Below are positions 1 through 64,000 of a stretch of 64,000 bases of DNA, one piece after another (the stretch's first letter is position 1; the number at the start of each line of letters is the position of its first letter). The position numbers were made by a program, and so were the translations under genes. The notes under the pieces are model-generated. The model had not been told where the DNA came from and did no database searches. It saw nothing but the letters and a program-made list of their open reading frames with translations. The stretch comes from Candidatus Giovannonibacteria bacterium RIFCSPHIGHO2_12_FULL_44_22 (GTDB lineage Bacteria; Patescibacteriota; Minisyncoccia; UBA11713; 2-01-FULL-45-33). The stretch spans positions 75,112 through 139,111 of the forward strand of contig MFHU01000003.1 in NCBI GenBank assembly GCA_001778695.1, read 5' to 3'.

Positions 1-1068
1 GCGGTTGTGGCGGCGTTCCGCGCCGTGCTTACGGGAAAGCAAACAGCGATTATGGCGCCCACCACGATTTTAGCCGACCAGCATTTTGAAATTTTTAAAA
101 AACGCCTTGAACTTTTTGGGGTAAATGTGGCTAGGCTTACCCGCCTGGAAAGCTCGGAAAAAATAAAAGAAATTTTAAAAAAGATTGAAGACGGCCGGAC
201 GGATATTGTAATCGGGACGCATAAAATTTTAGGAAAAAACATAAAGTTTAAGAATTTAGGCCTATTAATTATTGACGAAGAACAGAAATTTGGCGTTGCC
301 CAGAAGGAAAAATTCAAAAAAGAGAATCCTTCGCTTGATATTCTGACTCTTTTCGCGACGCCGATTCCTAGAACCTTGCAATTAGCGCTTTCCGGAATCC
401 GCGCGATTTCCGAAATCTCAACTCCTCCGGAAGGCAGAATGAAAATTGAGACTTTCGTGCTCCCAAAAAATAAAAGATTAATCAAAGAAGCGATTTTATA
501 TGAATTAAAAAGAAAAGGCCAAATTTATTTTCTAGCCAATAGGATCCATAAAATCCCCGCGCTTTTGGAGGAAATTAAAATTTTAAAAACCGGCGCCAAA
601 ATAGGCGTGCTTCACGGAAGAATGCCGGAAGCTAAAATTATAAAAACCATGCATGATTTTCGCGAAGGGAAATCAGACCTTTTGGTTTCCACCACGATTA
701 TTGAAAATGGGATGGATCTTTCCAACGTAAACACTTTGATTGTGGAAGATGCCACGCGCTTGGGGCTTTCGCAGGCGCACCAATTGCGTGGAAGAATCGG
801 GCGTGGAGATAAAGAGGCGTTTGCTTATTTTTTGTACCTTACTCAGCACCTCAAAGAAAAAGCCGTCTCTAGATTAGGGGCGCTAGAGAGGTATTCATGG
901 CTCGGCGCAGGTTTGGAAATTGCTAAAAGAGATTTGGAAATCCGTGGCGCGGGAAATATTTTGGGCCGCGCCCAGTCGGGCATCGCCTTCCGCATCGGAT
1001 TAAATCTTTATTTTGAACTTTTGGAGGAAGCAATTTCGGAAACCCGTGGATTTGACAAAAATAGCTAG
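1..1068 (+). CDS. mfd: Transcription-repair coupling factor Mfd, C-terminal helicase part; the gene starts upstream of the window
   Basis: SF2 helicase motifs are present (TPIPRTLQLALSG, GLLIIDEEQKFGV, QLRGRIGRG). A TRG-type motif DLEIRGAGNILGRAQSGIAFRIGLNLYFELLEEA matches Mfd more closely than RecG. The ORF is open to position 1. The protein ends about 17 aa after the TRG motif, so a D7-like C-terminal domain seems absent. Confidence 0.6.
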   Translation, partial: AVVAAFRAVLTGKQTAIMAPTTILADQHFEIFKKRLELFGVNVARLTRLESSEKIKEILKKIEDGRTDIVIGTHKILGKNIKFKNLGLLIIDEEQKFGVAQKEKFKKENPSLDILTLFATPIPRTLQLALSGIRAISEISTPPEGRMKIETFVLPKNKRLIKEAILYELKRKGQIYFLANRIHKIPALLEEIKILKTGAKIGVLHGRMPEAKIIKTMHDFREGKSDLLVSTTIIENGMDLSNVNTLIVEDATRLGLSQAHQLRGRIGRGDKEAFAYFLYLTQHLKEKAVSRLGALERYSWLGAGLEIAKRDLEIRGAGNILGRAQSGIAFRIGLNLYFELLEEAISETRGFDKNS

Positions 1069-1117
1069 ATTTACTAAGTTTATCGCAGATAGTAAAACTC
1101 AAAAAGGAGGGTGATTT

Positions 1118-1777
1118 ATGTGGACTAGCGCGCTTTGGATAATTGGAGGCGTCTGGATTTTGTGTGGGATTTTTTTCTGGTTCTTTGTAAAATCTCTGAA
1201 AGAAATCAAACGCTCAAGTTGGCATTACAAGCTCTACGATCTTGTGTGGAGTAATTATCCTCAATATTCTTCTTCTTATGCGCTTTGTTTGACCGTTACG
1301 CCATTCGCATTGATTGTGGCTATATGGTTTGTTCTTTGTTGGTTCGTGATCGGTTGCCCAATTAGGTTTCTCCTTAATTGGGTCATCTGGCCGTTTTTCT
1401 TTGGCAAGAGGCCCGTTGATGGATGGAGTAAGAAATACTGGGGCGATTTGATTGATACAGATACTCTCCCTAGTGATAATAGTACATATATTAATTGTTC
1501 TTTTTGGAAATGGCTTTTGTTGCCAGTCGGCGGAATATCTATGGAAACATTTATGTCGCCGTCCCCATTTGTGATTCTTATTGAAGGATTGACCGTTGTC
1601 TGGCTGTTTTACAAAATGCTTTTTAGGGCATTTTTGCCTCTAGAAAAATATATTTTGGGAGGCACAGTAGTTTTAATGATACTGATTGTTATAACAGCAT
1701 GGCTTAAACCACATCTGAAGAAGATATATATTAAATTGAGAAACAAACTTAGTGTCCATCTGCCCATCGTGGATTAG
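1118..1777 (+). CDS. Hypothetical Trp-rich polytopic membrane protein
   Basis: Strong SD (AAAGGAGGGTG) sits 6 nt upstream of the ATG. Several hydrophobic segments. No recognisable catalytic motif. Confidence 0.5.
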   Translation: MWTSALWIIGGVWILCGIFFWFFVKSLKEIKRSSWHYKLYDLVWSNYPQYSSSYALCLTVTPFALIVAIWFVLCWFVIGCPIRFLLNWVIWPFFFGKRPVDGWSKKYWGDLIDTDTLPSDNSTYINCSFWKWLLLPVGGISMETFMSPSPFVILIEGLTVVWLFYKMLFRAFLPLEKYILGGTVVLMILIVITAWLKPHLKKIYIKLRNKLSVHLPIVD

Positions 1778-1786
1778 CGTTTCCGG

Positions 1787-1818
1787 CTGCTGGTCTTTGA
1801 CCGCAGCTTTTTTATTTA
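1787..1818 (+). terminator. Rho-independent terminator after the membrane protein gene
   Basis: Imperfect hairpin GCTGCTGGTC-TTT-GACCGCAGC followed by TTTTTTATTTAT. Confidence 0.5.
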
Positions 1819-1870
1819 TAATTTGACAAAAAAACCTAGATTTGCTAGGTTATTTTTAGATTTGACAAAA
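1819..1870 (+). promoter_or_regulatory. Possible promoter/operator: direct repeat ATTTGACAAAAAA x2 flanking the palindrome CCTAG-ATTTG-CTAGG
   Basis: Two TTGACA boxes at 1823-1828 and 1862-1867. No convincing -10 box at the ideal spacing. The second box is too close to the start codon to be a -35. Confidence 0.3.
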
Positions 1871-1896
1871 AATTTTTCAGGAGAAAAGGAGACAAA

Positions 1897-2724
1897 ATGG
1901 CGCAATATAAAATAGGTGCGATGGAAATTACGGAAAAAATATATAGACTTTTAAGAAGTCAACAAGGAGAGATACTTCGCTTGTCGCGAACTTCTGTGAT
2001 GCGGGAAAAAGAAGTAAAAGGATTTGTCGGGGAGCTGGATTTATTTTTACAAACGGTTCTTTGCGATTTTTTACCATCGCTTATTGACTGCAAAATTGTG
2101 AGCGAGGAGATAAAAAGCGCGTGGCCGCCAGTATCTAGCGATTTTTGGATTATTGATCCACTAGACGGCACCGATAACTCCGGAATGCTTTCTTTCAACT
2201 TTGGCACAATGGGCGCTTTGATTGAGAGAGGTGGAATCTCTTTGGCGTGGATTTATCTTCCTATTAGAGAACAGGTCTTCGGAGACGGATTTTTCTTCGC
2301 TGTTCGTGGGAACGGAGCTTTTCAAAAAACGCCTATTGGTTTTAAGCCATTGCATGTCTCTGACAAACGAGATTTTGAAAAAGCCAATGTTTTTTTGGAA
2401 GGAGAAAGTAAAAAACTTCCAGAGTCGCCGTTTATCTGTAAAATCAGACAAAATACTCGCAACCGCAATGGTATGTCCTGCGCTCTATCTTTCGCCTTGC
2501 TCGCTTCCGGATTTCACGCACCAATCCCTGTTGATGCTGTGATTTCTTATAAGAATGAGCCCTGGGATAATTTGCCTGGAATATTGTTGACCGAAGAAGC
2601 CGGCGGTAAGGTTACTGATTTCTACGGAAGGCCTTGGTCGCTTGAAAATTGCGGCAGTTTGGTTTTTTCCAACGGGCTTTTGCATGGCCAGATCATTGCT
2701 CTCAACTGCCCAGCTTTTCGCTAG
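1897..2724 (+). CDS. Inositol monophosphatase / CysQ-family phosphatase
   Basis: WIIDPLDGTDN metal-binding motif and WDNLPG...EAGG C-terminal motif of the IMPase fold. SD GGAGAAAAGGAG. Confidence 0.65.
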   Translation: MAQYKIGAMEITEKIYRLLRSQQGEILRLSRTSVMREKEVKGFVGELDLFLQTVLCDFLPSLIDCKIVSEEIKSAWPPVSSDFWIIDPLDGTDNSGMLSFNFGTMGALIERGGISLAWIYLPIREQVFGDGFFFAVRGNGAFQKTPIGFKPLHVSDKRDFEKANVFLEGESKKLPESPFICKIRQNTRNRNGMSCALSFALLASGFHAPIPVDAVISYKNEPWDNLPGILLTEEAGGKVTDFYGRPWSLENCGSLVFSNGLLHGQIIALNCPAFR

Positions 2725-2761
2725 GATACGATATGGCCTTAATCCAAATGGATGGGCCTTT

Positions 2762-3913
2762 TTATTTTTCCTGATTTTCTTGCACTTCCTCTTTCGGAGC
2801 CACAGGCGCTTCGCCTTTTTTCCCGAGAAACGAAAGCGAAAGTTTTTTATCTTCCGGTTTATAGTTCACTATCTGGAAAAAATATGACTCGCCGGCCAAA
2901 ACCATCTCGCGCATTTTTTTCTCCGTGCCGAATTCCGAAATATGGGCGAGTCCGTAGATGCCGGTGTCCAAAGTTATCAGCGCGCCGAATTTATTTAAAC
3001 GCAAAACTTTTCCTTCCACAATATCGCCTTTTTTATATTTTTCTTTGTGCGTTTCCCAGGGGTCCGGCTTTAAGGCTTTCACTGAAAGTGAAATTTTGTC
3101 TCCGTCTATTGAAATTATTTTAGCTTTTATTTGTTCACCGACTTTAAAAAGCGCGTTGGGGTTTTCCACCAAAGCCCAATCCAGCTCCGAGATGTGGGCG
3201 AGCCCCTCCAGCCCTTCCTCTAATTTTATAAATATTCCGAAATCAACCACGCCGGTAACTTCTCCCTCAATAATGTCGCCGACTTTGTATTTTCCCACGA
3301 CTTTTTTCAAATCTTCTGACTCCGCGCCTTTTTCTGAAAAAATAAGTTTGTTTTCTTTGGGGTCAAAATCCAAAATGGTGACGGAGATAGCCTCTCCAAC
3401 CAATTTTCTAAGCTCGTCAAAAATTTTTTCTTTCTCGCCATTCTCAACTCGCGGGTAGTGGGACGCTTTGAGTTGCGACGCCGGCAGAAATCCTTTGATG
3501 CCGCGCCATTCCAAAACCACGCCGCCTTTGTTGGCTTCCAAAACTTTCAAATTCAAAGCTTCCTGCGAACCCTTCAGCTCTTTAGCTTCTTTCCAAATCA
3601 TTTCCGAGCCCGCTTCTTTCAATGAAAGCTCAACGAAGCCGTTTTCATTTTCAAGTTCCACGATTTTTGCCGTTACCTTATCTTCCGGTTTCAGATTTTT
3701 AATAAGCTCCCGCGCGTTTTGATATTCCTGGCCGTAGATGATGCCGGTGCCGAAAATTCCCAAATCCAAAAACACTTTGGCGCCTTCCCGCTCCAGCACA
3801 CAGCCCTCAATTAAATCGCCGATTTTAAGAAAAACCTTCGGCCGCGCTTTAAGCAAAGCGTCCATTATGCCGTTATTCGGCTTAATATCTTTTTCCATAG
3901 CTAAATTCGCCAT
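2762..3913 (-). CDS. rpsA: 30S ribosomal protein S1
   Basis: Four repeated S1 domains (KVGD/IIEG...GLAHISE patterns). Start chosen at MANLAMEK (3913). The ORF track extends to an alternative ATG at 3958. Confidence 0.8.
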   Translation of the reverse strand: MANLAMEKDIKPNNGIMDALLKARPKVFLKIGDLIEGCVLEREGAKVFLDLGIFGTGIIYGQEYQNARELIKNLKPEDKVTAKIVELENENGFVELSLKEAGSEMIWKEAKELKGSQEALNLKVLEANKGGVVLEWRGIKGFLPASQLKASHYPRVENGEKEKIFDELRKLVGEAISVTILDFDPKENKLIFSEKGAESEDLKKVVGKYKVGDIIEGEVTGVVDFGIFIKLEEGLEGLAHISELDWALVENPNALFKVGEQIKAKIISIDGDKISLSVKALKPDPWETHKEKYKKGDIVEGKVLRLNKFGALITLDTGIYGLAHISEFGTEKKMREMVLAGESYFFQIVNYKPEDKKLSLSFLGKKGEAPVAPKEEVQENQEK

Positions 3914-3950
3914 TGATTGGATTATAAGCATTTTGCTACAATTGTCTAGT

Positions 3951-4600
3951 ATGGTCATAACTTACTACGGGCTTTCGTGTTTTAAAATACAAAGCGGGGA
4001 CACGGTGTTGGCTATTGACCCTTTTTCAAAAGAGTCGGGGCTGACGCCACCGAGGTTTGAGGCGCACGCTGTTTTGGTGACGCACGATCACGAAAACCAC
4101 AATAATATTGAAACGCTTTCCGCGAAGGGTGAGGGCGTCGTTTTCAAAATTACTGGTCCCGGCGAATACGAGTTTAAGGGGATTTTGGTGCGTGGTTTTT
4201 GGTCTTTTCACGACTCTAAAAACGGCAAACAAAAAGGGAAAAACACAATTTATATAATTGAATGGGAAGGGATGAAGCTCGCGCATTTGGGCGATTACGG
4301 CGAGGAAACTTTGCGGAGTGAAATTCAGGAGGCATTGGGCACGCCGGATATTTTATTTTTGCCGGTGGGTGGCGGCGATACAATAGACGGCGAGGTGGCA
4401 GCGAAATTGGCGAACCAAATTGAACCGCGCGTCATAATCCCTATGCATTATAAAATTTCGGGGCTCCGAGCGAAATTGGACGGCGTGGAAGTTTTTATGA
4501 AAGAAATGGGAGAGAAGGCGGAGCCGGAAGAGAAATTTACAATTAAGAAAAGCGGACTACCTAACGCCGAGGATTCCAAAATAGTAATTTTAAAAACGCC

Positions 4601-4604
<4 letters not shown>
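3951..4604 (+). CDS. MBL-fold metallo-hydrolase
   Basis: VLVTHDHENH His cluster, GDY/LFLPVGG, PMHY. Start taken at the internal ATG 3951 (MVITYYG), because the upstream part of ORF 3738.. is antisense to rpsA. Confidence 0.6.
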
Positions 4605-6828
<2,224 letters not shown>

Positions 6829-6833
6829 ATAAT

Positions 6834-7460
6834 ATGAAAATCACAAAACACATTCATTCATGTTTGCTGGTGGAGGATGCGGGGAAACGGATTTTGGTTG
6901 ACCCTGGGAATTATACTTTTGAGGAGGGCGCGCTGGATTTGGGGAAAATTGACGGCTTGGATTTGATTTTGATAACCCACGAACATTTGGACCACGCCTA
7001 TCCGCCTTTGATTAAAAAAGTTTTGGAGCGCTTTCCGGATGTTAAAATTCTGGCGAATTTATCCACCAAAAATTTCTTAACGAAAGAAGGCATCGGCTCT
7101 TTTGCGAATAATTTTGATGGCATCACTTTGGCGGACGCTCCACATGAATTTTTGCTAGGCGGACGGACTGCTGAAAATTCGCTTTTAAATATTTTTGGAA
7201 AATTAACCCATCCTGGCGATTCACTAAAATTTAACGCGTCTCTCCCGATTTTGGCTTTGCCCATCCAAGCACCATGGGGAAGCATGGTGGCCTCGGTTGA
7301 AAAAGCCGCGCTCGTAAAACCGAAATTTGTAATTCCAATTCACGATTGGCATTGGAAAGATTCAGCGCGGAAGAAAATGTACGACATGGCAAAAAATTAT
7401 CTGGCCGAAAAGGGCATTGAGTTCCGGAGCTTGGAAACTGGAGAAGAATTTGAAGTTTAG
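6834..7460 (+). CDS. MBL-fold metallo-hydrolase
   Basis: ILITHEHLDH (HxHxDH) motif and PIHDWHW. Confidence 0.6.
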   Translation: MKITKHIHSCLLVEDAGKRILVDPGNYTFEEGALDLGKIDGLDLILITHEHLDHAYPPLIKKVLERFPDVKILANLSTKNFLTKEGIGSFANNFDGITLADAPHEFLLGGRTAENSLLNIFGKLTHPGDSLKFNASLPILALPIQAPWGSMVASVEKAALVKPKFVIPIHDWHWKDSARKKMYDMAKNYLAEKGIEFRSLETGEEFEV

Positions 7461-7483
7461 CTTTAAATTGCTACAATAATCCT

Positions 7484-7765
7484 ATGATTTCTAAAGAAGA
7501 AATAGAACATCTGAAGGATTTGGCAAGAGTAGAATTTGGAGCGAAGGAAACTGAAAAGCTTGCCAAGGATTTGGACGAGATTTTGGAATACATTGACCAA
7601 CTTAAAAAGGCGGACGTTTCAAACGCTCCGGAAATGACGCACGCGCTGGAGGGAGTAAAAAATATTGTTAGGAAAGATGAAAACAATAAATATAATTCAG
7701 AGGATTTAATCGGCGCGTTTCCCGAAAAAGAAAATAGCTATCTTAAGGTAAAAGCAATTTTATGA
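7484..7765 (+). CDS. gatC: Asp/Glu-tRNA amidotransferase subunit C
   Basis: 93 aa. Motif IEHLKDLARVEF...LDEILEYIDQL typical of GatC. Stop overlaps the gatA start. Confidence 0.8.
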   Translation: MISKEEIEHLKDLARVEFGAKETEKLAKDLDEILEYIDQLKKADVSNAPEMTHALEGVKNIVRKDENNKYNSEDLIGAFPEKENSYLKVKAIL

Positions 7766-9159
7766 CGATTTTAGAATTTCACAAAGCCCTTAAAAATAAA
7801 AAAACTTCCGCAAGAGAGACGGCAATTTCCTATTTGGACAAAATAAAAAAGGAAAATAAAAATTTAAACGCCTATCTGGAAATTTTTTCCGCCAGAGGGG
7901 GATCCGCATCTGGCGGAGAGTATGACGCGCTTAAGCAGGCAAAAGAAATTGACGAGAAAATCGCTTCGGGCGAAGAACCCGGCGCGCTTTGGGGCGTGCC
8001 GATTGCCATAAAAGACAATATTTTAATAAGAGGGGAAATTGCCTCCGCTGCCTCAAAAATTTTAGGAAATTACGTGGCTTCCTACGACGCGCATGTGATT
8101 GCAAAATTAAAAAAAGCTGGCGTAATATTTTTGGGGCGCACCAATATGGACGAATTTGCCATGGGTTCATCAACCGAAAACTCCGCCTACGGTCCGACAA
8201 AAAATCCGCGCGACACTTCCAAAGTTCCGGGTGGTTCATCTGGCGGCTCGGCCGCCGCCGTTGCCGGCGGCCTCGCCATGGCTGCCTTGGGTTCAGATAC
8301 CGGGGGCTCCATCCGCCAGCCGGCGGCTTTTTGCGGAGTTGTTGGTTTGAAGCCCACTTACGGCGCGGTTTCCCGAAACGGACTTATCGCCATGGCTTCT
8401 TCTTTGGACCAAATCGGACCAATTACCCAAACAGTGGAAGACGCGGAAATTTTATTTAATACAATTAAAGGAAAAGACGAAATGGATTCAACTTCTGTTT
8501 TACCAAAAGTTTTCAACCGCGCCGCCAAAATTAAAACCATTGGCATTCCCAAAGAATATTTCAGTGAACAAGGTCTTGACCCCCATATTAAATCAGAACT
8601 TGATAAAGTAATTAACAAACTTGAGAAAAATTATGAAATCCACGAAATCAACTTGCCGCATACCAAATACGCTCTGGCTTGCTACTATATAATTGTACCG
8701 GCGGAAGTTTCATCCAATATGGCGCGGTTTGACGGTGTAAGATACGGCGAAAGAAAAGATGCCGGAAATTTGATTGAAACTTACAAAAAAAGCCGCGGCG
8801 AGGGAATCGGGCTTGAAGTCAGAAGAAGAATTTTGCTGGGCACTTACGCGCTTTCGGCGGGCTACTACAACGCGTATTATTCCAAAGCCCAGCGCGTCCG
8901 TTCGTTGGTTGCAGAAGATTTTAAAAAAGCATTCGCCGAAGTTGATCTGATTTTGGCGCCCACCGTTCCTACTCCGCCTTTTAAAATCGGCGAAAAAACA
9001 AATGACCCATTGGCTATGTACCTTTCCGATATTTATACTATTCCGGCAAACTTGGCGGGCGTGCCAGCGCTCACTTTGGCTTCAGGCGCCCAGCTTATTG
9101 CCCCGCATTTTGAAGAAAATAGATTATTTGAAGTCGGTAAATTTATAGAACATGATTGA
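7762..9159 (+). CDS. gatA: Asp/Glu-tRNA amidotransferase subunit A (amidase)
   Basis: Amidase signature GGSSGGSAAAVA plus GSDTGGSIRQPA. 465 aa. Confidence 0.9.
   Translation: MTILEFHKALKNKKTSARETAISYLDKIKKENKNLNAYLEIFSARGGSASGGEYDALKQAKEIDEKIASGEEPGALWGVPIAIKDNILIRGEIASAASKILGNYVASYDAHVIAKLKKAGVIFLGRTNMDEFAMGSSTENSAYGPTKNPRDTSKVPGGSSGGSAAAVAGGLAMAALGSDTGGSIRQPAAFCGVVGLKPTYGAVSRNGLIAMASSLDQIGPITQTVEDAEILFNTIKGKDEMDSTSVLPKVFNRAAKIKTIGIPKEYFSEQGLDPHIKSELDKVINKLEKNYEIHEINLPHTKYALACYYIIVPAEVSSNMARFDGVRYGERKDAGNLIETYKKSRGEGIGLEVRRRILLGTYALSAGYYNAYYSKAQRVRSLVAEDFKKAFAEVDLILAPTVPTPPFKIGEKTNDPLAMYLSDIYTIPANLAGVPALTLASGAQLIAPHFEENRLFEVGKFIEHD
7889..7918 (+). repeat. GC-rich palindromic mini-insert in gatA, TCCGCCAGA-N12-TCTGGCGGA, encoding (S)ARGGSASGG(E)
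   Basis: 9-bp inverted arms. A near-identical element is present in asnB at 32926-32956. Confidence 0.6.
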
Positions 9160-9688
9160 TCTCATAAACTCAATTTTTGATTTGGCTTTTAATATTATAG
9201 ATTTTTTAATTAACTACGATTATTCGCGGCCGGTGCCCTTGCTAAAGGCCTTGGCGGTTTATATTTCCATCCCGCTGGTTTTTGGCATAATTTACAGCAT
9301 TTACAAATCCAACCAGATTTTCAGGGCGATGCACGTTTTTGACGAGCCGAAAGGAACGCCGTTGGAGAAAAATAAAAATCAGGAGGATTGGGATAAAATT
9401 TTGGCTGGCGGAAAATCGGAAAATGAAAACGACAGGAAACAAGCAGTAATTTCCGCGGATTCTTTGATTGAGAAAATTTTGGGGATGGCCGGATATTCTG
9501 GAGAAAATTTAGGGGAGAAATTAAAAAATATCGAGCCAGCGGATCTGGATTCTCTGGACGCGCTTTGGGAAGCGCATAAAATCAGAAACCGCATCGCCCA
9601 CGAAGCCGGCTATCAGCTTCTCAAAGAAGATTCCGAAAAAGCCCTCGCCCTTTTTGAAAAAGCGTTGAAGGAATTGGAATATATTTAA
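9152..9688 (+). CDS. Hypothetical protein with an N-terminal TM segment
   Basis: ATG overlaps the gatA stop. No recognisable motifs. Confidence 0.4.
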   Translation: MIDLINSIFDLAFNIIDFLINYDYSRPVPLLKALAVYISIPLVFGIIYSIYKSNQIFRAMHVFDEPKGTPLEKNKNQEDWDKILAGGKSENENDRKQAVISADSLIEKILGMAGYSGENLGEKLKNIEPADLDSLDALWEAHKIRNRIAHEAGYQLLKEDSEKALALFEKALKELEYI

Positions 9689-9703
9689 TTTTTCTTTTCG
9701 CGG

Positions 9704-9774
9704 TAGCGGGGGCGGGAGTTGAACCCACTTCTGGAGGTTATGAGCCTCCCGAGATACCGTTTCTCTACCCCGCA
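9704..9774 (-). tRNA. tRNA with CAU anticodon (Met or Ile2 type)
   Basis: Hand fold gives D stem GAGA/TCTC, anticodon stem GGAGG/CCTCC, loop CTCATAA and T arm GTGGG-TTCAACT-CCCGC. The acceptor stem pairs 6 of 7 positions, and position 1:72 looks unpaired (T:T). No encoded CCA. Confidence 0.55.
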
Positions 9775-9815
9775 TCGTAATCGCTATTATACTGTCTTTA
9801 TTAAGATTGAGCAAA

Positions 9816-9860
9816 GAAAAACCGCCCTTCGTCCGCCAACTAGCGGACTCGGCGGTTTTT
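9816..9860 (-). terminator. Rho-independent terminator downstream of csp; A/T runs on both sides, so possibly bidirectional
   Basis: AAAAACCGCC..GTCCGC-CAACTA-GCGGAC..GGCGGTTTTT. Confidence 0.6.
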
Positions 9861-9872
9861 CTTCCGCAACGC

Positions 9873-10073
9873 TTATGCGCGCGATACATTGACTGCCGCT
9901 GGGCCTTTTTCGCCCTCAACGACTTCAAAGGTGACTTTGTCGCCAACCTTCAATTCGTCATATGTTACGCCTTTCAACTCCTTGGAGTGAAAGAAGAGAT
10001 CCTTTGTCTCGCCTTCGCGAGCAATGAATCCAAATCCTTTGGGCGTAAGTGTCTTGATTGTTCCTTCCGACAT
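9873..10073 (-). CDS. cspA: Cold-shock protein (CspA family)
   Basis: 66 aa. RNP motifs GFGFI and VFFH-like, in the block KGFGFIAREGETKDLFFH. Confidence 0.85.
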   Translation of the reverse strand: MSEGTIKTLTPKGFGFIAREGETKDLFFHSKELKGVTYDELKVGDKVTFEVVEGEKGPAAVNVSRA

Positions 10074-10170
10074 GCGATTTGTTTTTATAATTAACTATAC
10101 CGAGAAACTCGACTTTGTTTCTGTGCTTTACAACACCAAATTAGTGTAGCATGTAATCGGAATTTATACA

Positions 10171-10201
10171 AATAAAAAAAGGGGAGCCGGCGGGGGCTCC
10201 C
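10171..10201 (-). terminator. Rho-independent terminator of the lytic transglycosylase gene
   Basis: Minus-strand reading GGGAGCC-CCCGCC-GGCTCCCC followed by TTTTTTT. Confidence 0.6.
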
Positions 10202-11047
10202 TTAATGCGCTGATTCGTCCAGAGGCAATTCATGTTTCGTCTCCTGATTTGAGCACGAAAAGTCTTCAGGATTGAAAGTGCCGGCCAGATAAGATTTAAA
10301 TAATCTCCCGGCGCAAGCCACTCGAAATGGGTAAGTAGGAGTCCAATCATGTTTCGCAGAATCAAATTTGGCAATCATCTCCGCCAGTTGCGGGTTTTCC
10401 CCCGAATGGGCTATAAAATACAGCTTGGTTGGAGTCATATCCTCGTTTTCCCATCCCGGTGTTTTCTTCGCGACGGAAATGAATCTATTCACTAAACCTT
10501 CCCCCGCGTGATACGCCCAAATTGCGTTGTTTATATTTCCGAAGCGCTCCGCGAGGCCGGCAAGATGTTTAGCCGAAGCCATTGTCGCCAATTTAGGATT
10601 AAATCTATCATCCCGCACGATAACTTTTTTATAAACGGGAATTCTTGTGATTTTCCCTTTGCGTCGGGCAACGACAGTTTTTTTAATATTGCCGTATTTA
10701 ACTAGCCCCATATTTTTTCCGGTAAGGGGCATAATTTGCCCGATTCCGGAAGCTCCCGAGCGGTTTTTTGCCGTGGGATCACAGCCACTTTCCAGAAGAA
10801 TGATTTCCAAGAGTTTGTCTTCCGGAAATCCGCTCGTTTCTGAGGCCTCGCGAAACATTTCAAGGTAGGTGGTCTTAGCGCATTCGCTAAGGCCTTTAAA
10901 GAATCTTTCTTTCGCAATGAAGACTCGCGCTTGCATCGCGATAAGGGCTTCCTCTTTCTCTTCAAAGATCTTGTTGGCATCTATCTCCTGCCCATACACT
11001 CGCAACGTAACGGCGAGCAATAAAATTGAAAAGATCGCTATTTTCAT
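10202..11047 (-). CDS. Secreted lytic transglycosylase (SLT domain)
   Basis: N-terminal signal peptide. SLT catalytic motif ESGCDP...SGASGIGQIMP. Strong SD GAAGGAGGG. Confidence 0.75.
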   Translation of the reverse strand: MKIAIFSILLLAVTLRVYGQEIDANKIFEEKEEALIAMQARVFIAKERFFKGLSECAKTTYLEMFREASETSGFPEDKLLEIILLESGCDPTAKNRSGASGIGQIMPLTGKNMGLVKYGNIKKTVVARRKGKITRIPVYKKVIVRDDRFNPKLATMASAKHLAGLAERFGNINNAIWAYHAGEGLVNRFISVAKKTPGWENEDMTPTKLYFIAHSGENPQLAEMIAKFDSAKHDWTPTYPFRVACAGRLFKSYLAGTFNPEDFSCSNQETKHELPLDESAH

Positions 11048-11203
11048 AATAAACCCTCCTTCTATAAAATGAATTATGAACTAAGAAATACATAGCACCC
11101 TTCAATTTAAATGTCAACTATTTGTTTATGCGCGTTTGCCGCCAAATTGAATACACCCGTCAGTAAAATGTATTCGGCTCTTGTTTCTGATTCGTTCATA
11201 CAG

Positions 11204-12076
11204 TTATACGCCTATCTTCCATATTTCTTTTTCAAGAAATGCTTCGATAGTTTGGCGCGTCGCTTTATTAATGAGATTTGAATGTGATAATTTATTTTCT
11301 TTTGCGTACTCGGCAAGTGTAATAATTTTCTTACCTTCCAAATACGCCAGCCTTTTGTGGTAACTATTAGTAAGCGACTTAGCTACAATTTCTTCCATAA
11401 TCTCTGTTTTACTTTTTGTGTCGAATTCCTTGAACGCATCATAATATTTTTTCCGGTCAATGAATTTTATGTTGATCGGCGCATATCCCTCACGAATTAA
11501 AAGATAATTATTGATCACTCGCCCAATGCGTCCATTACCATCTACAAACGGGTGCGTGTATTCAAAGGCAAGATGTAGCCCAGCAATTCGTTTAATAATA
11601 TTTTCTTGACTGCTCGCATGATATTCTGCAAGCATTTTTTCAAGTCGCCCCGCCACTTCTTCCGGCTTTGGCGCGATATGGCTTCCCACTCTCACATATT
11701 CTCCCGACGCACGAAACCTTCCGGCAACATCATCACGAATATTTGAGATAAGCATTTTATGGAGAGATAAAATAACATCAAGCGTTAATTCTTGTTCTTT
11801 GGCTCGCTTCTCTATATATGACACCACTCTAGCCAGATTTTTTGCTTCAAAAATTTCTCGCTCACTGATAAACCTGTCTAGGTCAATTTGGAGCAGTATT
11901 TTTTCAGTTTCTTCAAGAGTAAGCGTGCTATTTTCAATAGCGTTGGAGTTATAAACTTGTTCAGCAATTTCCGCTTCGCTCACAAGCTTAATAAGCGCCT
12001 CTTTGCCGGTAGACGCTTTATAGTATCTTTCACGCAGTGAGTGTATTTTATTAAAAACGCTTAATACTTTAGCCAT
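11204..12076 (-). CDS. Fic-family protein (AMPylase type) with an intramolecular inhibitory motif
   Basis: Fic motif HPFVDGNGRIGR. N-terminal SNAIEN matches the (S/T)xxxE(G/N) inhibitory helix. Confidence 0.8.
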   Translation of the reverse strand: MAKVLSVFNKIHSLRERYYKASTGKEALIKLVSEAEIAEQVYNSNAIENSTLTLEETEKILLQIDLDRFISEREIFEAKNLARVVSYIEKRAKEQELTLDVILSLHKMLISNIRDDVAGRFRASGEYVRVGSHIAPKPEEVAGRLEKMLAEYHASSQENIIKRIAGLHLAFEYTHPFVDGNGRIGRVINNYLLIREGYAPINIKFIDRKKYYDAFKEFDTKSKTEIMEEIVAKSLTNSYHKRLAYLEGKKIITLAEYAKENKLSHSNLINKATRQTIEAFLEKEIWKIGV

Positions 12077-12085
12077 ATACCCCCA

Positions 12086-12112
12086 TTATAGTAAAATTCA
12101 CGGTTTTGTCAA
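12086..12112 (-). promoter_or_regulatory. Sigma70-like promoter for fic
   Basis: On the minus strand: TTGACA, a 16-nt spacer, TATAAT, then GGGGG (SD) and ATG. Confidence 0.5.
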
Positions 12113-12156
12113 CATAATCGTGAAAATATAGTATTTTTTTGATGTTTTTCACGGTT

Positions 12157-12333
12157 TTAGCTATAATTTCCCCAAAAACGTCTTATTGAGAACCGTTTTT
12201 TAATCTGCTCTAAATCATCAAGATACTTTAAGAACAAAATCCAAGAAGTTTGCTCAATATAATCAAGCTCTGTGGCGCACCCAGCATCGCGATGCAAAAT
12301 ATCGTCTATATTCCGAAATGCTTGCTCAAACAT
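12157..12333 (-). pseudogene. 58-aa remnant of the N-terminal domain of a type I restriction-modification / N6-adenine methyltransferase (HsdM_N)
   Basis: Manual translation: MFEQAFRNIDDILHRDAGCATELDYIEQTSWILFLKYLDDLEQ..., which fits the HsdM N-terminal pattern (LR...EY...LLFLKYL.D), followed by an early stop. It is below the ORF-track length cutoff. Confidence 0.5.
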
Positions 12334-12420
12334 TTATAGTTTAGTCGCTACAAATAATGAGCTTAGAATAACATAAATTAACGCTTTGCAGAATAAAACT
12401 GTAAGGTTATTAAAATAAAA

Positions 12421-12455
12421 CAGAAGTGGCGGATTTTATCCGCCACTTCTGTTTT
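12421..12455 (-). terminator. Terminator hairpin downstream of the tRNA cluster; A/T runs flank both sides, so possibly bidirectional
   Basis: Perfect 12-bp stem CAGAAGTGGCGG-ATTTTAT-CCGCCACTTCTG, flanked by T and A runs. Confidence 0.6.
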
Positions 12456-12540
12456 ATCATTTTCCAAGCCGATCGGTCTTCCGATAAAAAGTGTTTCGGG
12501 CGCGGGCGATGGGATTTGAACCCACGATCTCCTCTCATGA

Positions 12541-12656
12541 CCCCGCACCAAAAATTTCCAGCGGGCCCGAAGGGATTTGAACCCTCGATCTTCCCCGTGA
12601 CAGGGGGACGTGTTGCCAGGCTACACCACGGGCCCATATTTAATTTTGGTGCGGGG
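12541..12656. repeat. 13-bp perfect inverted repeats (CCCCGCACCAAAA and TTTTGGTGCGGGG) bracketing tRNA-Asp with 8-nt spacers on each side
   Basis: Read directly. The left arm is 12541-12553 and the right arm is 12644-12656. Confidence 0.85.
12562..12635 (-). tRNA. tRNA-Asp (GUC)
   Basis: GGGCCCG-TG-GTGT-AGCCTGGCA-ACAC-G-TCCCC-CTGTCAC-GGGGA-AGATC-GAGGG-TTCAAAT-CCCTT-CGGGCCC-G. Confidence 0.85.
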
Positions 12657-12712
12657 CGGGCAGGGAGGCGTGTTAACCAGGCTACACCACGCCCGCATAA
12701 TTTTTTAGCCAA

Positions 12713-12784
12713 TGGCTGCAGCAGGGATCGAACCTGCGACCTAGGGCTTATGAGTCCCTCGCTCTACCACTGAGCTATGCAGCC
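12713..12784 (-). tRNA. tRNA with CAU anticodon (Met or Ile2 type)
   Basis: GGCTGCA-TA-GCTC-AGTGGTA-GAGC-G-AGGGA-CTCATAA-GCCCT-AGGTC-GCAGG-TTCGATC-CCTGC-TGCAGCC-A. G1-C72 is paired. Confidence 0.8.
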
Positions 12785-12855
12785 GATTATTATACAAATA
12801 TACAACAAATTAAGCAAAAATTGAAGAATAAATCAATATAAAGTATTATTAAAAA

Positions 12856-13329
12856 ATGATTCGCATTAAAAAACTTAAATCGCTCTTGGCAATTGTTGAA
12901 AATTCTGCACTGGGCGATAACTACCTCTTCCGAAATTTATATGCCGATGTTAATGGCGAAGAAAAAGATATTCTTGAAGACGGCGCTTTGTCGTGCGCGG
13001 TTTTCGCGTCGGCGGTTTTACTAAATTTGGAGCTTATTAAAAAGCCGCATGCCACGGTTTCCGGAACCGTTAAAGATATGTTTGAAAGCGGATGGCGCGA
13101 AATTGCTCAATTAGGGCCGGGGGCGGTTATTCTGTGGGAGAAAATAATATTTGAAGACGGGAAAGAACACTCCCATATTGGTTTTTATATCGGCAATGAG
13201 GAGGCGATTAGCAATTCTTTTGCTGACAAATGCCCTCGGCGGCATCATATAACTTATGGCACTAACCAAGACGGCGCGCCGAAACGCAAAATAGAAAAAA
13301 TTTATTGGCATCCGGAGCTGAATGATTAA
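12856..13329 (+). CDS. Hypothetical NlpC/P60-like papain-fold protein
   Basis: A Cys in the block ALSCAVF and a His block HSHIGFYIGN that resembles the NlpC/P60 HVGIYIG motif. Weak evidence. Confidence 0.35.
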   Translation: MIRIKKLKSLLAIVENSALGDNYLFRNLYADVNGEEKDILEDGALSCAVFASAVLLNLELIKKPHATVSGTVKDMFESGWREIAQLGPGAVILWEKIIFEDGKEHSHIGFYIGNEEAISNSFADKCPRRHHITYGTNQDGAPKRKIEKIYWHPELND

Positions 13330-14473
13330 AAACATGTCTAATATAGAAATCAAATCTTCGGAGGAGGTAGAGATAATAAAAACTCTTGAGGCCCGGAGCG
13401 ACCACGAGGCAAAAAGATTATTGCGTTTTTTGAAAATGCCGGATTTATCGCGCGCTAAAGCAAGCCCGCTTTATGAATTAATAGAGCGCCTAGTTAACCT
13501 CCCGGAATTTAAATCATTTGATGTTGTAAAAATTCCGGATATTGTCCCCGCCAAAGAAAGTTTTGATTTGTTTGATTTTCCGCTTGACCATCCCACGCGG
13601 AGCAAGTCGGACACATACTATATTAACGACGAATATATTCTTCGCACTCACACTACGGTCATGTGGTATTATTATTTGCTTTCGGAGGCGATTAAAGAAA
13701 AATTAAAAGGCGAAGCGCCAATCGGGGTTTTTTCCTACGGCAAAGTTTACAGGAAAGATGAAATAGATCGCCACCATATGAATGTTTTTCACCAAGTGGA
13801 CGGATTATACCTTTGCCGAAAAAACGAAAAAATTTTTGAAAGGCGGGATTTAGAAGAAGTCCTTGTGAAAATCGCTAAAGCAATATTCGGGAAAGACATA
13901 AAGTATCGCTTTAATGATGATTTTTTTCCGTTTACTTATTCCAGCATTGAAATGGAGATTGAGAAAAAAGATAAATGGATAGAAGTTCTTGGCGCGGGCA
14001 TCGCACAGCCGTCCGTTTTGGAGAAGCTTGGCGTTGATTCTAAAATTTGGGGCGGCTGGGCTTTCGGTTTCGGTTTGGAACGGCTTGCCATAATCAGTAT
14101 GGATTTGCCGGACATACGGCTTTTATGGTCGGAAGATCCGCGGATTAAAAAACAATTGCGCTTGGGAAATAAATATATTCCGGTGAGCAAATATCCGCCG
14201 ATTACTAGAGATATATCTTTTGTCGTCGCCAACGACTTTATTCCAAATAATTATTTTGATTTGATAAGGGATTTGGGAGGCGATTTGGTTGAAGAAGTTA
14301 AGCTGATTGATAAATATGAAAATCTAGAAAAATTCGGCACGGGAAAAATAAGCTACACATACAGAATAATTTACAGAAGCAACGACAGGACTTTGGTTTC
14401 GGGCGAAATTGATAAAATCCAAAACGAAATTTACAAACAAACCGCCAAGCAATTTAACGCCGAATTAAGATGA
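13322..14473 (+). CDS. pheS: Phenylalanine-tRNA ligase, single-chain (mitochondrial-type) form: PheS catalytic core plus a C-terminal FDX-ACB-like anticodon-binding domain
   Basis: HPTRSKSDTYYI...LRTHTT motif. Class II motif 3 GWAFGFGLERLAIISMDLPDIRLLWSEDPR. C-terminal SKYPPITRDISFVV...DLGGDLVEEVKLIDKYE...ISYTYRIIYRSNDRTL resembles the ACB domain of monomeric PheRS. No pheT lies adjacent. Confidence 0.7.
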   Translation: MIKNMSNIEIKSSEEVEIIKTLEARSDHEAKRLLRFLKMPDLSRAKASPLYELIERLVNLPEFKSFDVVKIPDIVPAKESFDLFDFPLDHPTRSKSDTYYINDEYILRTHTTVMWYYYLLSEAIKEKLKGEAPIGVFSYGKVYRKDEIDRHHMNVFHQVDGLYLCRKNEKIFERRDLEEVLVKIAKAIFGKDIKYRFNDDFFPFTYSSIEMEIEKKDKWIEVLGAGIAQPSVLEKLGVDSKIWGGWAFGFGLERLAIISMDLPDIRLLWSEDPRIKKQLRLGNKYIPVSKYPPITRDISFVVANDFIPNNYFDLIRDLGGDLVEEVKLIDKYENLEKFGTGKISYTYRIIYRSNDRTLVSGEIDKIQNEIYKQTAKQFNAELR

Positions 14474-15198
14474 AATCATTTTTACATTTGTTTTATAAAA
14501 TCCGCGGGAAATTTTTAGAAAATTCAGCTAAAAATAAACTTTCTAAATTAAAAAACAGCGAATATAGATTGCCGTATCAAATTCCTTATGTTTCGCAGTA
14601 CGCTTCTAAAGAATTAGCGGAGAGTTATGTTAAAAACGCCGAACTTTTGGCAAGTGACCCAAGGTGGCGCGATTTTGGCGCGGAAACGCCAGAAGAATAC
14701 GCTTTTTGGTCTAGGAGAATTTGCGGAATGGCCTGTTTTCAAATGATTTTATTATCACTTAGACGTCCGACGTCTAAGTTGATGGAATTAGGGAAAAAAG
14801 CGATGACCGCCGGATGCTATTTATTGGATCCCAAAAATCCAAAACGGCTCGTCGGGCTTTTGCATAAACCGTTTTTGAAATTTATTGATAAGTTTGGGCT
14901 TGCCGGGAAACTAATGTGGTATATCGGACCAGCGGTTATCGCCTATGAGATTTTAAATAAAAATTTTGTGATTGCTTCTGTAAGCCACGAAATACGCTTT
15001 AGAGATGCGCGTCCAGAAGATAAAACCGGGCACTTGGTTTTAGTTCATGGGTTTAAAATGAATGGAGGCATAATCGCTGGATTTTATATTCATAATCCTT
15101 CTGGTTTTTACGGCATCTCGCAAGAAAATCATTTTGTCCCGGCTGATGATTTTTTAAATTGCTTCTCGGGCAGGATTATTGTTTTGAAGTTAAAGTAA
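14470..15198 (+). CDS. Hypothetical papain-like (peptidase C39-like) protein
   Basis: VSQ...ICGMACFQMIL Cys block and HLVLVHGF His block. It contains the palindromic insert at 14757-14784. Confidence 0.35.
   Translation: MKSFLHLFYKIRGKFLENSAKNKLSKLKNSEYRLPYQIPYVSQYASKELAESYVKNAELLASDPRWRDFGAETPEEYAFWSRRICGMACFQMILLSLRRPTSKLMELGKKAMTAGCYLLDPKNPKRLVGLLHKPFLKFIDKFGLAGKLMWYIGPAVIAYEILNKNFVIASVSHEIRFRDARPEDKTGHLVLVHGFKMNGGIIAGFYIHNPSGFYGISQENHFVPADDFLNCFSGRIIVLKLK
14757..14784 (+). repeat. Palindromic element CACTTAGACGTC-C-GACGTCTAAGTTGAT inside a CDS, encoding LRRPTSKL
   Basis: An identical 28-nt copy lies at 28894-28921 in an unrelated GT4 gene. The core palindrome is 21 bp. Confidence 0.8.
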
Positions 15199-15308
15199 AT
15201 TTGCAACTTGCTTGCTATAGCGTGATTATTGCAAATTCTAAAGAGTGCAAATTAACCAGCGATAGCTGATTAACTTGTAGTTTGGAAAGGTGTGAAAAAA
15301 AATAAAAA

Positions 15309-15350
15309 AAGCGTGGGGAGCGTTTGCTCAGCCACGCGCGTTTTGAGGCT
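15309..15350. terminator. Bidirectional terminator between convergent genes
   Basis: AAAAAAAGCGTGGGGAGCG..CAGCCACGCGCGTTTT, with stem GCGTGG/CCACGC. Confidence 0.5.
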
Positions 15351-15357
15351 CGCAAAA

Positions 15358-15693
15358 TCACAAGAATTTCATAAAGGTTAGAAGATGGGAATGCTCATTT
15401 TCGTTTATTTTCAAAATGCGGCAAAGATGACGGCGAAATGGATTTTCTTGGCAATTCATTTTCAAGACTAGTTCCACATTTTGCACCAAACGATTAATTT
15501 CAAAAAAACGCTCAATTTCCGGCGATAGCGACAAAGGATTTAAATAAGCCTCTGTCCATTCTCCCTTTCCATAACAACCACATATCCAGTCAGCAATGAT
15601 TTTAACCTCTTCTGGCGTAACTTTCCATAAATCTGGAGAAATTTCTATGTTTTTCATAATCGCACCCCCATCTTTCTTTATCATATACTTCAT
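15358..15693 (-). CDS. Hypothetical protein
   Basis: ORF only. No recognisable motifs. Confidence 0.3.
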   Translation of the reverse strand: MKYMIKKDGGAIMKNIEISPDLWKVTPEEVKIIADWICGCYGKGEWTEAYLNPLSLSPEIERFFEINRLVQNVELVLKMNCQENPFRRHLCRILKINENEHSHLLTFMKFL

Positions 15694-15767
15694 ATTTTTT
15701 TCATCAATATCTGGTTGTTGATAGGTTATTTTTATGCTATTATTAAGCTATAAATTAGATATTCATT

Positions 15768-17771
15768 ATGCCCAAAAAAACCAAGAAAATAGCGCCCAAA
15801 AATGAGGGGGGGAAAGGGGGGTCGTACACCGCAAAGGATATTTTTGTATTAGAGGGTTTAGAGCCGGTCAGGAAGCGCCCGGGAATGTATATCGGGTCAA
15901 CCGGCGCGGAGGGACTACATCATTTGATTTGGGAAGTAGTGGATAACTCCATAGACGAAGCGATGGCGGGGTACGCCAAAAATATAATTGTGACTCTTTT
16001 GCCGAATCACCGCGTGCGCGTGACGGACGACGGCCGGGGAATTCCGATTGAAGTCCACAAGCAGACAAAAAAATCTGCTTTAGAAACCGTGATGACCATG
16101 CTTCACGCCGGAGCCAAATTCGGCGGAGAGGGTTATAAAGTTTCGGGAGGGCTCCATGGTGTTGGTGTTTCGGTGGTCAACGCTTTATCCAGCTGGATGC
16201 GCGCGGAAGTTTGCCGACCTGCCCGTAATGCTACGCATAGCGTTGCAGGCGGGGAGGGCGAGCACTGGGCGCAGGAATATCAAAGAGGCAAACCAAAAAC
16301 TAAGGTGCAGAAAGTCGGCAAATGCCGAAAGCTGGGGACTTCCATAACATTTGAACCGGATCCGGAAATTTTCGCGGACAGCAAAACCGGAAACATTCCT
16401 GAATTTGATTGGAAAAAAATTCTTGAGAGATTGCGCCAACAGGCGTATTTGACGAAGGGCATAAAAATTTCCATATCCGACGAAAGAGAAAAAAACGAGG
16501 CGGAACAAAATTCTTATTCTTTTTATTTTGAAGGCGGGGTGGCTTCCTACGTGAAATATTTAAACGAGGGGTTTACTCCGAAGCACGACACGATTTTTTA
16601 CACTCAAAAAGAATCCGAGGAAATCTTGGTTGAAATCGCTTTGCAATATGTTGACGATTTGCAGACGAGGGAGTTGGCTTTCGCCAATAATATTTTAAAC
16701 CCCGAAGGCGGTATGCATTCCACGGGTTTTCGGACGGCGCTCACAAGGTCGCTCAATTCTTACGCCAGAAAAAATAGTTATCTAAAAGAATCTGAAGAAA
16801 ATCTAACTGGAGAAGACGCGCGGGAAGGGCTCACTTCAATAATTTCCATAAAACTTAAAAATCCGCAGTTTGAAGGGCAGACCAAGGCCAAACTGGGCAA
16901 CCCCGAGGCACGTACGGCGGTGGACGATGTTTTCGCAAAATCTTTTGACGCTTTTTTGGAAGAGCGCCCGCAGGATGCCCGCGCTATTTTGGAAAAAGTA
17001 ATTTTAGCGTTAAAAGCCAGAAAGGCAGCCAAGGCGGCCAAGGATACTATTTTAAGAAAGGGCGCTTTGGACGGCCTGGCGCTTCCGGGAAAGCTGGCGG
17101 ACTGCCAGAGCAAGAATCCCGCCGAGTCGGAAATTTTTATCGTGGAAGGCGATTCGGCCGGAGGCTCGGCTAAGCAGGCGCGCGACAGGAGATTTCAGGC
17201 GATACTTCCTTTGCGTGGAAAAATTTTGAACGTGGAAAAAGCCCGCTTGGACAGAATGCTGACTTCAGACCAAATAAAAACCTTGGTCATCGCGTTGGGA
17301 GCGGCGATTGCGGAAAGTTTTGACCTTTCAAAATTAAGATACCACCGCATCGTGATTATGACCGATGCCGACGTTGACGGCGCGCACATCCGCACGCTTT
17401 TGCTCACGCTTTTTTACAGATATTATTTGCCATTGATTCAAAAGGGATATATTTATATAGCCCAGCCACCGCTTTATAAAATTCAAAAAGGGAAAGAAAT
17501 CAAATACGTTTATTCAGAAGAAGAAAAAAATAAAACAGTAAAATATTTTGATAATCCCAATATTCAGCGCTACAAAGGCCTGGGAGAAATGAACGCCGAC
17601 GAATTGGGCGAGACAACAATGGACCCGGCCAAGCGCGTTTTGAGGCAGGTGACGATTGACGACGCCAAAGGCGCAGATCATATTTTTGATGTTTTGATGG
17701 GCGACGACGTCGCCCCCCGCAAACTTTTTATCCAAACCCACGCCAAGGCGGTAAAGAATTTGGATATATAA
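15768..17771 (+). CDS. gyrB: DNA gyrase / topoisomerase IV subunit B
   Basis: GHKL ATPase motifs (EVVDNSIDEAMAG, GLHGVGVSVVNALS) and Toprim (EGDSAGGS, PLRGKILNVE). 667 aa. Confidence 0.9.
   Translation: MPKKTKKIAPKNEGGKGGSYTAKDIFVLEGLEPVRKRPGMYIGSTGAEGLHHLIWEVVDNSIDEAMAGYAKNIIVTLLPNHRVRVTDDGRGIPIEVHKQTKKSALETVMTMLHAGAKFGGEGYKVSGGLHGVGVSVVNALSSWMRAEVCRPARNATHSVAGGEGEHWAQEYQRGKPKTKVQKVGKCRKLGTSITFEPDPEIFADSKTGNIPEFDWKKILERLRQQAYLTKGIKISISDEREKNEAEQNSYSFYFEGGVASYVKYLNEGFTPKHDTIFYTQKESEEILVEIALQYVDDLQTRELAFANNILNPEGGMHSTGFRTALTRSLNSYARKNSYLKESEENLTGEDAREGLTSIISIKLKNPQFEGQTKAKLGNPEARTAVDDVFAKSFDAFLEERPQDARAILEKVILALKARKAAKAAKDTILRKGALDGLALPGKLADCQSKNPAESEIFIVEGDSAGGSAKQARDRRFQAILPLRGKILNVEKARLDRMLTSDQIKTLVIALGAAIAESFDLSKLRYHRIVIMTDADVDGAHIRTLLLTLFYRYYLPLIQKGYIYIAQPPLYKIQKGKEIKYVYSEEEKNKTVKYFDNPNIQRYKGLGEMNADELGETTMDPAKRVLRQVTIDDAKGADHIFDVLMGDDVAPRKLFIQTHAKAVKNLDI
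16217..16253 (+). repeat. GC-rich partly palindromic insert in gyrB, CCTGCCCGT...GCAGGCGGGG, encoding an apparent insertion of about 15 aa (CRPARNATHSVAGGEGE)
   Basis: The same end motifs (CCTGCCCGT and GCAGGCGGGG) recur at 31341-31364 in a GT4 gene. Confidence 0.5.
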
Positions 17772-17774
17772 AGC

Positions 17775-17804
17775 TTGATTTTTATTAGCCATACATGTTA
17801 GAAT
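17775..17804 (+). promoter_or_regulatory. Possible promoter with an extended -10 box
   Basis: TTGATT, an 18-nt spacer, then TGtTAGAAT. Confidence 0.3.
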
Positions 17805-17866
17805 GGTCATAGAGACGAGGGCAACCTAATATTGGGGCCAAAATATAGTATGAAAGGAGGTGTTAG

Positions 17867-18085
17867 ATGAATATCAAGGGAATTTCTATTACATACGACC
17901 CAGTTAAGGAACCCATCAAAAGATTCACGGTTAAATGGGACTTGGAAGGCGAACATCCGCCATCTGTTGAGAAGCTTGTTGAATTTGTTTTGGGCGCCAG
18001 AAAGTTTATTGCAAAAGCGATCTGGTGGCTCTTCCTTGTTTTTGTCGGCTTCGGCAGATCGGAGTTTGACCGCAACAAGGTTTAA
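17867..18085 (+). CDS. Small hypothetical protein with a C-terminal TM segment
   Basis: Very strong SD AAAGGAGGTG. Hydrophobic C-terminus AIWWLFLVFVGFG. Confidence 0.4.
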   Translation: MNIKGISITYDPVKEPIKRFTVKWDLEGEHPPSVEKLVEFVLGARKFIAKAIWWLFLVFVGFGRSEFDRNKV

Positions 18086-18105
18086 AGGGGAGGAGTGCAA
18101 CAAGA

Positions 18106-18395
18106 TGAAAAAGAAACAACAAGTTCCGGCACCTGTCGTAACGACATCCGTAACAATGGAGTGCCGTTCAACGATAGCGGTGTTTACTGTCCAGGGTGCT
18201 TCCGATAACGATCTTTACCAAGCCAAGCAGAAGCTGGTAGCTCGGGGCATCCAATGCGACATAGTAAATCTCGGTGATGGAAAGCTGGCGCTCTCTGTTC
18301 CTATAAAGACGGTGAAGGAGCGTGGAGGCGATTTTCTGGAGGAGGTGCAGTCCTTCCTGCGAGGTTTTTCAAGGACGGTGTCGAGTCCCGCTTAA
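18106..18395 (+). CDS. Small hypothetical protein (96 aa)
   Basis: Start chosen at MKKKQQV, preceded by SD AAGGGGAGGAG. The region is visibly more GC-rich than its surroundings. Confidence 0.4.
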
Positions 18396-18422
18396 CCGCG
18401 CGTTAGTCTGATGGGTTTTCAA

Positions 18423-18470
18423 AGGCCAACTTCCAAATAATGGAGGTTGGCCTCTTTACTTTTCTTTTTG
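18423..18470 (+). terminator. Rho-independent terminator
   Basis: AGGCCAAC-loop-GTTGGCCT followed by a T-rich tract. Confidence 0.6.
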
Positions 18471-18542
18471 CGTTTGCTATCCTTAAATCAGGCCCTCAGG
18501 GGCTTTTAAAAAACATTAAAAAATATAAATCAACGAATTATT

Positions 18543-18725
18543 ATGTTTACAAAGTTAGCAAATTATTTTAAAGAAACCAGGTTGGAGATGAGAAAAGTGA
18601 ATTGGCCTACCAGAGCCGAAACTTTGCGCTATACAGTAACTGTAATTTTGGTGTCTTTGGGCGTGGCGGCGGTTTTGGGCTTCTTTGATTTTATTTTTAC
18701 CAGCATCCTTCAGTCTTTTATTTAA
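18543..18725 (+). CDS. secE: Preprotein translocase subunit SecE
   Basis: 60 aa with a single TM. Conserved position just before nusG. Confidence 0.7.
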   Translation: MFTKLANYFKETRLEMRKVNWPTRAETLRYTVTVILVSLGVAAVLGFFDFIFTSILQSFI

Positions 18726-18808
18726 ATAATAAATTTTATATTTGGTCGAATTTTATGATATTTAGTTTACAAAAGCATTATAACTAATCGATTTTTCTAC
18801 TACCTGGT

Positions 18809-19354
18809 ATGGCGAAACAAACATCTGAATTCGGAAAAAATTGGTACGCTGTGCACACTTACTCCGGCTATGAGGACGCGGTGGCCAGAAATTTACGCCA
18901 ACGCATTGAATCTTTAGGAATGGAAAATCAGATTTTTCAAGTTGTGGTGCCAAAGGAAAAAAAGATAAAAATAAAAGGCGGCAAGCGGCGCGTGGTTGAG
19001 GAAGAAATTTATCCGGGTTATGTTTTGGTGGAGATGGTGGTGACGGACGCTTCGTGGTATGTTGTCAGAAACACTCCGCGGGTTACGGGCTTTGTGGGCT
19101 CAGGCACCACGCCTGTGCCTTTAGCCAAGGAAGAAATTGATTCGCTATTTTCGCGAATGGGCAAAGACGAACCGGTCCATAAAATTGATATTTCTGTGGG
19201 CGATCCGGTGCGCATAATTGACGGGCCATTCAAAGATTTTGAAGGCAAGGTGCACGAAATTGACGAAGCCAGGGGTAAAGCGAAAGTTTTTGTTTTAATG
19301 TTCGGCCGGGAAACTCCGGTGGAGCTGGATTTTTTACAAGTTAAAAAGTTATAA
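18809..19354 (+). CDS. nusG: Transcription termination/antitermination factor NusG
   Basis: NGN domain (NWYAVHTYSGYE) and KOW motif (GDPVRIIDGPFKDFEGKV). Confidence 0.9.
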   Translation: MAKQTSEFGKNWYAVHTYSGYEDAVARNLRQRIESLGMENQIFQVVVPKEKKIKIKGGKRRVVEEEIYPGYVLVEMVVTDASWYVVRNTPRVTGFVGSGTTPVPLAKEEIDSLFSRMGKDEPVHKIDISVGDPVRIIDGPFKDFEGKVHEIDEARGKAKVFVLMFGRETPVELDFLQVKKL

Positions 19355-19363
19355 AATATTTAT

Positions 19364-19789
19364 ATGGCCAAGGCTATAAAGACAATATTAAAATTACAGA
19401 TACCGGCGGGAAAAGCCACGCCGGCGCCTCCGATCGGCCCGGCTTTGGGCCAGCACGGAATCAACATCGGAGAATTCGTAAATAAATTCAATGCCGCCAC
19501 CGCCCAGATGGGAGACGATATAATTCCGGCGGAAATTACAATCTACCAGGACCGGACTTTTGATTTTAAATTAAAAACCCCGCCGGCTTCGGATCTTTTG
19601 CGAAAAGCCGCCGGAGTTGAAAAAGGCGCGGCCAATCCTTTGGCCGGAAAAGTTGGCAAAATCTCGCGTGCCAAAATCCACGAAATCGCCGAACGAAAAA
19701 TGGAGGATTTAAACGCCAATGATATTGAAGCGGCCTCAAAAATTATTGAAGGAACCGCCCGCTCAATGGGGATTGAGGTTGCGGATTAA
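19364..19789 (+). CDS. rplK: 50S ribosomal protein L11
   Basis: [26 protein letters not shown]. Confidence 0.9.
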
Positions 19790-19814
19790 ACTTGCGCGGT
19801 TTTGTTCTAAAAAT

Positions 19815-19845
19815 AAAAGGCCAACTCACGGGTTGGCTTTTTTGA
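19815..19845 (+). terminator. Rho-independent terminator after rplK
   Basis: GCCAAC-TCACGG-GTTGGC followed by TTTTTT. Confidence 0.6.
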
Positions 19846-19855
19846 AACATGATTG

Positions 19856-20545
19856 CTATCGCTGGCCGGAATAGCGCGCCCCCTTTTTCATGATGTATGG
19901 GACTTGGGCGGGCGAAGACAATTGCCGGAATGAAGCAGCGGCGAAAGGCAGGCCAGGGTAGATATTAAAGTTTTTTTGAGAAATATTGATTACCTCCAAT
20001 ACTGCGTGACCAACCCAACCGGCATGGAAAATCGGAGAAGAAACATGGGACGTCATGCCATCGCGAGCTAAGCGACTTTTGCCATTCAGTTCCATTTGTA
20101 TGTCGTAAGGGACACATATGATTTCAAGCGTGTGCGCAAGTGCTAACATTCCTGGTTGCAGCTCCACTGTTTCGTCGTGATCAATGGTGAATTTTATCCG
20201 ATGTTCGTCTTCAATGGAGACCTTTCTGGTTTTTTCCAAAAGATTTATATTGTTATTGCGGTAATCTCTTGTCAATCTCCGGATCACCCGTCTTCCATCA
20301 ATTTTCACAACTTCCAGGATGGTATCCGCGATTTCTATCTCGGTACCAAACCGGAGATCAATAGTATCGGCATCAAGGGCGCTCGTAGGGGGTAGAGGAT
20401 CAATGATGATTTTTCCTTTTTTTAAAGCCAGCTCTAATTTTCTAGGAATCTTTCCTCGCGCCACTTCTTCCAAAAAATAAGGCTTGAGCCCTACCCTTTC
20501 CAAGGTGGTAAGTCGTTTTTTAAAATCGCGATCTGACAGAATCAT
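19856..20545 (-). CDS. dcd: dCTP deaminase
   Basis: N-terminus MILSDRDFKKRL resembles E. coli Dcd MRLCDRDIEAWL. dUTPase-fold motifs SRLARDGM and GWVGHAVLEV (catalytic Glu present), plus C-terminal ARYSGQ. Confidence 0.7.
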   Translation of the reverse strand: MILSDRDFKKRLTTLERVGLKPYFLEEVARGKIPRKLELALKKGKIIIDPLPPTSALDADTIDLRFGTEIEIADTILEVVKIDGRRVIRRLTRDYRNNNINLLEKTRKVSIEDEHRIKFTIDHDETVELQPGMLALAHTLEIICVPYDIQMELNGKSRLARDGMTSHVSSPIFHAGWVGHAVLEVINISQKNFNIYPGLPFAAASFRQLSSPAQVPYIMKKGARYSGQR

Positions 20546-20692
20546 AAGCTTGCTCCTTTCGTTTTTTATTCACAAACTTTCTGGGCTGATAATAGCAAGG
20601 CATTTTAATAATGTCAAAAATGTCAAATAGATTTAAAATTTGATTTTTAAAGGCGGATATGCTTTCTTAATATTTAGAAGGGAGATAGAAAT

Positions 20693-21085
20693 ATGGAAGC
20701 ACTTTTACATGACTCAGCATTAGCGTTGGTCAAAATAAACACCTATGACTCCATCTTCGTCAGCGAACTTTTTGGTTTTAATGTGGATGGAGCTCCTGGA
20801 GAGGTTTGTTACTGCGGAATATGCCAAGGTGGCATGAAGCGATTTACTGGTAATGGCACTTCAGTGATTTACTGCAAAAGATGTGGTTTGCGCGTGAATT
20901 TGCCAAGCGACGTTATGTCTCTGGATGATTTGATTGAATATCTTTCTTTTGAGAATTTGGAAGAAGATATAGTGCGGCGCGGCATTTGTCCGAGATGTTT
21001 CGGAACGAAGAAAATCCAAGTGATCGGCGAAAGCCACGGGTTAAAAATTCCAGAAATTTTTAACTGTTCAAAGTGTCAAGAATAA
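20693..21085 (+). CDS. Hypothetical tetra-CxxC zinc-ribbon protein
   Basis: CYCGIC, CKRCG, CPRCFG and CSKCQ motifs. SD GGGAGATAG. Confidence 0.45.
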   Translation: MEALLHDSALALVKINTYDSIFVSELFGFNVDGAPGEVCYCGICQGGMKRFTGNGTSVIYCKRCGLRVNLPSDVMSLDDLIEYLSFENLEEDIVRRGICPRCFGTKKIQVIGESHGLKIPEIFNCSKCQE

Positions 21086-21106
21086 AAAAGAAAGGAGAAT
21101 CGCTAT

Positions 21107-22639
21107 ATGGACTGGCCAGTATACGAAACAAGCCAAATTATTGTAGGCAATTTAGAAAGTCCAGTAGCGATAACCACGCTCTGGACAAATAAGGAACCGA
21201 TTGCTAATCAGATTGGCGACAAGCGCCTGTATTGCGCCGTGGGGACACTCTATAATCGCAAAGTGGGGATTGATTTGTTGGTGCGGAATTTGCTTGCGCG
21301 CCCGACCATCCGCAATTTAATTATCTGCGGACATGATCGCGCGAGAAGTGGCGAGGCGCTTATAAAGTTTTTCCGCCACGGTTTCAAGCGCGGAGTTGAC
21401 GGCAACGGCAACCCGAAATGGATTATTGACCTAAGCGATGGAGATTATGGCGTCATTGATATTGAGGTGGAAGAAGAAATGCTCCATCTCCTAAGAAAAA
21501 ACGTTACTTTCCTTGATTTTCGCGGCACAGAAGACGGAAGCGCTCTCTGTTCGGTGTTGGAAGATTTACACTCTAGCACCAAAGCCGTTTCTTACGCAGA
21601 AGCTAAAATTTTCCCGAAAGTGATACCGGCTGTGTCTTCTTTGCCGGCGCCGGACAGCGGACGCGTGTTTCGGTCTCCTACCGTTGTGGGCGCTTGGTTG
21701 CAGGCGATCCGCGAGATTTCCAAGTTTGGGGTGGTGGGCGATACCCATTACAATCCGGCTGCCGAAGTGCTGAATATTCTAACAGTCATAACCGCGGAAA
21801 ATCCTAATGACTTTTTCGTTCCGGATTGGCTGCCTATCGGACGGAAGGAAATTAAGGCGTATTGTGAGCAGGTGCTGACACCGATACTCTCACCCGGCGC
21901 GCGCTATGGCTATGGCCATCGTATTTTCAAATACTTCGGCTATGACCAGCTTGAAACGTCTGTTAAAAAATTAGTCGAAGACCCCGATTCAAAAAGCGGA
22001 GTCATAAATATTTGGGATCCGGCTAAAGATGTTGGCGATCTGGTAAATCCTAAATCGCCGTGCGTCAACAAAATTTGGCCGAGGTTGCGGCGGGGCAAAC
22101 TTTTTATGACTGTCACAATTCGCTCAAACGACATCGGCGAAGCATATTTAGGGAATGGTTTTGCTTTTAGGCGTTTTCAGGCGGAGTATCTTAGAATACT
22201 AAGAGAGTTGATGGTAGAACAGGAACTTTCGTTGGGCGACCTTACTATTAATTCTGAATCTGCCCATCTCTACGAATCAAGTTGGTCTAATGTTGAGGAA
22301 ACGCTTAATCGGCGTTGGAAGGAAGTTATGAAAGGTCCTGCTGTGCGCCAGGATCCTTATGGCTCTTTCCGAATCGTTGTGGATGTAGAATCCAAAATGA
22401 TTATAGCGACGCATTTTTCGCCGGGCGATGATATTATCGCGGAATATCGCCGCAGGACTGCCTTAGAGCTTACAACCAAGCTTGCAGATGATGGTATTAT
22501 GTCAGAACCATATCACGCTGCTTATCTTGGGCGCGAGCTCCAAAAAGCGGAGTTTGCTTTGCAATTTGGGTTGAACTACATTCAAGACCAGCCTCTTTTT
22601 AAGGTGCACGGTCCCAAGCCGCGTATTCTTCTCGAATAG
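21107..22639 (+). CDS. Thymidylate-synthase (ThyA) fold enzyme with an N-terminal extension of about 180 aa and a C-terminal extension of about 90 aa
   Basis: Residues about 180-420 align with ThyA. GARYGYGHRIF matches ThyA GPVYGKQWR. EDPDSKSGVINIWDP matches NDPDSRRIIVSAWN. Active-site Cys in SPCVNK matches PCH. RSNDIGEAYLGNGF has Asn at the ThyA N177 position. AHLYES matches THLYSN. Strong SD AAAGGAGAA. Confidence 0.6.
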   Translation: MDWPVYETSQIIVGNLESPVAITTLWTNKEPIANQIGDKRLYCAVGTLYNRKVGIDLLVRNLLARPTIRNLIICGHDRARSGEALIKFFRHGFKRGVDGNGNPKWIIDLSDGDYGVIDIEVEEEMLHLLRKNVTFLDFRGTEDGSALCSVLEDLHSSTKAVSYAEAKIFPKVIPAVSSLPAPDSGRVFRSPTVVGAWLQAIREISKFGVVGDTHYNPAAEVLNILTVITAENPNDFFVPDWLPIGRKEIKAYCEQVLTPILSPGARYGYGHRIFKYFGYDQLETSVKKLVEDPDSKSGVINIWDPAKDVGDLVNPKSPCVNKIWPRLRRGKLFMTVTIRSNDIGEAYLGNGFAFRRFQAEYLRILRELMVEQELSLGDLTINSESAHLYESSWSNVEETLNRRWKEVMKGPAVRQDPYGSFRIVVDVESKMIIATHFSPGDDIIAEYRRRTALELTTKLADDGIMSEPYHAAYLGRELQKAEFALQFGLNYIQDQPLFKVHGPKPRILLE

Positions 22640-22643
22640 CCCT

Positions 22644-22685
22644 ACTATCCTGCGCAACGCAAGGTGGTAGGGCAATTTTTTTTAT
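22644..22685 (+). terminator. Rho-independent terminator
   Basis: GCCCTAC..CCTGCGCAACGCAAGG..GTAGGGC followed by AATTTTTTTT. Confidence 0.55.
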
Positions 22686-22702
22686 GATAAAATAATTTCT
22701 AT

Positions 22703-23242
22703 ATGATTCTTGGGTCAACGGAGTTTTTGAGGTTGGTAAAAGAGATTAATTTGGTTGAGAATTTGTCGAAACGCGAACTTACTAATCCGGAAGGCGCCGG
22801 TTTTGATTTGCGCCTGGGAAAACTTTTTAGATTAAAAGGAAAAGGTTTTCTTGGTGTGAATGAACGCGAAACTCCAAAGGTTGAGCTCGCGGCGGAATTC
22901 AACTCCGGGAAAGCGCAGTCTGTGATTATAAAACCGGGCGAATATTTTTTAACCGAAACAATAGAAAAACTTAATATGCCGCTGGATTTGCTGGGCATTG
23001 TAAAACCGCGAACGACTCTGCATCGCTCGGGCATAATTACTAGAGTATCAATCGCCGACCCTGGTTATTCAGGAGTTTTGCATCCGGCTATTTATAACGC
23101 TGGGGGTGTTGAAGTGGAAATAGAAATGGGCGCGCGCTACGTTAATATTATGTTTTTTGAAGTTAAGGGCGACACGGCAAAATACCGCGGCCAGTGGCAG
23201 GGCGGCCGTGCCACTACCCAAGGAAGAGAAACTCAAATATAA
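22703..23242 (+). CDS. Second dUTPase-fold protein (Dcd/Dut-like) lacking the Dcd catalytic Glu
   Basis: RTTLHRSGI, DPGYSGVLHPAIYN (no Glu where Dcd has ..LE..) and C-terminal KYRGQWQGG. Confidence 0.55.
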   Translation: MILGSTEFLRLVKEINLVENLSKRELTNPEGAGFDLRLGKLFRLKGKGFLGVNERETPKVELAAEFNSGKAQSVIIKPGEYFLTETIEKLNMPLDLLGIVKPRTTLHRSGIITRVSIADPGYSGVLHPAIYNAGGVEVEIEMGARYVNIMFFEVKGDTAKYRGQWQGGRATTQGRETQI

Positions 23243-23260
23243 TAATGAATAAATAAAATT

Positions 23261-24577
23261 ATGAAAGTTCGCGCGTGGGCATTAATTATTTTAATCATCG
23301 GAGTTTTGGCCGGTTTTTATGATTCGGCGCAATTTTTAATCCGCCAGCCTGCGGACGGCAATTCTCACTGGCTGAAACCTTTTCAATTGGGGCTGGATTT
23401 GCAGGGCGGGACGCATTTAGTTTATCAAGCCGATACCGCTTCCATCGCCTCTTCGGATGTCGCGGAAGCCATAGCCGGCGTTAGGGATATTATTGAACGC
23501 CGCGTGAATCTTTTCGGCGTGGCGGAGCCGGTTGTGCAGACGGAAAATGTTGGAAGCGAGCGGAGGCTGATTGTGGAATTGGCCGGAGTTTTTGATATAA
23601 AAGAAGCGATTAAAACAATCGGCGAGACGCCCTTTTTGGAATTTAAGGAATTAAAGCGCGATAAATCCGGCGGGGTAGCTTCATCCACTGGAGCCGTAAC
23701 CGATTTCGTGGCCACGAATCTTACCGGCAGATATCTTAAAAAAGCTTCTTTGAATTTCGCGCAAAATCTTGGGGAGCCCGAAATTTCTCTGGAATTCAAC
23801 GACGACGGCGCCAAAATTTTTGAAGAAATTACCGCCAGAAACGTGGGGGAGCCGGTCGCCATATTTTTGGACGGCGCTCCGATAAGCATTCCGGTGGTGC
23901 GCGAAAAAATCACCGGCGGCAAAGCGCAGATTACCGGCAAATTTTCCGTGGATGAAGCCAGGCAATTGGTGCGCAGGTTCAACGCCGGCGCATTGCCTGT
24001 GCCCATTGTTTTAATTTCCCAGCAGAGCATCGGTTCTTCTTTGGGCAAAGACGCGCTTTTTAAAAGTCTCCGCGCCGCGCTTTACGGAACAATCGCTGTA
24101 ATGCTTTTTATGATTTTTTGGTATCGCTTGCCCGGACTTATCGCGGTACTGGCCTTGGGGGTTTACTCGGCTTTGACTTTGCTTTTATTTAAATTGGTTC
24201 CGGTGACGCTTTCCTCGGCTGGTATCGCTGGATTTATTTTGTCGGTGGGTATGGCAGTGGACGCGAATATTTTAATTTTTGAAAGGATGAAGGAAGAAAT
24301 CCGTTCCGGAAAATTTTTGGATACGGCCATGGCCGAAGGTTTCCGCAGGGCGTGGACTTCTATAAGAGATTCTAATGTTTCCAGTTTAATTACTTCCGTA
24401 ATTCTTTATTGGTTCGGCACGTCAATTGTCCGCGGATTCGCGCTAACCTTAGGCCTCGGAATTTTAGTGAGCATGTTTTCGGCAATCACCGCCTCGCGAT
24501 ATTTTCTTTTCTCTTTGCCGCACAAGGATGCCGGCCGCATCACTCGCTTCCTCTTTGGCGCTGGACTTTCTCGGTAG
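23261..24577 (+). CDS. secD: Protein-export membrane protein SecD
   Basis: LGLDLQGG motif, a periplasmic domain and six C-terminal TM segments. No secF lies adjacent. Confidence 0.75.
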   Translation: MKVRAWALIILIIGVLAGFYDSAQFLIRQPADGNSHWLKPFQLGLDLQGGTHLVYQADTASIASSDVAEAIAGVRDIIERRVNLFGVAEPVVQTENVGSERRLIVELAGVFDIKEAIKTIGETPFLEFKELKRDKSGGVASSTGAVTDFVATNLTGRYLKKASLNFAQNLGEPEISLEFNDDGAKIFEEITARNVGEPVAIFLDGAPISIPVVREKITGGKAQITGKFSVDEARQLVRRFNAGALPVPIVLISQQSIGSSLGKDALFKSLRAALYGTIAVMLFMIFWYRLPGLIAVLALGVYSALTLLLFKLVPVTLSSAGIAGFILSVGMAVDANILIFERMKEEIRSGKFLDTAMAEGFRRAWTSIRDSNVSSLITSVILYWFGTSIVRGFALTLGLGILVSMFSAITASRYFLFSLPHKDAGRITRFLFGAGLSR

Positions 24578-24614
24578 GCCCTGCTAATGTCTATTTTAGA
24601 GGAGGGTCGCAATA

Positions 24615-24965
24615 ATGCTTAAAATTTTGGAAACAGATTCAGAGAATAATCCGACATTGGTTGAATATTACGGTCAGAAAATTAAAGAAGGAGACGTAAT
24701 AAATTTCAAAGCAAGTAGATCTGAAAGAAAGCCGCCTAAGTATTTCCTTGTGGATTCCATTATCGAAAAGATACGCAATGGCGATTGTATTGCTGTAACT
24801 TTATTGCAATGCCGACCTACAGTGACTGTGCGGCTTGATCAAAATGATCCAGATGACGAATTCTCTTTTCGAATTCTTACGCCCTGGCAGGCAGTCGGGA
24901 TACTCAATGACTTCGGTGAATCAGTGCTGAAAATTATAAAAGATCTACGCAGAGCTATTGAATAA
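24615..24965 (+). CDS. Hypothetical protein
   Basis: Strong SD GAGGAGGG. No recognisable motifs. Confidence 0.4.
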   Translation: MLKILETDSENNPTLVEYYGQKIKEGDVINFKASRSERKPPKYFLVDSIIEKIRNGDCIAVTLLQCRPTVTVRLDQNDPDDEFSFRILTPWQAVGILNDFGESVLKIIKDLRRAIE

Positions 24966-24974
24966 TTAACTTTC

Positions 24975-25015
24975 CTACGCTACGCTTTCGGCAATGTTTC
25001 GGAAGCGTTTTTTTA
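24975..25015 (+). terminator. Rho-independent terminator
   Basis: CGCTTTCGGCAATGTTTCGGAAGCG followed by TTTTTTT. Confidence 0.45.
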
Positions 25016-25041
25016 TCTCTAATTTTTATGTGATTTATTGA

Positions 25042-25079
25042 TATACTCATTCTTATACGATCGTAGCAAATTGAGTATA
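25042..25079. promoter_or_regulatory. 38-bp palindromic operator, copy 1: TATACTCA-N22-TGAGTATA with central ACGATCGT
   Basis: Read directly. It overlaps -10-like TATACT hexamers upstream of the regulator gene. Confidence 0.6.
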
Positions 25080-25106
25080 CTATATTTATATGCTAAATTA
25101 TAAGAT

Positions 25107-25649
25107 ATGCGGCGGAGAATTATTTACGAGCCAACTTTAAGCGATGCGGCGTTGCTTATTCTTGACGCGGCAGGCAAAATTTTTATTAAATCTTTTTGGC
25201 CGCATCCTTATTATCATACGTTCTGCAATCACAAACCCAAGCAGTCTTTTAGAAACGCCCTTAGTCGTTTGGAAAATAAAGGTTTGATAGTTGGCGAACG
25301 CAGAAACGGCAAAGTTATTTTTAACCTTTCCGATAATGGAGAGAAGCTCGCTAAACGCTTGAAATTGAAACTGGAACTTGCCAAGAAATGGCGCTGGGAC
25401 GGAAAGTGGAGAATTTTAATTTTTGACGTGCCGGAGAAAATCCGAGGGAAGCGCGATTTTTTAAGGCGCGAACTTATTGATTTCGGATTTTATCCTCTTC
25501 AAAAAAGCGTCTGGGTTTATCCTTACAATCTACCGGAAGACTTTTTTGATATTTTTAACGAACTTGATTTTGGAGAACAATTAGTTTTGGTTGAATCCGC
25601 GAATATCAAACAAGACGATTCTATCCGAGCGTTTTTCGGCTTATCTTAA
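25107..25649 (+). CDS. PaaX-like transcriptional regulator (wHTH N-terminus plus a Cas2/VapD-like C-terminal fold)
   Basis: ALSRLENKGLIV...NGKVIFNLSDNGEKL wHTH-like pattern. C-terminal WRILIFDVPEKIRGKRDFLRRELIDFGF...QKSVW resembles the PaaX_C/Cas2-like strand-helix pattern. Confidence 0.45.
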   Translation: MRRRIIYEPTLSDAALLILDAAGKIFIKSFWPHPYYHTFCNHKPKQSFRNALSRLENKGLIVGERRNGKVIFNLSDNGEKLAKRLKLKLELAKKWRWDGKWRILIFDVPEKIRGKRDFLRRELIDFGFYPLQKSVWVYPYNLPEDFFDIFNELDFGEQLVLVESANIKQDDSIRAFFGLS

Positions 25650-25651
25650 AC

Positions 25652-25689
25652 TATACTCATTTTTGTACGATCGTGAATAATTGAGTATA
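25652..25689. promoter_or_regulatory. 38-bp palindromic operator, copy 2; 31 of 38 positions identical to copy 1
   Basis: TATACTCATTTTTGTACGATCGTGAATAATTGAGTATA. It lies directly after the regulator stop and upstream of the surface-protein gene. Confidence 0.6.
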
Positions 25690-25719
25690 GTGGGTTTTTG
25701 TTGATTGTAAAATTTTGCC

Positions 25720-27294
25720 ATGTTAAGCTCATCGGTAATGGATTGGTTCAACAAGTTCACAACAAGCCGGTGGCATTTTTTGTTGGTTATAATTTTGTTG
25801 GGCGCAGCAAATTTTGCTTACGCGTCCGTTGGCGATGTCGCGATTTCCGAAGTTTTATTTGACCCGGCCGGAGGCACGGACACAGGATTAGAATACGTTG
25901 TAATAAAAAATTTTGGTTCCTCCGCGGTGGATGTATCAGGTTGGGATTTATATCCATCGGGCGCCGGATATTTTACTTTGCCCAGCTTTAGTTTAGGTGG
26001 CGGAAAAGAACTTAAAATACATTTGCGGGCAAGCGGTAATAATGATGATGGCAATCTTTACCATACAAATGCTTCTGCCAATATGGGCAACTCATCTGGT
26101 TCTTTGGCGCTTTTTTCTAGCACGACACATAGTAAAGACACGATTATTTCTTATATTAGATATCACAAACCGGGAAGCGGAGAGAGCAAAACATGGGAAA
26201 CGGCCGCCGCGGGCACCGAATTGTGGACTGCCGGAACATTTTTTGATATTTCATCGGGCACTGAAGGAAAAATTTTAAAACTTATTGATTATAATCAAAA
26301 AACGAGCGTGTCCGGCTGGTCTTTGGCTGAAGCTTCTGCTCAAAGCGATGTTGGTGTTGGACCGGCGTCCGTTACAGAAAATGATGTTGCCGCTACATTT
26401 TCCGGAAGCGTTGCTCCGCTGCCGGTGAACCAGATAAAAGCTTATGCCGGGCCGGATCGCGCGGGCATCGCCGGAGGAGAAATATTTTTTGAAGGCTTCG
26501 CCGAAGGTTTGCAAGGCGACCCGTTGGACGGCGCGAGATTTTCTTGGAATTTCGGCGACGGCGCCGCATTAGTAGACGGCAAAAAAATCGGGCACACTTT
26601 TCTTTTTCCAGGCGTTTATACGGTTTCTTTAAACGTGTCCGCGGGAGAATATTCTGCGCTGGATACAGCCAATTTGGTTGTTACCGAGAGCCCACTTTTG
26701 ATTTCTGAGATAAAAACTGGCGCTGATGGCTGGGTTGAGATAAAAAATAATTCAGCTCGGAAAATTGAAATTTCGCGGTTTGGATTTGGAGAAAGTAATT
26801 TCAAGCCATTTTTCTTTCCAGAAAATACTTATTTGGCGCCCTGGGCTTTGGTGGTTTTGGGCACGTCAACTCTGGGATTTATTTTGCCGGAAAGCGGCGA
26901 GATAAAATTGCTTTATCCCAACGGTAAAATTATTTTTTCATCAAATTATCCGAATTTAAATTTAGGGAGCGATGAAAGTTTAAGTCTTGAAAATGGCGGA
27001 CCTGCCTCGCCTGGCGCGAATCAAGGCGGGTGGCTTAAAACAAAAATCACTCCGGGCTTGAAAAACGAGATAACAAAATCTATTGCGCTTTCGGCAAAAA
27101 GTGCCGCGGAACCGAAAGCCAAACCGCCCACGGCCATTGTGGAAAATCTAGGAAACGCCCAAACCGCCTCGGTTATCAGTATTGAAAAACCGTCTTCATT
27201 TTTAAACGACTATTTTTGGCTTTTTGTTGGTCTCGGCGCCGGAATTTTTGCTGGCCTCATTTTTGTGATAATCCGTCACAGTTTTACGTTATAA
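25720..27294 (+). CDS. Cell-surface protein: signal/TM, lamin-tail domain, PKD domain, second lamin-tail domain, C-terminal TM anchor
   Basis: LTD patterns ISEVLFDPAGG..EYVVIKN..VDVSGWDL and LISEIKTGADGWVEIKNNS. PKD-like FSWNFGDGA...GVYTVSLNV. C-terminal hydrophobic anchor. Confidence 0.55.
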   Translation: MLSSSVMDWFNKFTTSRWHFLLVIILLGAANFAYASVGDVAISEVLFDPAGGTDTGLEYVVIKNFGSSAVDVSGWDLYPSGAGYFTLPSFSLGGGKELKIHLRASGNNDDGNLYHTNASANMGNSSGSLALFSSTTHSKDTIISYIRYHKPGSGESKTWETAAAGTELWTAGTFFDISSGTEGKILKLIDYNQKTSVSGWSLAEASAQSDVGVGPASVTENDVAATFSGSVAPLPVNQIKAYAGPDRAGIAGGEIFFEGFAEGLQGDPLDGARFSWNFGDGAALVDGKKIGHTFLFPGVYTVSLNVSAGEYSALDTANLVVTESPLLISEIKTGADGWVEIKNNSARKIEISRFGFGESNFKPFFFPENTYLAPWALVVLGTSTLGFILPESGEIKLLYPNGKIIFSSNYPNLNLGSDESLSLENGGPASPGANQGGWLKTKITPGLKNEITKSIALSAKSAAEPKAKPPTAIVENLGNAQTASVISIEKPSSFLNDYFWLFVGLGAGIFAGLIFVIIRHSFTL

Positions 27295-27302
27295 TTAGAT
27301 AA

Positions 27303-29438
27303 ATGAGCGAAAAACCTGCGGTTTTAGTTTTTACTACCGCTTATTTCCCGTTTGTGGGAGGAGCGGAAGTGGCGATACAGGAAGTGGCAAGAAGGCTCAA
27401 AAATGAGTACGATTTTTTTATTTTTACTTCAAGAATGGACGGCAAACTCCCAGCGCGCGAAAAAAGGCTAGAAGGATTGGTAATCAGAATTGGTTTTGGA
27501 AATAAATTTGATAAATTCTGGCTTTTAATTTTTGGATGGTTTGTAGCTTGGCGGGAATTGAGAAAGTGGCATAGAAAAATTATTTTTTGGGTTATGGATT
27601 TTTCGTTCGGGGCCGCGGTAGCTGGATTTTTGAAAATTTTTTATCCGAAAATTCCGTTGGTTTTTACAATTCAATATGGCTACGGCGACGAAAGAGTTAA
27701 AAAAGGCAGAGGTGGCCTTATGAATTTGGCATTTCGGCTGATACTTTCGCAGGCGGATTATGTTACGGCAATTTCAAATTATTTATTGAATTTATGCAAG
27801 CAGTACGGCTATATTGGCGAGGAAGCGGTAATACACAACGGGGTTGATTTAAAAAAGTTTACAAATCAAGAATCACGAATAGGAAATCATGTGATAATTT
27901 CAACCTCGCGGCGAGTTTACAAAAATGGTCTGGATATTCTGGAAAAGGCCTTCGAGATCATAAAAAAGAAATTTCCAGATGCCGAGTTGAAAATTGTTAG
28001 CGACGTTCCGTATGATGAATTGCCTAAATATTTATGGAAAGCTAGTATCTTCGTCAGACCCTCGCGCTCTGAGGGGATGGGCAATGCGTTTATTGAAGCT
28101 TTAGCGGCCGGATTACCGATAATTGGCACGCCTGTCGGAGGGATTTTAGATATTATTGAGGATGGGCAGACGGGTCTTTTCGCGAAAGTTGACGACCCAC
28201 AAGATTTAGCAGAGAAAATTAAAATTTTACTCGAAGATAAAAAATTGGTGTCGCAAATTATAGAAAATGGTAGAAAAATAGTTGAAGAAAGATTTTCTTG
28301 GGATAAAATCGCGGCGCAATACGCCGAGGTTTTTAATTCGCAATTAAATACAAAAAAAAGAATACTGATAGTCACAGGAATTTTCCCGCCCGATGTCGGT
28401 GGACCGGCGACATACAGCAAAATTTTACTAGACGAGTTGCCTAAAGAAAATTTTTGCGCAAAAGTATTAAGTTTCGGAAGCGTTAAATATTTGCCCAAAG
28501 GCATTAGCCATATTGCTTATTTCCTTAAAGCCATGCGGTTAGGCGCGCGCGCCGATATTATTTTCGCGCAGGATCCGGTGAGTGTGGGGTTGCCCGCGAT
28601 GCTAGCGGCAAAAATTTTGCGCAAAAAATTTATTTTAAAAATCGTGGGCGATTATGCTTGGGAACAAGGCGTTCAGCGGTTCGAGGTGAAAGAGATTTTA
28701 GATGATTTTTTAAATAAGAAATACGGTATTAATGTGGAGGTTTTGAGAAAAATAGAAAAATTTGTCGCAAATCACACAGAAAAAATTATCGTGCCGAGCG
28801 AGTATTTGAAAAAAGTTGTTTCGGCGTGGGGCGTAAATCCGAATAAAATTAAAGTAATTTATAATGCGTTTGATTTTAAAGACTTCGAACACACACTTAG
28901 ACGTCCGACGTCTAAGTTGATTGTTTCGGCGGGTCGTCTTGTTCCGTGGAAAGGATTCGGCACTTTAATTGAGATTATGCCAAAGATTTTAAGAGAAGTG
29001 CCGGACGCGAAGTTGATTATTATTGGAGATGGACCGGAAAGACACAAATTAAAATTACAAGTAGCCACTTGGCGGCTCGGCCGCCAAGTGGAACTTATAG
29101 GAAATCTGCCGCATAAAAAAGTTTTGGAATATCTCGCTTCCGCCGATGCTTTTATTTTAAACACTGCCTACGAAGGATTTTCGCACCAAATTTTGGAGGC
29201 GATGGCAATTGGGGCGCCTGTTATCACGACAAACGTTTGCGGAAATCCGGAGTTGGTGGAAAACAATGTCTCCGGAATTTTGGTCGAATTTAACGATAAG
29301 GAAGCGATTAAAAATTCTATTTTAAAATTATTGAAAGACGAAAAACTTACTCAAAAATTAACCTCCGCCGCTTTCCAAAAATCCAAACAATTTTCAAAAG
29401 AGAGGATGATTAATGAAACGATAAAAATATTATTATGA
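27303..29438 (+). CDS. Tandem two-domain glycosyltransferase (GT4 + GT4)
   Basis: Two EX7E-type motifs: SEGMGNAFIEALAAGLPIIGT and FSHQILEAMAIGAPVITT. Confidence 0.7.
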   Translation: MSEKPAVLVFTTAYFPFVGGAEVAIQEVARRLKNEYDFFIFTSRMDGKLPAREKRLEGLVIRIGFGNKFDKFWLLIFGWFVAWRELRKWHRKIIFWVMDFSFGAAVAGFLKIFYPKIPLVFTIQYGYGDERVKKGRGGLMNLAFRLILSQADYVTAISNYLLNLCKQYGYIGEEAVIHNGVDLKKFTNQESRIGNHVIISTSRRVYKNGLDILEKAFEIIKKKFPDAELKIVSDVPYDELPKYLWKASIFVRPSRSEGMGNAFIEALAAGLPIIGTPVGGILDIIEDGQTGLFAKVDDPQDLAEKIKILLEDKKLVSQIIENGRKIVEERFSWDKIAAQYAEVFNSQLNTKKRILIVTGIFPPDVGGPATYSKILLDELPKENFCAKVLSFGSVKYLPKGISHIAYFLKAMRLGARADIIFAQDPVSVGLPAMLAAKILRKKFILKIVGDYAWEQGVQRFEVKEILDDFLNKKYGINVEVLRKIEKFVANHTEKIIVPSEYLKKVVSAWGVNPNKIKVIYNAFDFKDFEHTLRRPTSKLIVSAGRLVPWKGFGTLIEIMPKILREVPDAKLIIIGDGPERHKLKLQVATWRLGRQVELIGNLPHKKVLEYLASADAFILNTAYEGFSHQILEAMAIGAPVITTNVCGNPELVENNVSGILVEFNDKEAIKNSILKLLKDEKLTQKLTSAAFQKSKQFSKERMINETIKILL
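28894..28921 (+). repeat. Second copy of the CACTTAGACGTCCGACGTCTAAGTTGAT palindromic element
   Basis: Identical 28 nt to 14757-14784. It encodes LRRPTSKL in-frame. Confidence 0.8.
29065..29091 (+). repeat. Hairpin element CCACTTGGCGGC-TCG-GCCGCCAAGTGG (12-bp stem) inside a GT CDS, encoding TWRLGRQV
   Basis: Read directly. A second copy lies at 29835-29873. Confidence 0.8.
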
Positions 29439-30484
29439 AAGTCTTAATGATAAGCGGGGATCCGGGGGTTTTGAATCCGAATAGCGACGCGGGAAAGCGG
29501 ATGGAAGAATATCGCCAAACTCTTGGAACATTAGATATTTTAGTCTGCCGAGGAAATATTTTTAGTTTTATTACAGGATTTTTTCGCGGCGTAAAAATCA
29601 TTCGCAAAAATAAACCCGAAGTTATTACAGCTCAAGATATGGAACATTCTCTATTTGCTTGGATTTTTTCAAGATTATTTAAAGTTCCGTGGCAGATGCA
29701 GATTCATACGGATATTTTTAGTCCGTATTTTTGGCAGGAATCTTTTAAAAATAAAATACGCGTTGTGCTGGCAAAATTCTTGTTGCCTCGAGCAAGTTGT
29801 ATTCGGGTTATGAGCGAAAGAATTAAAGAATCAATAACTTGGCGGCTCGGCCGCCAAGTGGCGGCCGAGTTATTCGTTACAGTTTTGCCAATTTTTGTGG
29901 ATACGGAAAAAATTAAAAATACGCCGATTAAAACCAATCTTCACAAAAAATATCCCGGGCGGTTTATAATTTTGATGGCATCGCGGATAACAAGAGAAAA
30001 AAATATCGTCATGGCCTTAGAGGCCATGCGCGGACTAACGCAGAATGACACGCGGACTAACGCAGAAAAGGTTTTATTGCTGATTATCGGTGATGGGCCG
30101 GAGAAAGAACACTTACGGCGTATGGCGTATAGCTTAAAGCTGGATGAGAGCGTTGTTTTTGAGTCAGCTACTTCCGACCTCGCTTCTTATTATAAAACCT
30201 GCGATTTGTTTTTGCTCACCTCCGATTACGAAGGGTACGGAAGAACTTTGATTGAGGCGGCGGCCATTAAAGCCAAAATAATCTCCTCCGATGTCGGAAT
30301 AGTTCCGGAAATTTTAGAGTTGGATTGTATTTTTAAAATTGGTGATAAGGATGGTTTGGCTGAAAAAATCAACGCCGCTTTGGCAGGCCAACTCAAGCCG
30401 CCAAAACCTGTGATTTTTCAAACAAAAGAGGAATATCTAAGATTATATAAGAATAACTTGGAACAATGCCAAAAAATATTTTAA
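29435..30484 (+). CDS. Glycosyltransferase family 4
   Basis: C-terminal YEGYGRTLIEAAAIKAKIISSDVG. Confidence 0.6.
   Translation: MKVLMISGDPGVLNPNSDAGKRMEEYRQTLGTLDILVCRGNIFSFITGFFRGVKIIRKNKPEVITAQDMEHSLFAWIFSRLFKVPWQMQIHTDIFSPYFWQESFKNKIRVVLAKFLLPRASCIRVMSERIKESITWRLGRQVAAELFVTVLPIFVDTEKIKNTPIKTNLHKKYPGRFIILMASRITREKNIVMALEAMRGLTQNDTRTNAEKVLLLIIGDGPEKEHLRRMAYSLKLDESVVFESATSDLASYYKTCDLFLLTSDYEGYGRTLIEAAAIKAKIISSDVGIVPEILELDCIFKIGDKDGLAEKINAALAGQLKPPKPVIFQTKEEYLRLYKNNLEQCQKIF
29835..29873 (+). repeat. Second copy of the TTGGCGGCTCGGCCGCCAAGTGG hairpin element, extended by CGGCCGAGTTATT
   Basis: ACTTGGCGGCTCGGCCGCCAAGTGG is identical to 29067-29091. It encodes TWRLGRQV. Confidence 0.8.
30011..30072 (+). 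repeat. Hairpin ATGGCCT-TAG-AGGCCAT followed by a tandem 22-bp duplication (CGCGGACTAACGCAG x2) inside a GT4 CDS
   Basis: Read directly. It encodes MALEAMRGLTQNDTRTNAEK. Confidence 0.7.
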
Positions 30485-31509
30485 TTCTTACTCAAAAAGT
30501 TGACAAGAATGATGATAATCTAGGTTTTTTTCATCGCTGGTTGGAGAAATTTGCCGAGAAAACGGGCAAGATTTTTGTCATCGCGAATTTTATCGGCGAG
30601 TATAATTTGCCGGCCAATGTTCAGGTTTTTTCTTTGGGTAAAGAAAAAAGATTGGGCAGAGTTAGGCGCTATATAAACTTTTATAAATATCTTTTTAAAA
30701 CTTTGCCCAAATCGGATGCCGTATTTGTGCATATGATTCCGGCTTGGGTGGTTTTAGTTTGGCCAGTGGCCGCGATTTATAGAAAAAAAATATATTTGTG
30801 GTATACGCACAAATCACTAACTTTTTCGCTTCGGCTTGCCGAAAAATTGGTTGCTAAAATTTTCACGGCTTCTCTTGAAAGCTGCCGTTTAAATTCTAAA
30901 AAAATCGCGGTTGTTGGCCATGGGATTGATACGGAACATTTTAAGCCCAAAGATTTTCCGCATGACCAGGGCGCGTTTAGACTTCTTAGTGTTGGCCGGG
31001 TAACTCCTTCCAAAGATTATGAATTTTTGTTGGAAGCCATGGAGGCTTTAAAAATCCGCGGCTATAGCGCGGTTTTAGATGTTGTGGGTGCTCCGATAAC
31101 CTCCGCAGATTTTAGCTATAAAAATAAGCTTGATGATTTAATTAAAAAGAGAGGATTGCAAAACATTGTCAATTTTATTGGACCAAAAATTTACGCAGAA
31201 ATTCCAGATGTTTATAACGGCCACGATTTATTGCTTCACGCAAGCGAAACCGGAAGCCTTGATAAAGCTGTTTTAGAAGCAATGGCTTGCGGTTTGCCGC
31301 CAGTAACAACCAACGAAGCTTTTAAGAATATTCTGGCGGCCCTGCCCGTCCGGCAGGCGGGGCGGTATGTGTCGCGCAAGAATAGCAGTGAAATGACAGG
31401 AAAAATTATCCAACTAAAAAACACTGGGAAAAATTTATCTTTGCGCGAAATAATAATACAAAACCATAACTTAAATAATTTGATTAAGAAAATTATGGAA
31501 AATTTATGA
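30466..31509 (+). CDS. Glycosyltransferase family 4
   Basis: HASETGSLDKAVLEAMACGLPPVTT. Confidence 0.6.
   Translation: MPKNILILTQKVDKNDDNLGFFHRWLEKFAEKTGKIFVIANFIGEYNLPANVQVFSLGKEKRLGRVRRYINFYKYLFKTLPKSDAVFVHMIPAWVVLVWPVAAIYRKKIYLWYTHKSLTFSLRLAEKLVAKIFTASLESCRLNSKKIAVVGHGIDTEHFKPKDFPHDQGAFRLLSVGRVTPSKDYEFLLEAMEALKIRGYSAVLDVVGAPITSADFSYKNKLDDLIKKRGLQNIVNFIGPKIYAEIPDVYNGHDLLLHASETGSLDKAVLEAMACGLPPVTTNEAFKNILAALPVRQAGRYVSRKNSSEMTGKIIQLKNTGKNLSLREIIIQNHNLNNLIKKIMENL
31341..31364 (+). repeat. Short hairpin CCTGCC-CGTCC-GGCAGG followed by CGGGG; a family member of the gyrB insert
   Basis: Shares CCTGCCCGT and GCAGGCGGGG with 16217-16253. Confidence 0.5.
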
Positions 31510-32339
31510 GAGAAAAAATTCCATGCTCTATTGGTGTTCTCACTTTAAACTCGGGCGGCACTTTGAGGCGCTGTTTGGATTCGCTTAAAGATTTTACAGA
31601 AATCATAATTTGCGACGGCAATAGCACTGACAACACTTTGGAAATCGCCAGGGAGTATGGCGCCAAAATCGTAAAACAGTACGATTCCGATGAGCCGAAT
31701 TTGCGTTGTGAAAAAGACAAGGCCAATGTCCGGATGCGCAATATGCGAGCGGCTTCTTACGACTGGTATTTTTTTATGGATTCGGACGATATACTCCCCG
31801 ATGGAATTACGGAAGAGATTAGAAGCATAGTAACGAATCCTGGTCCGCAATTTTTAGTTTATCGTATGCCCGGGCGTATTTTTATTGATGGACGAGAGAT
31901 AAAACACGAAGCTAGTTACCCTTCGTATCAGACTAGATTGATAAACCGAAAAATCAATCCTTATTTCAAAGGCCGCGTGCATGACCGTCTGGAATTTGAC
32001 CGCAAAAAATATAAAGTAGGGGAATTAAAAAATTATTATGACTTTCATTGGTCAAAAGACCGGGTCCAAAATTATTGGAAGTATCTTAAAATGTATTCCG
32101 GTTGGGAGGCGGAAGTCGCTAACGGCGGGCCGTGGCTGGCATTTTTTTACTGGTGTGTTTATAAACGACTCCGCATCATCGCCGGATATCTCTATAGAAT
32201 TCCTTTAATGTATTTGCGGTACGGATTCCGGGATTCCATGCCTTTAAAACTTCAGCTTTTAACCTTGTGGTATCATTTTTATCTTTTATATTTATTTACC
32301 AAGAAGCAAATTTTTTATGTGCGCAATAAATGGGTTTAA
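31506..32339 (+). CDS. Glycosyltransferase family 2
   Basis: GT-A fold: IGVLTLNSGGTL...ICDGNSTDNT and the DxD motif FMDSDD. Confidence 0.6.
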   Translation: MREKIPCSIGVLTLNSGGTLRRCLDSLKDFTEIIICDGNSTDNTLEIAREYGAKIVKQYDSDEPNLRCEKDKANVRMRNMRAASYDWYFFMDSDDILPDGITEEIRSIVTNPGPQFLVYRMPGRIFIDGREIKHEASYPSYQTRLINRKINPYFKGRVHDRLEFDRKKYKVGELKNYYDFHWSKDRVQNYWKYLKMYSGWEAEVANGGPWLAFFYWCVYKRLRIIAGYLYRIPLMYLRYGFRDSMPLKLQLLTLWYHFYLLYLFTKKQIFYVRNKWV

Positions 32340-34137
32340 CTTCAAAGACGAGGGGCTGATCTTGAAAATGAATCAGGCAACGCGCCACAGGGGCCCAGAC
32401 GGCACAGGAATTTTTTTGGGCGAAAAAATTTCTTTAGGGCATAATCGCTTAAGCATAATTGACTTGAGCGATGCCGCAAATCAGCCTATGTTTTCCTCCG
32501 ACGGCAATTTAGTGATTAGTTTTAACGGAGAAATTTATAATTTCCGCGAGATTAAAAGAGAATTTGAAGATTTTTATAAATTTAAAACCAATAGCGACAC
32601 GGAAGTTATTTTAGCCGCTTATCAAAAATGGGGCGCCGAATTCGTTAAAAAATTAAACGGGATTTTTGCTTTTGTAATTTGGGACAAAACTAAAGAAGAA
32701 TTATTTTTAGCGAGAGACCACATAGGCTTGAAGCCTTTATATTATTTTTTGGATGGCGATAGATTTATTTTTTCTTCTGAAATTAAAGCTATTTTGGAGC
32801 ATGATGTGCCTCGGAAGCTCAACCGCGAAGCATTTAATATTTATTTAAGAACGCTTTACGCGCCGGCGCCGCTCACTATGTTTGAAGGAATTTATAAATT
32901 CCCGCAGGCGCATTATGGCGTTTTCTCCGCCAAAGGCGGATCTGCCTCGGGCGGAAAAAATGGCGAATTTAAACTCACAAAATATTGGGAAATTCCAGTA
33001 ATAAAATATTTTGATACTCCTTTTAAAATTTTGGCGAAAAATTTGCGCGGTGAAATTTTAAAAAGCGTGGAGCGGCAATTAATTTCCGACCGGCCGATCG
33101 GGCTTTACCTTTCCGGCGGGATTGATTCCAGCGCGGTGCTAGATGCTATGCATGAATTTAGAAACAATATTGATACTTTTTCAGTGGGCTTTGAATTGCC
33201 TAATAAAGATGACGAAAATAAATTCAACCAGGATTTTTATTTGGCCAAGCGCACGGCGGCGCTCTATGGGACCAGGCACCATGAAATTTTATTGGAAGAA
33301 AAAGAAGTGCTGAATCTTTGGGAAAAAGTTTTTTTACAGCTTGACGAGCCGATTGCCAACTCCACTGCCATCCCGATGATGAAATTAGCCGAATTCACCA
33401 AGGGCCATGGGGTAGATGTGGTTTTGGGAGGCGACGGCGGGGACGAACTTTTCGGAGGGTACGAAAGATACAGATTGAGCAGAATTATTGGCTATTTCCC
33501 AAAAATATTGTCATTTTTGCCAAAGGGAGTGGACATATTTTCCCGTTTTATGTTTCAAAAAGATCCTGTTTTAAATGAAGTTTTGCAAAAAAAGTTTTTT
33601 GACAGAGAAGTTTCAAGATCGTTTTTTGAAGAACGCTATTTTAAAGAAAATCCGTTCAAAACTTTTGAGGAACTTTTTATGGACGTGGACAGGCGGACGT
33701 GGCTTGTTGATGAGTCGCTAATGCGGACGGATAAAATGTCTATGTTCTCGGCGGTTGAGGCGAGGGCGCCTCTTTTGGACAAAAATCTTATTGAATTCGC
33801 GGCGAAAATTCCCAGAAAATACAAAGTCAGCGCATTCAACACAAAAATTATTTTAAAAGAGGCGTTTATGGGACGGATTCCGGATTTTTTATTATCCCAG
33901 CCGAAACGTGGCTGGTTTTCTCCGGCGGCCAAATGGTTGAGGAACCCCCAAATTCATGCTACCGCTAAAAATATTCTCTCCAAAAATTATTACGCCGAAA
34001 CCGCGCCTATATTTAATTGGGAAAATGTTGATAAAATTCTAAAAGACCATATTGAAGGCAGAAGATACAACCTCACAATTTTGTGGGCGTTGATTAATTT
34101 TCAAGTTTGGGCGAAACTCTATAAAGTTAAATTATGA
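32317..34137 (+). CDS. asnB: Asparagine synthetase (glutamine-hydrolysing)
   Basis: N-terminal MCAING with catalytic Cys2. PP-loop SGGIDSS. 606 aa. Confidence 0.85.
   Translation: MCAINGFNFKDEGLILKMNQATRHRGPDGTGIFLGEKISLGHNRLSIIDLSDAANQPMFSSDGNLVISFNGEIYNFREIKREFEDFYKFKTNSDTEVILAAYQKWGAEFVKKLNGIFAFVIWDKTKEELFLARDHIGLKPLYYFLDGDRFIFSSEIKAILEHDVPRKLNREAFNIYLRTLYAPAPLTMFEGIYKFPQAHYGVFSAKGGSASGGKNGEFKLTKYWEIPVIKYFDTPFKILAKNLRGEILKSVERQLISDRPIGLYLSGGIDSSAVLDAMHEFRNNIDTFSVGFELPNKDDENKFNQDFYLAKRTAALYGTRHHEILLEEKEVLNLWEKVFLQLDEPIANSTAIPMMKLAEFTKGHGVDVVLGGDGGDELFGGYERYRLSRIIGYFPKILSFLPKGVDIFSRFMFQKDPVLNEVLQKKFFDREVSRSFFEERYFKENPFKTFEELFMDVDRRTWLVDESLMRTDKMSMFSAVEARAPLLDKNLIEFAAKIPRKYKVSAFNTKIILKEAFMGRIPDFLLSQPKRGWFSPAAKWLRNPQIHATAKNILSKNYYAETAPIFNWENVDKILKDHIEGRRYNLTILWALINFQVWAKLYKVKL
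32926..32956 (+). repeat. GC-rich palindromic mini-insert in asnB encoding (S)AKGGSASGG(K)
   Basis: TCCGCC...GGCGGA arms. Paralogous to the gatA element at 7889-7918. Confidence 0.6.
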
Positions 34138-35246
34138 AAAAGCTTGTTTATATTGCCAACGCCCGCATTCCCACTGAAAAAGCGCACGGGATCCAGATTA
34201 TGAAAATGTGCGAGGCATTCTCTGCTCAAGTGGTTGATGTTGAGTTGGTATTGCCTAGGCGCTTAAATCGCATTAAAGAAAATCCGTTTGATTATTACGG
34301 CGTTAAAAAGAATTTTAAAATCACCAAACTGCCCACTATAGATTTTATTACTTTAGGCCTAGGACAGATAGGATTTTTTCTCGAGACTTTTATATTTCTA
34401 ATTGCGTCTAGAATCTATTTATTTTTTAGAAGCTACGATATTTTATATACGCGCGAAGAGTGGGCTGGACTGTTTTTTAGAGATTTTGGCGTAGAAATTC
34501 ATTCTTTGCCGGCTAGACCGAGTTTTTTACATAAAAAAACCTGGCGGAAAGCCAAAGCAATTTTTACGCTTACCAGCTTTTTAAAAAATGAGCTTATAAA
34601 ATTCGGCGTTTCGGAAAATAAAATTCTAATCTTGCCGGATGCGGTGGATTTAGCTAAATTTGACATAAAAATTTCCAAAGAGGAGGCAAGAGAAAAACTA
34701 AACTTACCGCAGGACAAAAAAATTATTTTATACATCGGAAGTTTTTATCTTTACGATTGGAAGGGAACCGATGTATTATTGGAAGCTGCAAAGAATTTTG
34801 GAGAAGATTTTTTGTTTTTGCTTGTCGGAGGTTCAGAAAAGGAAATCTCAAATCTCAAATCGCAAGTCACAAATCTCAAAAATATTAAGTTTATTGGCCA
34901 TAAGCCATATGCCGAAATTCCAAATTATTTAAAATCCGCCGATATTTTAGTCTTGCCGAATAAAGCTGGGCACAAAATGTCGGAGAAACATACTTCGCCA
35001 CTCAAACTTTTTGAATACATGGCTTCAGGGCGGCCTATTGTGGCATCGGATTTGCTGTCTCTTCGTGAAATTCTCACGGAACAGGAGGCAATATTTTTCA
35101 AACCGGACGACCCATTAGATTTAGCGCTCAAGATTAAAGAAATTTTAGTCAACCAAAGTTTGGCCGAGCAAATATCTCAAAACGCCCGTGAAAAAGTTCA
35201 AAACTACACCTGGCAAAACCGCGCCCATCGCGCATTGATTTTTTGA
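34134..35246 (+). CDS. Glycosyltransferase family 4
   Basis: EKHTSPLKLFEYMASGRPIVASD. Confidence 0.6.
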   Translation: MKKLVYIANARIPTEKAHGIQIMKMCEAFSAQVVDVELVLPRRLNRIKENPFDYYGVKKNFKITKLPTIDFITLGLGQIGFFLETFIFLIASRIYLFFRSYDILYTREEWAGLFFRDFGVEIHSLPARPSFLHKKTWRKAKAIFTLTSFLKNELIKFGVSENKILILPDAVDLAKFDIKISKEEAREKLNLPQDKKIILYIGSFYLYDWKGTDVLLEAAKNFGEDFLFLLVGGSEKEISNLKSQVTNLKNIKFIGHKPYAEIPNYLKSADILVLPNKAGHKMSEKHTSPLKLFEYMASGRPIVASDLLSLREILTEQEAIFFKPDDPLDLALKIKEILVNQSLAEQISQNAREKVQNYTWQNRAHRALIF

Positions 35247-35368
35247 GTGAACTCACTCCCGGCTATTTATTTTTTCTAAATTTTAGTGCCAAAACCACGT
35301 AAAGAGAATCAAAAATATCGCGCATAGAAACTTGCTTTGAGCAAATTTTGTTATATTATTGTACCAAT

Positions 35369-36082
35369 ATGTCTAAAGTCGATACCGCTGTTATTTTAGC
35401 CGGAGGCAAGGGGCTTCGTTTAAGGCCTGAGACTATAGACAAGCCTAAGGCCATGGTGAGGGTTGCCGGTAAACCCATAATTGAATGGGTTATTCTTTGG
35501 CTTAAAAAAAATGGCATCAAAAATATTGTTTTGAGCGTGGATTACAAAAAGGAAACCCTAGCGAGTCATTTAGGAGACGGCCGTGGCTTCGGAGTTAAAA
35601 TAATTTATAATCACCACAAGGGGGCAAAAGATACCGGGGACGCTTTTCGGAGTGTTTTTAAAAATATAAATCTTCCGGAAACTTTTATCGCGATGAACGG
35701 AGACCAAATAACCAACCTTTCTATTAAAAAATTAGTCGCGCATCATGAAAAGTACCGACCGATTGCCACTGTGGCAGTTTGTCCTATGAAAAGCCCTTTC
35801 GGCATTGTGCATCTAGATGAGAATCATACTATTAGAGCTTTCCATGAAAAGCCGATTTTATATGATAAGCTTATGAATACAGGTATTTACATTTTTGAAC
35901 GCGGGATTCATCATTATTTGCCAAAACATGGAGCAATTGAAAAGACCACTTTTAAGAAATTAGTTAGGGAGAAGCAACTCAATGCTTATGCCCATCGCGG
36001 TTTTTTTAGCACAGTAAACGACCACAAAGACTTGGCATCCACAGAAGAAATTTTAAAAAGAGCAAAGCTTAATTTCATATGA
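35369..36082 (+). CDS. Sugar-phosphate nucleotidyltransferase
   Basis: AVILAGGKGLRLRP...DKPKAMV. Start chosen at MSKVD. Confidence 0.6.
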   Translation: MSKVDTAVILAGGKGLRLRPETIDKPKAMVRVAGKPIIEWVILWLKKNGIKNIVLSVDYKKETLASHLGDGRGFGVKIIYNHHKGAKDTGDAFRSVFKNINLPETFIAMNGDQITNLSIKKLVAHHEKYRPIATVAVCPMKSPFGIVHLDENHTIRAFHEKPILYDKLMNTGIYIFERGIHHYLPKHGAIEKTTFKKLVREKQLNAYAHRGFFSTVNDHKDLASTEEILKRAKLNFI

Positions 36083-37029
36083 GAATTCTTATTACCGGCG
36101 TTACTGGTTTTATCGGAAGCGAGCTCGCGCGGGAGCTCTTAAAAACAGGGGAGTATGAACTTGCCGGGCTGGTTCGCGCCACCTCTGACAGGGGTCATCT
36201 GGACAATATAGCCGATTTGGCGTCAAAACTTCAGCTTTTTTACGCCAACTTCACGGATTGGCACGCTATCCAGCAAGTTGTGCGCTCTTTTCGGCCGAGC
36301 GTAATTTTTCATCTCGGCGCCCAAACTGCAGTCAGGCAGTCTTTTGAACTTTCGCACGAATTCAACGAGACAAATTTTTTGGGGACGATAAATCTCGCGC
36401 ACGCGGCTTTGGAGGTCTCGAATTTCAAGAAATTCATTTTCGCGTCTACAATGGAGGTCTATGGCTGGCAGAAAATCAGGAAAGCATTCAAGGAAGAAAC
36501 AATTTTGTGTCCTGCAAGCCCCTACGCCGTTTCCAAGGCCGCTTCGGAATATTATCTAGAAATGGCGGCAAAAGCCTACGGCTTGCCTTATTTGATTTCT
36601 CGGGCTTGCAATACCTACGGTCGGAAACATAATACGGGATTCATCGTGGAATATCTGATAACAACAATGCTCGCCGGCAAAGATGTTTATATCGGCACTC
36701 CAAAAGCCGTACGGGATATGATGTACGCGAAAGACCATGTAAGTGCCTATTTGAAACTTTTAAAAACTCCTTTAATAAATCAGACTTTCAATTTCGGCAC
36801 CAGTTCCAAAACTAAAATGCTGGATCTCGCCATAAAAATTAAACAGAAGCTTAATTTTAAGGGCAAAATTATTTCCCACTTTCCCGCGAATTATCCGTAT
36901 CGTCCGGTGGCGGAAGAATTTCTTTCAATTGACGCGTCCAAAGCCAAACGCCTTTTGAAATGGAAACCTAAATATTCTTTGGATAAAGGTTTGGACAAAA
37001 CCATCGCTTATTGGAAAAAACAAATTTAA
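36079..37029 (+). CDS. NAD-dependent epimerase/dehydratase
   Basis: ILITGVTGFIGSEL Rossmann motif and YAVSKAASE (YxxxK). Confidence 0.7.
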   Translation: MRILITGVTGFIGSELARELLKTGEYELAGLVRATSDRGHLDNIADLASKLQLFYANFTDWHAIQQVVRSFRPSVIFHLGAQTAVRQSFELSHEFNETNFLGTINLAHAALEVSNFKKFIFASTMEVYGWQKIRKAFKEETILCPASPYAVSKAASEYYLEMAAKAYGLPYLISRACNTYGRKHNTGFIVEYLITTMLAGKDVYIGTPKAVRDMMYAKDHVSAYLKLLKTPLINQTFNFGTSSKTKMLDLAIKIKQKLNFKGKIISHFPANYPYRPVAEEFLSIDASKAKRLLKWKPKYSLDKGLDKTIAYWKKQI

Positions 37030-37030
37030 A

Positions 37031-37771
37031 CTAAAACACGCTAAAAATATGTTTTATACGCTGGAGAAATCCCCAAAAGACAGGGTTCATATAAGAAAAA
37101 AATTGTTTATGGTAGCGGAGAGTGGATTCTTTCGGACTTTTTTCGTAGTGTATAGGTATTTCTAAAAAAGTGGCTCCACGGAAATAAGCTTTGATAGGAA
37201 GCTCCACATGGAACCCAAAGCCGTTGTTTTCAATTTTAATATCTGTAACTTTCTTTAGGCGGTAGAGCTTGAAGCCCGTAGTTAAATCATTTACTGGGAG
37301 GCCAGTTAGAACCCTTGCAAATACGTTATAAAAACGGCTCAAAAAACGCCGTTGCGAACTTAAAGTAGCGCTTCCGCCTTTCACGAATCTGGAGCCAATG
37401 ATAATATCAGCTTTCTCGCGAGAGTCAAAGAGTTGCCTGATATCCTCAGGATTATGGGAAAGATCGCAGTCCATGATTAGAAAAAAATTTCCAGCAGCAT
37501 TTTTAATGCCTTCTTTTAGAGAACTCCCAAGGTCTTTGGAAGAGCGGTTGTAGCGCTGGATTACTTTAAGGCGCGGTTCGGTTTTGGCAAGTGCCGCGGC
37601 GATATCTCCAGTACGGTCAGCGCTGTGATTATTCAAAAAAATCAATTCACCGTCTATGTCATATTTTTTAAAAATCTCCAGCACTTGCCTTAGAATGGCC
37701 TCAACGCGAGCTTCCTCGTTTAAAGCAGAGATGATCACGGAAAGAACAGGATGATGGTTAAATGAGTTCAT
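37031..37771 (-). CDS. GT2 polyprenyl-phosphate glycosyltransferase (DPM1-like)
   Basis: LSVIISALNEE, NNHSADRTG and DCDLSHNPED. Soluble, 246 aa. Confidence 0.6.
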   Translation of the reverse strand: MNSFNHHPVLSVIISALNEEARVEAILRQVLEIFKKYDIDGELIFLNNHSADRTGDIAAALAKTEPRLKVIQRYNRSSKDLGSSLKEGIKNAAGNFFLIMDCDLSHNPEDIRQLFDSREKADIIIGSRFVKGGSATLSSQRRFLSRFYNVFARVLTGLPVNDLTTGFKLYRLKKVTDIKIENNGFGFHVELPIKAYFRGATFLEIPIHYEKSPKESTLRYHKQFFSYMNPVFWGFLQRIKHIFSVF

Positions 37772-39436
37772 TTATGGAGTAGAGTTTAGTTGGTATATTT
37801 CTATTCTAGGCCCTAAACTCTCTAATTTAAATAGACCCAAGGGATTACCAAAATTTCCGTCTCTTAGGTCATATTCTTTCTGCATGTCGCCGAAAGATTT
37901 TACTAAAACAGAATTTTTTGTAAGCACTTTAAGTTGATTGGTCCTTGCATTGTCGCCCGGCGGGTAAGTCGAATCCAAAAAAAGGTATTTGTAGTTATTA
38001 ATTCGCGCGTAATTCATAATATTTTTATAAAAATCATCATTGTTTACCGAGTAGAGATTTAAGACATGAAAATTTGTATAGCCGTGCGGGCTTTCTGCAA
38101 AATTCATTTCAGCATAATCTATTTGTCTCAAGGAAGCGGGGTCAAGAGCTTGCTGTTCTGCGATTGCTTTTTTGGTTGAAGCGAATCTTGTCATGTCGGC
38201 ATAAACCATGATTTTAGTATTTGTTTGCAAATTGGATTCCGCCCATTTTCTAGCTTGTATGCGCGAGTCATTTTTTAGCGCTAGCCAATCAAGCCGTAGA
38301 GAGACCGCGAGCTGCGTCATTAATAAAAGCAAAATAAAACCCGCGACAAAAGTTTTGCGCTGGATGAGCTGTGTTGCTGAATAAAGCCCGTAACCAGCCA
38401 AGATCGCTACTATTGGGAAAAGATAAATTGTAAAGCGCTGTTCATAATGAAATACGAGATAAAATACGCTGACGTAGGAAAAGATGTAAATTAATGCCGT
38501 CCAGAAAAAATTTCTAGCTTTGATGTAACCAAAAATAAATCCCACGGCAGCAAATATCGTTAAAATGGGTTCTGAATATAACTGCGGCTTAAAGAATTGG
38601 CTTGCGTTAACTAAAAATCCATAAATGGATTTGCCTTCTTTTATGGAATTGCCGCTGGCTAAGTGGAAGCCATAAGGATAGACGACGATAGATATAGCGG
38701 CAAGAACAAGGAAAGTGAGGAGGCATATATAAAGAATTTTTTCTTTAAACGCATCAAAGATAGAATATTTTTCGTGGCAAAGATACCAATAGAGCATAAA
38801 AAGCATTGAGAATGCGGCAATCGGGCTTATGCCAAACGCAACTCCGGATATCACTGTGCCGAATAGGTATCTTTTTTTAAAAGACATGTCTGGTTGAGTT
38901 ATAAAAAACATCACCAAGGCAAAAAGAAAAACAGCCGGCAACCAATCCCTAGCAACAAAAGAAAGGTAAATGTGCAGGGCGCTGAAAGCCAGAAGGGTTG
39001 CAGAGAGTAAGGCGAGAAGTTCTGTTTTAAAGATATTTTTAGAGATTTTATAAACAAGCCATACAGTGAGAGTTCCCAGTATTACATTTATAATCCTGGC
39101 TATAATAAAAAAATACGAGAGATCGCTTACTATGTAATTTTTAAATTCCAAGAGGGAGCCGCTAAAAAATAAATATTTTAGGCTAAGCAATAAGCTAAAA
39201 GGAATTAAATAAATATACGACAAGTATGGCGGGAAATATAATGTAGGTTGAAATTCGTTTTGGTGTAAAACCGGCAGCACCGTTTTAAGCTCCAACATCT
39301 TTAGGGCAGCAGCGACAAATGGCGGCTCATCGCCGATTAGCCAGAGAGGAAGGCCGTAACTTACGCCCGCGATTCTTATCAGAAATGCCAAAGCCAGAAT
39401 AAAAATCAGCCATTTTTGGGGCGAAATTTTAAACAT
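37772..39436 (-). CDS. Polytopic membrane glycosyltransferase, GT-C fold (PMT/ArnT-like)
   Basis: First-loop DE motif (LIGDEPPF), more than 10 TM segments and a soluble C-terminal domain. Confidence 0.5.
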   Translation of the reverse strand: MFKISPQKWLIFILALAFLIRIAGVSYGLPLWLIGDEPPFVAAALKMLELKTVLPVLHQNEFQPTLYFPPYLSYIYLIPFSLLLSLKYLFFSGSLLEFKNYIVSDLSYFFIIARIINVILGTLTVWLVYKISKNIFKTELLALLSATLLAFSALHIYLSFVARDWLPAVFLFALVMFFITQPDMSFKKRYLFGTVISGVAFGISPIAAFSMLFMLYWYLCHEKYSIFDAFKEKILYICLLTFLVLAAISIVVYPYGFHLASGNSIKEGKSIYGFLVNASQFFKPQLYSEPILTIFAAVGFIFGYIKARNFFWTALIYIFSYVSVFYLVFHYEQRFTIYLFPIVAILAGYGLYSATQLIQRKTFVAGFILLLLMTQLAVSLRLDWLALKNDSRIQARKWAESNLQTNTKIMVYADMTRFASTKKAIAEQQALDPASLRQIDYAEMNFAESPHGYTNFHVLNLYSVNNDDFYKNIMNYARINNYKYLFLDSTYPPGDNARTNQLKVLTKNSVLVKSFGDMQKEYDLRDGNFGNPLGLFKLESLGPRIEIYQLNSTP

Positions 39437-39479
39437 AGTTAAATTTACTATATATAAAATTTAGTTTATAATCCATAGC

Positions 39480-40184
39480 ATGCCTAAACTGTCTATTATC
39501 ATTCCAGCTTACAACGAAAAGAATACTGTTGCTGAAATAATAAGAAGAGTGAAAAAGGTTGATCTTGGTGATGTAGAAAAAGAAATTATTATAGTTGATG
39601 ACGGTTCTACGGATGGAACCAGAGAAATTTTGGAGAATTTAGGAAAAACCGGAAAATACAAAATTATTTATCAAGAAAAAAATCAAGGCAAAGGCGCTGC
39701 AATTCGGCGCGGCTTTAAAGAAGTCACCGGAGATTTTGTGATTATCCAGGACGCCGACCTGGAGTACGATCCTAATGAATATAAAATCTTGCTTCAGCCG
39801 CTTTTGGACAAAAACGCCGATGTTGTCTACGGCTCCAGATTTATGGGGGCTTCGGCTCACCGCGTTTTGTTTTTTTGGCATTACGTTGGCAACAAAATTC
39901 TTACTGCGCTTTCCAATATTTTGACAGACCTCAATTTAACCGACATGGAGACCGGGTATAAGGCTTTCCGCCGTGAAGCGCTTTTTAAAATTTTGCCTAA
40001 GCTCAAAAGCGACCGTTTCGGGATTGAGCCGGAGCTCACCGCCAGAGTCGCGCGCGCGGGATTCCGTGTTTACGAAGTCGGGATTTCTTACAATGGCCGC
40101 ACTTACGCAGAAGGCAAAAAAATCAGCTGGCGTGACGGTCTCTCCGCCATCTGGGCGATTATCAGATTTAATTTATTTGATTGA
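39480..40184 (+). CDS. GT2 polyprenyl-phosphate glycosyltransferase (DPM1-like)
   Basis: [23 protein letters not shown] and QDADLEYDP. Confidence 0.65.
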
Positions 40185-41425
40185 TTTTGGACTGGCTTAA
40201 AACTCATAAAACCGAGATTTGGATTTTTCTTCTGGCGTTCGGGGTGCGTTTTTTATATGCGATTTTTGTGCAAATCAAATTCGGGTCGCAAGGGTTTTTG
40301 GCTTACTCGGACGCATTTTCTTTTTATTTGCCTTTGGCAAAAAATTTGGTTGAGAACCATATTTTCAGCATGAGCTCCGTTCCGCCGTATGTATCGGACG
40401 CCTACCGCACGCCGCTTTACCCGCTTTTTTGGGCCGTTTTTTTGTGGTTTAAGCTGCCATTTTTTGTAGTTATTTTTGCGCAGAATATTTTGGCTGGATT
40501 TATGTCCGTTTTGATTTACAGAATCGGTCTGATGATGTTTAACTCAAAAAATATTAGTTTATTCGCGGCCGTTTTAATGAGTGTTGAGCCGATGTCTATT
40601 TACTGGAATAATCTTTTAATGTCTGATTATTTATTCGCCTTTTTATTTATTTTTGCTTTTTATATATTTGTTTCTGGGCATTATTATTTGTTCGCTTTAT
40701 TTTTCGGCTTAGCAACGCTTACCCGCTCAATCGGCATGTATATTTTCCCGCTGTTTTTAGTTACGATGTTGTGGAGAAAAATAGGTTGGAGGAAGATTAT
40801 TCTAACCGCTTTGATATTTTTAGCCATGCTTTTCCCATGGATGCTAAGAAATAAAATTGTTTTTGATACATGGCAATTATCCTCCGCTTCCTGGTATAAT
40901 CTTTACGGCGTTGTTACGCAGATATTCGCGGATAAAGAAGGGTTTATATTGCCGCGCCCGCAATCTTTGCCCTACGATCTAGCAAGCGTGCCATTTTATA
41001 AACAACATTTTTTTGAAATTTTCAAAGAAAAGCCACTGTCCTATGTTAAATTTTACATATCAGTTGTTTCGCGCTCTTTCTTTAAAAATCCTTACATGTA
41101 TCTTTCAGAATATGTTATAAAACCCAAATTTCCCCAATTTTTTTACGGATTTACGCTGCTACTTATCAATTTCGCGGTCGTTGTCGGCGGATTATTTTTA
41201 GTAGCAATTTATACTTTTGCTTTTTTGGGTTGGTTATCCAAAGATGCGAGACTGTGGTTTTCTTTAATATTTTTTATTATCTTCTTCAATGCTTTTTCTT
41301 TGGGCGCCCTTGGTTTAGGCGCAGATATGAGCCGCTATATGTTGCCTTTAACGCCGTTTACGTTCCTTTTCGCTGGCGCCGGATTTAATTTAATAGTTAA
41401 TAAGTATTCGTCATGGCCGATATAG
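40181..41425 (+). CDS. Polytopic membrane protein, possible GT-C glycosyltransferase
   Basis: Many TM segments. Start overlaps the upstream GT2 stop. Confidence 0.4.
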
Positions 41426-42147
41426 AATTATCAATTGTTTTACCTGTTTTTAACGGGGCCGATATTTTAGAATGGTCTTTGAAATGGTTACAAAGTTGGA
41501 TTATAGAAAAACCTTATAAAGTTGAGCTTATAGTCGTAAACGACGGCAGTACAGACGCAACAAAAAACATCTCGGAAAATTTTCTAGGAACGCTTGACTA
41601 TTATCAATTTATCAATTTTCCCGAAAATAGAGGCAAGGGATTTGCCACAAAAGCTGGGATGCGAGCCGCCAGTGGAAAGTTTGTTGTTTTTACCGATGCC
41701 GACCTTTCTTACGGCGTGGATATTTTTGATGCCATGCATCAATGTATGAGAACAGATAAAAATATCCAATTATTGTACGGCTCTCGCAGACATCCACAAT
41801 CCAAGGGTTATGCGGGATATACCAAATTAAGGAGGTTCTCCAGTTTGCTTTTTTCCAATTTAGTGTGCTTTATAGTTCTGCCGGGAGTAAAGGACACTCA
41901 ATGCGGCGTAAAAATGTTCCGAAAAGAATTTGCCGCGCTGGCGGCTCAAAAACTAACTATTAATCATTTCGCCTTTGATATTGAATTGTTTGTAATTGCA
42001 AAAGCTCATAATTTAATGTTCCAAGATTTTCCGGTCGCGCTTAGTCACAGGGAAGAAAGTAGCGTCAGGCTTATAACAGACGCTTTGTTTATGATAAAAG
42101 ATATTTGTTTAATGAAAATAAATATTTGGTTAGGGCGTTATAAATAA
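41413..42147 (+). CDS. GT2 polyprenyl-phosphate glycosyltransferase (DPM1-like)
   Basis: LSIVLPVFNGAD, VVNDGSTDAT and TDADLSY. Confidence 0.65.
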   Translation: MADIELSIVLPVFNGADILEWSLKWLQSWIIEKPYKVELIVVNDGSTDATKNISENFLGTLDYYQFINFPENRGKGFATKAGMRAASGKFVVFTDADLSYGVDIFDAMHQCMRTDKNIQLLYGSRRHPQSKGYAGYTKLRRFSSLLFSNLVCFIVLPGVKDTQCGVKMFRKEFAALAAQKLTINHFAFDIELFVIAKAHNLMFQDFPVALSHREESSVRLITDALFMIKDICLMKINIWLGRYK

Positions 42148-42148
42148 T

Positions 42149-43543
42149 ATGGGAAATAGTTATAAATTTATTCTCTTCGGTCTTACAATAATTTTCATCA
42201 GTTTGATATTTTATGGTTTTCCGGACAGCCCTGCGCCCTGGTTTGATGAAGGCATTAATTTGGGCATAGTAAAATCTTGGCTCAAGCACGGTGTTTACAG
42301 TTTGGAAATCGGCCCCAGCGAATTTATCAAAGAACGATCTTTATTGATTACGACGAATTATCCTCTACTTTTGTGGATCGCGCTTTCTTTTAAATTTTTT
42401 GGCATCGGTTTGTGGCAGGCCAAAATTGTAATGTTTGGGTTTTTATTTATTTTTGCATGCCTATTTTACCTTCTGGCCAAAAAATATTACGGTGCGAATA
42501 GCGCCCTTATGACACTGGCGCTTTTGATTACCTTTTTACCACTTTACGGGAATGGCAAAAGCGCTTTGGGAGAAATCCCGGGGCTTACGTATTTTCTGGG
42601 CGGGCTTTTATTTTGGGAAAGCGAGAAGAAATGGCGAATTTTCACAGCCGGATTACTTTTTGGTTTGGCGGCAGCTACCAAGCCTCTTTATTTGCTTTTA
42701 ATTGTGAGCGTTGCGATAGGCGAGCTTTGGATTTTCGCCGGAGATAGAAAATCCAATTATAAACGCTGGGTGCTACTTGCAAGCGGTTTTGCCCCGCCTT
42801 TGATTTTATGGCTTTACACTCTTTTGCCGGGTCAGCTTTCTTTTGATTATTTAATTAAAACCTGGCAACTCTACAGCAATCCGTACAATATTGAAAATAC
42901 CGCTTTTGTTAATTTCTTGAGATTTTTTAAAGAATCAACTCCGGTTCATTTCGGTTTACTTTTTGGCGCTTTTCTTTTTTCAAAAATTTTCGTAAAACAT
43001 TATTCGCTTAAAAAATTTGAAGTTATTTTGCTTGCATTTATTGTTTTAAATTTACTCTTTTATTTAAAAACCGCGGGATGGTACCGCTATTTTTTCCCTG
43101 CGCACATTTTGCTTTTTATGCTGTTTCCACAGGCGCTTGCCGGCATTATGGAGAAATTTGGTGTTTTGAATTGGATTAAAACTCGCGGCAGCATAATTTT
43201 AATCGCGATTTTGGCTGTGGTTCAAGCAATCGTTCTCGTTGTAAATATTCAAACCAGTTTATACTTAGACAGGACTCCGCGCCAATTTGCCGAAGCTGTC
43301 AACAAAATCGTTCCGCAAGGCCAAGGCATTTTAGTTATTGATTTTCCTGAAATTGTTTTTTTATTAAATCGCGATGATGTTTGGCATTATTTACGCGCTA
43401 ATCCTCATATTACTTTCGGGCGCGATTTGTTTGCGGCGAATCAATATCCTGCTTATGTCATCAGCGATGTTTTGCCGCCCGGCAATAAATATGATATAAA
43501 AATTGATGGCGGTAAATACGTTTTATATGAAAGAAAGAAATAA
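42149..43543 (+). CDS. Polytopic membrane glycosyltransferase, GT-C fold (ArnT/PMT-like)
   Basis: First-loop WFDEG motif and many TM segments. Confidence 0.5.
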   Translation: MGNSYKFILFGLTIIFISLIFYGFPDSPAPWFDEGINLGIVKSWLKHGVYSLEIGPSEFIKERSLLITTNYPLLLWIALSFKFFGIGLWQAKIVMFGFLFIFACLFYLLAKKYYGANSALMTLALLITFLPLYGNGKSALGEIPGLTYFLGGLLFWESEKKWRIFTAGLLFGLAAATKPLYLLLIVSVAIGELWIFAGDRKSNYKRWVLLASGFAPPLILWLYTLLPGQLSFDYLIKTWQLYSNPYNIENTAFVNFLRFFKESTPVHFGLLFGAFLFSKIFVKHYSLKKFEVILLAFIVLNLLFYLKTAGWYRYFFPAHILLFMLFPQALAGIMEKFGVLNWIKTRGSIILIAILAVVQAIVLVVNIQTSLYLDRTPRQFAEAVNKIVPQGQGILVIDFPEIVFLLNRDDVWHYLRANPHITFGRDLFAANQYPAYVISDVLPPGNKYDIKIDGGKYVLYERKK

Positions 43544-43544
43544 A

Positions 43545-44174
43545 ATGCAAAAATTTAAGGATTTTATCACCCTGCCTTTGCGCGCGGTTGCTCTTTTTGA
43601 GACAGGCAAGTGGGGCCTTTCTTCCACGCAGGCGGAGAGATTTGAGTATGCCGCCAAAGAGGTTTTGGGCTGTTGCTTGGATATAGGCTGTGGCAAATAT
43701 AATCTATTTATCAATAAATATTTGAACGGCAATGGCAAAGGCGTAGACATTTTCCCTTACGAAGGCCTGGTAGAAAAAGATATTATGCCTAATTTGGAAA
43801 CCTTTCCTTTTCCGGACCAATCTTTTGACTCCGCTACTTTTATTGCGAGCCTCAACCATATTCCTGAAGAGCTTCGGGATAAAGAACTTGCCGAGTCTTA
43901 CCGCTGTTTGAAAGTCAACAGCAATGTTATTGTTACTATGCCTTGCGCTTTTGCGGGAATATTAATTCATATAATCGTTGCTGTCTACGACAGTATTTTC
44001 GGCACGAATTATGACGTGGATTCTGTAAGAGGCATGCATCAAAATGAAGATTATTATCTGCCTGATAAGGAAATTATAGAAAGGCTTCAGCGCGCCGGAT
44101 TTAAAAATATATCTAAAAAATATTTTTGGACCCAATGGGGGATGAATCACGCGTTTATTGGTTGGAAAAAATAA
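43545..44174 (+). CDS. Class I SAM-dependent methyltransferase
   Basis: Motif I LDIGCGKYN. Start chosen at MQKFKDF, directly after the upstream stop. Confidence 0.55.
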   Translation: MQKFKDFITLPLRAVALFETGKWGLSSTQAERFEYAAKEVLGCCLDIGCGKYNLFINKYLNGNGKGVDIFPYEGLVEKDIMPNLETFPFPDQSFDSATFIASLNHIPEELRDKELAESYRCLKVNSNVIVTMPCAFAGILIHIIVAVYDSIFGTNYDVDSVRGMHQNEDYYLPDKEIIERLQRAGFKNISKKYFWTQWGMNHAFIGWKK

Positions 44175-44177
44175 AAA

Positions 44178-45611
44178 ATGTTAGATGCTGCAAAATTGGC
44201 TATAGCTATCAAATCCACTATTTTTTTGTCTTTTTTTGTCTTACTTTTCATTTATTTTTACTATCGTTATTTTTGGGATAATCCAGGGGCCAGGGATCTT
44301 TTTAAAATATTTATACCCTCTTTTGGCTTTATAGTTTTAGTAAAATTTTTAATCGGCCTTTTCTACAAGGACTATATTCAAGAACTTTTCTTTTTTTACG
44401 CTATCCCGTCACCAAAGGCCATGAGCTTGATTTGGCCGCTAATTGCCTTATTAACTTTTTTTGGTTTTTTATATTATAGAAGAAAAATTGAAGCACTCTC
44501 TAAGAATAAATTTTTACTTATTCTATTTTTAATATTTTTTGCCCTTGCTTTAGGCGTTGCTGGCATTCGCGAGGGCGCAAAGAGCATTGCCGACCCCTTT
44601 ACGCGGACTTTTTGGGAATACAGCGGCAATATGGGATTGGTGCGCACTGTTAAAGATTTTTTACATAATTATATTTCACTTATTCCGCGCTTAGCCGAAC
44701 ACAGCACGACTCACCCGCCGGGATACACTTTGGTTTTATATTTTGTTTATAAATATTTTAAAGCCGGATTTTTTGGCATGTCTTTATGGGTTGTCTTTAT
44801 CGCTGGTCTGACTTTGTGGCCTCTATATTTCTTATGGAGGTATTTTTTAGAAGAGATAGAAGTCAAGCGCGCGTTGGAAATTTTTATATTTGTGCCGAGC
44901 GTCGTGATGATGACCGCGACTTCCATGGAAGGAGTTTTTATGTTTTTGGTTTGGTGCGCAATCGCTTTGGTTTTTATAGGCTGGCAAAAAAATATTTGGC
45001 TGGCAGGATTGGGAGGGCTCGCGGCCGCTATGGCGCTACTTACAAATTTCCTATTTTTGCTTCTTGCCCCGTTTTTTCTTTTTTTGGCTTGGCATGTTAC
45101 ACAAAAAGCAGTCGCAGTTGGCCGTTCCAAGGCATTATTAAGAGTATTTATCTCGTTGGCGTTGTTTTTTCTATTTTTCTTTAGCTTATGGCAATGGTCG
45201 GGATATTCGATTGTAGACAATTTTTTTGCGGCTCTGGCTGCTAATCAAGGCGCTGTTAGGAGTAATTTTGAGTCGATACCCGTGTATTTTCTTTACATCT
45301 TTATGAATATAGTAAACTTTTTAATTTATTTGGGCTTGCCTTTGTTTTTTGTTTTTTTAAAAGGATTGCCGGCGACATTTAAAAACGGCAATCTGCTTTT
45401 TAAAAGCGGATTGTGGATTCTTTTGTTTTTTCTGGCAGTCGGCGTTTTTCAGGCCAATGTGGAGAGATTGTGGTTGTTTATTGTACCGTTTTTTATGGTG
45501 TTTAAAAATAAATTATTTAATGAAGAATGCCGGCCGCTATTTCATCCATTTTTATCTTTGATGCTGTTTCAAATAGTAGTTACGCAGATTTTATTTTATA
45601 CCTTTTTTTGA
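44178..45611 (+). CDS. Polytopic membrane protein (glycan polymerase/GT-C-like?)
   Basis: More than 10 hydrophobic segments. Confidence 0.4.
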   Translation: MLDAAKLAIAIKSTIFLSFFVLLFIYFYYRYFWDNPGARDLFKIFIPSFGFIVLVKFLIGLFYKDYIQELFFFYAIPSPKAMSLIWPLIALLTFFGFLYYRRKIEALSKNKFLLILFLIFFALALGVAGIREGAKSIADPFTRTFWEYSGNMGLVRTVKDFLHNYISLIPRLAEHSTTHPPGYTLVLYFVYKYFKAGFFGMSLWVVFIAGLTLWPLYFLWRYFLEEIEVKRALEIFIFVPSVVMMTATSMEGVFMFLVWCAIALVFIGWQKNIWLAGLGGLAAAMALLTNFLFLLLAPFFLFLAWHVTQKAVAVGRSKALLRVFISLALFFLFFFSLWQWSGYSIVDNFFAALAANQGAVRSNFESIPVYFLYIFMNIVNFLIYLGLPLFFVFLKGLPATFKNGNLLFKSGLWILLFFLAVGVFQANVERLWLFIVPFFMVFKNKLFNEECRPLFHPFLSLMLFQIVVTQILFYTFF

Positions 45612-45612
45612 T

Positions 45613-46332
45613 ATGGATTTCAATCAATATCAGTACGAGGATATGGCGGTCAGGCCGGACGATCCCTATGCCAACGCGAAATACCAGATTATTATTGATT
45701 ATCTAAAAAACGAGAAGCGTCTTAAAATTTTAAACGCCGGCTGCGGATCCGGAGAACTTTCTTTTTTGCTTGCTCGGGCCGGGCATGAGGTTTTGGGCGT
45801 TGATCCGGCGCCCGAATATATAGAGCTGGCTAAACGTCAAGCCGCTGCTAGCGGCGCGCTTTGTAAATTCCAAGTGAGCTCAATTGAGGATTTTTCGGAT
45901 AGCGAAAGCTTTGATTGCGTAATCGCAACCGATGTTTTAGAACATATAAAAGACGGCCAGGCGGCTGCCAATAAATTAGCGAGGTTTGCTCGCTCGGGAG
46001 GACGTTTGATTTTAACCGTGCCGGCGATGCAATCGCTTTTCGGATTTCATGACGAGGAATTGGGCCATTTCAGGCGCTATTCGCGCTCGCAACTTAAAAA
46101 ACTAATTTTGAAAACGCGCTTGATCAAAATAGAAAAAATTCGCTACTTCGGATTTACCTTAATACCAGTTTGTATTTTATTCAGCAAAATTTTGCGGCGC
46201 TCTTACCCTGTGGCCGCGTTTGGGGAAGCGAGAACCGCGCGCGCGGCAGTTCTTAAAATTCTTTTAGCTCTAGACAAAAACTTACCTATGCCGTTTGGCA
46301 CCAGCTTGATTTTATTTGGAAGAAGGGGATAA
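45613..46332 (+). CDS. Class I SAM-dependent methyltransferase
   Basis: ILNAGCGSGELS and DCVIATDVLEH. Confidence 0.65.
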   Translation: MDFNQYQYEDMAVRPDDPYANAKYQIIIDYLKNEKRLKILNAGCGSGELSFLLARAGHEVLGVDPAPEYIELAKRQAAASGALCKFQVSSIEDFSDSESFDCVIATDVLEHIKDGQAAANKLARFARSGGRLILTVPAMQSLFGFHDEELGHFRRYSRSQLKKLILKTRLIKIEKIRYFGFTLIPVCILFSKILRRSYPVAAFGEARTARAAVLKILLALDKNLPMPFGTSLILFGRRG

Positions 46333-46349
46333 TAAAAACAATTATTTAT

Positions 46350-47660
46350 ATGAAAAAATATAAAATTGGCGTTGTAGGTTTATGGCATTTGGGCGAGATT
46401 TATAGCGCTGGCCTTTCCGATTTAGGCCACGACATTATTGGTTTTGATGAGAATAGTGAAATCGTTTCTAATTTAAATAAAGGTATTCCGCCATTGGCCG
46501 AACCAAAACTTGCTAAAATTATAAAGAAAAATATAAAAAACGGGCGACTATTTTTTAACAATGCGTTTGAGCAACTAAAAACCCGCGATATCATATGGCT
46601 CACTTTTGATACTCCAGTTGATGATAAAGATAACGTCAACCTCAAGCCCGTTTGGAATTTTTTAAAATCCAATGCTAAGTTTTTTAAAAATAACATATTA
46701 ATTATTATCTCAAGCCAAATGCCGGTAGGGACTTGCTCGGAAATTGAAAAACTTTTAGCTAGACTGCGCCCAAAACTTAATTTTAATTTGGCTTACGCGC
46801 CGGAAAACTTGCAGCTAGGCCGAGCTCTCAAAAGTTTTTTTGAGCCGGACAGAATTGTTATTGGGGCGTCAAGCCGCGAGGTTATTCAAAAAATAGAAAG
46901 CGTTTTTTCTGGAATTAAGACCAATTTTATACCCATGAGCGTCGCTTCGGCCGAGATGAGTAAGCACGCCCTAAACGCTTTTTTAGCCACTTCCATTGGT
47001 TTTATTGATGATATTTCTGATTTATCTAGAGCTTACGGCGCAGATGCGGTGGATGTTGCCAAATCGCTCCGCTCCGACAAAAGGATCGGCTCGTACGCGC
47101 GTCTTGATGCAGGTATTGGTTTTTCCGGAGGCACGCTGGCGAGAGATTTGAAAATTCTTATTAAAAAAGGCAGTGAGGTGGGAATAAAAGTCCCGCTCAT
47201 TTCAACTGTTTTTAAAAGGAATAATCTGAGGCGCAATTTGGTAGTTGAATATTTGAAAAAATATTTCGCCGCTTTGCGGCTACGCGGCAAAAAAATCGCG
47301 GTGCTGGGTCTTACTTATAAACCAGGGACTCCCACTTTGCGAAGAGCGATGTCTTTGGAGATTATTAAAAAGCTTAAAAAAGCAGGGGCAGTGGTATCCA
47401 CATGCGACCCGTTGGCGGATGAGAAAGAAGCCGAACACCTGACTGGCGCTAAATTTTATAAAAACCCGTATCTCGCTTTGAAAGGCGCTAACGCCGCGGT
47501 TTTTATTAATAACTCGCCGGAATTTAAAAAAATAAATTTTAAAAAAATGAAGGCGCTGATGAAAAAACCATTCATCTTTTTTGACACAGGAAATTATTTT
47601 TATGAACGCGAAAAAGAAATTAAAAAGCGAGGTTTTTTATACACAGGAATAGGCAGATAA
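46350..47660 (+). CDS. Nucleotide-sugar 6-dehydrogenase (UDP-glucose/GDP-mannose dehydrogenase family)
   Basis: N-terminal KIGVVGLWHLG Rossmann motif. 436 aa, typical domain order. Confidence 0.65.
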   Translation: MKKYKIGVVGLWHLGEIYSAGLSDLGHDIIGFDENSEIVSNLNKGIPPLAEPKLAKIIKKNIKNGRLFFNNAFEQLKTRDIIWLTFDTPVDDKDNVNLKPVWNFLKSNAKFFKNNILIIISSQMPVGTCSEIEKLLARLRPKLNFNLAYAPENLQLGRALKSFFEPDRIVIGASSREVIQKIESVFSGIKTNFIPMSVASAEMSKHALNAFLATSIGFIDDISDLSRAYGADAVDVAKSLRSDKRIGSYARLDAGIGFSGGTLARDLKILIKKGSEVGIKVPLISTVFKRNNLRRNLVVEYLKKYFAALRLRGKKIAVLGLTYKPGTPTLRRAMSLEIIKKLKKAGAVVSTCDPLADEKEAEHLTGAKFYKNPYLALKGANAAVFINNSPEFKKINFKKMKALMKKPFIFFDTGNYFYEREKEIKKRGFLYTGIGR

Positions 47661-47722
47661 AAAAATAAGCCGAGCTGGCAATCCTATTGATTTTATTTGG
47701 TAAAAGGCGATAATAAAACATT

Positions 47723-48652
47723 ATGATTTCCGTTGTGATTCCGGTCTATAATGAAGAAAAAAACGTTGCTATTTTGCATGGCAAAATAGCCAAGGCGATG
47801 CGGAAACTTAACGAGCCCTATGAGGTTATCTTTATAGAAGACGGATCTACCGACGATACGCTGAAAAACTTAAAATCCTTAAAAGGAGTAAAAATAATTA
47901 TTTTGGCGATGCCGCTCGGCCAAACTGCGGCGCTGGACGCAGGCATACACGAAACCCAGGGCGATATAATTATCACGATGGATGGCGATTTGCAAAACGA
48001 CCCCGCGGATATTCCGAAGCTGGTTGGAAAGATTCGCGAAGGATATGATGTTGTTTCCGGCTGGCGGCAGGATAGGCACGATTCAGTTGGACGCAGGGCT
48101 TTGTCAAGATTGGCTAATTGGCTTACTGCTAAGATGACCGGCCTTTATCTTCACGATTCCGCCTGCGCGCTTAAGGCTTACAGACGTGAGGTTTTGGTGC
48201 CTATTCATTTGTATGGAGAGATGCATGTGTTTTTGCCGGCGTATCTTTTTATGCGCGGAGCGAAGGTCGCGGAAATTCCGGTTTTGCATCATGCCAGAGA
48301 ATTTGGAACTTCCAAACACTATTTTATGAAGGCCGTAAAAGATATTTTTGATTTGCTTACGATTAAATTCATGTCCAGTTTAACCGGCCGGCCTCTGATA
48401 TTTTTTGGCGGCGCCGGAATCATATCGATTTTATTGGGCATTGCTGTCGGCGCGGTTGCCGCTTATCTTAAATTGGCGGAGCTTCGTAATTTTGGGCAAA
48501 CCCCTTTGCCAATCCTCGCAATTTTTTTTATTCTTTCCGGAATTTTATTTTTTATGGTTGGCTTTTTGGCCGAGCTATTGCTGCGGGTTTATTTTGAGAC
48601 TAATAGAAAAACGCCTTACATTATTAAGGAGCGGATTGAAACTCCCAAATAA
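47723..48652 (+). CDS. GtrB-like GT2 polyprenyl-phosphate glycosyltransferase with two C-terminal TM helices
   Basis: ISVVIPVYNEEKN, IFIEDGSTDDT and DGDLQNDP. C-terminal TM segments. Confidence 0.7.
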   Translation: MISVVIPVYNEEKNVAILHGKIAKAMRKLNEPYEVIFIEDGSTDDTLKNLKSLKGVKIIILAMPLGQTAALDAGIHETQGDIIITMDGDLQNDPADIPKLVGKIREGYDVVSGWRQDRHDSVGRRALSRLANWLTAKMTGLYLHDSACALKAYRREVLVPIHLYGEMHVFLPAYLFMRGAKVAEIPVLHHAREFGTSKHYFMKAVKDIFDLLTIKFMSSLTGRPLIFFGGAGIISILLGIAVGAVAAYLKLAELRNFGQTPLPILAIFFILSGILFFMVGFLAELLLRVYFETNRKTPYIIKERIETPK

Positions 48653-48658
48653 TTAATT

Positions 48659-49666
48659 ATGATTTTAACTAGGACTCCATTTCGCCTGCCGTTGGGCGGA
48701 GGCTCAACGGATTTGCCGGCTTATTATGAAAAGCACGGCGGTTTTATTTTCGCAGCGGCGGTCAACTTATATATGTATGTGGCCGTAAATCGCCCGCCAT
48801 CCGACGACATGATTCGTTTAAAATATCGCCAAAGCGAGGAAGTCAAAAATCTCGACGACATCAAGCATCCCCTTATCCGGGCGGCGCTTAAGCGCTCGGG
48901 TATAAATAAAATGATTGAAATTTCCTCAATGTCGGACATATCCGACGGTACGGGCTTGGGGAGCTCGGCCAGTTATTTGATAGGGCTTTTAAACGCGCTC
49001 CATTCTTTAAAAGGAGAAAATGTCTCGCGTAGGCATTTGGCGGAAGAGGCCTTTGAAATTGCGACCAGGGACTTGGGCCTTCCGGACGGTAAGCAGGATT
49101 TTTATCTGGCGTCTTTCGGGAATTTTTGCGTATTAGATATTGCGCCCTCGGGAGCGGTTACTGTTTCCAACGCCAATATTTCCAAATCCGTGCAAGATAC
49201 TTTTGAGCAGAGGACGCTTTTATTTTATACAGGCGTGCGAAGGAGCAGCGAAGATATTTTAAGAGAACAACAAACTGATATTCAGGCAAATAAAGAAAGC
49301 GCTTTAGAGCTTAAACATCAAACCAAAAGAATCGGTCAGAATGTTTTTAACGCCTTTGAGGCCGGCAGATTGGATGAATTCGGCAGTTTAATGGACGAAC
49401 ACTGGCATATCAAAAGAAAAATATCCGTGAAGATGAGCAATGATATGTTTGATGAAATTTATGAAAAAGCCAAGCAGGCCGGGGCGCTTGGCGGCAAGAT
49501 CGTCGGCGCTGGCGGGGGAGGATTTTTTTTGATTTACTGCCGGGAAGGCTCGCAGGATGCCGTCCGCAAAATATTTTCCCAATATGGATTGCGTGAAGTG
49601 CCCTTTTCTATGGATTCCGCCGGAACGCAGGTTTTAATGAATAAGCCAAGAACGTTTACTATATGA
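48659..49666 (+). CDS. GHMP-family sugar kinase (heptose-7-phosphate kinase HddA-like)
   Basis: GHMP motif DGTGLGSSASYLIGLLNAL and GGKIVGAGGGGF. Confidence 0.65.
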   Translation: MILTRTPFRLPLGGGSTDLPAYYEKHGGFIFAAAVNLYMYVAVNRPPSDDMIRLKYRQSEEVKNLDDIKHPLIRAALKRSGINKMIEISSMSDISDGTGLGSSASYLIGLLNALHSLKGENVSRRHLAEEAFEIATRDLGLPDGKQDFYLASFGNFCVLDIAPSGAVTVSNANISKSVQDTFEQRTLLFYTGVRRSSEDILREQQTDIQANKESALELKHQTKRIGQNVFNAFEAGRLDEFGSLMDEHWHIKRKISVKMSNDMFDEIYEKAKQAGALGGKIVGAGGGGFFLIYCREGSQDAVRKIFSQYGLREVPFSMDSAGTQVLMNKPRTFTI

Positions 49667-49800
49667 CCAGGTAGTAGAAAATTTGATTAATAATTTTGCT
49701 TTAACAAATAATTTGTAAAAACAATGTATCAGTTGTATAACAATCATTACTGCGACAAAACGGCTATTATTAAAAAGCAATCAAGTTTTTCACTACCTGG

Positions 49801-50601
49801 ATGATTTTGAAAAACAAAAAAGCGCTAATTACGGGAGGTAACGGCGTTATTGGAAGAACTATTGCCGAGTTTTTTGAACGGGAAGGATGCGATGTTATAA
49901 CAGCCAGTAGGTCCGGCAGTTATCCTGTTGATGTTGCTAATCCAGAGAGCGTTAAGAGCCTTATGAATTTAGTTGAGAAAAAATTCGGCGGGCTTGATAT
50001 TTTAGTGACCGCCGCAGGCACTTATGGCGAAATCGGCTCTTTGGAGAAATGCGACGAAGACAAGTGGTTTGACGCAGTAAAAACGAATTTATGGGGTACA
50101 TTTCTTTCAATAAAGCACGCCTTGCCTTTGCTCAAAAAAAATAGTGGCGGGAAAATAATTGCTTTCGCCGGTGGCGGGGACGGCCCTCTGCCAAATTTTA
50201 CTTCTTACGCAAGTTCCAAAGGCGGGGTTTTACGTTTGGTAGAATCATTGGCGCAGGAGTTTTTGCCTTACAGCATAGATATCAATGCCATCTCGCCTGG
50301 CCTGGTTAATTCCGACTTTCAGCAAGAGTTAATCAAAGCTGGCCCGGAAAGGGCGGGAGGCGAGAAGTATAAAGTCGCCTTGAAAGAAGCATCCGGCGAG
50401 GCCGAAACCGTTTCTCCGGAACGCGCCGCGGGATTGGCTGTTTTTCTGGCTTCCGAAAAATCCAACGGCATTACCGGCAAAAATATCAGCGCTGTTTGGG
50501 ACAAGTGGGAGGAATTTCCAAATCATCTTGAGCATATTAAAAAGTCGGATATTTATAATTTAAGACGCGTAAGACCAAAAGAACGCGGCTATGATTGGTA
50601 A
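49801..50601 (+). CDS. SDR-family oxidoreductase
   Basis: ALITGGNGVIGRTIA and the YASSK catalytic pair. Confidence 0.65.
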   Translation: MILKNKKALITGGNGVIGRTIAEFFEREGCDVITASRSGSYPVDVANPESVKSLMNLVEKKFGGLDILVTAAGTYGEIGSLEKCDEDKWFDAVKTNLWGTFLSIKHALPLLKKNSGGKIIAFAGGGDGPLPNFTSYASSKGGVLRLVESLAQEFLPYSIDINAISPGLVNSDFQQELIKAGPERAGGEKYKVALKEASGEAETVSPERAAGLAVFLASEKSNGITGKNISAVWDKWEEFPNHLEHIKKSDIYNLRRVRPKERGYDW

Positions 50602-51598
50602 AAAATACAATTTTGGGATAATCGGAGCCGGCCGCATGGGCGCGCGCTGGGCCAGTGTATTAAAAATGTACGGGCAGGCGTCTTTACGGGCTGTCGCTGA
50701 TCAAAATTTGCCTGGCGCTAAAGAATTAGCCGATCAGTTTAAAAATTGTCGAGTTTTTTCTGACCCGCGGCAGCTCTTAAAAATTAAAGATATTGACGCG
50801 GTGGTTATCGCTGTCCCGCATAAATTTTTAGCGCCGCTCTCAATAGAAGTATTGAAAGCGGGAAAACATGTTCTTTCTGAAAAGCCCGCCGGCGTAAGCT
50901 CTAGAGAGCTGGCCGAAGCCGTAAAAACAGCCAAAAAGCGGCGTTTGTCTTATATGGTGGGCTTTAATCATCGTTTTCATCCAGGCTACCTTTTGGCAAA
51001 AAAAATTATTAAAACAAAAAAAATCGGCGATATTTTATTTATAAGAGCCAGGTACGGTTTCGGCGGGCGTCTGGGTTATGAAAAAGAGTGGCGGATGAAT
51101 AAAAATTTTAGCGGCGGAGGAGAACTTTTGGACCAGGGCGTCCACATGATAGATCTGTGCCGAATGTTTTTGGGAAATTTCCATAAAGTTTGCGGGCTTG
51201 CCGAAAATCTTTACTGGAATTCTTCTGTGGACGACAACGCTTTTTTGATTCTTAAAAACAAACAGAATCAAATTGCCTCCATTCACGTAAGCTGGACAAA
51301 TTGGGACCCAATACACAACTTTGAGATTTACGGAACACTGGGTTATATTCGGATTGAGGGGCTTGGCAACGCACCACATAGCTATGGAAAAGAAAAACTA
51401 ACTCTTGGCTTAAGGAGCAAGAATTATTTTGATGCGCCGAAAGAAAAAGAATTTCTTTGCGGCGCGGATAGAAACCAATCTTTGCTGAAAGAACTGCAAG
51501 AATTTATATCATCAATCCGCGAGAAGAGAGTGCCGCGGCCTTCGGGAGAAGATGGATACCAAGCTTTAAAAATAGTGGAAAAGATTTATAAAAAATAA
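50591..51598 (+). CDS. Gfo/Idh/MocA-family sugar oxidoreductase
   Basis: NFGIIGAGRMGARW and the EKP motif (LSEKPAG). Confidence 0.65.
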   Translation: MIGKKYNFGIIGAGRMGARWASVLKMYGQASLRAVADQNLPGAKELADQFKNCRVFSDPRQLLKIKDIDAVVIAVPHKFLAPLSIEVLKAGKHVLSEKPAGVSSRELAEAVKTAKKRRLSYMVGFNHRFHPGYLLAKKIIKTKKIGDILFIRARYGFGGRLGYEKEWRMNKNFSGGGELLDQGVHMIDLCRMFLGNFHKVCGLAENLYWNSSVDDNAFLILKNKQNQIASIHVSWTNWDPIHNFEIYGTLGYIRIEGLGNAPHSYGKEKLTLGLRSKNYFDAPKEKEFLCGADRNQSLLKELQEFISSIREKRVPRPSGEDGYQALKIVEKIYKK

Positions 51599-51601
51599 TT
51601 T

Positions 51602-52537
51602 ATGAATAAGAAAAAAATTTTGGTTACGGGTATCGCCGGTTTTATTGGAAGCAATCTTGCTGATAGGCTTTTAGTAGCAGGGCACGAGGTATTAGGAATA
51701 GATAATTTATCTTATGGTTTAAAAGAACAAATCGCGCCGGAAGTAATTTTTCACAAGCTGGATATCCGGTCAAAAGATATTTATCCTCTGTTTGAGGGAA
51801 TAGACATGGTTTTTCATATGGCGGCAAAAAACTGCCTTTCTGACTGCCAAAAAGATCCGGTGGAAACGGCGGATATCAATGTCGTCGGCACGGTGAACGT
51901 TTTGGAGGCGGCCAGCCGAGCCAAGGTAAGAAAGGTCATTTACGCGGAAAGTTCGGACATGTATGGCGGCTTAAAAACCTTCCCGACCAATGAAGAAAAA
52001 ATACAGCCCGAAACTTTTTACGCGAATTCCAAAGCCGCAAGTCATTTTTTTGCCCAAAGCTACGTAAAATATCATCAGATGAATATTACTGGTCTCCGCT
52101 ATTTTAACGTTTATGGTCCGCGGCAAGACTGGCAAAGAACCGACCGGCCGATCGTGAGCGAATTTATTATCCAGCTTTTGCGCGGCGAGAGGCCGATTTT
52201 ATACGGCGAGGGTAGGCGCAGCAAGGATTATATTTATGTGGATGACATTAACGATTTTCATCTCTTGGCAATGGAAAACGACGCTACTAATGGCGAGGTA
52301 TATAATTTAGGCAGCGGCACAGCTACTAGTTTTAAGGAACTTTTGGACACCGTACAAAAGTTGTTGGGTAAGAAAGTGGAGCCTGAACTCCGCCCATCTT
52401 TGAGTTTTGGCGTGGAAAGGACAGAAGCCGATATTTCCAAAGCAAGAGCTTTAGGCTGGGAGCCGAAAACTTCTTTGGAAGAAGGATTAAGGCTAAGCAT
52501 AGATTATATTAAAAAACACGTTATCCCCAAATTATGA
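51602..52537 (+). CDS. NAD-dependent nucleotide-sugar epimerase/dehydratase
   Basis: KILVTGIAGFIGSNL and YANSKAASH. Confidence 0.7.
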   Translation: MNKKKILVTGIAGFIGSNLADRLLVAGHEVLGIDNLSYGLKEQIAPEVIFHKLDIRSKDIYPLFEGIDMVFHMAAKNCLSDCQKDPVETADINVVGTVNVLEAASRAKVRKVIYAESSDMYGGLKTFPTNEEKIQPETFYANSKAASHFFAQSYVKYHQMNITGLRYFNVYGPRQDWQRTDRPIVSEFIIQLLRGERPILYGEGRRSKDYIYVDDINDFHLLAMENDATNGEVYNLGSGTATSFKELLDTVQKLLGKKVEPELRPSLSFGVERTEADISKARALGWEPKTSLEEGLRLSIDYIKKHVIPKL

Positions 52538-53259
52538 AAGCCGTCATTATAGCCGGCGGTTTGAGCATTCGTTTACGGCCTTTAACCAACGACACTCCAA
52601 AGCCGATGATAGAAGTCGCAGGTCAAAATATTTTAGAGCGCGCGCTGGAACAGCTAAAAAAAGCCGGGGTGGTGGATATTATTTTAAATACTCATTACTT
52701 GGCCGATAAAATTTCTGATTATTTTGGCGATGGTTCTAAATTCGGCCTTAAGATTAAATATTTTTATGAGAAAGATTTGGTCGGCACCGCGGGGGCCATA
52801 AAGAGATTGGAAGAAAAGTTAAAAGAGCCGTTTTTAGTGATCTACGGCGACAATGTTTTTAATATGGATTTCGGAAAAATTTTAAGCATTCCGTTTGATG
52901 CCGGAAGCTTGGCGTTGATTGCGCTTTTTGATAGAAATATTAACGCCAACAGCGGAGCGGTTGGGCACGTTGTGGAAATTGACGACATGGGTTTCGTGAA
53001 AGGTTTTTGGGAAGGCACGGCGCGGCCTGACATTAATTTTATTAACGTCGGAGTTTATATTTTAAAACCGGAAATTTTTAAATATATTCCTGCCGGCGTT
53101 TTTTGCGATTTCGGCAAACATGTTTTTCCGGATTTGCTAAAAAAAGGTGTTCCAATTCAAACCTATATTATTCCTCACGGTGAGGCTGTATTTGGAGCTG
53201 ACACTTTTGAATATTTGGAAAAGACCAGAGAATACTTTGTGTCGCTTAGAGAGTTATAA
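52534..53259 (+). CDS. Sugar-1-phosphate nucleotidyltransferase (HddC-like)
   Basis: KAVIIAGGLSIRLRPLT...KPMIEV. Confidence 0.6.
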   Translation: MKAVIIAGGLSIRLRPLTNDTPKPMIEVAGQNILERALEQLKKAGVVDIILNTHYLADKISDYFGDGSKFGLKIKYFYEKDLVGTAGAIKRLEEKLKEPFLVIYGDNVFNMDFGKILSIPFDAGSLALIALFDRNINANSGAVGHVVEIDDMGFVKGFWEGTARPDINFINVGVYILKPEIFKYIPAGVFCDFGKHVFPDLLKKGVPIQTYIIPHGEAVFGADTFEYLEKTREYFVSLREL

Positions 53260-53265
53260 AAATAT

Positions 53266-53883
53266 ATGCCAAAAGATCACATAGCCACATATTTGGACGA
53301 AGTCGCTGAAATCGCGAAAAAAATAGACCAAGGATCAATACATAAAACTGTTAAGATTCTGCTGGATTTAAGAGATAAAAAAGGTCGACTTTTTATTCTT
53401 GGCGTCGGCGGCTCGGCGGCCAACGCCTCGCACGCCGTTAATGATTTCCGCAAGATTGCCCATATTCAATCTTATTCGCCGACAGATAATGTCGCGGAGC
53501 TTACCGCTAGAGTAAACGATGACGGTTGGGACTCTGTTTTCGCGCGCTGGCTTCTGCGTAACCATGTAACGCCCAACGACGCAGTGATGGTGCTTTCCGT
53601 AGGCGGAGGAAACGCCGAAAAAAACGTTAGCGCGAATATTGTGCACGCGTTAAATCATGCAAAAGCCGAAGGCGCAAAGATTATCGGCATCGTGAGCCGT
53701 GATGGCGGGCATACCGCTAAAATGGCCGATGCCTGTGTTCTTGTCCCCGTCGTCAACCAGGAAAATATAACGGCGCACGCAGAATCGTGGCAGGCCGTTA
53801 TCTGGCATGCGATTGTTTTTCATCCCAAATTAAAAATGATTGAAGGAAAATGGGAATCAATTCAAAAACCGATACTGTCTTGA
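53266..53883 (+). CDS. gmhA: Phosphoheptose isomerase (SIS domain)
   Basis: LFILGVGGSAANASHAVNDF SIS motif. About 200 aa. Confidence 0.7.
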   Translation: MPKDHIATYLDEVAEIAKKIDQGSIHKTVKILLDLRDKKGRLFILGVGGSAANASHAVNDFRKIAHIQSYSPTDNVAELTARVNDDGWDSVFARWLLRNHVTPNDAVMVLSVGGGNAEKNVSANIVHALNHAKAEGAKIIGIVSRDGGHTAKMADACVLVPVVNQENITAHAESWQAVIWHAIVFHPKLKMIEGKWESIQKPILS

Positions 53884-54422
53884 GGCGGGCGGTTTTTCTT
53901 GACCGCGATGGAGTGATAAACGACACCGTGGACCGCGGCGAAAATTTTTTCGTGAAAGGCAAGCAGGTACGATGGACTGCGCCGTACAGCTACGGCGAGT
54001 TCAAATTCAAAAGCGGCGTCGCTGAATCTTTGAAAAAATTCGGCGAACTCGGCTTTCTGCGCATTATAGTCACAAATCAGCCGGATGTGAAATACGGATT
54101 TATATCGAAAAAGGAGTATGATCTTATCATGTCTGATCTTCAAAGTTTGCCGCTGGACGATATTTTTGTGTGTTTGCATGCGAGAGATGACGGATGTGAA
54201 TGCAGAAAACCGAAACCAGGCATGATAGTTGAAGCTGCGAAAAAGTGGGGAATAGATTTAGGGAAATCGCTTATGATCGGAGACGCAGAAATTGACATGG
54301 ACGCCGGGAAGGCTGTTGGGCTCCGGACTATCTTGATGGACTATGAACACAACAAAGACGTGGCGGCGGATGTGCGTGTTAAAAATTTATCAGAAGCTGT
54401 AAAATACATAAAAACAATATGA
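53850..54422 (+). CDS. gmhB: HAD-family D,D-heptose 1,7-bisphosphate phosphatase
   Basis: AVFLDRDGVIN plus MIGDAEIDMDAGKAVG. The true start may be the TTG at 53880, which overlaps the gmhA stop. Confidence 0.65.
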   Translation: MGINSKTDTVLRRAVFLDRDGVINDTVDRGENFFVKGKQVRWTAPYSYGEFKFKSGVAESLKKFGELGFLRIIVTNQPDVKYGFISKKEYDLIMSDLQSLPLDDIFVCLHARDDGCECRKPKPGMIVEAAKKWGIDLGKSLMIGDAEIDMDAGKAVGLRTILMDYEHNKDVAADVRVKNLSEAVKYIKTI

Positions 54423-55153
54423 AAATTTTTATTGATAGCGCCAATTTAACGGATATTGAGGAGGGTTTAAAACGCGGCTTCGCGCAAGGAATTACGACTA
54501 ATCCCTCGCTTCTCGCCAAAGAGCCCAAGTCTTCTTTTGAGGCACATATCGGAAAAATTATTGAACTGATTAAAAAATACCAGCCGGGAATTCATTTAAG
54601 CGTTGAGGTTTTTTCGCGCGACCAGAAAACAATTTTAGAGCAAGCCCAGAAATTTATAAAACAATTTGCTTATCCGCAGATGAGCGTTAAGGTTCAGGTG
54701 GGATGGGATGAGTTGGAGACAATTAAAAAATTGAGCGCCGCTGGAATTTCCGTAAATTGCACAGCTTGCATGAGCGTGACGCAAGCGGTTATGGCCGCCC
54801 GTGCGGGCGCGAAATACGTCAGTTTATTTTGGGGGCGTATTCGCGATGGCGGATTGGATTTTGATATGCCGCGGGCGCGCGATGCGGCTTTTGCGAAGAA
54901 GGCCTTGGACAAAAATGATTTTGATCCTTTCTGGGTTGTTAAATCAACGCGCCAGATTTTGGACCAGGACAAAATTCCTTCCGAAATCATCGCGGGAAGC
55001 ATGAGGGGCGCGGTTGATGTCCGAGACGCTAGACTTGCCGGAGCGCATATCGTAACCGTCCCTCCCAAATTTTTCCCAGACATGATTTCTCACTTCAAAA
55101 CCGACCAAGTCGTCAACCAATTTTTGACTGATTTTGAGAAGTGGCTAAGTTAA
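54419..55153 (+). CDS. Transaldolase-family protein (fructose-6-phosphate aldolase/transaldolase)
   Basis: MKIFIDSANL...GITTNPSL. Confidence 0.65.
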   Translation: MKIFIDSANLTDIEEGLKRGFAQGITTNPSLLAKEPKSSFEAHIGKIIELIKKYQPGIHLSVEVFSRDQKTILEQAQKFIKQFAYPQMSVKVQVGWDELETIKKLSAAGISVNCTACMSVTQAVMAARAGAKYVSLFWGRIRDGGLDFDMPRARDAAFAKKALDKNDFDPFWVVKSTRQILDQDKIPSEIIAGSMRGAVDVRDARLAGAHIVTVPPKFFPDMISHFKTDQVVNQFLTDFEKWLS

Positions 55154-56886
55154 TTTATCAAGAACATTTTTGGGGGATTCTTGCGGCTTTTATAGTTGGT
55201 ATCATTTGCATTGCTCCGCAAATTGTTTTTATTATTTCCTTGGGAGATCAATACCGCGGCATTCCGATGATGCAGACGCCCAACGAAGAGGCATATCTGG
55301 CGATAATCAGGGAGGTCAACGAGGGCCATATCTTAGCCGCGTCTTTCCCGTTTTTTGAATATAAAAATTCCCTGCCACTTCTTCCGCCGACCATACCTAT
55401 TTTCTACGCGTTTTTTGCCTGGCTGTTTAATCTGAATTTGGTTAATCTCTTAATCGCCAGCAAATTTATTTTACCAGCTGTCTTATTTTTTCTGGTTTAT
55501 CTCCTGATTTACAAACTGGAGGGCGAGCCAGCCGAATGGCAAGGAAAGTTAAACGCGATTGCCGGAGGACTCGCGGTTGTTCTGGGGTTTGATTTAGTTG
55601 ATTACCGAACAGCGCTTTCTTTTTTATTCGGAGCGGATTCTCCGCAAAATTTTTTGATATGGACTCGTCCGGTTAATCCAATATCTGGAGCCGTGCTTCT
55701 TTTTATTTTTTTGATAGGGCTTTTAGAGTTGGTTGAAAAAAACAAGAAATTTTGGATTTGGATTTCCGGACTCGCTTTAGCGCTTATGACGGCGAGCTAT
55801 GTTTTTAGCTGGACTTTGGCGCTTGCCGTCACAGGACTTTTGGGTTTGTTTTATCTCGTTGAAAAACGATTTGACGCGATAAGAAACTTGTTAAAAGTCG
55901 TCGTTTTGGTGATTATCTTTTCCCTGCCTTACTGGATTATGGTCTGGTCTTCTTCGCTGGCGCCTGGGTTTGTGGACGCGGCGGGCCGGATTGGGACGAT
56001 TTACACTCATCAGCCGGTACTGAATAAATTTTTATTTTTTGTTTTAATAATTTTTGCGACCGCGTCATTTTTCTTTAAAAAAGAGCTCAAGGGCAATAAG
56101 CCGCTCTGGTGGTTATTTTCCGCGGCTTTTATTTTAGGCGGGTTTATTGTTTATAATCATCAGATTTTAACCGGAATTGATGTTTGGCACTATCACTATG
56201 TTTTTTACACTATCCCCTTGGGTTTAGTAGTTTTATCGCTTACCCTTTGGCATTATTTGCGTCCGAAATTACCTTCGGTTTGGTTAGCGATCGTTTATGT
56301 TATTATATTTTCTTCTTCGGCATTTGGCATTTACACGCAAATGGCGGTTTTTGGAAATAATTTTCAAAGCTATAAGGATTTTCAGCGCCACGCTGCTTTA
56401 ACAGATTTTTTAAACAGCAGCGGGAAAAATGGCTGTGTTGTGCTGTCAAATAAACATGACGGGCTATGGCCCAATTTTATTCCGGCGTTTACTTCTTGCG
56501 ACATGTACACATCCGGCGAGATAGAAAATATGGTGCCGCGGGAGCGCCTATATCATAATTATCTTGTTTTATTGCGGCTTAAAGGCGTGGCGGCTTCAGA
56601 AATAGATTCCTATCTTAAAAACAACAGGAATGAGGCATACGGTTTTTTGCGCTCGCAAATTTTTGATGCCGATGTTTATCCGGACGCAAAGTTCCGTGAA
56701 GCATTTGGGCGCCTGCCGGCAAATTATCGGGAGTTTTTGAAGAAAGATTTTCGCGACGAACTTTTTAAATACCGCTTGGATTATATTTTGTCCGATGGCG
56801 CGCTCAGAGAAACAGTTGTTAAGTCTTTGTCTTTAGAAAAGATTTTTAACGTGGACAATATGTTTCTTTATTCTTTCATTAAATAA
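55141..56886 (+). CDS. Large polytopic membrane protein (GT-C-like?)
   Basis: More than 10 TM segments plus a soluble C-terminal domain. Confidence 0.4.
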   Translation: MAKLIYQEHFWGILAAFIVGIICIAPQIVFIISLGDQYRGIPMMQTPNEEAYLAIIREVNEGHILAASFPFFEYKNSLPLLPPTIPIFYAFFAWLFNLNLVNLLIASKFILPAVLFFLVYLLIYKLEGEPAEWQGKLNAIAGGLAVVLGFDLVDYRTALSFLFGADSPQNFLIWTRPVNPISGAVLLFIFLIGLLELVEKNKKFWIWISGLALALMTASYVFSWTLALAVTGLLGLFYLVEKRFDAIRNLLKVVVLVIIFSLPYWIMVWSSSLAPGFVDAAGRIGTIYTHQPVLNKFLFFVLIIFATASFFFKKELKGNKPLWWLFSAAFILGGFIVYNHQILTGIDVWHYHYVFYTIPLGLVVLSLTLWHYLRPKLPSVWLAIVYVIIFSSSAFGIYTQMAVFGNNFQSYKDFQRHAALTDFLNSSGKNGCVVLSNKHDGLWPNFIPAFTSCDMYTSGEIENMVPRERLYHNYLVLLRLKGVAASEIDSYLKNNRNEAYGFLRSQIFDADVYPDAKFREAFGRLPANYREFLKKDFRDELFKYRLDYILSDGALRETVVKSLSLEKIFNVDNMFLYSFIK

Positions 56887-56906
56887 AAAAAGGGCGGTTA
56901 GGACGC
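56881..56906 (-). terminator. Terminator hairpin for the radical SAM gene
   Basis: Minus-strand reading AGGGCG-TCCTAAC-CGCCCT followed by TTTTTTT. Confidence 0.5.
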
Positions 56907-58415
56907 CCTGTCGGCGCGGGATTTGAGCCGCGCGGCAACGTATTCTGGAGTGTTTACCTCCCGCCATGCGCTTTCTCTTATTTCAATAAGCTTGTCGGGC
57001 GGGATGATGGTATTTTTCATCATCACATTCATCCAGTTCATTTTATCTGGATCAAAATTTTGATCAAGATGGTTTTGCGCGAGAGCTATTTCATAAAGCC
57101 TGCTTCCCGGAAATGGGATGGGGATAAAAAATGCGCAGTACGGAGCGCCAGCTTCCACAAGTCGCTTTCCAAGTTCTATGGTTTGGCGAATCTCGTTTTT
57201 GGTTTCGTCAGGAAAGCCGATCATCATATTGATTGGACATTTAATGCCTAGGCGGGAAGCAATGCGTACCAATTCGACAACATCCAGTCTATCCAGGTTT
57301 AACTTTGCTGTTGCGTATTTATCTAAGATCCGCTGCGATCCAGATTCCACCGGGAAGGAAATCTCGTCAAATCCGGCGTTCTTTAAAAGTTCAAGGTATT
57401 CCACATCAATTTTCAATCTACCGCTATGCTTGTGCTGAAAATGAATAAGGTTGACTCCGTTGATGGCAGCGATTTCCAGTCCCATACCAAGCACACTTTC
57501 AAAGATAGTTTTTACTCGACTTTTTTTGGCAAGAAGACTGTCATCCTCAAAAAAGAGTTTTTTAACACCGAGATTTCGCAAGCGTTCCACTTCTTCCAAA
57601 ACGCGCTCCACTGATTTTAAGCGCAAAGAACCAATGCCTCCACTGCCAGCCGAATCCACTTTTTCCATAGAGATATGACAGTAGAGACACTCAAAAGGGC
57701 AACCGCGGGATGTCATAATGGGCGCGTAGCGCGCTTTTTGTGGCGAATCGGCGCCGCTTCGAGACGAGGTAATCGCGTCATAATGCTTGAAGAGAAGTTT
57801 ATCCCAAGCGGGAATCGGTAGGTCATCCAGATTAGCGTATGCGTCTCCCGGCATAACGGCGTTTTTTAGATGTTGTTCGCCTGTTTTATATAACACGCCA
57901 GACACTTTTTCAAATCCGCGGCCTCGCGCTAATTCTTCCGCTGTCCTGACAATAATTTTTTCTGCTTCCGTCAGGCAAACGGCGTCCACATGGTCGCTAT
58001 CCAAAAAACATTTTGCCAGATTTCTGGCGTTCACTCCACCGACAATAACTTTGATGTCAGCGCTACCGCTCTTCGCAATTGCGGCGACTTCCAACGCCAT
58101 GCGGGTTTGGGCGGTGAAATTTGAATTGATGCCTACGCACGCGTACCCGCCCTTCGCAATAAATTCCCGCAACCGCTCTTGCGACATTCCTATGCGAATC
58201 AGTCCGTTTGGCTGCCTTACGGCGCGGTAGAAAGTTTCTGTTAATTCGTCGTCTGCGTTGCCGACAGAAACGTCTAAAACGTCTGTTTCAAAGCCGGCGC
58301 GCTGAAGCGCGCTGGCAAGATACAGGAGGCCTAACGAACCGTCCGGCCTCGGAACCTCTATATCCATCAGCTGGTTTGGCGGATATACCAATAGAATTTT
58401 TGGATTCCTAATCAT
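56898..58415 (-). CDS. B12-binding radical SAM enzyme (class B radical SAM methyltransferase-like)
   Basis: N-terminal cobalamin-binding-like domain. Radical SAM cluster motif TSRGCPFECLYCH (CxxxCxxC). Confidence 0.7.
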   Translation of the reverse strand: MIRNPKILLVYPPNQLMDIEVPRPDGSLGLLYLASALQRAGFETDVLDVSVGNADDELTETFYRAVRQPNGLIRIGMSQERLREFIAKGGYACVGINSNFTAQTRMALEVAAIAKSGSADIKVIVGGVNARNLAKCFLDSDHVDAVCLTEAEKIIVRTAEELARGRGFEKVSGVLYKTGEQHLKNAVMPGDAYANLDDLPIPAWDKLLFKHYDAITSSRSGADSPQKARYAPIMTSRGCPFECLYCHISMEKVDSAGSGGIGSLRLKSVERVLEEVERLRNLGVKKLFFEDDSLLAKKSRVKTIFESVLGMGLEIAAINGVNLIHFQHKHSGRLKIDVEYLELLKNAGFDEISFPVESGSQRILDKYATAKLNLDRLDVVELVRIASRLGIKCPINMMIGFPDETKNEIRQTIELGKRLVEAGAPYCAFFIPIPFPGSRLYEIALAQNHLDQNFDPDKMNWMNVMMKNTIIPPDKLIEIRESAWREVNTPEYVAARLKSRADRAS

Positions 58416-58506
58416 TGTTTCCTCCTAAATTTACAAAGATACCTTTTTCATTCTACAGAGTTTTATAGTTAAAGTCAATTATGCTATTATTCAACAACTC
58501 ATTATT

Positions 58507-59193
58507 ATGAAAGCAGTCATTTTAGCGGCAGGAGAAAGCAAGCGGATGCTGCCTCTTACATTATCGGTCCCCAAGCCGTTACTGCGCATCGGCGGCAAGG
58601 TTGTTTTGGATTATATTTTTGACGCGTTGCCGGAAGAGGTTGATCAGGTTATAATTGTAGTCGGGTATCTTAAGAAAAAAATTCAACAGCATTTCGGAGT
58701 AAAATATCAAGGTAAGTCCATACGTTACGTTGTGCAAAATACTTTAAATGGTTCGGGCCCCGCATTGCTTTGTTGTAAAGATTTATTTTCTCCAGGCGAG
58801 AGATTTTTAGTTATGTACGCTGATGATATGCCCAATCGTAAAGAAATCGCTGAATGTCTAAAGCATGAGTACAGCTGGCTTTGTGTCACAACCAACAACT
58901 CCAAGCAGAACGGAGAAGCTGTTGTTTCTGATGACGGTTATATTTTGGAAGTTGTTGAAAAACCGGAGCACCCAGTATCAAATATTGTGGCTGTCGGCAC
59001 GATGGTTGTAAATAGCGATATTTTTTCTTATGCTCCGATTCAGCATCCTAATGGAGAATATTATCTCACACCATTAATGAGCCAATTCGCGGCATCTCAC
59101 AAAATCAAAGCGGTTTACGGTAGGCAAAGGCCTGGTTTTCTTTCACCGGATGAAATAGAAAAAATTAATCTTAACATTTCCGATTGGGTATGA
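58507..59193 (+). CDS. Sugar-phosphate nucleotidyltransferase
   Basis: KAVILAAGESKRMLPLT...PKPLL. Confidence 0.6.
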   Translation: MKAVILAAGESKRMLPLTLSVPKPLLRIGGKVVLDYIFDALPEEVDQVIIVVGYLKKKIQQHFGVKYQGKSIRYVVQNTLNGSGPALLCCKDLFSPGERFLVMYADDMPNRKEIAECLKHEYSWLCVTTNNSKQNGEAVVSDDGYILEVVEKPEHPVSNIVAVGTMVVNSDIFSYAPIQHPNGEYYLTPLMSQFAASHKIKAVYGRQRPGFLSPDEIEKINLNISDWV

Positions 59194-60119
59194 TTTCTAT
59201 TATTGTTCCAGCTTTTAATATCGCGAATAATTTAGATAAGCTGCATCGCCGGCTGGTCTTGGTGTCGGAATCTTTAAATGAACCTTATGAAATAATTATA
59301 ATTGACAGCGGTTCTACCGACGGGACGCGCCAAAAACTTATAAAACTTTCTCCTATAACCGCGGTTTTGCTTTCCCGAAATTTCGGCCGGAACGCGGCAT
59401 ATGATGCCGGATTTAAAATGGCCGTCGGCGACTTTGTTGTGACATTTAGCGGGGATATGGAAAATAATCCCGAAGACATAAAAAAAATCGTGGATAAATT
59501 GCGCGAAGGATACGGCGTTGTGTCTGGCTGGCGCCAAAATCGCCAAGATGTTTTTTACCGCAAATTATTTTCTCGTTTCGCGAACTGGTTAGTAAGTAAA
59601 ATAAGCGGAGTTAAACTGCGCGACTTTCATTCGTCTCTGAAAGGATATCGCAGGGAATTTATTGATGGCGTTCAGATTCTGGGAGAAACTTTTATTTTTA
59701 TGCCCATCTTTGCCCATGACCGCGGGGCGCGCGTTGCCGAAATAGAAATAAGTTCAGCTAATGGAGAGGCCCAAAAATCACGGAGGAAGATCTCCGAAAT
59801 GGCCGAACTCTTTTTTGATTTAATCAGCGTGAAGTTTTTGCTTAATTATTTTTCCCAACCCTTGAGATTTTTCGGCAAATGGTCGCTATTTTCTTTGTTT
59901 CTGGCGGCCTCGACTTTCATCTGGGCTATTATCATGAAGATATTGGGCATCAACGATTTTAGCACAACCCCATTGCCTGTGATAAGCACTATGTTCGTTG
60001 TTCTTTCGGTTACGCTTTTTATGATGGGATTTATCACGGAAATTTTACTGCGCATTTACTACGACCGCAAAGACAACGCCCCTTATATGATTTACGAGGT
60101 TGTGAAGAATAAAAAGTAA
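59184..60119 (+). CDS. GtrB-like GT2 polyprenyl-phosphate glycosyltransferase with C-terminal TM segments
   Basis: ISIIVPAFN, IIIDSGSTDGT and SGDMENNPED. C-terminal TM segments. Confidence 0.65.
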   Translation: MGMISIIVPAFNIANNLDKLHRRLVLVSESLNEPYEIIIIDSGSTDGTRQKLIKLSPITAVLLSRNFGRNAAYDAGFKMAVGDFVVTFSGDMENNPEDIKKIVDKLREGYGVVSGWRQNRQDVFYRKLFSRFANWLVSKISGVKLRDFHSSLKGYRREFIDGVQILGETFIFMPIFAHDRGARVAEIEISSANGEAQKSRRKISEMAELFFDLISVKFLLNYFSQPLRFFGKWSLFSLFLAASTFIWAIIMKILGINDFSTTPLPVISTMFVVLSVTLFMMGFITEILLRIYYDRKDNAPYMIYEVVKNKK

Positions 60120-60541
60120 TGCGTCGGCTAATTATCAGTTTCGGCAAATATGGCGCTATCGGAGTCCTCAATGTGTTTTTAAGCTTAGGGATTTTTAATT
60201 TTTTGGTTTGGACAACCGGCATAGCGACGGGGTGGTGGGCAGATGTTTTTATAGTGGCGGCTTTTGTCATCACAGTTACCCACAGTTTTTTTTGGAATAA
60301 GTTTTGGGTTTTTGAATTCGACAATACCGAGAAGGCAAAAAGAGAATATGCAAAATTCTTTTTGGTGACTGGTATGACTTCCGGGTTGAACACTGTTTTA
60401 TTTCATATAATTATTAATGTGATAGGAGCGCCTGCGAATATAAACCAAACGCTTTGGGCCAACATCGCTTTGGTTTCGCTGATTCCCGTTTCCGTTTTGG
60501 GCAACTTCGCCGGTTATAAGCTGATTGTTTTTAAGAAATAA
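60119..60541 (+). CDS. GtrA-family membrane protein
   Basis: 140 aa, four TM segments, GtrA-like N-terminus (GAIGVLNVFLSLGIFNFLV). Confidence 0.6.
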   Translation: MRRLIISFGKYGAIGVLNVFLSLGIFNFLVWTTGIATGWWADVFIVAAFVITVTHSFFWNKFWVFEFDNTEKAKREYAKFFLVTGMTSGLNTVLFHIIINVIGAPANINQTLWANIALVSLIPVSVLGNFAGYKLIVFKK

Positions 60542-60551
60542 ATTTTGAATT

Positions 60552-61658
60552 ATGAAAATAGAATTCATAGATTTGAAAAAACAATATCAGTCGCTTAAAA
60601 ACGAATTGGATGGCGCTATAGCGCGAGTTCTGGATAAGGGGATTTTTGTTTTAGGAGAGGAAGTGGAAAATTTCAGCCGGGAATTCGCGCGGTTTTGCGG
60701 CGCCAAACACTGTATTGCCGTAGCTTCCGGGACGGACGCTCTTTATCTGTCGCTAAAAGCTCTGGGAGTCGGCAAGGGAGATGAGGTAATTACGGCGCCT
60801 AATTCTTTCGTAGCGACAGCAATGGCAATTTCGTTAACCGAGGCAAAACCGGTTTTTATTGATATTAATCCGTTAACTTACAATATTGACGCGGCTAAAA
60901 TTGAAGAAAAAATAACTCCCAAAACAAAAGCCATTATTCCCGTTCATTTATATGGCCAGCCGGCGGATATGGATGAAGTTTTTGAAATTGCCAGCAAATA
61001 TAATCTTAAAATTTTAGAAGACGCATGCCAAGCCCATGGCGCTGAATATAAAAATAAAAAGACAGGAACTTTAGGAGACATCGCGGCTTTTAGTTTCGGC
61101 CCGCCTAAGCCGCTGGGCGCTTACGGCGACGGGGGGGCAGTGGTTACCAATGACGATGCGTTAGCCGAGAAGGTTTCAATTTATAAAAATTACGGCGCGC
61201 CCAAAAGAGATAATTATTTATTGGTTGGCATTAATTCCAGATTGGATGCTTTGCAGGCGGCGATATTGAAGGTTAAATTGAAATATCTTGATAAGTGGAA
61301 CGAGATGCGCAGAAATAACGCTAAACTATACGATAGATACTTGGAGGGTGTAGCGGAGATTACAAGGCCTATGATTTTAAGCCATAATAGATCGGCTTTC
61401 CACTTGTATGTGGTTAGGGCCAGAAATCGGGACAGCTTGGCGGAATATCTCAAAACAAAACAGATTCCCGCGCTTATACATTATCCTCGGCCGATTCATC
61501 TTCAATCTGGCTACGCGGCGCTTGGCTATAAAAAGAGCGATTTTCCTGTCACTGAAAGGGCGGCGGAGGAAATTTTATCGCTGCCAATATTTCCGGAATT
61601 GCTGGAAAACGAAATCGGCTATATCGCCGAGAATATTAAGAGGTTTTACGGGCTATGA
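60552..61658 (+). CDS. DegT/DnrJ/EryC1/StrS-family sugar aminotransferase
   Basis: N-terminal FIDL..QY pattern and an AHLY-type fold. 368 aa with an LPIFPEL-like C-terminus. Confidence 0.65.
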   Translation: MKIEFIDLKKQYQSLKNELDGAIARVLDKGIFVLGEEVENFSREFARFCGAKHCIAVASGTDALYLSLKALGVGKGDEVITAPNSFVATAMAISLTEAKPVFIDINPLTYNIDAAKIEEKITPKTKAIIPVHLYGQPADMDEVFEIASKYNLKILEDACQAHGAEYKNKKTGTLGDIAAFSFGPPKPLGAYGDGGAVVTNDDALAEKVSIYKNYGAPKRDNYLLVGINSRLDALQAAILKVKLKYLDKWNEMRRNNAKLYDRYLEGVAEITRPMILSHNRSAFHLYVVRARNRDSLAEYLKTKQIPALIHYPRPIHLQSGYAALGYKKSDFPVTERAAEEILSLPIFPELLENEIGYIAENIKRFYGL

Positions 61659-62377
61659 TTTCCGTTATAGTGCCGGTTTACAATGAAGAAAAGACGATTG
61701 AAGAACTTCATCGCAAAATAGTTGAAACGCTGGGTCGGCAAAATGACGCCTACGAAATTATTTTTGTAAATGACGGATCTACTGATAAAACCTGTGAATT
61801 AGCCGCTAAATTGCGCCCACTAAAATTAATATCATTTGAAAAAAATTACGGCGAAACCATTGCTTTGGATGCCGGCATCTATGAAGCAAGCGGCGAGATA
61901 ATTGTTTTAATGGATGCGGATCTGCAGAATGACCCCGGAGATACGCGGTTTTTATTGCAAAAAATAAAAGAGGGATGCGATGTGGTTGTTGGCTGGCGTC
62001 TGACGAGAAATGATCCACTGTCTAGAATTTTATTCTCAAAATTCGCTAACGGTCTTGCGCGATTGGTTTTGGGATTAAATATTCACGATTTTGGTTGCGG
62101 CTTAAAAGCGTACAAAAGCGATTACATAAAAGATTTCCGCCTTTGGGGCAGGATGCAGGTTTTTTTGCCGGCCATAGCTAAGGCGAGGGGAGCGAAAATT
62201 TGCGAAGCAGTTGTTTCTCACAGTCCAAGAAAAATCGGTTTTTCAAAAATCAAAATGTCTGACATGATCAAGGGGGGTATAGGTTTATTGGGAATTTTGC
62301 CTTATAGATATTTTTTAAAACCTTACCGGATAGTGAGGCCAAGCTATGTCATCAAAGAAATTAAAGAAAATAAGTAA
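61655..62377 (+). CDS. GT2 polyprenyl-phosphate glycosyltransferase
   Basis: ISVIVPVYNEEKT, FVNDGSTDKT and DADLQNDP. Confidence 0.65.
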   Translation: MISVIVPVYNEEKTIEELHRKIVETLGRQNDAYEIIFVNDGSTDKTCELAAKLRPLKLISFEKNYGETIALDAGIYEASGEIIVLMDADLQNDPGDTRFLLQKIKEGCDVVVGWRLTRNDPLSRILFSKFANGLARLVLGLNIHDFGCGLKAYKSDYIKDFRLWGRMQVFLPAIAKARGAKICEAVVSHSPRKIGFSKIKMSDMIKGGIGLLGILPYRYFLKPYRIVRPSYVIKEIKENK

Positions 62378-63479
62378 AAAAAATCCTGAATTAGCCATTA
62401 TCGGCGGCGGGATTTTTGGAACAACCTGCGCTATCATTTTAGGCAGATATTTCTCGGTTACTTTGTTTGAGAAAAATTCAGATATTTTTGGAGAGGCTAC
62501 TTGGGCCAACCAATACCGGCATCACTACGGATTTCATTATCCGAGAAGTGTTGCTACGATCAATGAGATTAAGAGAACCAGAAAAGATTTTGAGAAATTT
62601 TACAAAAGTATAATTGTAAGCGTCCCAAGTTATTATTGCGTTTCAAAAACTGGTTCAAATGTTTCGCCGGGAAAATATTTGGGAATTTTCAAGAGATTAA
62701 GGATTCCATACAAATTGGAATATCCACCGCGCGAGTTTTTAAATAGAAGCGCGGTCAGCGTTTGTATCCGCGCGCCGGAGGCCGTGTATGACTATAAAAA
62801 ACTGAAAAACTTTGTCAAAAAAAAGATAGGCACGAATGAAAACATACGGCTCGCGCTCGGTTGTGAGATAATCAGGGCAAAGTTGGACGATGACGGAGCG
62901 AAAATACTCAAAATTAAAAACAAAAATCGGATTTACGATAAAAGATTTGATTATGTTATAAACGCTACTTATGCGCGGCACAATAATTTTTGCAGTTGGC
63001 TTGGTTTCCCGGGAAAGCGCCTACGTTTCAGGCTCAAAGAATTGCCTTTGCTAAAGCTGAACACAAAACAAAGATGCGCTGTTACTATAATGGACGGGCC
63101 TTTTGCCACAATTCTGCCGGTCGGCGAGTCAAAAAATCTTTATACTTTGGGCGATGTGCCGCTCTCCGTGCACCGTAGTGTCACAGGCGTTAAAAGTTCT
63201 TCGGTAGACGATGCTCGCTGGGGTAATTACCGGTCTCGTTGGCGGGAGATGAAAAAGAGGTGCGCCCAATGGTTTCCCGCCATAAAAAACGCCCGCTACG
63301 CTGGGTCTATGTTTGTTATTCTTCCCACCGAAGCCGGCGCGGACGCGACAGACGCCAGGAATACTGACGTTGTGCGGCATGGCCACGGTTGCTGGTCTAT
63401 TTTCAGCGGGAAGATTCTGACTGCGGTTGCGGCGGCAAATAAAATACTCGCAGATATTAAAAAAGACTTGAATAAATAA
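62346..63479 (+). CDS. FAD/NAD(P)-binding oxidoreductase
   Basis: LAIIGGGIFGTTCA dinucleotide-binding motif. Confidence 0.5.
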   Translation: MSSKKLKKISKKNPELAIIGGGIFGTTCAIILGRYFSVTLFEKNSDIFGEATWANQYRHHYGFHYPRSVATINEIKRTRKDFEKFYKSIIVSVPSYYCVSKTGSNVSPGKYLGIFKRLRIPYKLEYPPREFLNRSAVSVCIRAPEAVYDYKKLKNFVKKKIGTNENIRLALGCEIIRAKLDDDGAKILKIKNKNRIYDKRFDYVINATYARHNNFCSWLGFPGKRLRFRLKELPLLKLNTKQRCAVTIMDGPFATILPVGESKNLYTLGDVPLSVHRSVTGVKSSSVDDARWGNYRSRWREMKKRCAQWFPAIKNARYAGSMFVILPTEAGADATDARNTDVVRHGHGCWSIFSGKILTAVAAANKILADIKKDLNK

Positions 63480-64000
63480 TGGATCACATCAATTACTGCA
63501 AACAATTTTTGAAAGCGGGCGGCAGGATTTTGGATATCGGCGCCGGACGGGGTAAATTTTTGGCTGGGATGGCTGAGCTCGGTTTTGAAGTTTACGGTGT
63601 TGAAACCAACCCCGAGTATATTGGAGGGTATGTGCTCGGAACGCGGGCGGAAGAATTGCCTTTTGAAGACGCGAGTTTTGATTTTGTAAATTGCGCCGAA
63701 GTCAGCGAACATGTGGATGACCCGATAAAAATGCTTAAAGAAATTTTCCGCGTTTTGAAGCCCGGAGGCAGGTGCTACATAAGTTTTCACAACCGCTGGG
63801 GTGTTTACGACTATCATTACCATTTGTATTTTATCAATTGGCTGCCTCGGCGATTGGCAGAGTTTTTTCTAAAATTATTGGGCAAGCAAAAAAAAGACGG
63901 CGGTGCGGGGCGGCAGAAACTTGAAACTATGCACTATTTCACGTTCTGCAAAATTAAAAACATGCTTAAGTCTTTTGGATTTATCTATAAAGACATCAGA
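63480..64000 (+). CDS. Class I SAM-dependent methyltransferase (3' end beyond the window)
   Basis: The frame is open from ATG 63480 to the window end. Motif I ILDIGAGRG, then FDFV and LKPGG. Confidence 0.6.

Follow-up and report, generated by a model that had tools for sequence, protein, structure and literature searches.

A 23-nt palindrome that recurs in unrelated genes of the Giovannonibacteria DNA analysed here (the window, a stretch of 64 kb taken as a whole) is very probably, at roughly four chances in five, a REP-type hairpin, the cognate element of RAYT-like HUH/Y1 transposases, which form a family widely distributed in CPR/Patescibacteria. The hosts of this cognate-element family are Giovannonibacteria, Wolfebacteria and relatives. 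The evidence comes from the sequence family and its covariation, its distribution, its physical association with a gene and, for the protein which that gene encodes, the fold and the catalytic motifs. It is the combination of a dispersed hairpin, a cognate HUH/Y1 gene bracketed by that hairpin, and a specificity that co-varies between paralogues that identifies the arrangement as a REP/RAYT architecture.

A palindrome census of the window yielded four hairpin copies of two variants, all four of them intragenic. The copies and their host genes are as follows:

14470 to 15198, + strand: host gene 1, C39-like peptidase-fold protein of 242 aa (Pfam Peptidase_C39_2, 26.8 bits, cut-off 24)
14757 to 14779, unstranded: probable REP-type palindrome, AGACGTC variant, copy 1, read as LRRPTSK inside the C39-like gene
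27303 to 29438, + strand: host gene 2, fusion of two GT4 glycosyltransferase modules, 711 aa, with one AGACGTC and one GGCGGC copy
28895 to 28917, unstranded: probable REP-type palindrome, AGACGTC variant, copy 2, read as LRRPTSK in the inter-domain linker, second GT4 module
29067 to 29089, unstranded: GGCGGC variant, copy 1, ACTTGGCGGC-TCG-GCCGCCAAGT, read as TWRLGRQV in the same GT4 gene as AGACGTC copy 2
29435 to 30484, + strand: host gene 3, GT4 glycosyltransferase of 349 aa, with the second GGCGGC copy
29837 to 29869, unstranded: GGCGGC variant, copy 2, with an overlapping palindrome, read as TWRLGRQVAAE in the next GT4 gene

The original prediction had reported an identical 28-mer in two genes, in frame as LRRPTSKL, and this is borne out. 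The 28-mer CACTTAGACGTCCGACGTCTAAGTTGAT is present in exactly two copies in the window, both on the + strand (14756-14783 and 28894-28921); the coordinates first given for the second copy were correct, and those for the first were one base too high. Both copies have the same codon register (xxA CTT AGA CGT CCG ACG TCT AAG TTG, or LRRPTSKL). No further copy with up to three mismatches was found in the window, and the 28-mer was matched in 0 of 100 dinucleotide-preserving shuffles, which rules out chance or low complexity. The core palindrome, described as 21 bp, measures 23 nt (11 + 1 + 11, ACTTAGACGTC-C-GACGTCTAAGT). Beyond it lie five identical bases, C on the 5' side and TGAT on the 3' side, which are host codons; since AAG TTG (K-L) is conserved in orthologues of both host genes, these bases need not belong to the element.

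The two GGCGGC copies both read TWRLGRQV, in a codon register unlike that of the AGACGTC variant. The arms of the first extend to 29065-29091, and the second site is composed of a GGCGGC copy at 29837-29859 and the overlapping palindrome CTCGGCCGCCAAGTGGCGGCCGAG at 29846-29869. Folded as single-stranded DNA, the AGACGTC copies reach -9.8 kcal/mol (14757, z = -4.35) and -9.9 kcal/mol (28895), with z about -4.4, and the GGCGGC copy at 29067 reaches -16.7 kcal/mol (z = -6.26).

These hairpins are members of a family with the consensus ACTT[AG]G-N11-C[CT]AAGT, in which the ends are fixed and the interior covaries. The pattern ACTT[AG]N13[CT]AAGT occurs 146 times in 803 kb of fetched CPR DNA, where about 3 occurrences are expected, and 141 of these 146 matches have at most two unpaired positions. 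The family hairpins in the 803 kb have 40 different interiors, and when the length was left open to 21-25 nt every family match was exactly 23 nt long. Covariation was assessed on 63 distinct 23-mers, a set pre-filtered at three or fewer unpaired positions (a filter that removed only 4 of the 146 matches). Paired cells make up 98.1%, compensatory changes are seen in 5 of the 10 pairs, and there are 139 double-change cells compared with 42 in shuffles, a level reached by 0 of 500 shuffles. Pairing collapses when the partner column is slid. The non-Watson-Crick pairs (7 G.T-type, 3 A.C-type and 5 other) have no clear sense-strand bias. The hairpin ends ACTT...AAGT are base-paired with each other, with no unpaired GTAG or CGTC tag, and no conserved flanking base was found beyond them, apart from a C/G or A/T pair that often extends the stem. 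Nearly all hairpins are solitary 23-mers, with occasional adjacent or overlapping units such as those at 29837-29869 of the window.

The proposed search of related genomes located the exact AGACGTC 23-mer, with either centre base, 45 times in 38 loci (one genome-collection scan). Its hosts are Giovannonibacteria (six MAGs), a Wolfebacteria MAG (10 copies), Zambryskibacteria and other Parcubacteria, as well as several MAGs labelled Saccharibacteria and one labelled Bdellovibrionales; nearly all copies are in CPR MAGs, at 3-10 per genome. The copy number of the whole ACTT family, estimated from the fetched DNA, is low, roughly 20 per genome. Diverged copies are almost absent, with a single one-mismatch copy of the AGACGTC variant in 341 kb.

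Several simpler origins were considered and rejected. An assembly or adapter artefact is ruled out by the in-frame occurrence of the 23-mer in assemblies made independently by several projects, nearly all of CPR, and a phage origin by the contigs of the viral collection, in which the AGACGTC 23-mer has no match. A protein motif would not account for identity at the nucleotide level, three codon registers and many intergenic copies. As for known RNA families, an Rfam search of the window returned three tRNAs and nothing else. A DNA uptake sequence or a parS-like site was set aside on the grounds that the variable interior shows covariation and follows the transposase.

Most family copies are genic: 86 of 142 (61%) are within ORFs of at least 150 aa, and 67 of these 86 have the register xxA-CTT...AAG-T, a bias that is not a count of independent events because many of the in-register copies are orthologous. 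Copies outside ORFs are intergenic; many of them have a few additional complementary bases in the flanks and lie beside terminator-like hairpins. Overall, the copies occur in either centre orientation, in three reading registers and in unrelated genes.

No RAYT homologue was detected by tblastn in the 64 kb of the window, and the transposase link for the source genome is thus made through the family and not by direct adjacency; the transposase genes for the window hairpins are probably elsewhere in the genome. The transposase gene is present in only 4 of the 38 loci with the exact AGACGTC 23-mer. At one of these (L023, Giovannonibacteria 45_13), a 214-aa ORF has the 23-mer 18 nt upstream of its ATG and 8 nt after its stop, and a third copy inside, read as QLRRPTSKL. 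The same arrangement, with the 23-mer upstream, downstream and once inside a 214-aa ORF, is found at L030 and L037. The gene is syntenic in L023 and L030, where it is 93% identical compared with 53-82% for its neighbours. At a further locus (L127), the internal hairpin copy is decaying. A fixed orientation of the centre base relative to the gene was looked for and proved inconsistent (C, C, G in L023; G, C, G in L037).

The 214-aa protein matches the Pfam Y1_Tnp family (PF01797, 29.3 bits, cut-off 23), and its best NCBIfam match is the REP-associated tyrosine transposase (NF047646) at 29.4 bits, far under the equivalog cut-off of 80. Three motifs are invariant in alignments of homologues, namely G.YYH.YNRG, PNHxH (the HUH motif) and Y...N, which includes the Tyr. 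In the PDB, phmmer found nothing and a profile search gave only weak ISDra2 matches (E = 0.05), so a fold search was needed. The AlphaFold2 model (pLDDT 81.9, pTM 0.80) has a single Foldseek match in the PDB at E <= 1e-3, which is 4er8_A (E = 4.6e-6, probability 1.00), the E. coli REP-associated tyrosine transposase (TnpA-REP/RAYT) bound to a REP hairpin. It is followed in rank by the IS608, ISDra2 and IS200 transposases, and structural matches 3-30 are transposases of the IS200/IS605 group. The two hairpin positions inside the ORF correspond to low-confidence loops of the model; among homologues, site A has equal length with and without the hairpin, and site B is within 2-3 aa. Relatives of the transposase number more than 3,000, and those with names come from Giovannonibacteria/Patescibacteria MAGs. 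They are labelled 'transposase' at NCBI, and some are labelled 'REP element-mobilizing transposase RayT' at JGI.

More distant homologues are bracketed by different hairpins of their own. At a locus with 33% protein identity (L021) the 23-nt hairpin is TGTCCGAAACT-T-AGTTTCGGTCA, in three copies, and at one with 37% identity (L019) it is TGTTAAAAGC-TCG-GTTTTTAACA, in two copies. A metagenome scan with the alignment of this protein gave 578 relatives, from which the best 80 loci were taken, 73 of them with enough flank. Among these best 80 of 578 relatives, the same hairpin is found upstream and downstream in 40 of the 73 loci, at 8-53 nt upstream (118 nt in one case) and, in 29 of the 40, at 3-39 nt past the tblastn match downstream (up to 167 nt in the rest). 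One or two internal hairpins are present in 26 of the 40, at roughly +150-200 and/or +435-460 nt, counted from where the match begins. The interior of the hairpin differs among loci; the ACTT[AG]G foot is kept in relatives above about 44% identity, and in more distant relatives the foot is a different one (CAGATAGGGGC, TGATTGAGGTC, TTCGGACGT and others).

The closed genome CP066687.1 encodes at least three divergent paralogues, about 60% identical and in different contexts, each with its own hairpin (GGAAGCC, AGCAATC and TGACCGAAACT). One of these genes lies between rpsP/khpA and trmD, and the same genome has a solitary AGACGTC copy inside trmD. Solitary copies near a transposase gene usually equal the local hairpin (L054, L060 and L066; exceptions are L050 and L127). 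A transposase with the exact GGCGGC-TCG hairpin was not found among these loci, the nearest hairpins being GGCGGTC (L057) and GGCGGTT (L059).

The age of the copies and their effect on gene length were examined at orthologous sites. The idea of a mobile palindromic unit fits as a class, since the repeat is dispersed, is identical at the nucleotide level and is part of a family associated with a transposase gene. The claim that the two copies are recent is not supported. The AGACGTC copy in the GT4 gene is shared, 23/23 identical and at an unchanged codon position, with two further Giovannonibacteria species (L002 and L014), whose flanks are 70-81% identical, and most C39 orthologues have a family hairpin at the corresponding site. 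Insertion fares no better, because neither copy of the 28-mer adds length relative to orthologues or distant homologues without the hairpin. The suggested check for target-site duplication showed no direct repeat flanking the copies, the bases on either side being TTATTATC and TGATGGAA for the C39 copy and GAACACAC and TGATTGTT for the GT4 copy. With neither duplication nor length gain, insertion with target-site duplication is ruled out. A private gene conversion between the two genes is unnecessary, as the 23-mer recurs at 38 or more further loci in other genomes.

In the C39 gene, a single codon position is occupied by six different arm sequences among seven orthologues; six of the seven orthologues have a perfect palindrome there and one has a palindrome with two G.T pairs. 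The site reads:

window: ACTTAGACGTCCGACGTCTAAGT
L039 and L041: ACTTGGGTGTC[G/C]GACACCCAAGT
L040: ACTTGGAAGCCGAGCTTCCAAGT
L042: ACTTGGCGTCCGGGACGCCAAGT
L045: ACTTAGCGACCTGGTCGCTAAGT
L043: ACTTGGACGTCCGGCGTCTAAGT, with two G.T pairs

The flanks of these orthologues are 55-77% identical. LRRPTSK is ungapped in an alignment of 25 homologues, where the distant ones show an unrelated stretch of equal length (for example NKTEQK and TGKKIP), and a 54%-identical orthologue (L044) has no palindrome and equal length at the site. Some of the C39-site arms are those that bracket a transposase gene elsewhere: the arms of L040 match those of L052 and L127, and the arms of L045 match those of L063.

The GT4 region around the AGACGTC copy has only two extra residues compared with the GT4 structure 5d00 in the PDB. 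At 29067, TWRLGRQV stands codon for codon opposite the NYKLQKTV of L002 and L014, with equal length, also relative to 5d00, and the GGCGGC copy retains the Y/W-x-L-x3-V pattern of the GT4 fold. Five intragenic sites were compared in this way, the two inside the transposase ORF among them. The gain of eight codons expected from a 23-nt insertion is seen at 0 of the 5; four differ by no more than 2-3 codons and one by +3 aa. Such a near-absence of length gain is not what simple transposition of a 23-nt unit would lead one to expect. Two tandem arrays were also observed at these positions: in L002 and L014, NYKLQKTV is encoded by (TTACAAA)x4, and in L014 the site equivalent to 29837-29869 is a (CTAATTT)x4 array read as LISNFQFLISN, the window being 3 aa longer.

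A gene closely bracketed by hairpins is also what an IS200-like element looks like, and the palindromes could be the solo ends of an autonomous IS200/IS605-type insertion sequence (tnpA with its end hairpins), the dispersed copies being remnants of its insertion and deletion. The differing genomic contexts of the gene, such as rpsP/khpA-trmD in CP066687.1, and the presence of IS608 and ISDra2 TnpA among the structural matches would suit this explanation, and the 93% identity between the L023 and L030 genes amid less similar neighbours could mean horizontal replacement. It is nevertheless unlikely, given that hairpins without a gene far outnumber genes (45 copies in 38 loci, 4 with a gene), that the upstream and downstream hairpins are the same where IS200/IS605 elements have distinct LE and RE, and that paralogues in one genome are about 60% identical with different hairpins and not identical IS copies. 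The top fold match is a RAYT, and isolated in-frame 23-mers without adjacent IS remnants are not expected from IS decay. Selection by the host for a structural signal, with the transposase association being secondary, is improbable as well. Such a signal might be an RNA hairpin (acting in mRNA stability, processing or termination), a DNA site for a dimeric protein, or an uptake site. It would agree with the strong covariation, with exact conservation at orthologous sites amid diverging flanks, with the G.U-compatible pairs (L043; GU cells), with the roughly 40% of copies that are intergenic, often with extra flanking complementarity and beside terminator-like hairpins, and with the proposal of REPs elsewhere as RNA elements (PMC3733652). 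However, a conserved factor would not leave an interior that varies among genomes yet equals the local transposase hairpin, and a dimeric binder of double-stranded DNA needs no interior that is palindromic yet variable. The occurrence of either centre orientation and three registers in unrelated genes, the mismatch types and the Rfam result also argue against it. A host-selected RNA or DNA signal may coexist with the element.

Template switching is an established creator and maintainer of hairpins, and it would make quasi-palindromes perfect in place, so that no element would be needed and the two window copies would match either by coincidence or through a short, private gene conversion. This would account for gains that are length-neutral or nearly so and for perfect arms that change on both sides together, but it leaves unexplained the constant ends, the constant 23 nt, the 45 identical copies in several genomes and the systematic bracketing of a transposase gene by one sequence, and one-mismatch relatives are almost absent (1 in 341 kb). 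As a full explanation it is highly improbable; as a contributor to the co-evolution of the arms, template switching may play a part.

Under the REP/RAYT reading, we infer binding, cleavage, the making or overwriting of copies, mobility and enzymatic action by analogy with E. coli TnpA-REP and IS608 TnpA. The palindrome would extrude as a hairpin on single-stranded DNA, and the transposase would read the constant foot (ACTT[AG]G / C[CT]AAGT) together with the fixed 23-nt geometry, cutting and rejoining at the foot without target duplication. In this way the hairpin would spread, and its copies would be kept the same as the masters on either side of the transposase gene. Surviving copies would sit in open frame, usually as xxA-CTT...AAG-T (L-x5-K), in tolerant loops and linkers, and most of them would be inside genes because CPR genomes have almost no intergenic space.

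Taken together, the cross-locus matches between arms, the scarcity of decayed copies and the near-absent length change suggest that the current master sequence either keeps existing sites identical to itself or overwrites them. A possible though doubtful form of this is that the RAYT-like enzyme overwrites the 23-nt stretch in place, by cassette exchange at the hairpin foot on single-stranded DNA, with no insertion. Such overwriting would explain why intragenic gains add little or no length, why orthologous sites have different perfect palindromes of kinds that bracket transposase genes at other loci, why decayed copies are nearly absent, and why the hairpin is found at two conserved loops of the transposase's own ORF, where it changes with the flanking copies. 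If true, it would amount to natural, sequence-programmed, in-frame rewriting of 23 nt of DNA by a REP/RAYT system inside coding sequence.

The closest described system is the REP/RAYT system (REPtron) of Proteobacteria, exemplified by E. coli TnpA-REP (YafM, PDB 4ER8) and the Pseudomonas REPINs. REP/RAYT systems, intragenic REPs and Rickettsia palindromic elements (RPE) are already known, and the RayT name was given to some members of the present family by the JGI pipeline. As in REP/RAYT systems, short hairpins (20-40 nt in REPs) are dispersed and scattered in the chromosome and greatly outnumber the transposase genes, one HUH/Y1 gene is bracketed by the same hairpin, and a different cognate hairpin goes with each transposase variant. 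Target sites are not duplicated, copies persist at orthologous positions, and the closest fold is that of 4ER8. The CPR family differs from described REPs in several respects. Its palindromes are near-perfect, with a loop of 1-3 nt and a constant foot (ACTTRG/CYAAGT) that is paired, unlike the unpaired GTAG/CGTC tag of REPs. They are single units, whereas REPs are mainly inverted doublets (REPINs/BIMEs), and 61% of the copies are in frame in ORFs of at least 150 aa, whereas REPs are extragenic. In addition, copy number is low, one or two copies are inside the transposase ORF, and acquisition adds little or no length. The protein itself differs from RAYT in being about 215 aa long, with a long C-terminal helix, and in scoring below the NCBIfam RAYT equivalog cut-off. 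Several of these differences count against the REP/RAYT reading, as do the lack of a RAYT homologue in the window and the finding that, under the criteria applied, only 40 of 73 loci have matching hairpins on both sides of the gene.

Intragenic REPs and in-frame RPE are treated by Di Nocera et al. 2013 (PMC3733652), who cite Ogata et al. Such palindromes are found in frame within functional genes, those for replication and repair among them, where they persist as tolerated extra peptide segments in loops, which is similar to what we find in CPR. In contrast to RPE and intragenic REP dimers, which add 20-50 residues, the CPR 23-nt unit takes the place of 7-8 codons and leaves the length unchanged or nearly so, and unlike RPE and CGTC repeats, which have no dedicated transposase, the CPR hairpins have one. 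The IS200/IS605 family (IS608 and ISDra2 TnpA) also has a Y1 HUH enzyme, and its known members bind sub-terminal hairpins on single-stranded DNA and transpose seamlessly, with no duplication. The CPR hairpins depart from that family in that those flanking the gene have the same sequence, the hairpin alone is dispersed, there is no tnpB, and the paralogues seen are divergent rather than multi-copy. The HIP1 element of cyanobacteria is an 8-mer palindrome that, like the CPR hairpins, is frequent inside genes, is retained between orthologues at the same sites and arises with no change in length; it spreads by point substitution and is linked to methyltransferases, and it is not known to show hairpin covariation or to have a transposase.

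In the literature searched, we found nothing that links RAYT or REPIN to CPR/Patescibacteria. The family bears on how REP/RAYT hairpins are copied and what they do for the host; to our knowledge, all well-studied cases are proteobacterial and extragenic. The ultra-small CPR genomes would have a system of the REP/RAYT kind in which most hairpins are translated within housekeeping and cell-envelope genes. Its many natural transposase-hairpin pairs, with a fixed foot and a variable interior, are suited to studies of specificity, and the system provides a way to find out directly whether Y1 enzymes can swap short cassettes in situ. It also carries a warning, as both identical short nucleotide blocks in unrelated CPR genes and hypervariable loops of 7-8 residues in CPR proteins can be repeat-encoded and not adaptive. 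Among the AGACGTC copies in long ORFs, 22 read LRRPTSK, 3 read LRRRTSK and a few read LDV(R/G)RLS.

A 31-nt perfect palindrome lies inside ligA (NAD-dependent DNA ligase, ORF 4816-6828), and two covarying relatives of it (ACCCACACACCAAAC..) were found at fetched loci of other genomes, in the neighborhood of paralogues of the RAYT-like transposase:

Window 5150-5180: perfect palindrome ACCCCCACACCAAA-AGT-TTTGGTGTGGGGGT, in ligA
L126 (closed genome CP066687.1) 7348-7378: covarying relative within a PCMT gene, with a transposase paralogue adjoining
L021 (another fetched locus) 4794-4824: covarying relative, at a distance from the orthologous transposase paralogue similar to that in L126

Opposite the palindrome, E. 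coli LigA (2owo) shows a gap of approximately nine residues, and the ligA palindrome is a true insertion. Palindromes of this 31-nt type appear to constitute a second dispersed hairpin family. A third intragenic family may be represented by two GC-rich palindromic segments of the window:

7882-7919: segment in gatA (ORF 7762-9159)
32924-32961: segment in an asnB-like gene (ORF 32317-34137)

These are mutual reverse complements (87%), both encode FSA(R/K)GGSASGG(E/K), and in GatA the segment inserts 10 residues when compared with PDB 3h0l and 4wj3. A further site of the window shares the ACTT..AAGT spacing of the 23-nt REP-type hairpins, with arms of just 7 bp:

52339-52361: ACTTTTGGACACCGTACAAAAGT, in ORF 51602-52537

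This site could be a chance match, about one being expected in the window, or a decayed or nascent hairpin site.

Two Giovannonibacteria species (L023 389-4064 and L030 1381-6223) carry the transposase gene at a syntenic location. The transposases are 93% identical at the protein level, versus 53%, 67%, and 82% for three neighbors, a pattern that would reflect either unusually strong constraint on the cassette or its recent exchange between lineages. In CP066687.1 (L126 9272-11423), one transposase paralogue is located between rpsP/khpA and trmD, normally a conserved ribosomal-protein/tRNA-modification gene cluster, and an AGACGTC hairpin is present within trmD itself.

The fetched CPR loci are strongly enriched in heptamer arrays of exactly four units (28 nt), e.g., (TTACAAA)4 and (CTAATTT)4 (16 four-copy arrays observed, none in simulations). 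Array sites include, among many further loci:

L002 (GT4 orthologue locus) 7784-7811
L014 (GT4 orthologue locus) 3662-3689 and 2880-2907
Window 34843-34863

Two four-copy arrays of other species occupy exactly the positions of the intragenic sites of the GGCGGC hairpins in the window.

The region 12494-12703 of the window contains a tRNA gene flanked on both sides by apparent halves of a second, similar tRNA, and a palindrome lies outside this region:

12561-12635, minus strand: tRNA-Asp
About 12703-12660, minus strand: apparent 5' half
About 12535-12497, minus strand: apparent 3' half
12415-12457: 43-nt perfect palindrome ATAAAACAGAAGTGGCGGAT TTT ATCCGCCACTTCTGTTTTAT (20-bp arms, 3-nt loop), downstream of the tRNA cluster

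The complementary segments CCCCGCACC and GGTGCGGGG adjoin the junctions. One tRNA gene could be nested in another or split it, or the arrangement could be what is left of a duplication; ARAGORN made no call for a split tRNA around tRNA-Asp with introns of up to 300 nt allowed. The 43-nt palindrome looks like a bidirectional terminator.

Follow-up and report, generated by a model that had tools for sequence, protein, structure and literature searches.

The gyrB gene of this Candidatus Giovannonibacteria genome contains a 36-nt in-frame insertion. It is likely to belong to a family of dispersed, GC-rich miniature repeats that form hairpins and are structure-dependent, non-autonomous and tolerant of translation. 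The host gene is an ORF at positions 15768-17771 of the + strand of the window, the whole 64-kb stretch of DNA that was analysed. Its 667-aa product is 100% identical to Candidatus Giovannonibacteria GyrB and comprises the Pfam domains HATPase_c, DNA_gyraseB, Toprim and DNA_gyraseB_C. The insert, CCTGCCCGTAATGCTACGCATAGCGTTGCAGGCGGG, is a hairpin element of the X36 type that occupies positions 16218-16253 of the + strand and is read in frame as the 12 amino acids PARNATHSVAGG, GyrB residues 151-162. Its layout is CCTGCCCGT at 16218-16226, an 18-nt spacer at 16227-16244 and GCAGGCGGGG at 16245-16254. It lies between codons CGA and GAG (CGA/CCT...GGG/GAG), which differ from each other, and contains no stop codon. 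The initial annotation had described this sequence and its translation correctly (across the insert the protein reads ...EVCRPARNATHSVAGGEGEHW...), but its coordinates, 16217-16253, were off by one.

That the stretch is an insertion, as was first proposed, is borne out by its relatives. When the 60 nearest homologues of GyrB are aligned, the 12 residues are present solely in the query protein and missing from the 59 others, so that the suggested search among orthologues for a loop of the same length left the insertion standing. The insert is also found in five full-length members of the query's own cluster of at least 90% identity and is fixed in all full-length (667 aa) members of that cluster, whereas GyrB relatives at 91-93% identity are without it. 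The DNA of three relatives (L001, L002 and L256) has a clean 36-nt gap at this site, and comparison with this empty-site DNA reveals no target-site duplication at the insert. The element does not replace a KRDGK-like loop, as had been supposed; it is added at the CR-(D/E)G turn. Several other short inserts occur across 120 GyrB homologues.

The gyrB sequence on either side provides no template for any of the 36 nt. Strand switching can create palindromes, and an element at 29837-29869 of the window does have a zigzag of repeat, inverted repeat and repeat; nevertheless, given the missing template, it is extremely improbable that a replication error (such as template switching, slippage or the correction of a quasi-palindrome) made the gyrB insert on the spot and that no pre-existing element was imported. 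A local origin is already contradicted by the 36-mer that differs from the insert by a single base and of which at least 23 identical copies exist elsewhere.

The insert falls within the ATPase domain when the protein is aligned to solved structures of GyrB. In the AlphaFold model it is a loop that joins strands 141-151 and 164-172, and residues 156-160 have a pLDDT below 50. Because it is in frame and free of stops, the insert is predicted to be translated; mapped onto the ATPase-domain structure, as the initial annotation had recommended, its 12 residues would form a loop that caps a beta-hairpin on the surface of the GHKL ATPase domain. Such a loop might be an adaptive insertion that affects interactions of the ATPase domain or sensitivity to drugs or toxins, the symmetry of the DNA being incidental. 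Its fixation in the species and its location in a domain targeted by many inhibitors are consistent with adaptation, which is nonetheless very unlikely because dozens of genes for unrelated proteins, and intergenic DNA as well, contain this nucleotide sequence too, the loop is predicted to be disordered and sits at a hairpin tip, and the close relatives mentioned above lack it. The gyrB copy probably has no function of its own.

A second member of the family is located in the GT4 glycosyltransferase gene of the window (30466-31509). This 21-nt element, CCTGCCCGTCCGGCAGGCGGG (31341-31361, + strand; peptide LPVRQAG), lies within the motif CCTGCCCGTCCGGCAGGCGGGG at 31341-31362 and has 9-nt 5' and 9-nt 3' termini in common with the gyrB element, in agreement with the end motifs first noticed in the two hairpins. 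On both strands of the 64 kb, there are three exact matches to the 9-mer and two to the 10-mer, each of the latter just downstream of a 9-mer; the common termini are not due to chance. The seven residues LPVRQAG are missing from the closest GT4 homologues, P0122 and P0125, which makes the GT4 hairpin itself a lineage-specific 21-nt insertion, and they are found at a different site in homologues P0133 and P0141. A third, 30-nt member, CCTGCCTCGCCTGGCGCGAATCAAGGCGGG (27001-27030, + strand), in the LTD/PKD-domain ORF at 25720-27294, encodes PASPGANQGG, an insertion of 10 aa when compared with the syntenic orthologue of L002, and is related to the second gyrB insert of L001, CCTGCCTCGCCTAGTCAAGGCGGGG.

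The family extends far beyond this genome. The gyrB element differs by one base (C9T) from CCTGCCCGCAATGCTACGCATAGCGTTGCAGGCGGG, the commonest 36-mer of a metagenome scan in which X36 elements were found in at least 120 contigs, with at least 23 exact copies of one sequence and at least 14 of a second allele. It is thus a one-base variant of a widespread 36-mer, and not a fourth family private to the genome as had been thought. All family members have in common the outer arms CCTGCC(C/T)G ... CAGGC(A/G)GG, while their interiors vary: some units measure 21 or 30 nt, and a discrete unit of 36 nt has an inner stem of 4-5 bp that ends in an ATA loop. The same arms are found in versions of 21, 26 to 30, 36, 42 and 54 nt. 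Modules of 15 nt also occur. The peptides encoded by the elements include PARNATHSVAGG, PARNASHSDAGG, LPAGKAG and LPVRQAG. The hosts of X36 are unrelated housekeeping genes, such as those for DnaK, NrdD, tRNA synthetases, DnaB, PyrG and CarB, and the hosts of 44 in-ORF copies among the matches listed matched 111 different Pfam families.

A related 21-mer, CCTGCCTGCCGGCAAGGCAGG (X21), is unchanged in CPR, Bacteroidota (cultured isolates too), Omnitrophota, Planctomycetota and other phyla. Among the matches listed 92 of 122 are identical, where a back-of-envelope estimate gives roughly 10; this identity across phyla argues against a species-specific sequence. Eleven IMG/VR contigs contain the 21-mer, and searches of PLSDB plasmids and GenBank phages gave no match. 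The scans for both elements returned almost one match per genome or contig, in 8-kb stretches around the matches that amount to ~1.9 Mb of loci, and the copy number per genome may be low outside CPR. Neither Rfam at the gathering threshold, which returned only tRNAs in the window and 18 element-bearing loci, nor the literature searched for the exact 21-mer, the 36-mer and the encoded peptides gave a match; in the literature searched there was no description of such elements, and searches by concept retrieved only RPE, MITE and organellar analogues.

The recurrence of an identical short sequence in many unrelated assemblies could point to an assembly or library artefact. This is hardly conceivable, because the identical GyrB protein is recorded on 36 contigs from several sources (NCBI, JGI, ENA and Logan; GW2011 and RIFCSP record names), and because copies are in frame, occur in cultured isolates and are inherited at orthologous sites. 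The last point is illustrated by pheS, which carries a family member in L001, L002 and L256 with point divergence at orthologous sites; the pheS and gyrB distances disagree on whether the pheS copy was lost in the lineage of the window or gained twice. The gyrB gene of L001 has a family member of its own at the N-terminus, CCTGCCCGCCGGCAAGGCGGG, in addition to its second site. An apparent insertion into a tRNA D-arm in L008 was rejected, as it proved to be a truncated tRNA-like fragment beside an intact tRNA-Thr, with no interrupted functional gene.

Among the matches listed, 71 of the 126 copies of X36 and 63 of the 122 of X21 lie in long ORFs, where the ratio of sense to antisense copies is 54:17 for X36 and 46:17 for X21. 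X36 lengths are a multiple of three in 106 of the 126 copies listed, 50 of the 75 copies listed in ORFs use sense frame 0, and the LPAGKAG frame is used by 39 of the 44 X21 sense copies listed. Intergenic copies listed in the two element sets have the same or the opposite orientation relative to neighbour genes in ratios of 14:11 and 10:19. A strand bias inherent to insertion was considered and rejected because these intergenic copies are unbiased. The lengths in multiples of three, the favoured frame in ORFs and the unbiased intergenic copies together suggest that copies are translated and have been filtered by selection; translation of the in-ORF copies thus appears probable on frame statistics.

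Phage T4 gene 60 encodes a topoisomerase subunit and contains a 50-nt translational gap. Gyrase is a topoisomerase too, and the GC-rich hairpin in its gene makes for a striking parallel; the gyrB insert might be bypassed in the manner of gene 60 or of the mitochondrial 'byp' elements, or otherwise removed, instead of being translated. This is highly improbable, since the insert is in frame, free of stops and devoid of matched take-off and landing codons, and the family-wide lengths and dominant frame would be needless in a sequence that is skipped.

The dyad symmetry of the gyrB stretch, noted at the outset, is reflected in the fold of the + strand RNA (-21.5 kcal/mol, z = -4.4), which none of 200 shuffles equalled; the - strand folds at -13.0 kcal/mol (z = -1.3). 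In the family alignment the inner stem has a covariation score of 0.106, compared with 0.056 for shuffled data, and 0 of 500 shuffles reached 0.106. The covarying pair 16-26 is UA in 19, AU in 12 and GC in 2 copies, and 39-nt alleles have compensated 5-bp stems; the covariation thus rests mainly on one base pair plus length variants, in copies related by descent. It gives no support to a continuous 15-bp helix of the 36-mer, which was discarded in favour of a bulged model that it does support. With DNA folding parameters the elements consist of a single-stranded 5' tetranucleotide, CCTG, followed by a hairpin.

The far better folding of the sense strand, which is due to G-U pairs, the covarying inner stem and the mostly sense orientation of in-ORF copies would all fit a functional mRNA element (a ribosome pause, an RNase target or a stabiliser) that regulates gyrB and other genes. 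A regulatory role is nonetheless quite unlikely. The hosts are unrelated and have no common theme, the closest relatives manage without the element, and its positions in genes are arbitrary loops. Moreover, intergenic copies lack an orientation bias, no Rfam family was matched, and the strong preference for a single frame points to selection on the peptide and not on an RNA signal.

The five insertion events for which the empty site is known gained exactly 21, 30 or 36 nt with no target-site duplication. In about 7% of copies, direct repeats with a length of exactly 7 nt abut the element, often as part of an array of heptamers; there are nine such copies, for which the empty site is not known, and these repeats fit poorly with a purely duplication-free mechanism. 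The position immediately preceding the element (-1) is biased, being a purine in 108 of 122 X21 and A in 69 of 124 X36 copies among the matches listed. In the same copies positions -2 and -3 are unbiased and no tetra- or pentanucleotide target was found 5' of the elements.

A shared transposase was not detected by all-against-all clustering of the ORFs of 120 loci, in which no families recurred other than sensor kinases, glycosyltransferases and ABC transporters. A regular-expression search for the HUH motif over the ~1.9 Mb of loci found one true Y1_Tnp gene, in the X36-bearing contig L242. It is flanked by short GC-rich hairpins, CCACACC...GGTGTGG, which belong to a different family from the elements described here. 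No filled/empty-site polymorphism was seen within one population, and any current mobility of the elements is thus conjectural.

The elements could also be footprints left where a larger transposon or another inserted element excised or lost its interior, with its ends now joined and the arms as its terminal inverted repeats. The constant termini and variable interiors of the 21- to 54-nt versions would be expected of such remnants, and the abutting 7-nt repeats of some copies resemble a target duplication. Yet no longer element bounded by the family arms was seen in the ~1.9 Mb of loci, the 36-mer, as a discrete unit whose inner stem covaries, is no random remnant, the five events with known empty sites are exact and free of duplication, and an essential gene would first have had to suffer a disruptive insertion. 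A footprint origin is therefore unlikely.

A dispersed, non-autonomous hairpin repeat remains the preferred reading. According to it, the elements would be selfish DNA whose spread depends on the hairpin and which lands more or less at random. One copy has entered gyrB of the Giovannonibacteria lineage as exactly 36 nt and is fixed in the species-level population. Within genes, copies would survive only where a small, flexible, frame-compatible peptide is harmless, as in loops, termini and linkers. The mechanism would most likely be structure-specific and free of target-site duplication, acting in trans on a single-strand hairpin in the manner of an HUH/Y1 transposase; this is the weakest step, and HUH/Y1 is put forward only as a candidate enzyme class. 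Tentatively, the family may represent an undescribed class of ultra-small 'codon-length' hairpins (15, 21 and 36 nt) adapted to coding sequence, being multiples of three, free of stops and benign in their peptide frame. They would spread, leaving no target duplication, through a widely conserved enzyme by a mechanism that is directed by hairpins or heptamer repeats. This would allow one and the same 21-mer to be preserved without change in CPR, Bacteroidota, Planctomycetota and phages alike.

Several known repeats resemble these elements in part. REPs have the architecture of a GTAG tetranucleotide and a hairpin, to which the CCTG and hairpin described here are similar. Like REPs and REPINs, the elements are imperfect GC-rich palindromes of 20-40 nt without target duplication, form head-to-head doublets (in L248 and L253) and, in one contig, accompany a Y1_Tnp gene flanked by short hairpins of a different family. 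REPs, however, lie by definition outside genes, typically have a species-specific sequence, number tens to hundreds of copies and come with a cognate RAYT (Y1, HUH), whereas here most copies are intragenic, one sequence spans phyla and no cognate RAYT was found in the loci examined. IS200/IS605-derived PATEs differ in having a conserved tetra- or pentanucleotide target. DDE-type MITEs are likewise non-autonomous, multicopy and occasionally intragenic, with inverted-repeat ends. They measure 50-500 bp and have a target-site duplication and a parent IS, while here five events lack duplication, the whole element is smaller than a typical TIR pair and no parent IS was seen in the loci. No known REP or MITE family resembles the 21-mers in being unchanged across phyla.

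Fungal mitochondrial GC clusters, double-hairpin elements and 'byp' elements are GC-rich, ~30-50 nt long and found in coding and intergenic DNA, and the mechanism of their mobility is unresolved. They too are short GC-rich hairpins within and between genes of an AT-richer genome. They are organellar, and byps break the frame and are skipped by ribosomes, in contrast to the bacterial, frame-keeping and apparently translated elements described here.

Rickettsia palindromic elements (RPEs) are about 150 bp long and form ten families confined to Rickettsia; they lie in frame in unrelated, often essential genes and are translated as extra peptides that the protein fold can accommodate, and no transposase is known for them (PMC10969869). 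Both sets are in-frame palindromic repeats in protein genes, with translation suggested by frame statistics in the present case, and no transposase was found for either. The present elements differ in their size (21-36 nt), their unrelated sequence and their occurrence in CPR, Bacteroidota and other phyla, as well as in the dominance of one frame and in identical copies that cross phyla.

If this reading is correct, streamlined genomes with scarce intergenic space hold selfish repeats inside essential genes (gyrB, rpoB, dnaK, dnaB, tRNA synthetase), which would be a recurrent origin of loop insertions in conserved proteins and would confound marker-gene alignments and indel-based phylogeny. 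The 21- and 36-mers identical across phyla could mislead k-mer binning and contamination checks. The insertion activity, recognising small hairpins without duplication, would be relevant to mobile DNA and genome-engineering enzymes, and the frame bias would constitute a natural data set of short peptides tolerated in protein loops.

The window contains 11 perfect hairpins with 10 bp or more in the stem and no more than 20 nt in the loop, compared with 1.0 +/- 1.1 in block shuffles. A different family with a 15-bp perfect stem is represented by ACCCCCACACCAAAAGTTTTGGTGTGGGGGT in ligA (5150-5180, + strand), a lineage-specific in-frame insertion of 33 nt that adds ~11 residues compared with L002; the hairpins on either side of the Y1 transposase gene of L242 are similar to its stem, CCACACC/GGTGTGG. 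In gatA, a double-hairpin module, TCCGCCAGAGGGGGATCCGCATCTGGCGGA (7888-7917, + strand; peptide (F)SARGGSASGG), is a lineage-specific in-frame insertion of 30 nt relative to L002. The asparagine synthase gene has a second copy of this 30-nt module (32926-32955, + strand), whose frame is the same and gives FSAKGGSASGG, and relatives of the module occur in L165, L171, L177 and L221. The gyrB, GT4, ligA and gatA insertions together indicate that the window holds a population of short intragenic hairpin modules. The initial annotation had proposed such a population; its proposal stands for ligA and gatA. The palindromes at 29065 and 28895 are not simple recent insertions, since one involves no length change and the other is common to several relatives.

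The first of these, CCACTTGGCGGCTCGGCCGCCAAGTGG (29065-29091, + strand; peptide TWRLGRQV), lies in the 711-aa GT4 gene and is equal in length to its homologues (ATWRLGRQVE versus TNYKLQKTVI). The next GT gene (29435-30484) has, at 29837-29869 on the + strand, a second copy of ACTTGGCGGCTCGGCCGCCAAGT followed by an inverted segment, and encodes TWRLGRQV in the same frame. The other palindrome, ACTTAGACGTCCGACGTCTAAGT (peptide LRRPTSKL), is present in a peptidase C39-like ORF (14757-14779, + strand) and, as an identical 23-mer, in the 711-aa GT4 gene (28895-28917, + strand), the two copies having 28 nt in common when their flanks are included. The LRRPTSKL of the 28895 copy is found at the same place in homologues P0264, P0267 and P0272.

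The gyrB gene (15768-17771, + strand) carries a 36-nt insert at 16218-16253, with a G+C content of 64% by direct count in a window of 42%. The 5' end motif, CCTGCCCGT (16218-16226), is separated by an 18-nt spacer from the 3' end motif, GCAGGCGGGG (16245-16254). These parts are as described in the initial annotation, but the start lies one base further right. The exact 9-mer CCTGCCCGT occurs three times in the window and the exact 10-mer GCAGGCGGGG twice, and the pairing is not due to chance, since each 10-mer lies downstream of a 9-mer within 30 nt. As RNA, the + strand of the 36-mer has a folding energy of -21.5 kcal/mol (z = -4.4), and its fold includes three G-U pairs; the complementary strand attains just -13.0 kcal/mol (z = -1.3).

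Alignment of GyrB orthologues bears out the proposal that this sequence is an insertion, as 12 residues are missing from the other closest homologues. PARNATHSVAGG, between EVCR and (D/E)G-EHWAQEY, is found in the query alone among the 60 closest homologues, and also in five full-length members of its own cluster of at least 90% identity. The full-length members of this cluster are uniformly 667 aa, which indicates that the insert is fixed in the species-level population. The protein is 100% identical to GyrB of Candidatus Giovannonibacteria RIFCSPLOWO2_01_FULL_43_160, of the Candidate Phyla Radiation (CPR), and the identical protein is encoded on 36 contigs from several sources. The DNA of three relatives has a clean 36-nt gap at the site, and comparison with them reveals no target-site duplication. 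The nearest relative without the insert, locus L256, reads TGC AGA GAC GGC GAG, against TGC CGA (36 nt) GAG GGC GAG in the window.

When aligned to solved GyrB structures, the inserted residues fall in the turn joining two strands after the GLHGVG ATP-lid motif. In an AlphaFold model (mean pLDDT 69) these ATPase-domain strands span residues 141-151 and 164-172, and the insert links them as a loop whose pLDDT drops below 50 at residues 156-160. The gyrB copy is most likely a harmless passenger. Several further short inserts of a similar kind occur at a few permissive sites among about 120 GyrB homologues. The homologue P0005 and other Giovannonibacteria carry a different insert, PNGQA, at or near the same beta-hairpin turn, and the Giovannonibacteria loop near residue 205 holds RGESAL, KGESA or PVEQAG; these differing inserts indicate that both sites are repeatedly permissive. 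The gyrB gene of locus L001 (4345-6354) has CCTGCCCGCCGGCAAGGCGGG at the N-terminus and CCTGCCTCGCCTAGTCAAGGCGGGG further downstream, both sites being empty in the window. The two gyrB genes are 93% identical in DNA, the C-terminal ~55% of the proteins (from residue ~300) is identical, and the adjoining pheS genes are just 70% identical. The pattern suggests that lineages may recently have recombined within gyrB.

The insert is a copy of a dispersed and discrete unit. When metagenomes were scanned for the gyrB-type ends CCTGCCCGYAATGC...GCAGGCGGG, at least 120 loci matched; 81 of the 126 matches listed are exactly 36 nt long. The gyrB insert is one base away from the commonest 36-mer, CCTGCCCGCAATGCTACGCATAGCGTTGCAGGCGGG, of which there are at least 23 copies. 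A local invention within gyrB is contradicted by these near-identical 36-mers elsewhere.

The outer arms, CCTGCC(C/T)G and CAGGC(A/G)GG, are common to all members, and versions span 19 to 54 nt. Around a constant ATA loop, the inner stem of the 36-mer covaries (positions 16-19 paired with 23-26), with variants such as ACGC/GCGT and TCGC/GCGA, and in 39-nt alleles TCAGC/GCTGA, TCGGC/GCCGA and AAAGC/GCTTT. For 38 distinct 36-mers, which share descent and whose outer arms the search pattern held constant, the bulged structure has a covariation score of 0.106; shuffles give 0.056, and none of 500 attains the observed score. Pair 16-26 is UA in 19, AU in 12 and GC in 2. A continuous-helix model of the 36-mer covaried no better than shuffles. 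With DNA energy parameters, the 21-mer and the 36-mer are both predicted to fold into a hairpin preceded by a single-stranded CCTG.

The initial annotation had noted a hairpin with the same termini in the GT4 glycosyltransferase gene (30466-31509), and the motif CCTGCCCGTCCGGCAGGCGGGG is indeed present at 31341-31362. This 21-nt member (31341-31361) inserts seven residues, LPVRQAG, missing in the closest GT4 homologues; two other Giovannonibacteria carry LPVRQAG in a protein of this family at another position. A 30-nt member, CCTGCCTCGCCTGGCGCGAATCAAGGCGGG (27001-27030), lengthens an LTD/PKD protein by 10 residues compared with its syntenic orthologue. The pheS genes of L001 (3443-3463), L002 (9325-9345) and L256 hold a 21-mer where the window pheS (13322-14473) reads GATTTGGG^AGGCGAT, at ~14290; its nucleotide identity to each of the three is ~69-70%. 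The three 21-mers at this one site are different versions, that of L001 being the second global allele of the 21-nt type. The empty site is known for five events; in each, exactly 21, 30 or 36 nt are gained, and none of the five has a duplication.

The motif search beyond the window revealed a far wider family than a genome-wide population; the earlier observation is confirmed, and its interpretation is supported and was understated. GTDB species-representative genomes contain at least 120 stretches matching the 21-nt pattern CCTGYCYGYCGRCAAGGCRGG, against a rough chance expectation of ~10. Among the 122 matches listed, 92 are the identical 21-mer CCTGCCTGCCGGCAAGGCAGG and 13 are the second allele, with two linked positions changed. 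Among the hosts are many CPR lineages and Bacteroidota, including cultured Arenibacter, Maribacter, Winogradskyella, Aequorivita and Marinoscillum, together with Omnitrophota, Planctomycetota (including Scalindua), Ignavibacteria, Nitrospirota and Gammaproteobacteria. The flanks are unrelated between hosts. The 21-mer is present on eleven viral contigs of IMG/VR, and had no match in PLSDB plasmids or GenBank phages.

Among the matches listed, 106 of 126 from the 36-nt scan have a length that is a multiple of three, and 50 of the 75 copies of the 36-nt type in ORFs of at least 120 aa use one of the six frames, which encodes PARNA[TS]HS[VD]AGG. Similarly, 39 of 44 listed sense 21-mers in long ORFs are in the LPAGKAG frame. 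The listed sense to antisense ratios within ORFs are 54:17 and 46:17 for the two element types, against 14:11 and 10:19 for intergenic copies between co-directional genes. As the intergenic copies are unbiased, the sense bias arises after insertion. Judged from these sequences, in-ORF copies are probably translated and filtered by selection. For 44 copies within ORFs, the host proteins matched 111 different Pfam families, among them S1, Hsp70, NrdD, AlaRS, GluRS, adenylosuccinate synthetase, PEP synthase, CarB, PyrG, DnaB and class-V aminotransferases.

Among the 122 listed 21-mers, 108 are immediately preceded by a purine (position -1). Copies show a modest enrichment inside the loops of other hairpins (8 against ~3.5 expected) and a strong one between 7-nt direct repeats. 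Abutting repeats longer than 4 nt are always exactly 7 nt (9 cases, often in tandem heptamer arrays), none of 5, 6 or 8 nt being seen around element copies. They flank the 21-mer in L027, L029, L030, L041, L053, L086 and L012 and the 36-mer in L127 and L192, with units such as GAAATTG, AAATTCG, GATTTCG, GATTTGA and GACTTTG; the arrays are GATTTCG-like. These repeats are at odds with the coding insertions, which show no duplication. In pheS, the empty site itself has two GATTTGG heptamers 5 nt apart, so the heptamers may be a target feature rather than a duplication.

We infer from the clean gains and the maintained hairpin that the family would be moved in trans by a structure-specific mechanism of the single-strand hairpin type; clustering of the ORFs of 120 loci found no enzyme tied to the gyrB-type family. 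Rickettsia palindromic elements, which lie in frame and translated in essential genes (PMC10969869), are closest in these aspects of behaviour, but differ in size, sequence and host. REPs are closest in form, but the REP-like elements here are mostly intragenic. We know of no cognate RAYT, the Y1 (HUH) transposase of REP sequences, for the gyrB-type family. MITEs differ in target duplication and size. The nearest analogues in size, fungal mitochondrial GC clusters and byp elements, are organellar, and byps are untranslated. The full-text literature searched, of incomplete coverage, held no prior description of the sequences or peptides. The family is unusual in its tiny size, codon-compatible design, nesting and cross-phylum identity.

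The 21-mer is often nested in the middle of other short repeats (L014, L064, L068, L055, L043, L062, L063, L085, L117, L090, L093 and L119), such as ...CTTCGACAAG^CTCAGGGTGAC and GTCATTGCGAGCCCCGAAG^GGGCGAAGCAATC, and also in members of its own family, CCTGCCCG^...^GCAGGCGGG. The nested modules hint at an ecosystem shared across phyla. An IscS-like gene (Aminotran_5 ORF) of L216 contains three antisense copies in a row, PPASAMPKALRAG x3, L190 has at least three sense copies in tandem, and in the viral contigs L248 and L253 the 21-mer forms doublets with its reverse complement. In L008 (932-952, - strand) the 21-mer lies within a truncated tRNA-Phe-like fragment, GCCGACGTAGCTCAGTGGTAGA^...^GCAACCTTTTGAAAAG, directly upstream of an intact tRNA-Thr.

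Perfect hairpins whose stem is 10 bp or longer number 11 in the window, against ~1 expected. The claim that other hairpin families also colonise coding DNA holds for the palindrome in ligA (5150-5180) and the double hairpin in gatA (7888-7917), both lineage-specific in-frame insertions. At the 29065 palindrome, length is unchanged relative to homologues. The gatA module recurs in the same frame in the asparagine synthase gene (32926-32955) and in other metagenome contigs. ACTTAGACGTCCGACGTCTAAGT (14757 and 28895) and ACTTGGCGGCTCGGCCGCCAAGT (29067 and 29837) each have both copies in one frame. The peptide LRRPTSKL at 28895 is common to several relatives; neither it nor the 29065 copy is thus a simple recent insertion. 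A Y1_Tnp gene (221 aa, IS200-like and RAYT-like, Pfam E = 1e-10) at 9302-9967 of L242, a contig bearing the 36-nt type, has CCACACC-loop-GGTGTGG hairpins on both sides, which resemble the ligA palindrome in their stem, unlike the gyrB-type family. An intergenic hairpin, ATAAAACAGAAGTGGCGGAT TTT ATCCGCCACTTCTGTTTTAT (12415-12457), whose 20-bp stem is perfect and whose loop is 3 nt long, lies next to two tRNA genes (12562-12635 and 12713-12784, - strand) and has AAGTGGCGG in common with the palindromes at 29065 and 29837. At 29837-29872, AACTTGGCGGCTCGGCCGCCAAGTGGCGGCCGAGTTA comprises two overlapping palindromes in the order segment, inverted segment, segment, as would be expected from strand-switch copying.

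Follow-up and report, generated by a model that had tools for sequence, protein, structure and literature searches.

The window analysed here, a stretch of 64,000 nucleotides from an ultra-small CPR bacterium, carries a gene for a 180-aa regulator that stands between two matching 38-bp palindromes, one ahead of its start codon and the other directly past its stop codon. An intrinsic terminator precedes the upstream palindrome and a gene for a secreted protein with LTD and PKD domains follows the downstream one, so that the features considered below, in order along the DNA, are:

24982..25018, + strand: intrinsic terminator of the upstream 116-aa ORF (10-bp stem, 5 G-C pairs, T-run)
25042..25079, no strand: upstream 38-bp dyad site, TATACTCATTCTTATACGATCGTAGCAAATTGAGTATA
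25076..25081, + strand: candidate -10-like hexamer TATACT on the right margin of the upstream site; TTATAC lies 17 nt ahead of it
25107..25649, + strand: regulator gene (180 aa), PaaX_M profile match and fold match to PaaX
25652..25689, no strand: downstream 38-bp dyad site, TATACTCATTTTTGTACGATCGTGAATAATTGAGTATA
25686..25691, + strand: candidate -10-like hexamer TATAGT on the right margin of the downstream site
25720..27294, + strand: LTD/PKD-domain secreted protein gene, first of 9 packed ORFs

The palindrome pair and its surroundings

Both sites follow the pattern TATACTCA-N7-ACGATCGT-N7-TGAGTATA, and our search located them at 25042-25079 and 25652-25689, where an earlier note on this DNA had placed them; with up to 3 mismatches allowed, the full pattern matched twice in the 64-kb window and never in 100 shuffles. 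The arms of the upstream copy, TATACTCA and TGAGTATA, enclose the core ACGATCGT and are set apart from it by AT-rich spacers without symmetry. TATACTCA occurs 4 times in the 64 kb (0.53 expected), always inside the two sites, and the suggestion of looking for further copies of the 38-mer, followed up in the 64-kb window at ≤3 mismatches, returned these two and no others. The copies are identical at 32 of 38 positions by our recount, which replaces the 31 given previously, and each is self-complementary at 30 of 38. They lie 610 bp apart around the regulator gene: the upstream site ends 27 nt before the regulator ATG (25107), while the downstream site starts 2 nt past the TAA stop (25647-25649) and leaves 30 nt between its own end and the LTD/PKD start codon (25720), with similar distances of 47 and 50 nt from dyad to next ATG.

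The view that these sites are not terminators held up in our analysis. A canonical terminator stands separately at 24982-25018 (folding energy of -11.9 kcal/mol), and a terminator scan calls it at 24982-25008 but calls neither palindrome. Across homologous loci, a T-run follows the downstream site in 2 of 65 cases, a frequency at the level of random positions (20 of 390), and the terminator reading of the palindromes was therefore rejected. The separate terminator indicates that terminators of this genome are of another type than the palindromes and also that the regulator has a promoter of its own in the 88 nt between the end of the T-run (25018) and the ATG; since the palindrome occupies 38 of these 88 nt, that promoter must overlap or abut it. 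A weak terminator role is possible for the downstream palindrome of the window, because it is followed by GTGGG (5 nt) and then by a run of 5 T.

Hexamers resembling a -10 element had been reported at both sites as TATACT. They are indeed present, although the right-hand one of the downstream site (25686-25691) reads TATAGT, and a consensus promoter scan called no + strand promoter, its matches being no more frequent than in shuffles. The TATAGT hexamer has TTGTAC 17 nt upstream (25663-25668) and is conserved in two related loci, L001 and L098. TATACT is also found in the left arm of each window site, the hexamers being part of the arm sequence. A fixed promoter geometry was rejected for the family, as only 9 of 62 upstream sites have a -10-like hexamer at the right edge.

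The LTD/PKD gene is the first in a tight co-directional series of 9 ORFs (each ≥150 aa) that extends to 37029 and includes glycosyltransferases. L098, which comes from a relative without the regulator gene, keeps the downstream site and the LTD leader at 91% identity, as well as about 20 nt of the regulator 3' end, and an LTD-domain gene lies downstream also in L003. Control of the LTD/PKD operon by the downstream site is plausible in this window.

A short relative of PaaX

The PaaX-family architecture proposed for the regulator was recovered for the Cas2-like fold and, with a profile score slightly too low, for a probable winged helix-turn-helix (wHTH), but not as a full PaaX. The Cas2-like PaaX_M profile (PF20803) matches residues 96-171 with an E-value of 7.6e-22 (77.6 bits against a cut-off of 24), and the wHTH profile PF07848 falls just under its cut-off of 24.8 (9.4e-5, 23.0 bits). 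In the AlphaFold model (pLDDT 88), the N-terminal elements come in the order helix-helix-helix-strand-strand. In structure as in sequence, E. coli PaaX (8A39) is the best match, followed by 3L09 and Rv0674; 183 alignment columns of the model superpose on 8A39, its best fold match. By fold and sequence comparison, the wHTH resembles those of AspA, PadR and MarR, while Cas2 is the likeness of the C-terminal half. The C-terminal helical effector domain of PaaX is absent, the regulator stopping at residue 180 and its alignment to 8A39 taking in just chain residues 54-171 of 316; its score against the TIGR02277 equivalog model is far below the cut-off (55.4 against 264.55), and no paa genes lie near it in the window, where its neighbours are SecD, the LTD/PKD protein, glycosyltransferases and an ABC exporter. 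For these three reasons, the regulator is a short relative of PaaX with a probable wHTH and a Cas2-like domain, not PaaX proper.

The family to which it belongs is large, with 7150 clusters at 50% identity (E≤1e-3), 5023 of them at E≤1e-10, and members of about 180-200 aa in the best 150 clusters. Apparently none has been characterised, and searches of the literature brought up no description of the family or of flanking palindromes. Its members keep the Cas2-like motifs FD[IV]PE...R...R...LQKSVW, which E. coli PaaX has lost, and Asp107 is invariant. The likeness of the C-terminal half to Cas2 extends to motifs as well as fold, although the Cas2 model itself scores under its cut-off on the regulator, no cas1 was found among the window neighbours, and there is no repeat-spacer array, just two repeats 610 bp apart.

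The site pair across homologous loci

Two self-complementary 38-mers that flank the gene and match each other at 26 or more of 38 positions, our strict test, were found in 53 of 72 homologous loci (protein identity 29-94%) and in 2 of 144 mismatched-locus controls. When lineage-specific arms and other cores were admitted on inspection, about 65-70 of 82 loci proved to be flanked. Strong palindromes in 509 kb of these loci lie within 150 bp of the gene in 71 of 95 cases, an enrichment of the gene flanks in sites of about 68-fold. A scan of a genome collection gave 1-3 exact copies per genome, although it demanded exact 7-nt arms and so missed degenerate sites.

The anatomy of the sites is regular. 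Over 128 sites, the symmetry stops sharply at ±19 from the dyad, the base beside the centre has a complementarity of 91%, and the step at the centre itself is purine-pyrimidine in every case. A conserved hexamer, mostly CGRYCG or CTATAG, occupies the centre across loci. The arms are lineage-specific, free in sequence and yet complementary at 80-91%; their inner 5 bp pair at 60-67%, and some sites are perfect 42/42 palindromes. Because the symmetry runs through the very centre, which a hairpin loop would not need, duplex DNA seems to be what is recognised. Both sites of a locus have the same arms, and arms differ between lineages; when the two sites of each locus were compared, 586 pair positions were identical, 193 had a single change and only 43 a compensatory double one. 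In some loci (L012 and L024) the upstream and downstream arms differ, each still self-complementary. Orphan sites, for their part, share arms and spacers with the regulator-flanking sites of their own genome (L087 with L096, and L093 with L092). The linkage of the palindromes to the gene, the variation of their arms with lineage and a geometry that matches the PaaX operator make them the probable cognate binding sites of the adjacent protein.

Escherichia coli PaaX binds an operator of 39 bp, TGATTC-N27-GAATCA, and represses its own promoter, Px (PMC9493321). The window site, at 8-N22-8 and 38 bp, likewise consists of short inverted repeats with a long spacing, though of different sequence, and in both proteins a winged helix, a probable one in the regulator, is followed by a Cas2-like domain, PaaX being the best match of the regulator in sequence and in fold. 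Unlike PaaX, the regulator has neither the phenylacetyl-CoA effector domain nor paa neighbours, its family retains the Cas2-type motifs that PaaX lost, its sites are centred on a conserved CGRYCG, and the gene has a second copy of the site at its 3' end.

That second copy keeps a close position. The left edge of the downstream site lies at a median of 4.5-10 nt past the regulator stop, and about 70% of loci keep this distance to 15 nt or less. For the upstream site, the median gap is 22.5 nt from its right edge to the ATG, as opposed to 76 nt on the side of the upstream gene, with a broad range of dyad-to-ATG distances (10-150 nt). From the downstream site to the neighbouring gene, the median is 44-89 nt. 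The earlier note had read the pair as the sites of an autoregulated repressor that also controls the next gene; the reading as cognate sites is supported, but control of the next gene is not as a general logic. As a general rule, with the upstream site for autoregulation and the downstream site solely as the operator of the next gene, it appears rather improbable. The window itself fits it, since both dyads have similar distances to the next ATG and -10-like hexamers at their right edges, and the downstream site stands at the front of a long co-directional operon; L098 retains the site before its LTD gene, L003 has its LTD-domain gene downstream, and orphan sites in other genomes lie 18-62 nt upstream of tsaD and lepA. 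However, of 56 loci with the downstream site, 28 have a co-directional next gene and as many, 28, a convergent one; in 26 of the 28 co-directional loci the site lies nearer to the regulator stop than to the start that follows (median of 89 nt to that start), and the neighbours are heterogeneous, unrelated housekeeping genes without a common function or regulon. Since the site hugs the regulator stop whatever gene is next, the pair belongs to the regulator gene, and the downstream copy, judging by its position, is not a generic operator of the next gene. Copies of the site are also found at the 3' ends of other genes and, once, in frame inside holB, odd places for a classical operator, which speaks against an operator reading.

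Self-control and alternative readings

We propose, with a probability of roughly 55%, that the palindromes are the cognate operator pair of a short PaaX-type autoregulator. The regulator would most likely bind as a dimer, in which each winged helix would contact one of the outer arms (8-10 bp each, about 27-30 bp apart) and the Cas2-like dimerisation core would sit over the conserved central CGRYCG. Binding to the upstream site, which would overlap the regulator's own promoter region, could occlude it and produce negative autoregulation. The downstream site would then be a second operator of the same gene, acting either by looping to the upstream site or as a roadblock. Such a roadblock, only a few nt beyond the stop codon, might end or truncate the regulator transcript and stop read-through beyond it, and in this window the same site may also gate the LTD/PKD and glycosyltransferase operon. 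Given the footprint of RNA polymerase, a site within 15 nt past the stop is close enough to stall the enzyme before it reaches the stop codon, and the geometry of the downstream sites (stop distances, with 56 loci scored for neighbours) is compatible with a 3' roadblock.

LacI is known to loop between its auxiliary operator O3 and O1. It is also a precedent for a roadblock, since at O3, at the end of lacI, it blocks transcription of its own gene and gives rise to a truncated mRNA and an SsrA-tagged product (PMC3711431). The palindrome a few nt from the regulator stop in most loci recalls this arrangement, although the protein families are unrelated, a roadblock is only inferred here, and here the 3' site equals the 5' site in strength and symmetry and is conserved family-wide. 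The repressor genes of phages lambda (CI, with OL/OR looping) and TP901-1 (CI, with the downstream OD) also lie between palindromic operators that cooperate over a distance. In contrast to those, the system described here is chromosomal, consists of a single gene with one site per side and has no homologue in viral contigs.

Our results thus suggest self-control by a roadblock or loop from the constant 3' site beside the stop, and the site statistics point to an undescribed design of this kind in a large uncharacterised regulator family. To our knowledge, such self-control is represented by single textbook cases and has not been seen before as a family-wide design, and almost nothing is known of gene regulation in CPR/Patescibacteria. 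Each member carries its probable binding site twice beside its gene and so offers a ready, testable protein-DNA pair, in dozens of the lineages examined here and potentially in thousands across the family. These pairs form a natural data set for how dimers of winged-helix and Cas2-like domains read DNA, and a route to predicting small regulons in uncultivated bacteria. The system may gate an operon for a surface protein and glycosylation, which would matter for this organism, since it lives attached to other cells.

An unlikely alternative places the function in the nucleic acid, with the palindromes forming RNA or single-stranded DNA hairpins that stabilise, terminate or translationally control the regulator mRNA; as an extension, a protein with a Cas2-like fold of RNA-binding type might recognise the conserved loop. 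Arms that keep complementarity with free sequence, up to the perfect palindromes, are what such a role predicts, and so is the location directly past the stop, the usual place of 3' hairpins. G:T mismatches outnumber A:C ones (63:34 in the outer arms and 78:43 in the downstream sites), and hairpins of -9.5 and -14.2 kcal/mol are predicted in RNA, with z-scores of -2.2 and -3.9. The differing but self-complementary arms of L012 and L024, like the lean towards G:T, also fit a role based on pairing. However, the would-be loop is symmetric too, with its 91% complementarity beside the centre, whereas the inner 5 bp of the arms pair poorly. The G:T excess is weak, non-wobble mismatches being commoner than wobble ones, and between the sites of a locus the pair-breaking single changes far exceed the compensatory doubles. 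T-runs are at the random level, canonical terminators stand separately nearby, and the stretch before the upstream site is too short for a promoter from which the entire palindrome would be transcribed. A known RNA family was rejected as well, with no Rfam match at the palindromes; the sole match in 24800-25900 was sub-threshold and corresponds to the terminator (24953-25016).

It is still less probable that site, gene and site make up a small mobile or recombining cassette in which the Cas2-like domain would be a nuclease or integrase partner, comparable to REP with RAYT, IS200/IS605 ends, integron attC, hix or CRISPR repeat duplication. Two direct copies do wrap the gene tightly, solo copies occur elsewhere in genomes (including the one inside holB), and one solo site in another genome is identical to the downstream site of the window at 37 of 38 positions with unrelated flanks. 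The Cas2-like motifs kept by the family and lost by E. coli PaaX favour the idea, as does a genomic context that differs between orthologues with 64-65% identity. On the other hand, position and synteny are stable in window/L001, L008/L009, L059/L060, L066/L068 and L069/L073, copies are few (2 in 64 kb, and 1-3 exact ones per genome) and no recombinase or transposase is consistently near the loci. L098 looked like a clean empty site, but closer alignment showed an ordinary, imprecise deletion in which part of the gene's 3' end survives, and no excision from site to site. An origin from phages or other mobile elements was rejected, as 2.9 million viral contigs held no homologue. In REP/RAYT couples, a single gene is flanked by cognate palindromes with solo copies elsewhere; the regulator resembles them in its flanking palindromes and in solo copies at gene ends and sometimes inside genes, and differs in having no HUH nuclease, in its stable synteny among close relatives and in a few copies per genome instead of tens to hundreds.

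Rather improbable too is the possibility that the wHTH-Cas2-like proteins of CPR and their lineage-specific palindromes form a boundary system in place of an ordinary repressor and operator pair, or else a domesticated REP/RAYT-like couple. As a boundary system, the protein would bind both ends of transcription units to loop, insulate or roadblock-terminate them. These units would be the regulator gene and, in certain genomes, operons next to it (obg-gatB, ftsW or a radical-SAM gene, for example). As a domesticated couple, the retained acidic motif of Cas2 type would be catalytic.

We regard as highly improbable that another factor binds the palindromes, or that they are symmetric bidirectional promoters without a dedicated repressor, with only an indirect link to the gene. 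Some arms do resemble -35 and -10 elements (TTGACA-N18-TATGAT in L072 and TCGACA-N17-TAAAGT in L007), and no simple code from recognition helix to arm is visible: the helices PKQSFRNAL, SRQTFSNTL and TPSYLRRTL all go with TATACTCA arms, and SFRN helices pair with two different arms, an observation that counts against the main proposal as well. Yet the sites are specific to the flanks of this family's gene, their lineage-specific arms are common to all copies within a genome, and their geometry matches that of the one family member that is characterised, PaaX.

As a separate observation on the cores, an association of residues with core sequence, by a statistic that ignores phylogeny, led to columns of the Cas2-like domain, namely E110, P109 and R120.

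The two palindromes and the anatomy of the site

The short PaaX-like regulator gene is bracketed by two palindromes, which lie exactly where the earlier note had placed them:

25042-25079, upstream site, 38-mer TATACTCATTCTTATACGATCGTAGCAAATTGAGTATA, 27 nt before the regulator start
25107-25649 (+), regulator gene, 180 aa
25652-25689, downstream site, 38-mer TATACTCATTTTTGTACGATCGTGAATAATTGAGTATA, 2 nt past the regulator end and 30 nt ahead of the start of the LTD/PKD surface-protein gene

Both are self-complementary at 30 of 38 positions, and they agree with each other at 32 of 38, one more than the 31 counted before. All four copies of the octamer TATACTCA in the 64-kb window lie inside these sites (0.53 copies expected), and the full site pattern, searched at up to three mismatches, returned the two known sites, no further copy of the 38-mer in the 64 kb and nothing in 100 shuffles. 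The promoter has to overlap the upstream site or adjoin it, since only 88 nt separate the T-run of the upstream terminator from the regulator ATG and 38 of these are palindrome. TTATAC-N17-TATACT can be read within the upstream site and TTGTAC-N17-TATAGT within the downstream one, and both are possible promoters. A 116-aa ORF without a Pfam or NCBIfam match lies at 24615-24965, between secD and the terminator; it is missing from the 94%-identical locus L001, where the regulator directly follows secD.

As drawn from 128 distinct sites, the palindrome is 38 bp long, complementarity falling away at position 19 from the dyad, and its centre has the form R-C-K-R|Y-M-G-Y, most commonly CGATCG, CGGTCG, CGACCG or CGGCCG. 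A second core class has CTATAG, CCATGG or CTATCG, rarer cores are CGTACG, CAGGTG and CGTATATACG, and the central step is always purine-pyrimidine, also where its two bases are non-complementary. Counted from the dyad, positions 4-8 are rich in A and T, with only 60-67% complementarity; this rises to 74-91% at positions 9-18 (80-91% from position 10), which have no family-wide base preference, and the arms are lineage-specific. The two sites of one locus mostly have the same sequence: 586 pair positions are identical, 193 are changed on one side only and 43 are compensatory doubles. Judged from the sequences, this anatomy and the within-locus identity mark a sequence that a single protein reads, and not a stem kept for pairing alone.

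Conservation of the pair and the regulator family

Comparison with the close homologues L001-L005 and with 80 metagenomic loci of relatives (29-61% identity) showed a palindrome of the same size on both sides of the regulator gene in nearly all fetched loci. A core-agnostic test, requiring one 38-mer within 180 nt of each gene end, each at least 24/38 self-complementary and the two matching at 26/38 or more, was passed by 53 of 72 loci, against 2 of 144 controls in which the upstream flank of one locus was paired with the downstream flank of another. When locus-specific sequences were searched and other cores allowed, flanked loci rose to about 65-70 of 82, and flanks are incomplete in several of the remainder. 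Within the 509 kb of fetched DNA, 71 of 95 strong palindromes lie within 150 bp of the regulator gene. What emerges is a predicted design shared across the family: a repressor-like gene enclosed between two copies of its own site.

The regulator protein matches PaaX_M, the Cas2-like central domain of PaaX, in Pfam (7.6e-22), and both the PaaX winged helix (9.4e-5) and the NCBIfam Cas2 model fall slightly below their cut-offs. For its AlphaFold model (pLDDT 88) the best structural match is PaaX 8A39, followed by 3L09 and Rv0674, with an N-terminal part like the winged helices of AspA, PadR and MarR and a C-terminal part like Cas2. A profile of 50 homologues matched E. coli PaaX (8A39) at 4.9e-9, and since this match is confined to chain residues 54-171 of 316, the C-terminal effector domain is not covered. 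The NCBIfam PaaX equivalog score is 55 against a cut-off of 264; the regulator lies outside this equivalog because it has neither the effector domain nor paa genes. The family keeps motifs of Cas2 type that E. coli PaaX does not have, WDGKWR-(I/L)-x-IFD(I/V)PE...R...R...LQKSVW, with D98, D107, R116, R120, Q132 and S134 among its invariant residues. It comprises 7150 clusters at 50% identity (E<=1e-3; 5023 at E<=1e-10), the best 150 of the 7150 all being about 180-200 aa, and the nearest relatives are found in genomes of Candidatus Giovannonibacteria and of other CPR bacteria. Searches of the open literature brought up no account of these short CPR proteins or of the palindromes around their genes.

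Placement and predicted role

The earlier note had read the pair as the operators of an autoregulated repressor that also controls the LTD/PKD gene. Within the window the second part is plausible, as the downstream site stands at the head of nine closely spaced co-directional ORFs, each at least 150 aa long (25720-37029), with the LTD/PKD gene and glycosyltransferase genes, to which the syntenic cluster of L001 adds ABC-exporter genes. In general, however, the downstream site is not positioned by the next gene. That gene is convergent in half of the loci (34/66; 28/56 among loci with sites), long, real genes included, and the neighbours are assorted housekeeping genes such as tRNA synthetases, gatB, ftsW, tsaD, frr, murein ligases, lepA and parB. 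The left edge of the downstream site lies a median 4.5 nt past the regulator stop at convergent loci and 10 nt at co-directional ones, with medians of 44 and 89 nt to the neighbour gene, and at 26 of the 28 co-directional loci the site lies closer to the regulator stop than to the next start. The upstream site is likewise a median 22.5 nt from the regulator ATG, compared with 76 nt from the upstream gene. Because placement follows the regulator while the neighbours vary, the pair belongs to the regulator gene itself.

A related locus, L098 (CAYIFM010000026.1, 6485-6641), has the order SecD, single site, LTD leader, with the regulator gene and upstream site deleted. The downstream site and LTD leader are kept at 91% identity despite this loss, next to a secD 72% identical to that of the window. 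An empty site left by excision between the palindromes is rejected, and the locus is an ordinary deletion, since the last ~20 nt of the regulator frame still adjoin the site and the upstream terminator remains on the other side. The bin is labelled Saccharibacteria, and the sequence is Giovannonibacteria-like.

We consider the two sites to be the predicted cognate binding sites of the regulator protein, with a probability of about 0.8. Intrinsic termination does not account for them, as a separate canonical terminator (24982-25008 plus T-run) stands just upstream of the first site and, family-wide, only 2 of 65 downstream sites have a T-run after them, no more than at random positions. A role at the RNA level is weakly favoured by the excess of G:T over A:C mismatches (78:43 in downstream and 70:57 in upstream sites), but most mismatches are non-wobble and the symmetry continues across the would-be loop; the sites match no Rfam family. 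Phage-borne sites were dismissed, with no homologue of the regulator in 2.9 million viral contigs, as was recent mobility, with synteny through the sites kept among close relatives.

The protein bound at its cognate sites would be a dimer whose winged helices sit on the outer arms, its Cas2-like core lying over the centre. Core class (CG.., CT.., CC..) is best tracked by columns E110, P109 and R120 of the Cas2-like domain and not by the winged helix, a comparison in which phylogeny is not controlled, and E110 is replaced by Q or H in 5/5 CCATGG-class loci; this tracking is a weak hint in favour of such an arrangement. The downstream site usually lies 0-15 nt past the regulator stop, a spacing that, given the size of the RNA polymerase footprint, fits a polymerase stalled before the stop codon. 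We favour the hypothesis that the downstream site is an auxiliary operator, which would loop to the upstream site, form a roadblock at the end of the regulator's own frame, or do both. The full mechanism of an autoregulating operator pair is held less firmly, at slightly better than even odds. In protein fold and operator geometry the system resembles PaaX, the one characterised family member, with the operator TGATTC-N27-GAATCA (PMC9493321). The 3' site is possibly also like O3 of LacI, where polymerase is blocked at the end of the repressor's own reading frame and a truncated SsrA-tagged product results (PMC3711431).

Sites away from the regulator gene

When one genome per species was scanned with ATACTCA-N8-CGRYCG-N8-TGAGTAT, 15 stretches matched, all but L095 from CPR-type assemblies or bins with the same gene; the L095 match, inside a G+C-rich gene, looks like chance. 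Besides gene-flanking pairs, there are solo sites that share arms and spacers with the regulator's own sites of the same genome:

L087, 18 nt before tsaD, same genome as L096
L093, same genome as L092
L094, 4345-4382, 62 nt upstream of lepA in another Giovannonibacteria genome
L091, 9 nt after mfd
L086, 399-437 (MHOT01000005.1, Ca. Staskawiczbacteria), in frame inside holB (DNA polymerase III delta')

The L094 site is identical to the downstream site of the window at 37 of 38 positions, non-symmetric spacers included, in flanks without similarity. That of L086 is a 36/42 palindrome whose arms are TATACTCA and whose core is CGATCG; the residues it encodes, LYSNFSDRENLSI, fall between the zinc module's first cysteine and its CGNCVTC motif.

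Searching the metagenomic loci with each locus's own site gave 16 further matches (none in shuffled sequence), nine of which were flanking sites overlooked before. Most of the others (L019 c3240; L022 c6221 and c6321; L056 c5467; L059 c848; L060 c1342) are found where the transcription unit adjoining the regulator has its far 3' end, so that whole units (obg-gatB, ftsW, a radical-SAM gene) are bracketed by sites. L059 and L060 read site, leftward gatB and obg, site, rightward regulator, site; L056 reads regulator, site, radical SAM, site; and L022 reads regulator, site, two genes (one of them ftsW), two sites. As an unlikely alternative to the autoregulating pair, the sites and their protein may serve transcription units as a boundary or roadblock system, or may be a domesticated pair of palindrome and binding protein whose Cas2-like domain is catalytic.

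A PD-(D/E)XK_3 nuclease domain is inserted in GatB of L059 (898-2775 (-), residues 225-339), missing from the L060 orthologue, and another in LepA of L094 (4444-6738 (+), residues 83-197); both genes adjoin palindromic sites. The window itself has a tandem pair of 38-42-bp palindromes, alike in general type and of a different arm class, at 15196-15283 (dyads at ~15217, core CTATAG, arms AATTTGCAA, and ~15262, core CGATAG), between the convergent genes 14470-15198 (+, Peptidase_C39-like) and 15358-15693 (-, no Pfam match). As the window has no second PaaX_M gene, this pair may be solo sites that belong to a paralogue with its gene elsewhere. Two G+C-rich palindromes that resemble each other and have A/T runs at their flanks, at ~7881-7922 (...TCCGCCAGAGGGGGATCCGCATCTGGCGGA...) and ~32919-32960 (...TCCGCCAAAGGCGGATCTGCCTCGGGCGGA...), have the look of bidirectional terminators or of a small family of repeats.

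Follow-up and report, generated by a model that had tools for sequence, protein, structure and literature searches.

Introduction

It is mainly in Proteobacteria that REP/RAYT systems have been described, with repeats located outside genes. Described systems (REPtrons, REPINs) include the REPs of E. coli with TnpA-REP/YafM (PDB 4ER8) and those of Pseudomonas and Stenotrophomonas (Nunvar 2010, PMC2817692; Bertels and Rainey 2011, PMC3116915; Bertels 2017, PMC5581495). A criterion for RAYTs is an NP(L/V)(R/K)xG motif adjacent to the tyrosine (Nunvar 2010, PMC2817692). REPs tagged with GTAG/CGTC also occur, singly or as dimers, within ORFs, where they are translated; many are located in replication/repair genes, and their hosts are tolerant of them (Di Nocera et al. 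2013, PMC3733652). Rickettsia palindromic elements (RPEs), as cited in that paper, are palindromic repeats that lie in frame in still-functional genes of small genomes (PMC3733652). The library searched yielded no paper linking RAYT or REP with CPR. Here, an in-frame hairpin shared by two neighboring genes for GT4 glycosyltransferases in a Giovannonibacteria (CPR) genome from the Rifle aquifer is compared with these systems.

Hairpins in Two Adjacent GT4 Genes

The window, i.e., the whole stretch of 64 kb that was analyzed, contained two copies of the hairpin (Table 1). The 12-bp stem that a preliminary description of this DNA had reported in the tandem GT4 gene was indeed part of a perfect palindrome. 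Its 25-nt core recurred in the next gene with 25 identical bases, although one base away from the interval given earlier (29836–29860), and the larger hairpin into which the second copy was said to extend corresponded to an overlapping alternative structure. Both open reading frames translated the element as had been claimed: copy 1 reads (A)TWRLGRQV (residues 589–596 of the double GT4 protein) and copy 2 reads TWRLGRQV (residues 135–142 of its host protein). The exact sequence was present twice only in the window, and 100 dinucleotide shuffles yielded 0 matches to the repeated hairpin. Folding energies as ssDNA were -16.7 kcal/mol for copy 1 (z = -6.3) and -14.7 kcal/mol for the region of copy 2 (z = -4.7).

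Table 1. Coordinates of hairpins and host genes in the 64-kb window.
Feature	Coordinates	Strand	Sequence	Description
Hairpin copy 1	29065..29091	.	CCACTTGGCGGC-TCG-GCCGCCAAGTGG	Perfect 12-bp stem, 3-nt loop, 27 nt
Hairpin copy 2	29837..29861	.	ACTTGGCGGCTCGGCCGCCAAGTGG	25-nt core identical to copy 1; 10-bp stem, TCG loop
Alternative hairpin overlapping copy 2	29846..29869	.	CTCGGCCGCCA-AG-TGGCGGCCGAG	
Host gene 1	27303..29438	+		711-aa protein, two tandem GT4 (GT-B) modules
Host gene 2	29435..30484	+		349-aa GT4 glycosyltransferase; AlphaFold model mean pLDDT 88
Sister hairpin	28895..28917	.	ACTTAGACGTC-C-GACGTCTAAGT	23 nt, reads LRRPTSK, in N/C-domain linker of second GT4 module
Sister hairpin, second copy	14757..14779	.		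In frame, LRRPTSK, inside 242-aa Peptidase_C39_2-like ORF (14470-15198)

The alternative hairpin derives from a truncated second unit with inverted loop orientation (GGCGGC-CGA-G), which makes copy 2 a doublet. L058, an ortholog, had a complete doublet, and L045/L093 and L089 had similar ones. For comparison with REPINs, the units of all these doublets abut or overlap, with inverted loops and no spacer; the majority of copies were singlets.

The window also contained a sister hairpin (Table 1), whose 23-nt build and ACTT/AAGT ends are those of the TWRLGRQV family. The identical 23 nt of its copy in the GT4 gene were present in ortholog L098, and RRPTSKL was encoded in P0127, P0130, and P0135. 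Another in-frame palindrome was observed within ligA. The presence of several in-frame palindrome families in the window, as proposed earlier, was thus confirmed. Among 270 RAYT sequences inspected, none had an LRRPTSK-type internal hairpin.

A Dispersed Family of Hairpins in CPR Genomes

The genome-wide motif count that the preliminary description had suggested revealed a dispersed family whose copies were mostly intragenic and in frame. Species-representative genomes contained ACTTGGCGGC-NNN-GCCGCCAAGT at 53 loci, approximately 41 of which were from CPR MAGs of Giovannoni-, Pacei-, Sacchari-, Campbell- and Taylorbacteria; random expectation, which we estimated from the number of specified bases (20) and the collection size, was approximately 1 locus. 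The earlier view that nothing could refute the repeat was mistaken, since its reading as an element depended on the sequence occurring elsewhere, as it did. Many CPR MAGs were multi-copy, with about 5–12 perfect copies each, a lower bound because the collection scans covered perfect 10-bp stems only. A metagenome scan for the exact hairpin with TCG loop returned 12 stretches, a number unusable as a census because the window's own JGI contigs were not among the results. A viral scan gave 2 matches, one of them on a GC-rich contig.

The unit of the element is a 23–27-nt GC-rich palindrome, (CC)ACTTGGCGGC-NNN-GCCGCCAAGT(GG), which falls within the 20–40 nt of the GC-rich repeated palindromes classed as REPs. 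The palindrome tended to continue into its flanks (G/T, then G), and across 90 motif variants codons co-varied palindromically (94%, versus 69% for shuffled partners). Other hallmarks of REPs differed. The tags described by Di Nocera (2013) were found in 4 (GTAG) and 2 (CGTC) of 118 flanks, and copy number (2 in 64 kb and about 5–12 per MAG, perfect stems only) was below the >100 per genome of REPs. Rather than being extragenic, 39 of 59 copies were located, in all three frames, within ORFs of 120 codons or more, an assignment made in MAGs by ORF length and not by gene calls. All ten host ORFs that were checked corresponded to Pfam-confirmed genes. Host genes included those for DnaE, NusA (twice), LepA, a MurD-like protein, an IleRS-like protein, LeuRS, and TsaD. 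Depending on the frame, the hairpin was translated as approximately 8 residues, reading TWRxxRQV, LGGxAAK or LAAxPPS.

A RAYT-Type Gene Linked to the Hairpin

A gene encoding approximately 218 aa, with the hairpin just upstream, inside, and just downstream of it, was found at loci L008, L017, L024, L043/L060, L052, L053, L070, and L080. This link of the hairpin to a RAYT-type transposase had been missed in the preliminary description. The encoded protein scored 32 bits on Pfam Y1_Tnp (cut-off 23), and N80, H81, and H83 (NHYHF) as well as Y141 were invariant in 32 sequences, in agreement with an HUH/tyrosine enzyme. In a fold search, its AF2 model (pLDDT 82, pTM 0.82) matched 4ER8_A, the E. coli RAYT with REP hairpin, as top PDB entry (E = 9.3e-6, probability 1.0), followed by IS608 TnpA. 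PDB sequence searches with a single RAYT and with a profile gave nothing, so that 4ER8 was recovered by fold search only. Some members of the clade had been named RayT by JGI. Beside the tyrosine, however, the NP(L/V)(R/K)xG motif was absent from the clade, which has YVNLN[FYDN]xVHQLGGxxAKL, and the score on the NCBIfam equivalog REP_Tyr_transpos was 21.5 bits (cut-off 80). Distant relatives from the same search carried YIHLNP.

Hairpins flanked the RAYT gene in at least eight loci, with loop-read orientation inverted in L017 and L024 and direct in L008, L053, and L060. A serS…RAYT…PMT_2 neighborhood surrounded two different RAYT proteins, P0244 and P0327, and L080 contained two Y1 genes. Loops were genome-specific and matched that of the RAYT-internal copy (TTA/TAA, GNC, TCG/CGA, TGA/TCA, TCC/GGA). 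In L080, a stem variant, ACTTGGCGAC-CAG-GTCGCCAAGT, was common to all three RAYT-associated copies. The 15 pairs of the RAYT-internal hairpin were 90% paired, a level reached by 0 of 500 shuffles; six pairs had changed on both sides and none on one side only.

The TCG/CGA variant of the window also flanked RAYT P0244, from Giovannonibacteria of the same aquifer samples. Searches by tblastn and for the serS/PMT_2 neighborhood found no RAYT in the window, in the 10-kb flanks of its contig or in L001–L004. None was assigned to the window's species (GW2011_GWB1_43_13 / GWA2_44_26), P0244, P0257, P0327, and P0333 belonging to other genomes according to cluster accessions.

Origin of the GT4 Hairpins

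Taken together, these data indicate that the two GT4 hairpins are probably non-autonomous copies of a REP-like element that belongs to a CPR REP/RAYT system and is tolerated in frame. E. coli TnpA-REP and IS608 TnpA suggest, by analogy, that the RAYT-type HUH/Y1 enzyme may recognize the hairpin in ssDNA, cut beside it and re-join it elsewhere, and would in this way mobilize the hairpins. CPR genomes have almost no intergenic space, and for that reason the majority of copies would land within genes. Surviving copies would be those that keep the frame, introduce no stop codon and are placed in tolerant surface loops or domain linkers; the GT4 copies may represent two such survivors.

Several observations speak against this REP-like reading: the replacement without change of length in copy 1, a RAYT-internal stretch not longer than in canonical RAYTs, the missing classical hallmarks (no GTAG/CGTC tag, low copy number, mostly intragenic location) and the lack of a RAYT in the window or the 10-kb contig flanks and of one assignable to the window's species. 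Relative to its orthologs, copy 1 had replaced 8–9 native codons of AT-rich sequence, and the unchanged length ruled out simple insertion as its origin. No insertion polymorphism, in the form of a filled and an empty site in close strains, was found. The differences among L001–L004, considered as a candidate empty site, amounted to no more than a C/T SNP within the copy 1 stem.

Hairpins could alternatively overwrite existing coding DNA of the same length through a RAYT-driven, conversion-like "hairpin homing", an explanation that we consider unlikely but keep open because lengths at GT4 site 1 and in the RAYT-internal region are unchanged and because different palindrome families occupy GT4 site 2 in different lineages. 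In such a process, the RAYT-internal copy might act as master template, as a target of self-regulation, or as both. Homing would also keep perfect hairpins at orthologous sites and homogenize loops per genome. The copy 2 site, a loop (SERIKxS[...]VLPIFVD) of hypervariable length among orthologs, encoded the same hairpin-type peptide in P0003, P0014, and P0018. The hairpin was verified in the DNA of P0003 and P0018, with differing centers, and P0014 is known from its peptide alone. A perfect hairpin was thus present at this site in three lineages with only 62–66% protein identity, each time with a different center.

The same conservation across lineages would be expected of a cis-acting element maintained by selection at its site, whether as an mRNA structure (slowing of ribosomes at domain borders, transcript stabilization) or as binding site of a conserved CPR protein. 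Association with RAYT would then be secondary, with a domesticated enzyme maintaining useful hairpins. The overprinting of sequence at unchanged length by copy 1 and by the RAYT-internal copy is compatible with such a role. Comparison of hairpins with domain linkers, a check raised in the preliminary description, placed several copies at Pfam domain borders of essential genes, but purifying selection on insertions predicts the same placement equally. Moreover, copies were found in either orientation, in every frame and in some cases between genes, and their positions in non-orthologous genes were unrelated. The RAYT-internal stem showed no G-U type changes, which points to pairing of DNA rather than RNA, albeit in only 13 sequences. 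Finally, only 3 SNPs separate the assemblies over 21 kb, and one of them, the C/T polymorphism, disrupts the stem of copy 1. Selection in place is a rather doubtful explanation.

CPR bacteria are thought to rely on DNA uptake, and a GC-rich stem-loop could in principle act as an uptake sequence, as an intrinsic terminator or attenuator, or as a palindrome for restriction-modification or other recognition. All of these functions appear very improbable. Neither copy is followed by the T-run of an intrinsic terminator and both are located mid-ORF; about 5–12 copies per MAG are far too few for an uptake signal; and stems co-vary with a specific transposase gene. Rfam contained no family at its gathering threshold (best score 26.9 bits versus a threshold of 65, with matches at chance level).

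A purely local event, whether duplication or gene conversion between neighboring GT4 paralogs or a chance palindrome, is scarcely credible: the copies, in paralogous genes and separated by 770 bp, have frame and orientation in common, but they lack flanking homology, and the same sequence occurs in dozens of unrelated genes and genomes at a shuffle expectation of zero. Gene conversion between the two genes was rejected because their sites, a helix-strand region of the C-terminal domain for copy 1 and the end of the N-terminal domain for copy 2, are not homologous. Selection of TWRLGRQV as a peptide, with the palindrome as by-product, has a next to negligible chance of being correct, since, despite the resemblance of WRLGRQV at site 1 to a native GT4 "k-L-g-l-x-x-V" stretch, this DNA is translated in three different frames and elsewhere lies outside ORFs, and orthologous copies keep the stem while loop-encoded residues vary (LG, LS, WH, FN).

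If the REP-like reading is correct, a system of the REP/RAYT kind operates in streamlined CPR genomes, with hairpins that are located inside essential genes and translated. It would account for the odd GC-rich in-frame palindromes of these MAGs, which otherwise resemble oddities of assembly or annotation, and would provide a natural map of sites in essential proteins that tolerate replacements or insertions of approximately 8 residues. A RAYT clade that carries its cognate hairpin within the RAYT gene itself, with compensatory covariation, could serve as a compact test system for the way in which RAYTs recognize, copy and homogenize REPs.

Comparison With Known Systems

As in Proteobacterial REP/RAYT systems, a short GC-rich genomic palindrome brackets an apparently single HUH/Y1 transposase gene in the CPR genomes. 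Further similarities are REP-RAYT co-evolution with compensatory stem changes, the fold match to 4ER8, and possibly the location of RAYT in conserved synteny (serS…RAYT…PMT_2 around two RAYT proteins in CPR). In contrast to the Proteobacterial systems, CPR copies are mostly intragenic and in frame, have no GTAG/CGTC head and number about 5–12 perfect copies per MAG. The CPR RAYT also differs, with YVNLN-x-KVHQLGG in place of NP(L/V)(R/K)xG and 21.5 bits on the NCBIfam RAYT model (cut-off 80). Its host belongs to the CPR/Patescibacteria, and its ORF contains a conserved hairpin, an arrangement of which no description was found.

Like the intragenic REPs of Di Nocera et al. (PMC3733652), CPR hairpins occur within ORFs, are translated and are tolerated by host proteins. 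However, those REPs are a tagged minority of a mostly extragenic population, whereas the intragenic CPR copies are an untagged majority. With RPEs, as cited in PMC3733652, CPR hairpins share the character of in-frame palindromic repeats in functional genes of small genomes. There, RPE-1 is a longer palindrome whose insertion contributes an extra peptide segment, with no transposase link noted; the CPR unit measures 23–27 nt, is linked to RAYT and, in at least one copy, replaces rather than adds sequence.

The CPR enzyme has the HUH/Y1 fold of the TnpA proteins of the IS200/IS605 family (IS608, ISDra2), whose substrates are ssDNA hairpins; enzymes of this type favor the template of the lagging strand. 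The hairpins of IS608 and ISDra2 delimit an autonomous IS present in multiple copies; they are imperfect, and those of the left end are unlike those of the right, whereas in CPR one perfect, symmetric type is dispersed alone.

Two hairpin copies in adjacent glycosyltransferase genes

Both hairpin copies claimed in a preliminary description, made from the nucleotide sequence alone, were present, with its coordinates for the second copy off by one base (corrected in the table). Translation of the 711-aa and 349-aa ORFs agreed with its further claim that both copies are in frame and encode TWRLGRQV. No match to the hairpin was obtained in 100 shuffles. As single-stranded DNA, copy 1 folded at -16.7 kcal/mol (z = -6.3), and the copy 2 region at -14.7 kcal/mol via an overlapping alternative hairpin.

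The locus belongs to a Giovannonibacteria genome from the Rifle aquifer. Near-identical contigs were found in NCBI (MFHN01000005.1), JGI and ENA, and proteins of the locus also in GW2011_GWB1_43_13 and GWA2_44_26. Relative to L001 or L003, loci from assemblies of the same population, the window showed only 3 differences in 21 kb. One is a stem SNP in copy 1: at position 9639 of these other assemblies (L001, L003, L004; one has N) T replaces C, which changes TGG CGG to TGG TGG (R to W) and breaks the stem.

Hairpins and related features
Feature	Location	Sequence	Context
Copy 1	window 29065-29091	CCACTTGGCGGC-TCG-GCCGCCAAGTGG	perfect 12-bp stem; 711-aa ORF, two tandem GT4 modules
Stem SNP, copy 1	window 29072	C/T	
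Copy 2	window 29837-29861	25 nt identical to copy 1	adjoining 349-aa GT4 ORF
Alternative hairpin	window 29846-29869		overlaps copy 2
Sister hairpin (two identical 23-nt copies)	window 14757-14779; 28895-28917	ACTTAGACGTC-C-GACGTCTAAGT	Peptidase_C39_2-like ORF; 711-aa GT4 gene
Perfect 31-nt palindrome	window 5150-5180	ACCCCCACACCAAAA-G-TTTTGGTGTGGGGGT	in frame; adenylation domain, NAD-dependent DNA ligase gene (4816-6828)
Hairpin, perfect 20-bp stem, 3-nt loop	window 12415-12457	ATAAAACAGAAGTGGCGGAT / ATCCGCCACTTCTGTTTTAT	short ORFs only; may be a terminator or other element
16 nt same as hairpin core	window 8241-8256	TGGCGGCTCGGCCGCC	surrounding translation GGSSGGSAAAVAGGLAMAALG
Hairpin-arm tandem array	L089 8630-8690	ACTTGGCGGC-CGA-GCCGCCAAGT-GGCGGC-TTAGA-GCCGCCAAGT-GGCGGC-TTAA-CCGC	inside 3' end of 774-codon minus-strand ORF
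Palindrome doublet	L097 ~3400-3440	GGACGTC-G-GACGTCC + GGACGTC-C-GACGTCC	site 2; translated RTSDVRSDVRRP
20-nt palindrome	L060 10101-10120; L070 5739-5758; L082 16679-16698	CCTGCCTGCCGGCAGGCAGG	three unrelated CPR loci
Similar palindrome	L080 13797-13819	similar to CCTGCCTGCCGGCAGGCAGG	
Second Y1_Tnp gene	L080 11789-12466		canonical YIHCNP...WSS type, without internal hairpin; 5 kb from hairpin-bearing RAYT, same contig

Copy 1 takes exactly the codons AAT TAC AAA TTA CAA AAA ACC GTT of an ortholog, and the length of this site was unchanged across 12 aligned orthologs. Simple insertion was therefore rejected for copy 1, the native codons having been replaced at equal length. In the ortholog alignment of the 711-aa protein, approximately 9 of 21 orthologs lacked a 25-residue segment, precisely the one containing copy 1, from the second GT4 module; the matching first-module stretch was absent from five orthologs and from the window protein. 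Either these Rossmann-domain elements appear to be dispensable, or the GT4 modules degenerate.

Site 2, which carries copy 2, falls in SERIKxS[...]VLPIFVD, a segment that differs widely in length and sequence from one ortholog to the next. In the predicted model it comprises a helix end and a short helix ahead of the N-terminal domain's final strand. Two orthologs (P0003 and P0018; 62-66% identity to the 349-aa protein) carried the hairpin here with other centres (TGGCA and TGA), as confirmed in DNA, and P0018 held a complete hairpin doublet. P0014 showed TWRFNRQV at this site (protein sequence only), and the ortholog L097 a doublet of a different palindrome, GGACGTC-S-GACGTCC. Site 2 is a hotspot for various small repeats. 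In the ortholog L098, a direct repeat LISN...LISN stands in place of the palindrome doublet.

A dispersed hairpin family

A scan with the pattern ACTTGGCGGC-NNN-GCCGCCAAGT, using one genome per species and detecting perfect stems only, yielded 53 loci, against approximately one expected at random (our own estimate from 20 specified bases and collection size). A separate metagenome scan for the exact TCG-loop hairpin was incomplete: it returned 12 stretches, and the window's own JGI contigs were not among them. About 41 of the 53 were in CPR MAGs (Giovannoni-, Pacei-, Sacchari-, Campbell- and Taylorbacteria), many with several copies and a maximum of approximately 12. Flanks were dissimilar from copy to copy, and the palindrome was often lengthened by G/T, then G. 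The loop was genome-specific: several Paceibacterota and Giovannonibacteria carried TTA/TAA, one Saccharibacteria MAG GNC, MFHL TCG/CGA, MFIM TGA/TCA and PFDM TCC/GGA. The small array at locus L089 resembles a miniature BIME.

Including the two in the window, 39 of 59 copies lay within ORFs of at least 120 codons (calls based on ORF length, not gene calls), and all three frames occurred. Ten long host ORFs were examined and all were real genes. Copies were located after the PHP domain of DnaE, immediately after the G domain of LepA, in two MurD-like ligases (one copy between M and C domains), just ahead of the anticodon-binding domain of two IleRS-like proteins (in different frames), within the expanded N-terminal domain of two NusA proteins, and in LeuRS and TsaD. 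In genomes with TAA/TTA loops, every frame-2 copy was oriented to read TTA (Leu), never TAA (stop), the pattern that a selective filter would give. Whole extra domains were also observed in CPR class-I tRNA synthetases at three loci (L023, L025, L039): His_Phos_1 in IleRS-like proteins, and NUDIX and Ser_hydrolase in LeuRS.

Association with a RAYT-type transposase

At 8 loci, 2-3 hairpin copies with constant spacing (~486 nt and ~210 nt) flanked a gene for a ~218-aa protein and also broke into its sequence. This gene exceeded the cut-off for Pfam Y1_Tnp and matched the NCBIfam RAYT model weakly. The HUH histidines and the tyrosine were invariant in the family, and the best match of the AlphaFold model (pLDDT 82) was 4ER8, a RAYT-REP complex from E. 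coli, with the TnpA proteins of IS608 and ISDra2 next. The protein is a Y1/HUH enzyme with a RAYT fold. Relatives formed >4,900 90%-identity clusters, for the most part from CPR, some annotated as RayT by JGI; a profile search with the family returned 964 50%-identity representatives (E <= 1e-30). Two different RAYT proteins (P0244 and P0327) shared the neighbourhood serS...RAYT...PMT_2. No RAYT gene was found in the window, and none was assigned to its species. We infer that the hairpins are mobile.

The family motif YVNLN-xx-VHQLGGxxAKLVKSSWxEY includes the hairpin (CTT GGC GGC nnn GCC GCC AAG, read LGGxAAK). The variants LGDQVAK, LGGxTAK, LGGEASK, LSDLVAK and LGSSTPK represent palindromic codon pairs (GAC/GTC, GGT/ACC, GGA/TCC, AGC/GCT), and the central pair was reverse-complement compatible in 94% of 90 motif variants, versus 69% with shuffled partners. 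In DNA of 13 distinct RAYT genes, the helix reached up to 15 bp. Their alignment showed 90% paired cells, with both-side changes in 6 pairs and one-side-only changes in none; observed values were reached by 0 of 500 shuffles, and slid controls were far lower. G-T type changes were absent from the stem in these 13 sequences, which hints at pairing as DNA rather than RNA. At locus L080, the variant ACTTGGCGAC-CAG-GTCGCCAAGT was common to the upstream, internal and downstream copies. Within the RAYT model, pLDDT fell below 50 internally only at residues from the hairpin loop. The hairpin stretch was no longer than its equivalent in canonical YIHLNP...WSS relatives, which simple insertion likewise does not explain.

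Other palindromes

The sister hairpin equals the TWRLGRQV hairpin in length, shares its ACTT/AAGT ends and reads LRRPTSK in both hosts; its GT4 copy is kept in L098. The palindrome in the DNA ligase gene is unrelated in sequence to the others, and CCTGCCTGCCGGCAGGCAGG probably represents a further dispersed hairpin family. The core can also come from Gly/Ser/Ala codons, as at window 8241-8256, where the translation presumably resembles an amidase signature.

Comparison with known systems

There is precedent for REPs within genes and for Rickettsia elements in frame (PMC3733652). A literature search found no paper connecting RAYT or REP with CPR. The CPR hairpin and its Y1/HUH enzyme work like a REP/RAYT system. 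Unlike classical REPs, however, the hairpins lack a GTAG/CGTC tag, are mainly intragenic and have a low copy number; unlike classical RAYTs, the enzyme lacks the NP(L/V)(R/K)xG motif and falls under the NCBIfam RAYT equivalog cut-off. New are the CPR host range, the predominance of coding copies, replacement without a change of length, and a conserved hairpin inside the RAYT gene's own reading frame.
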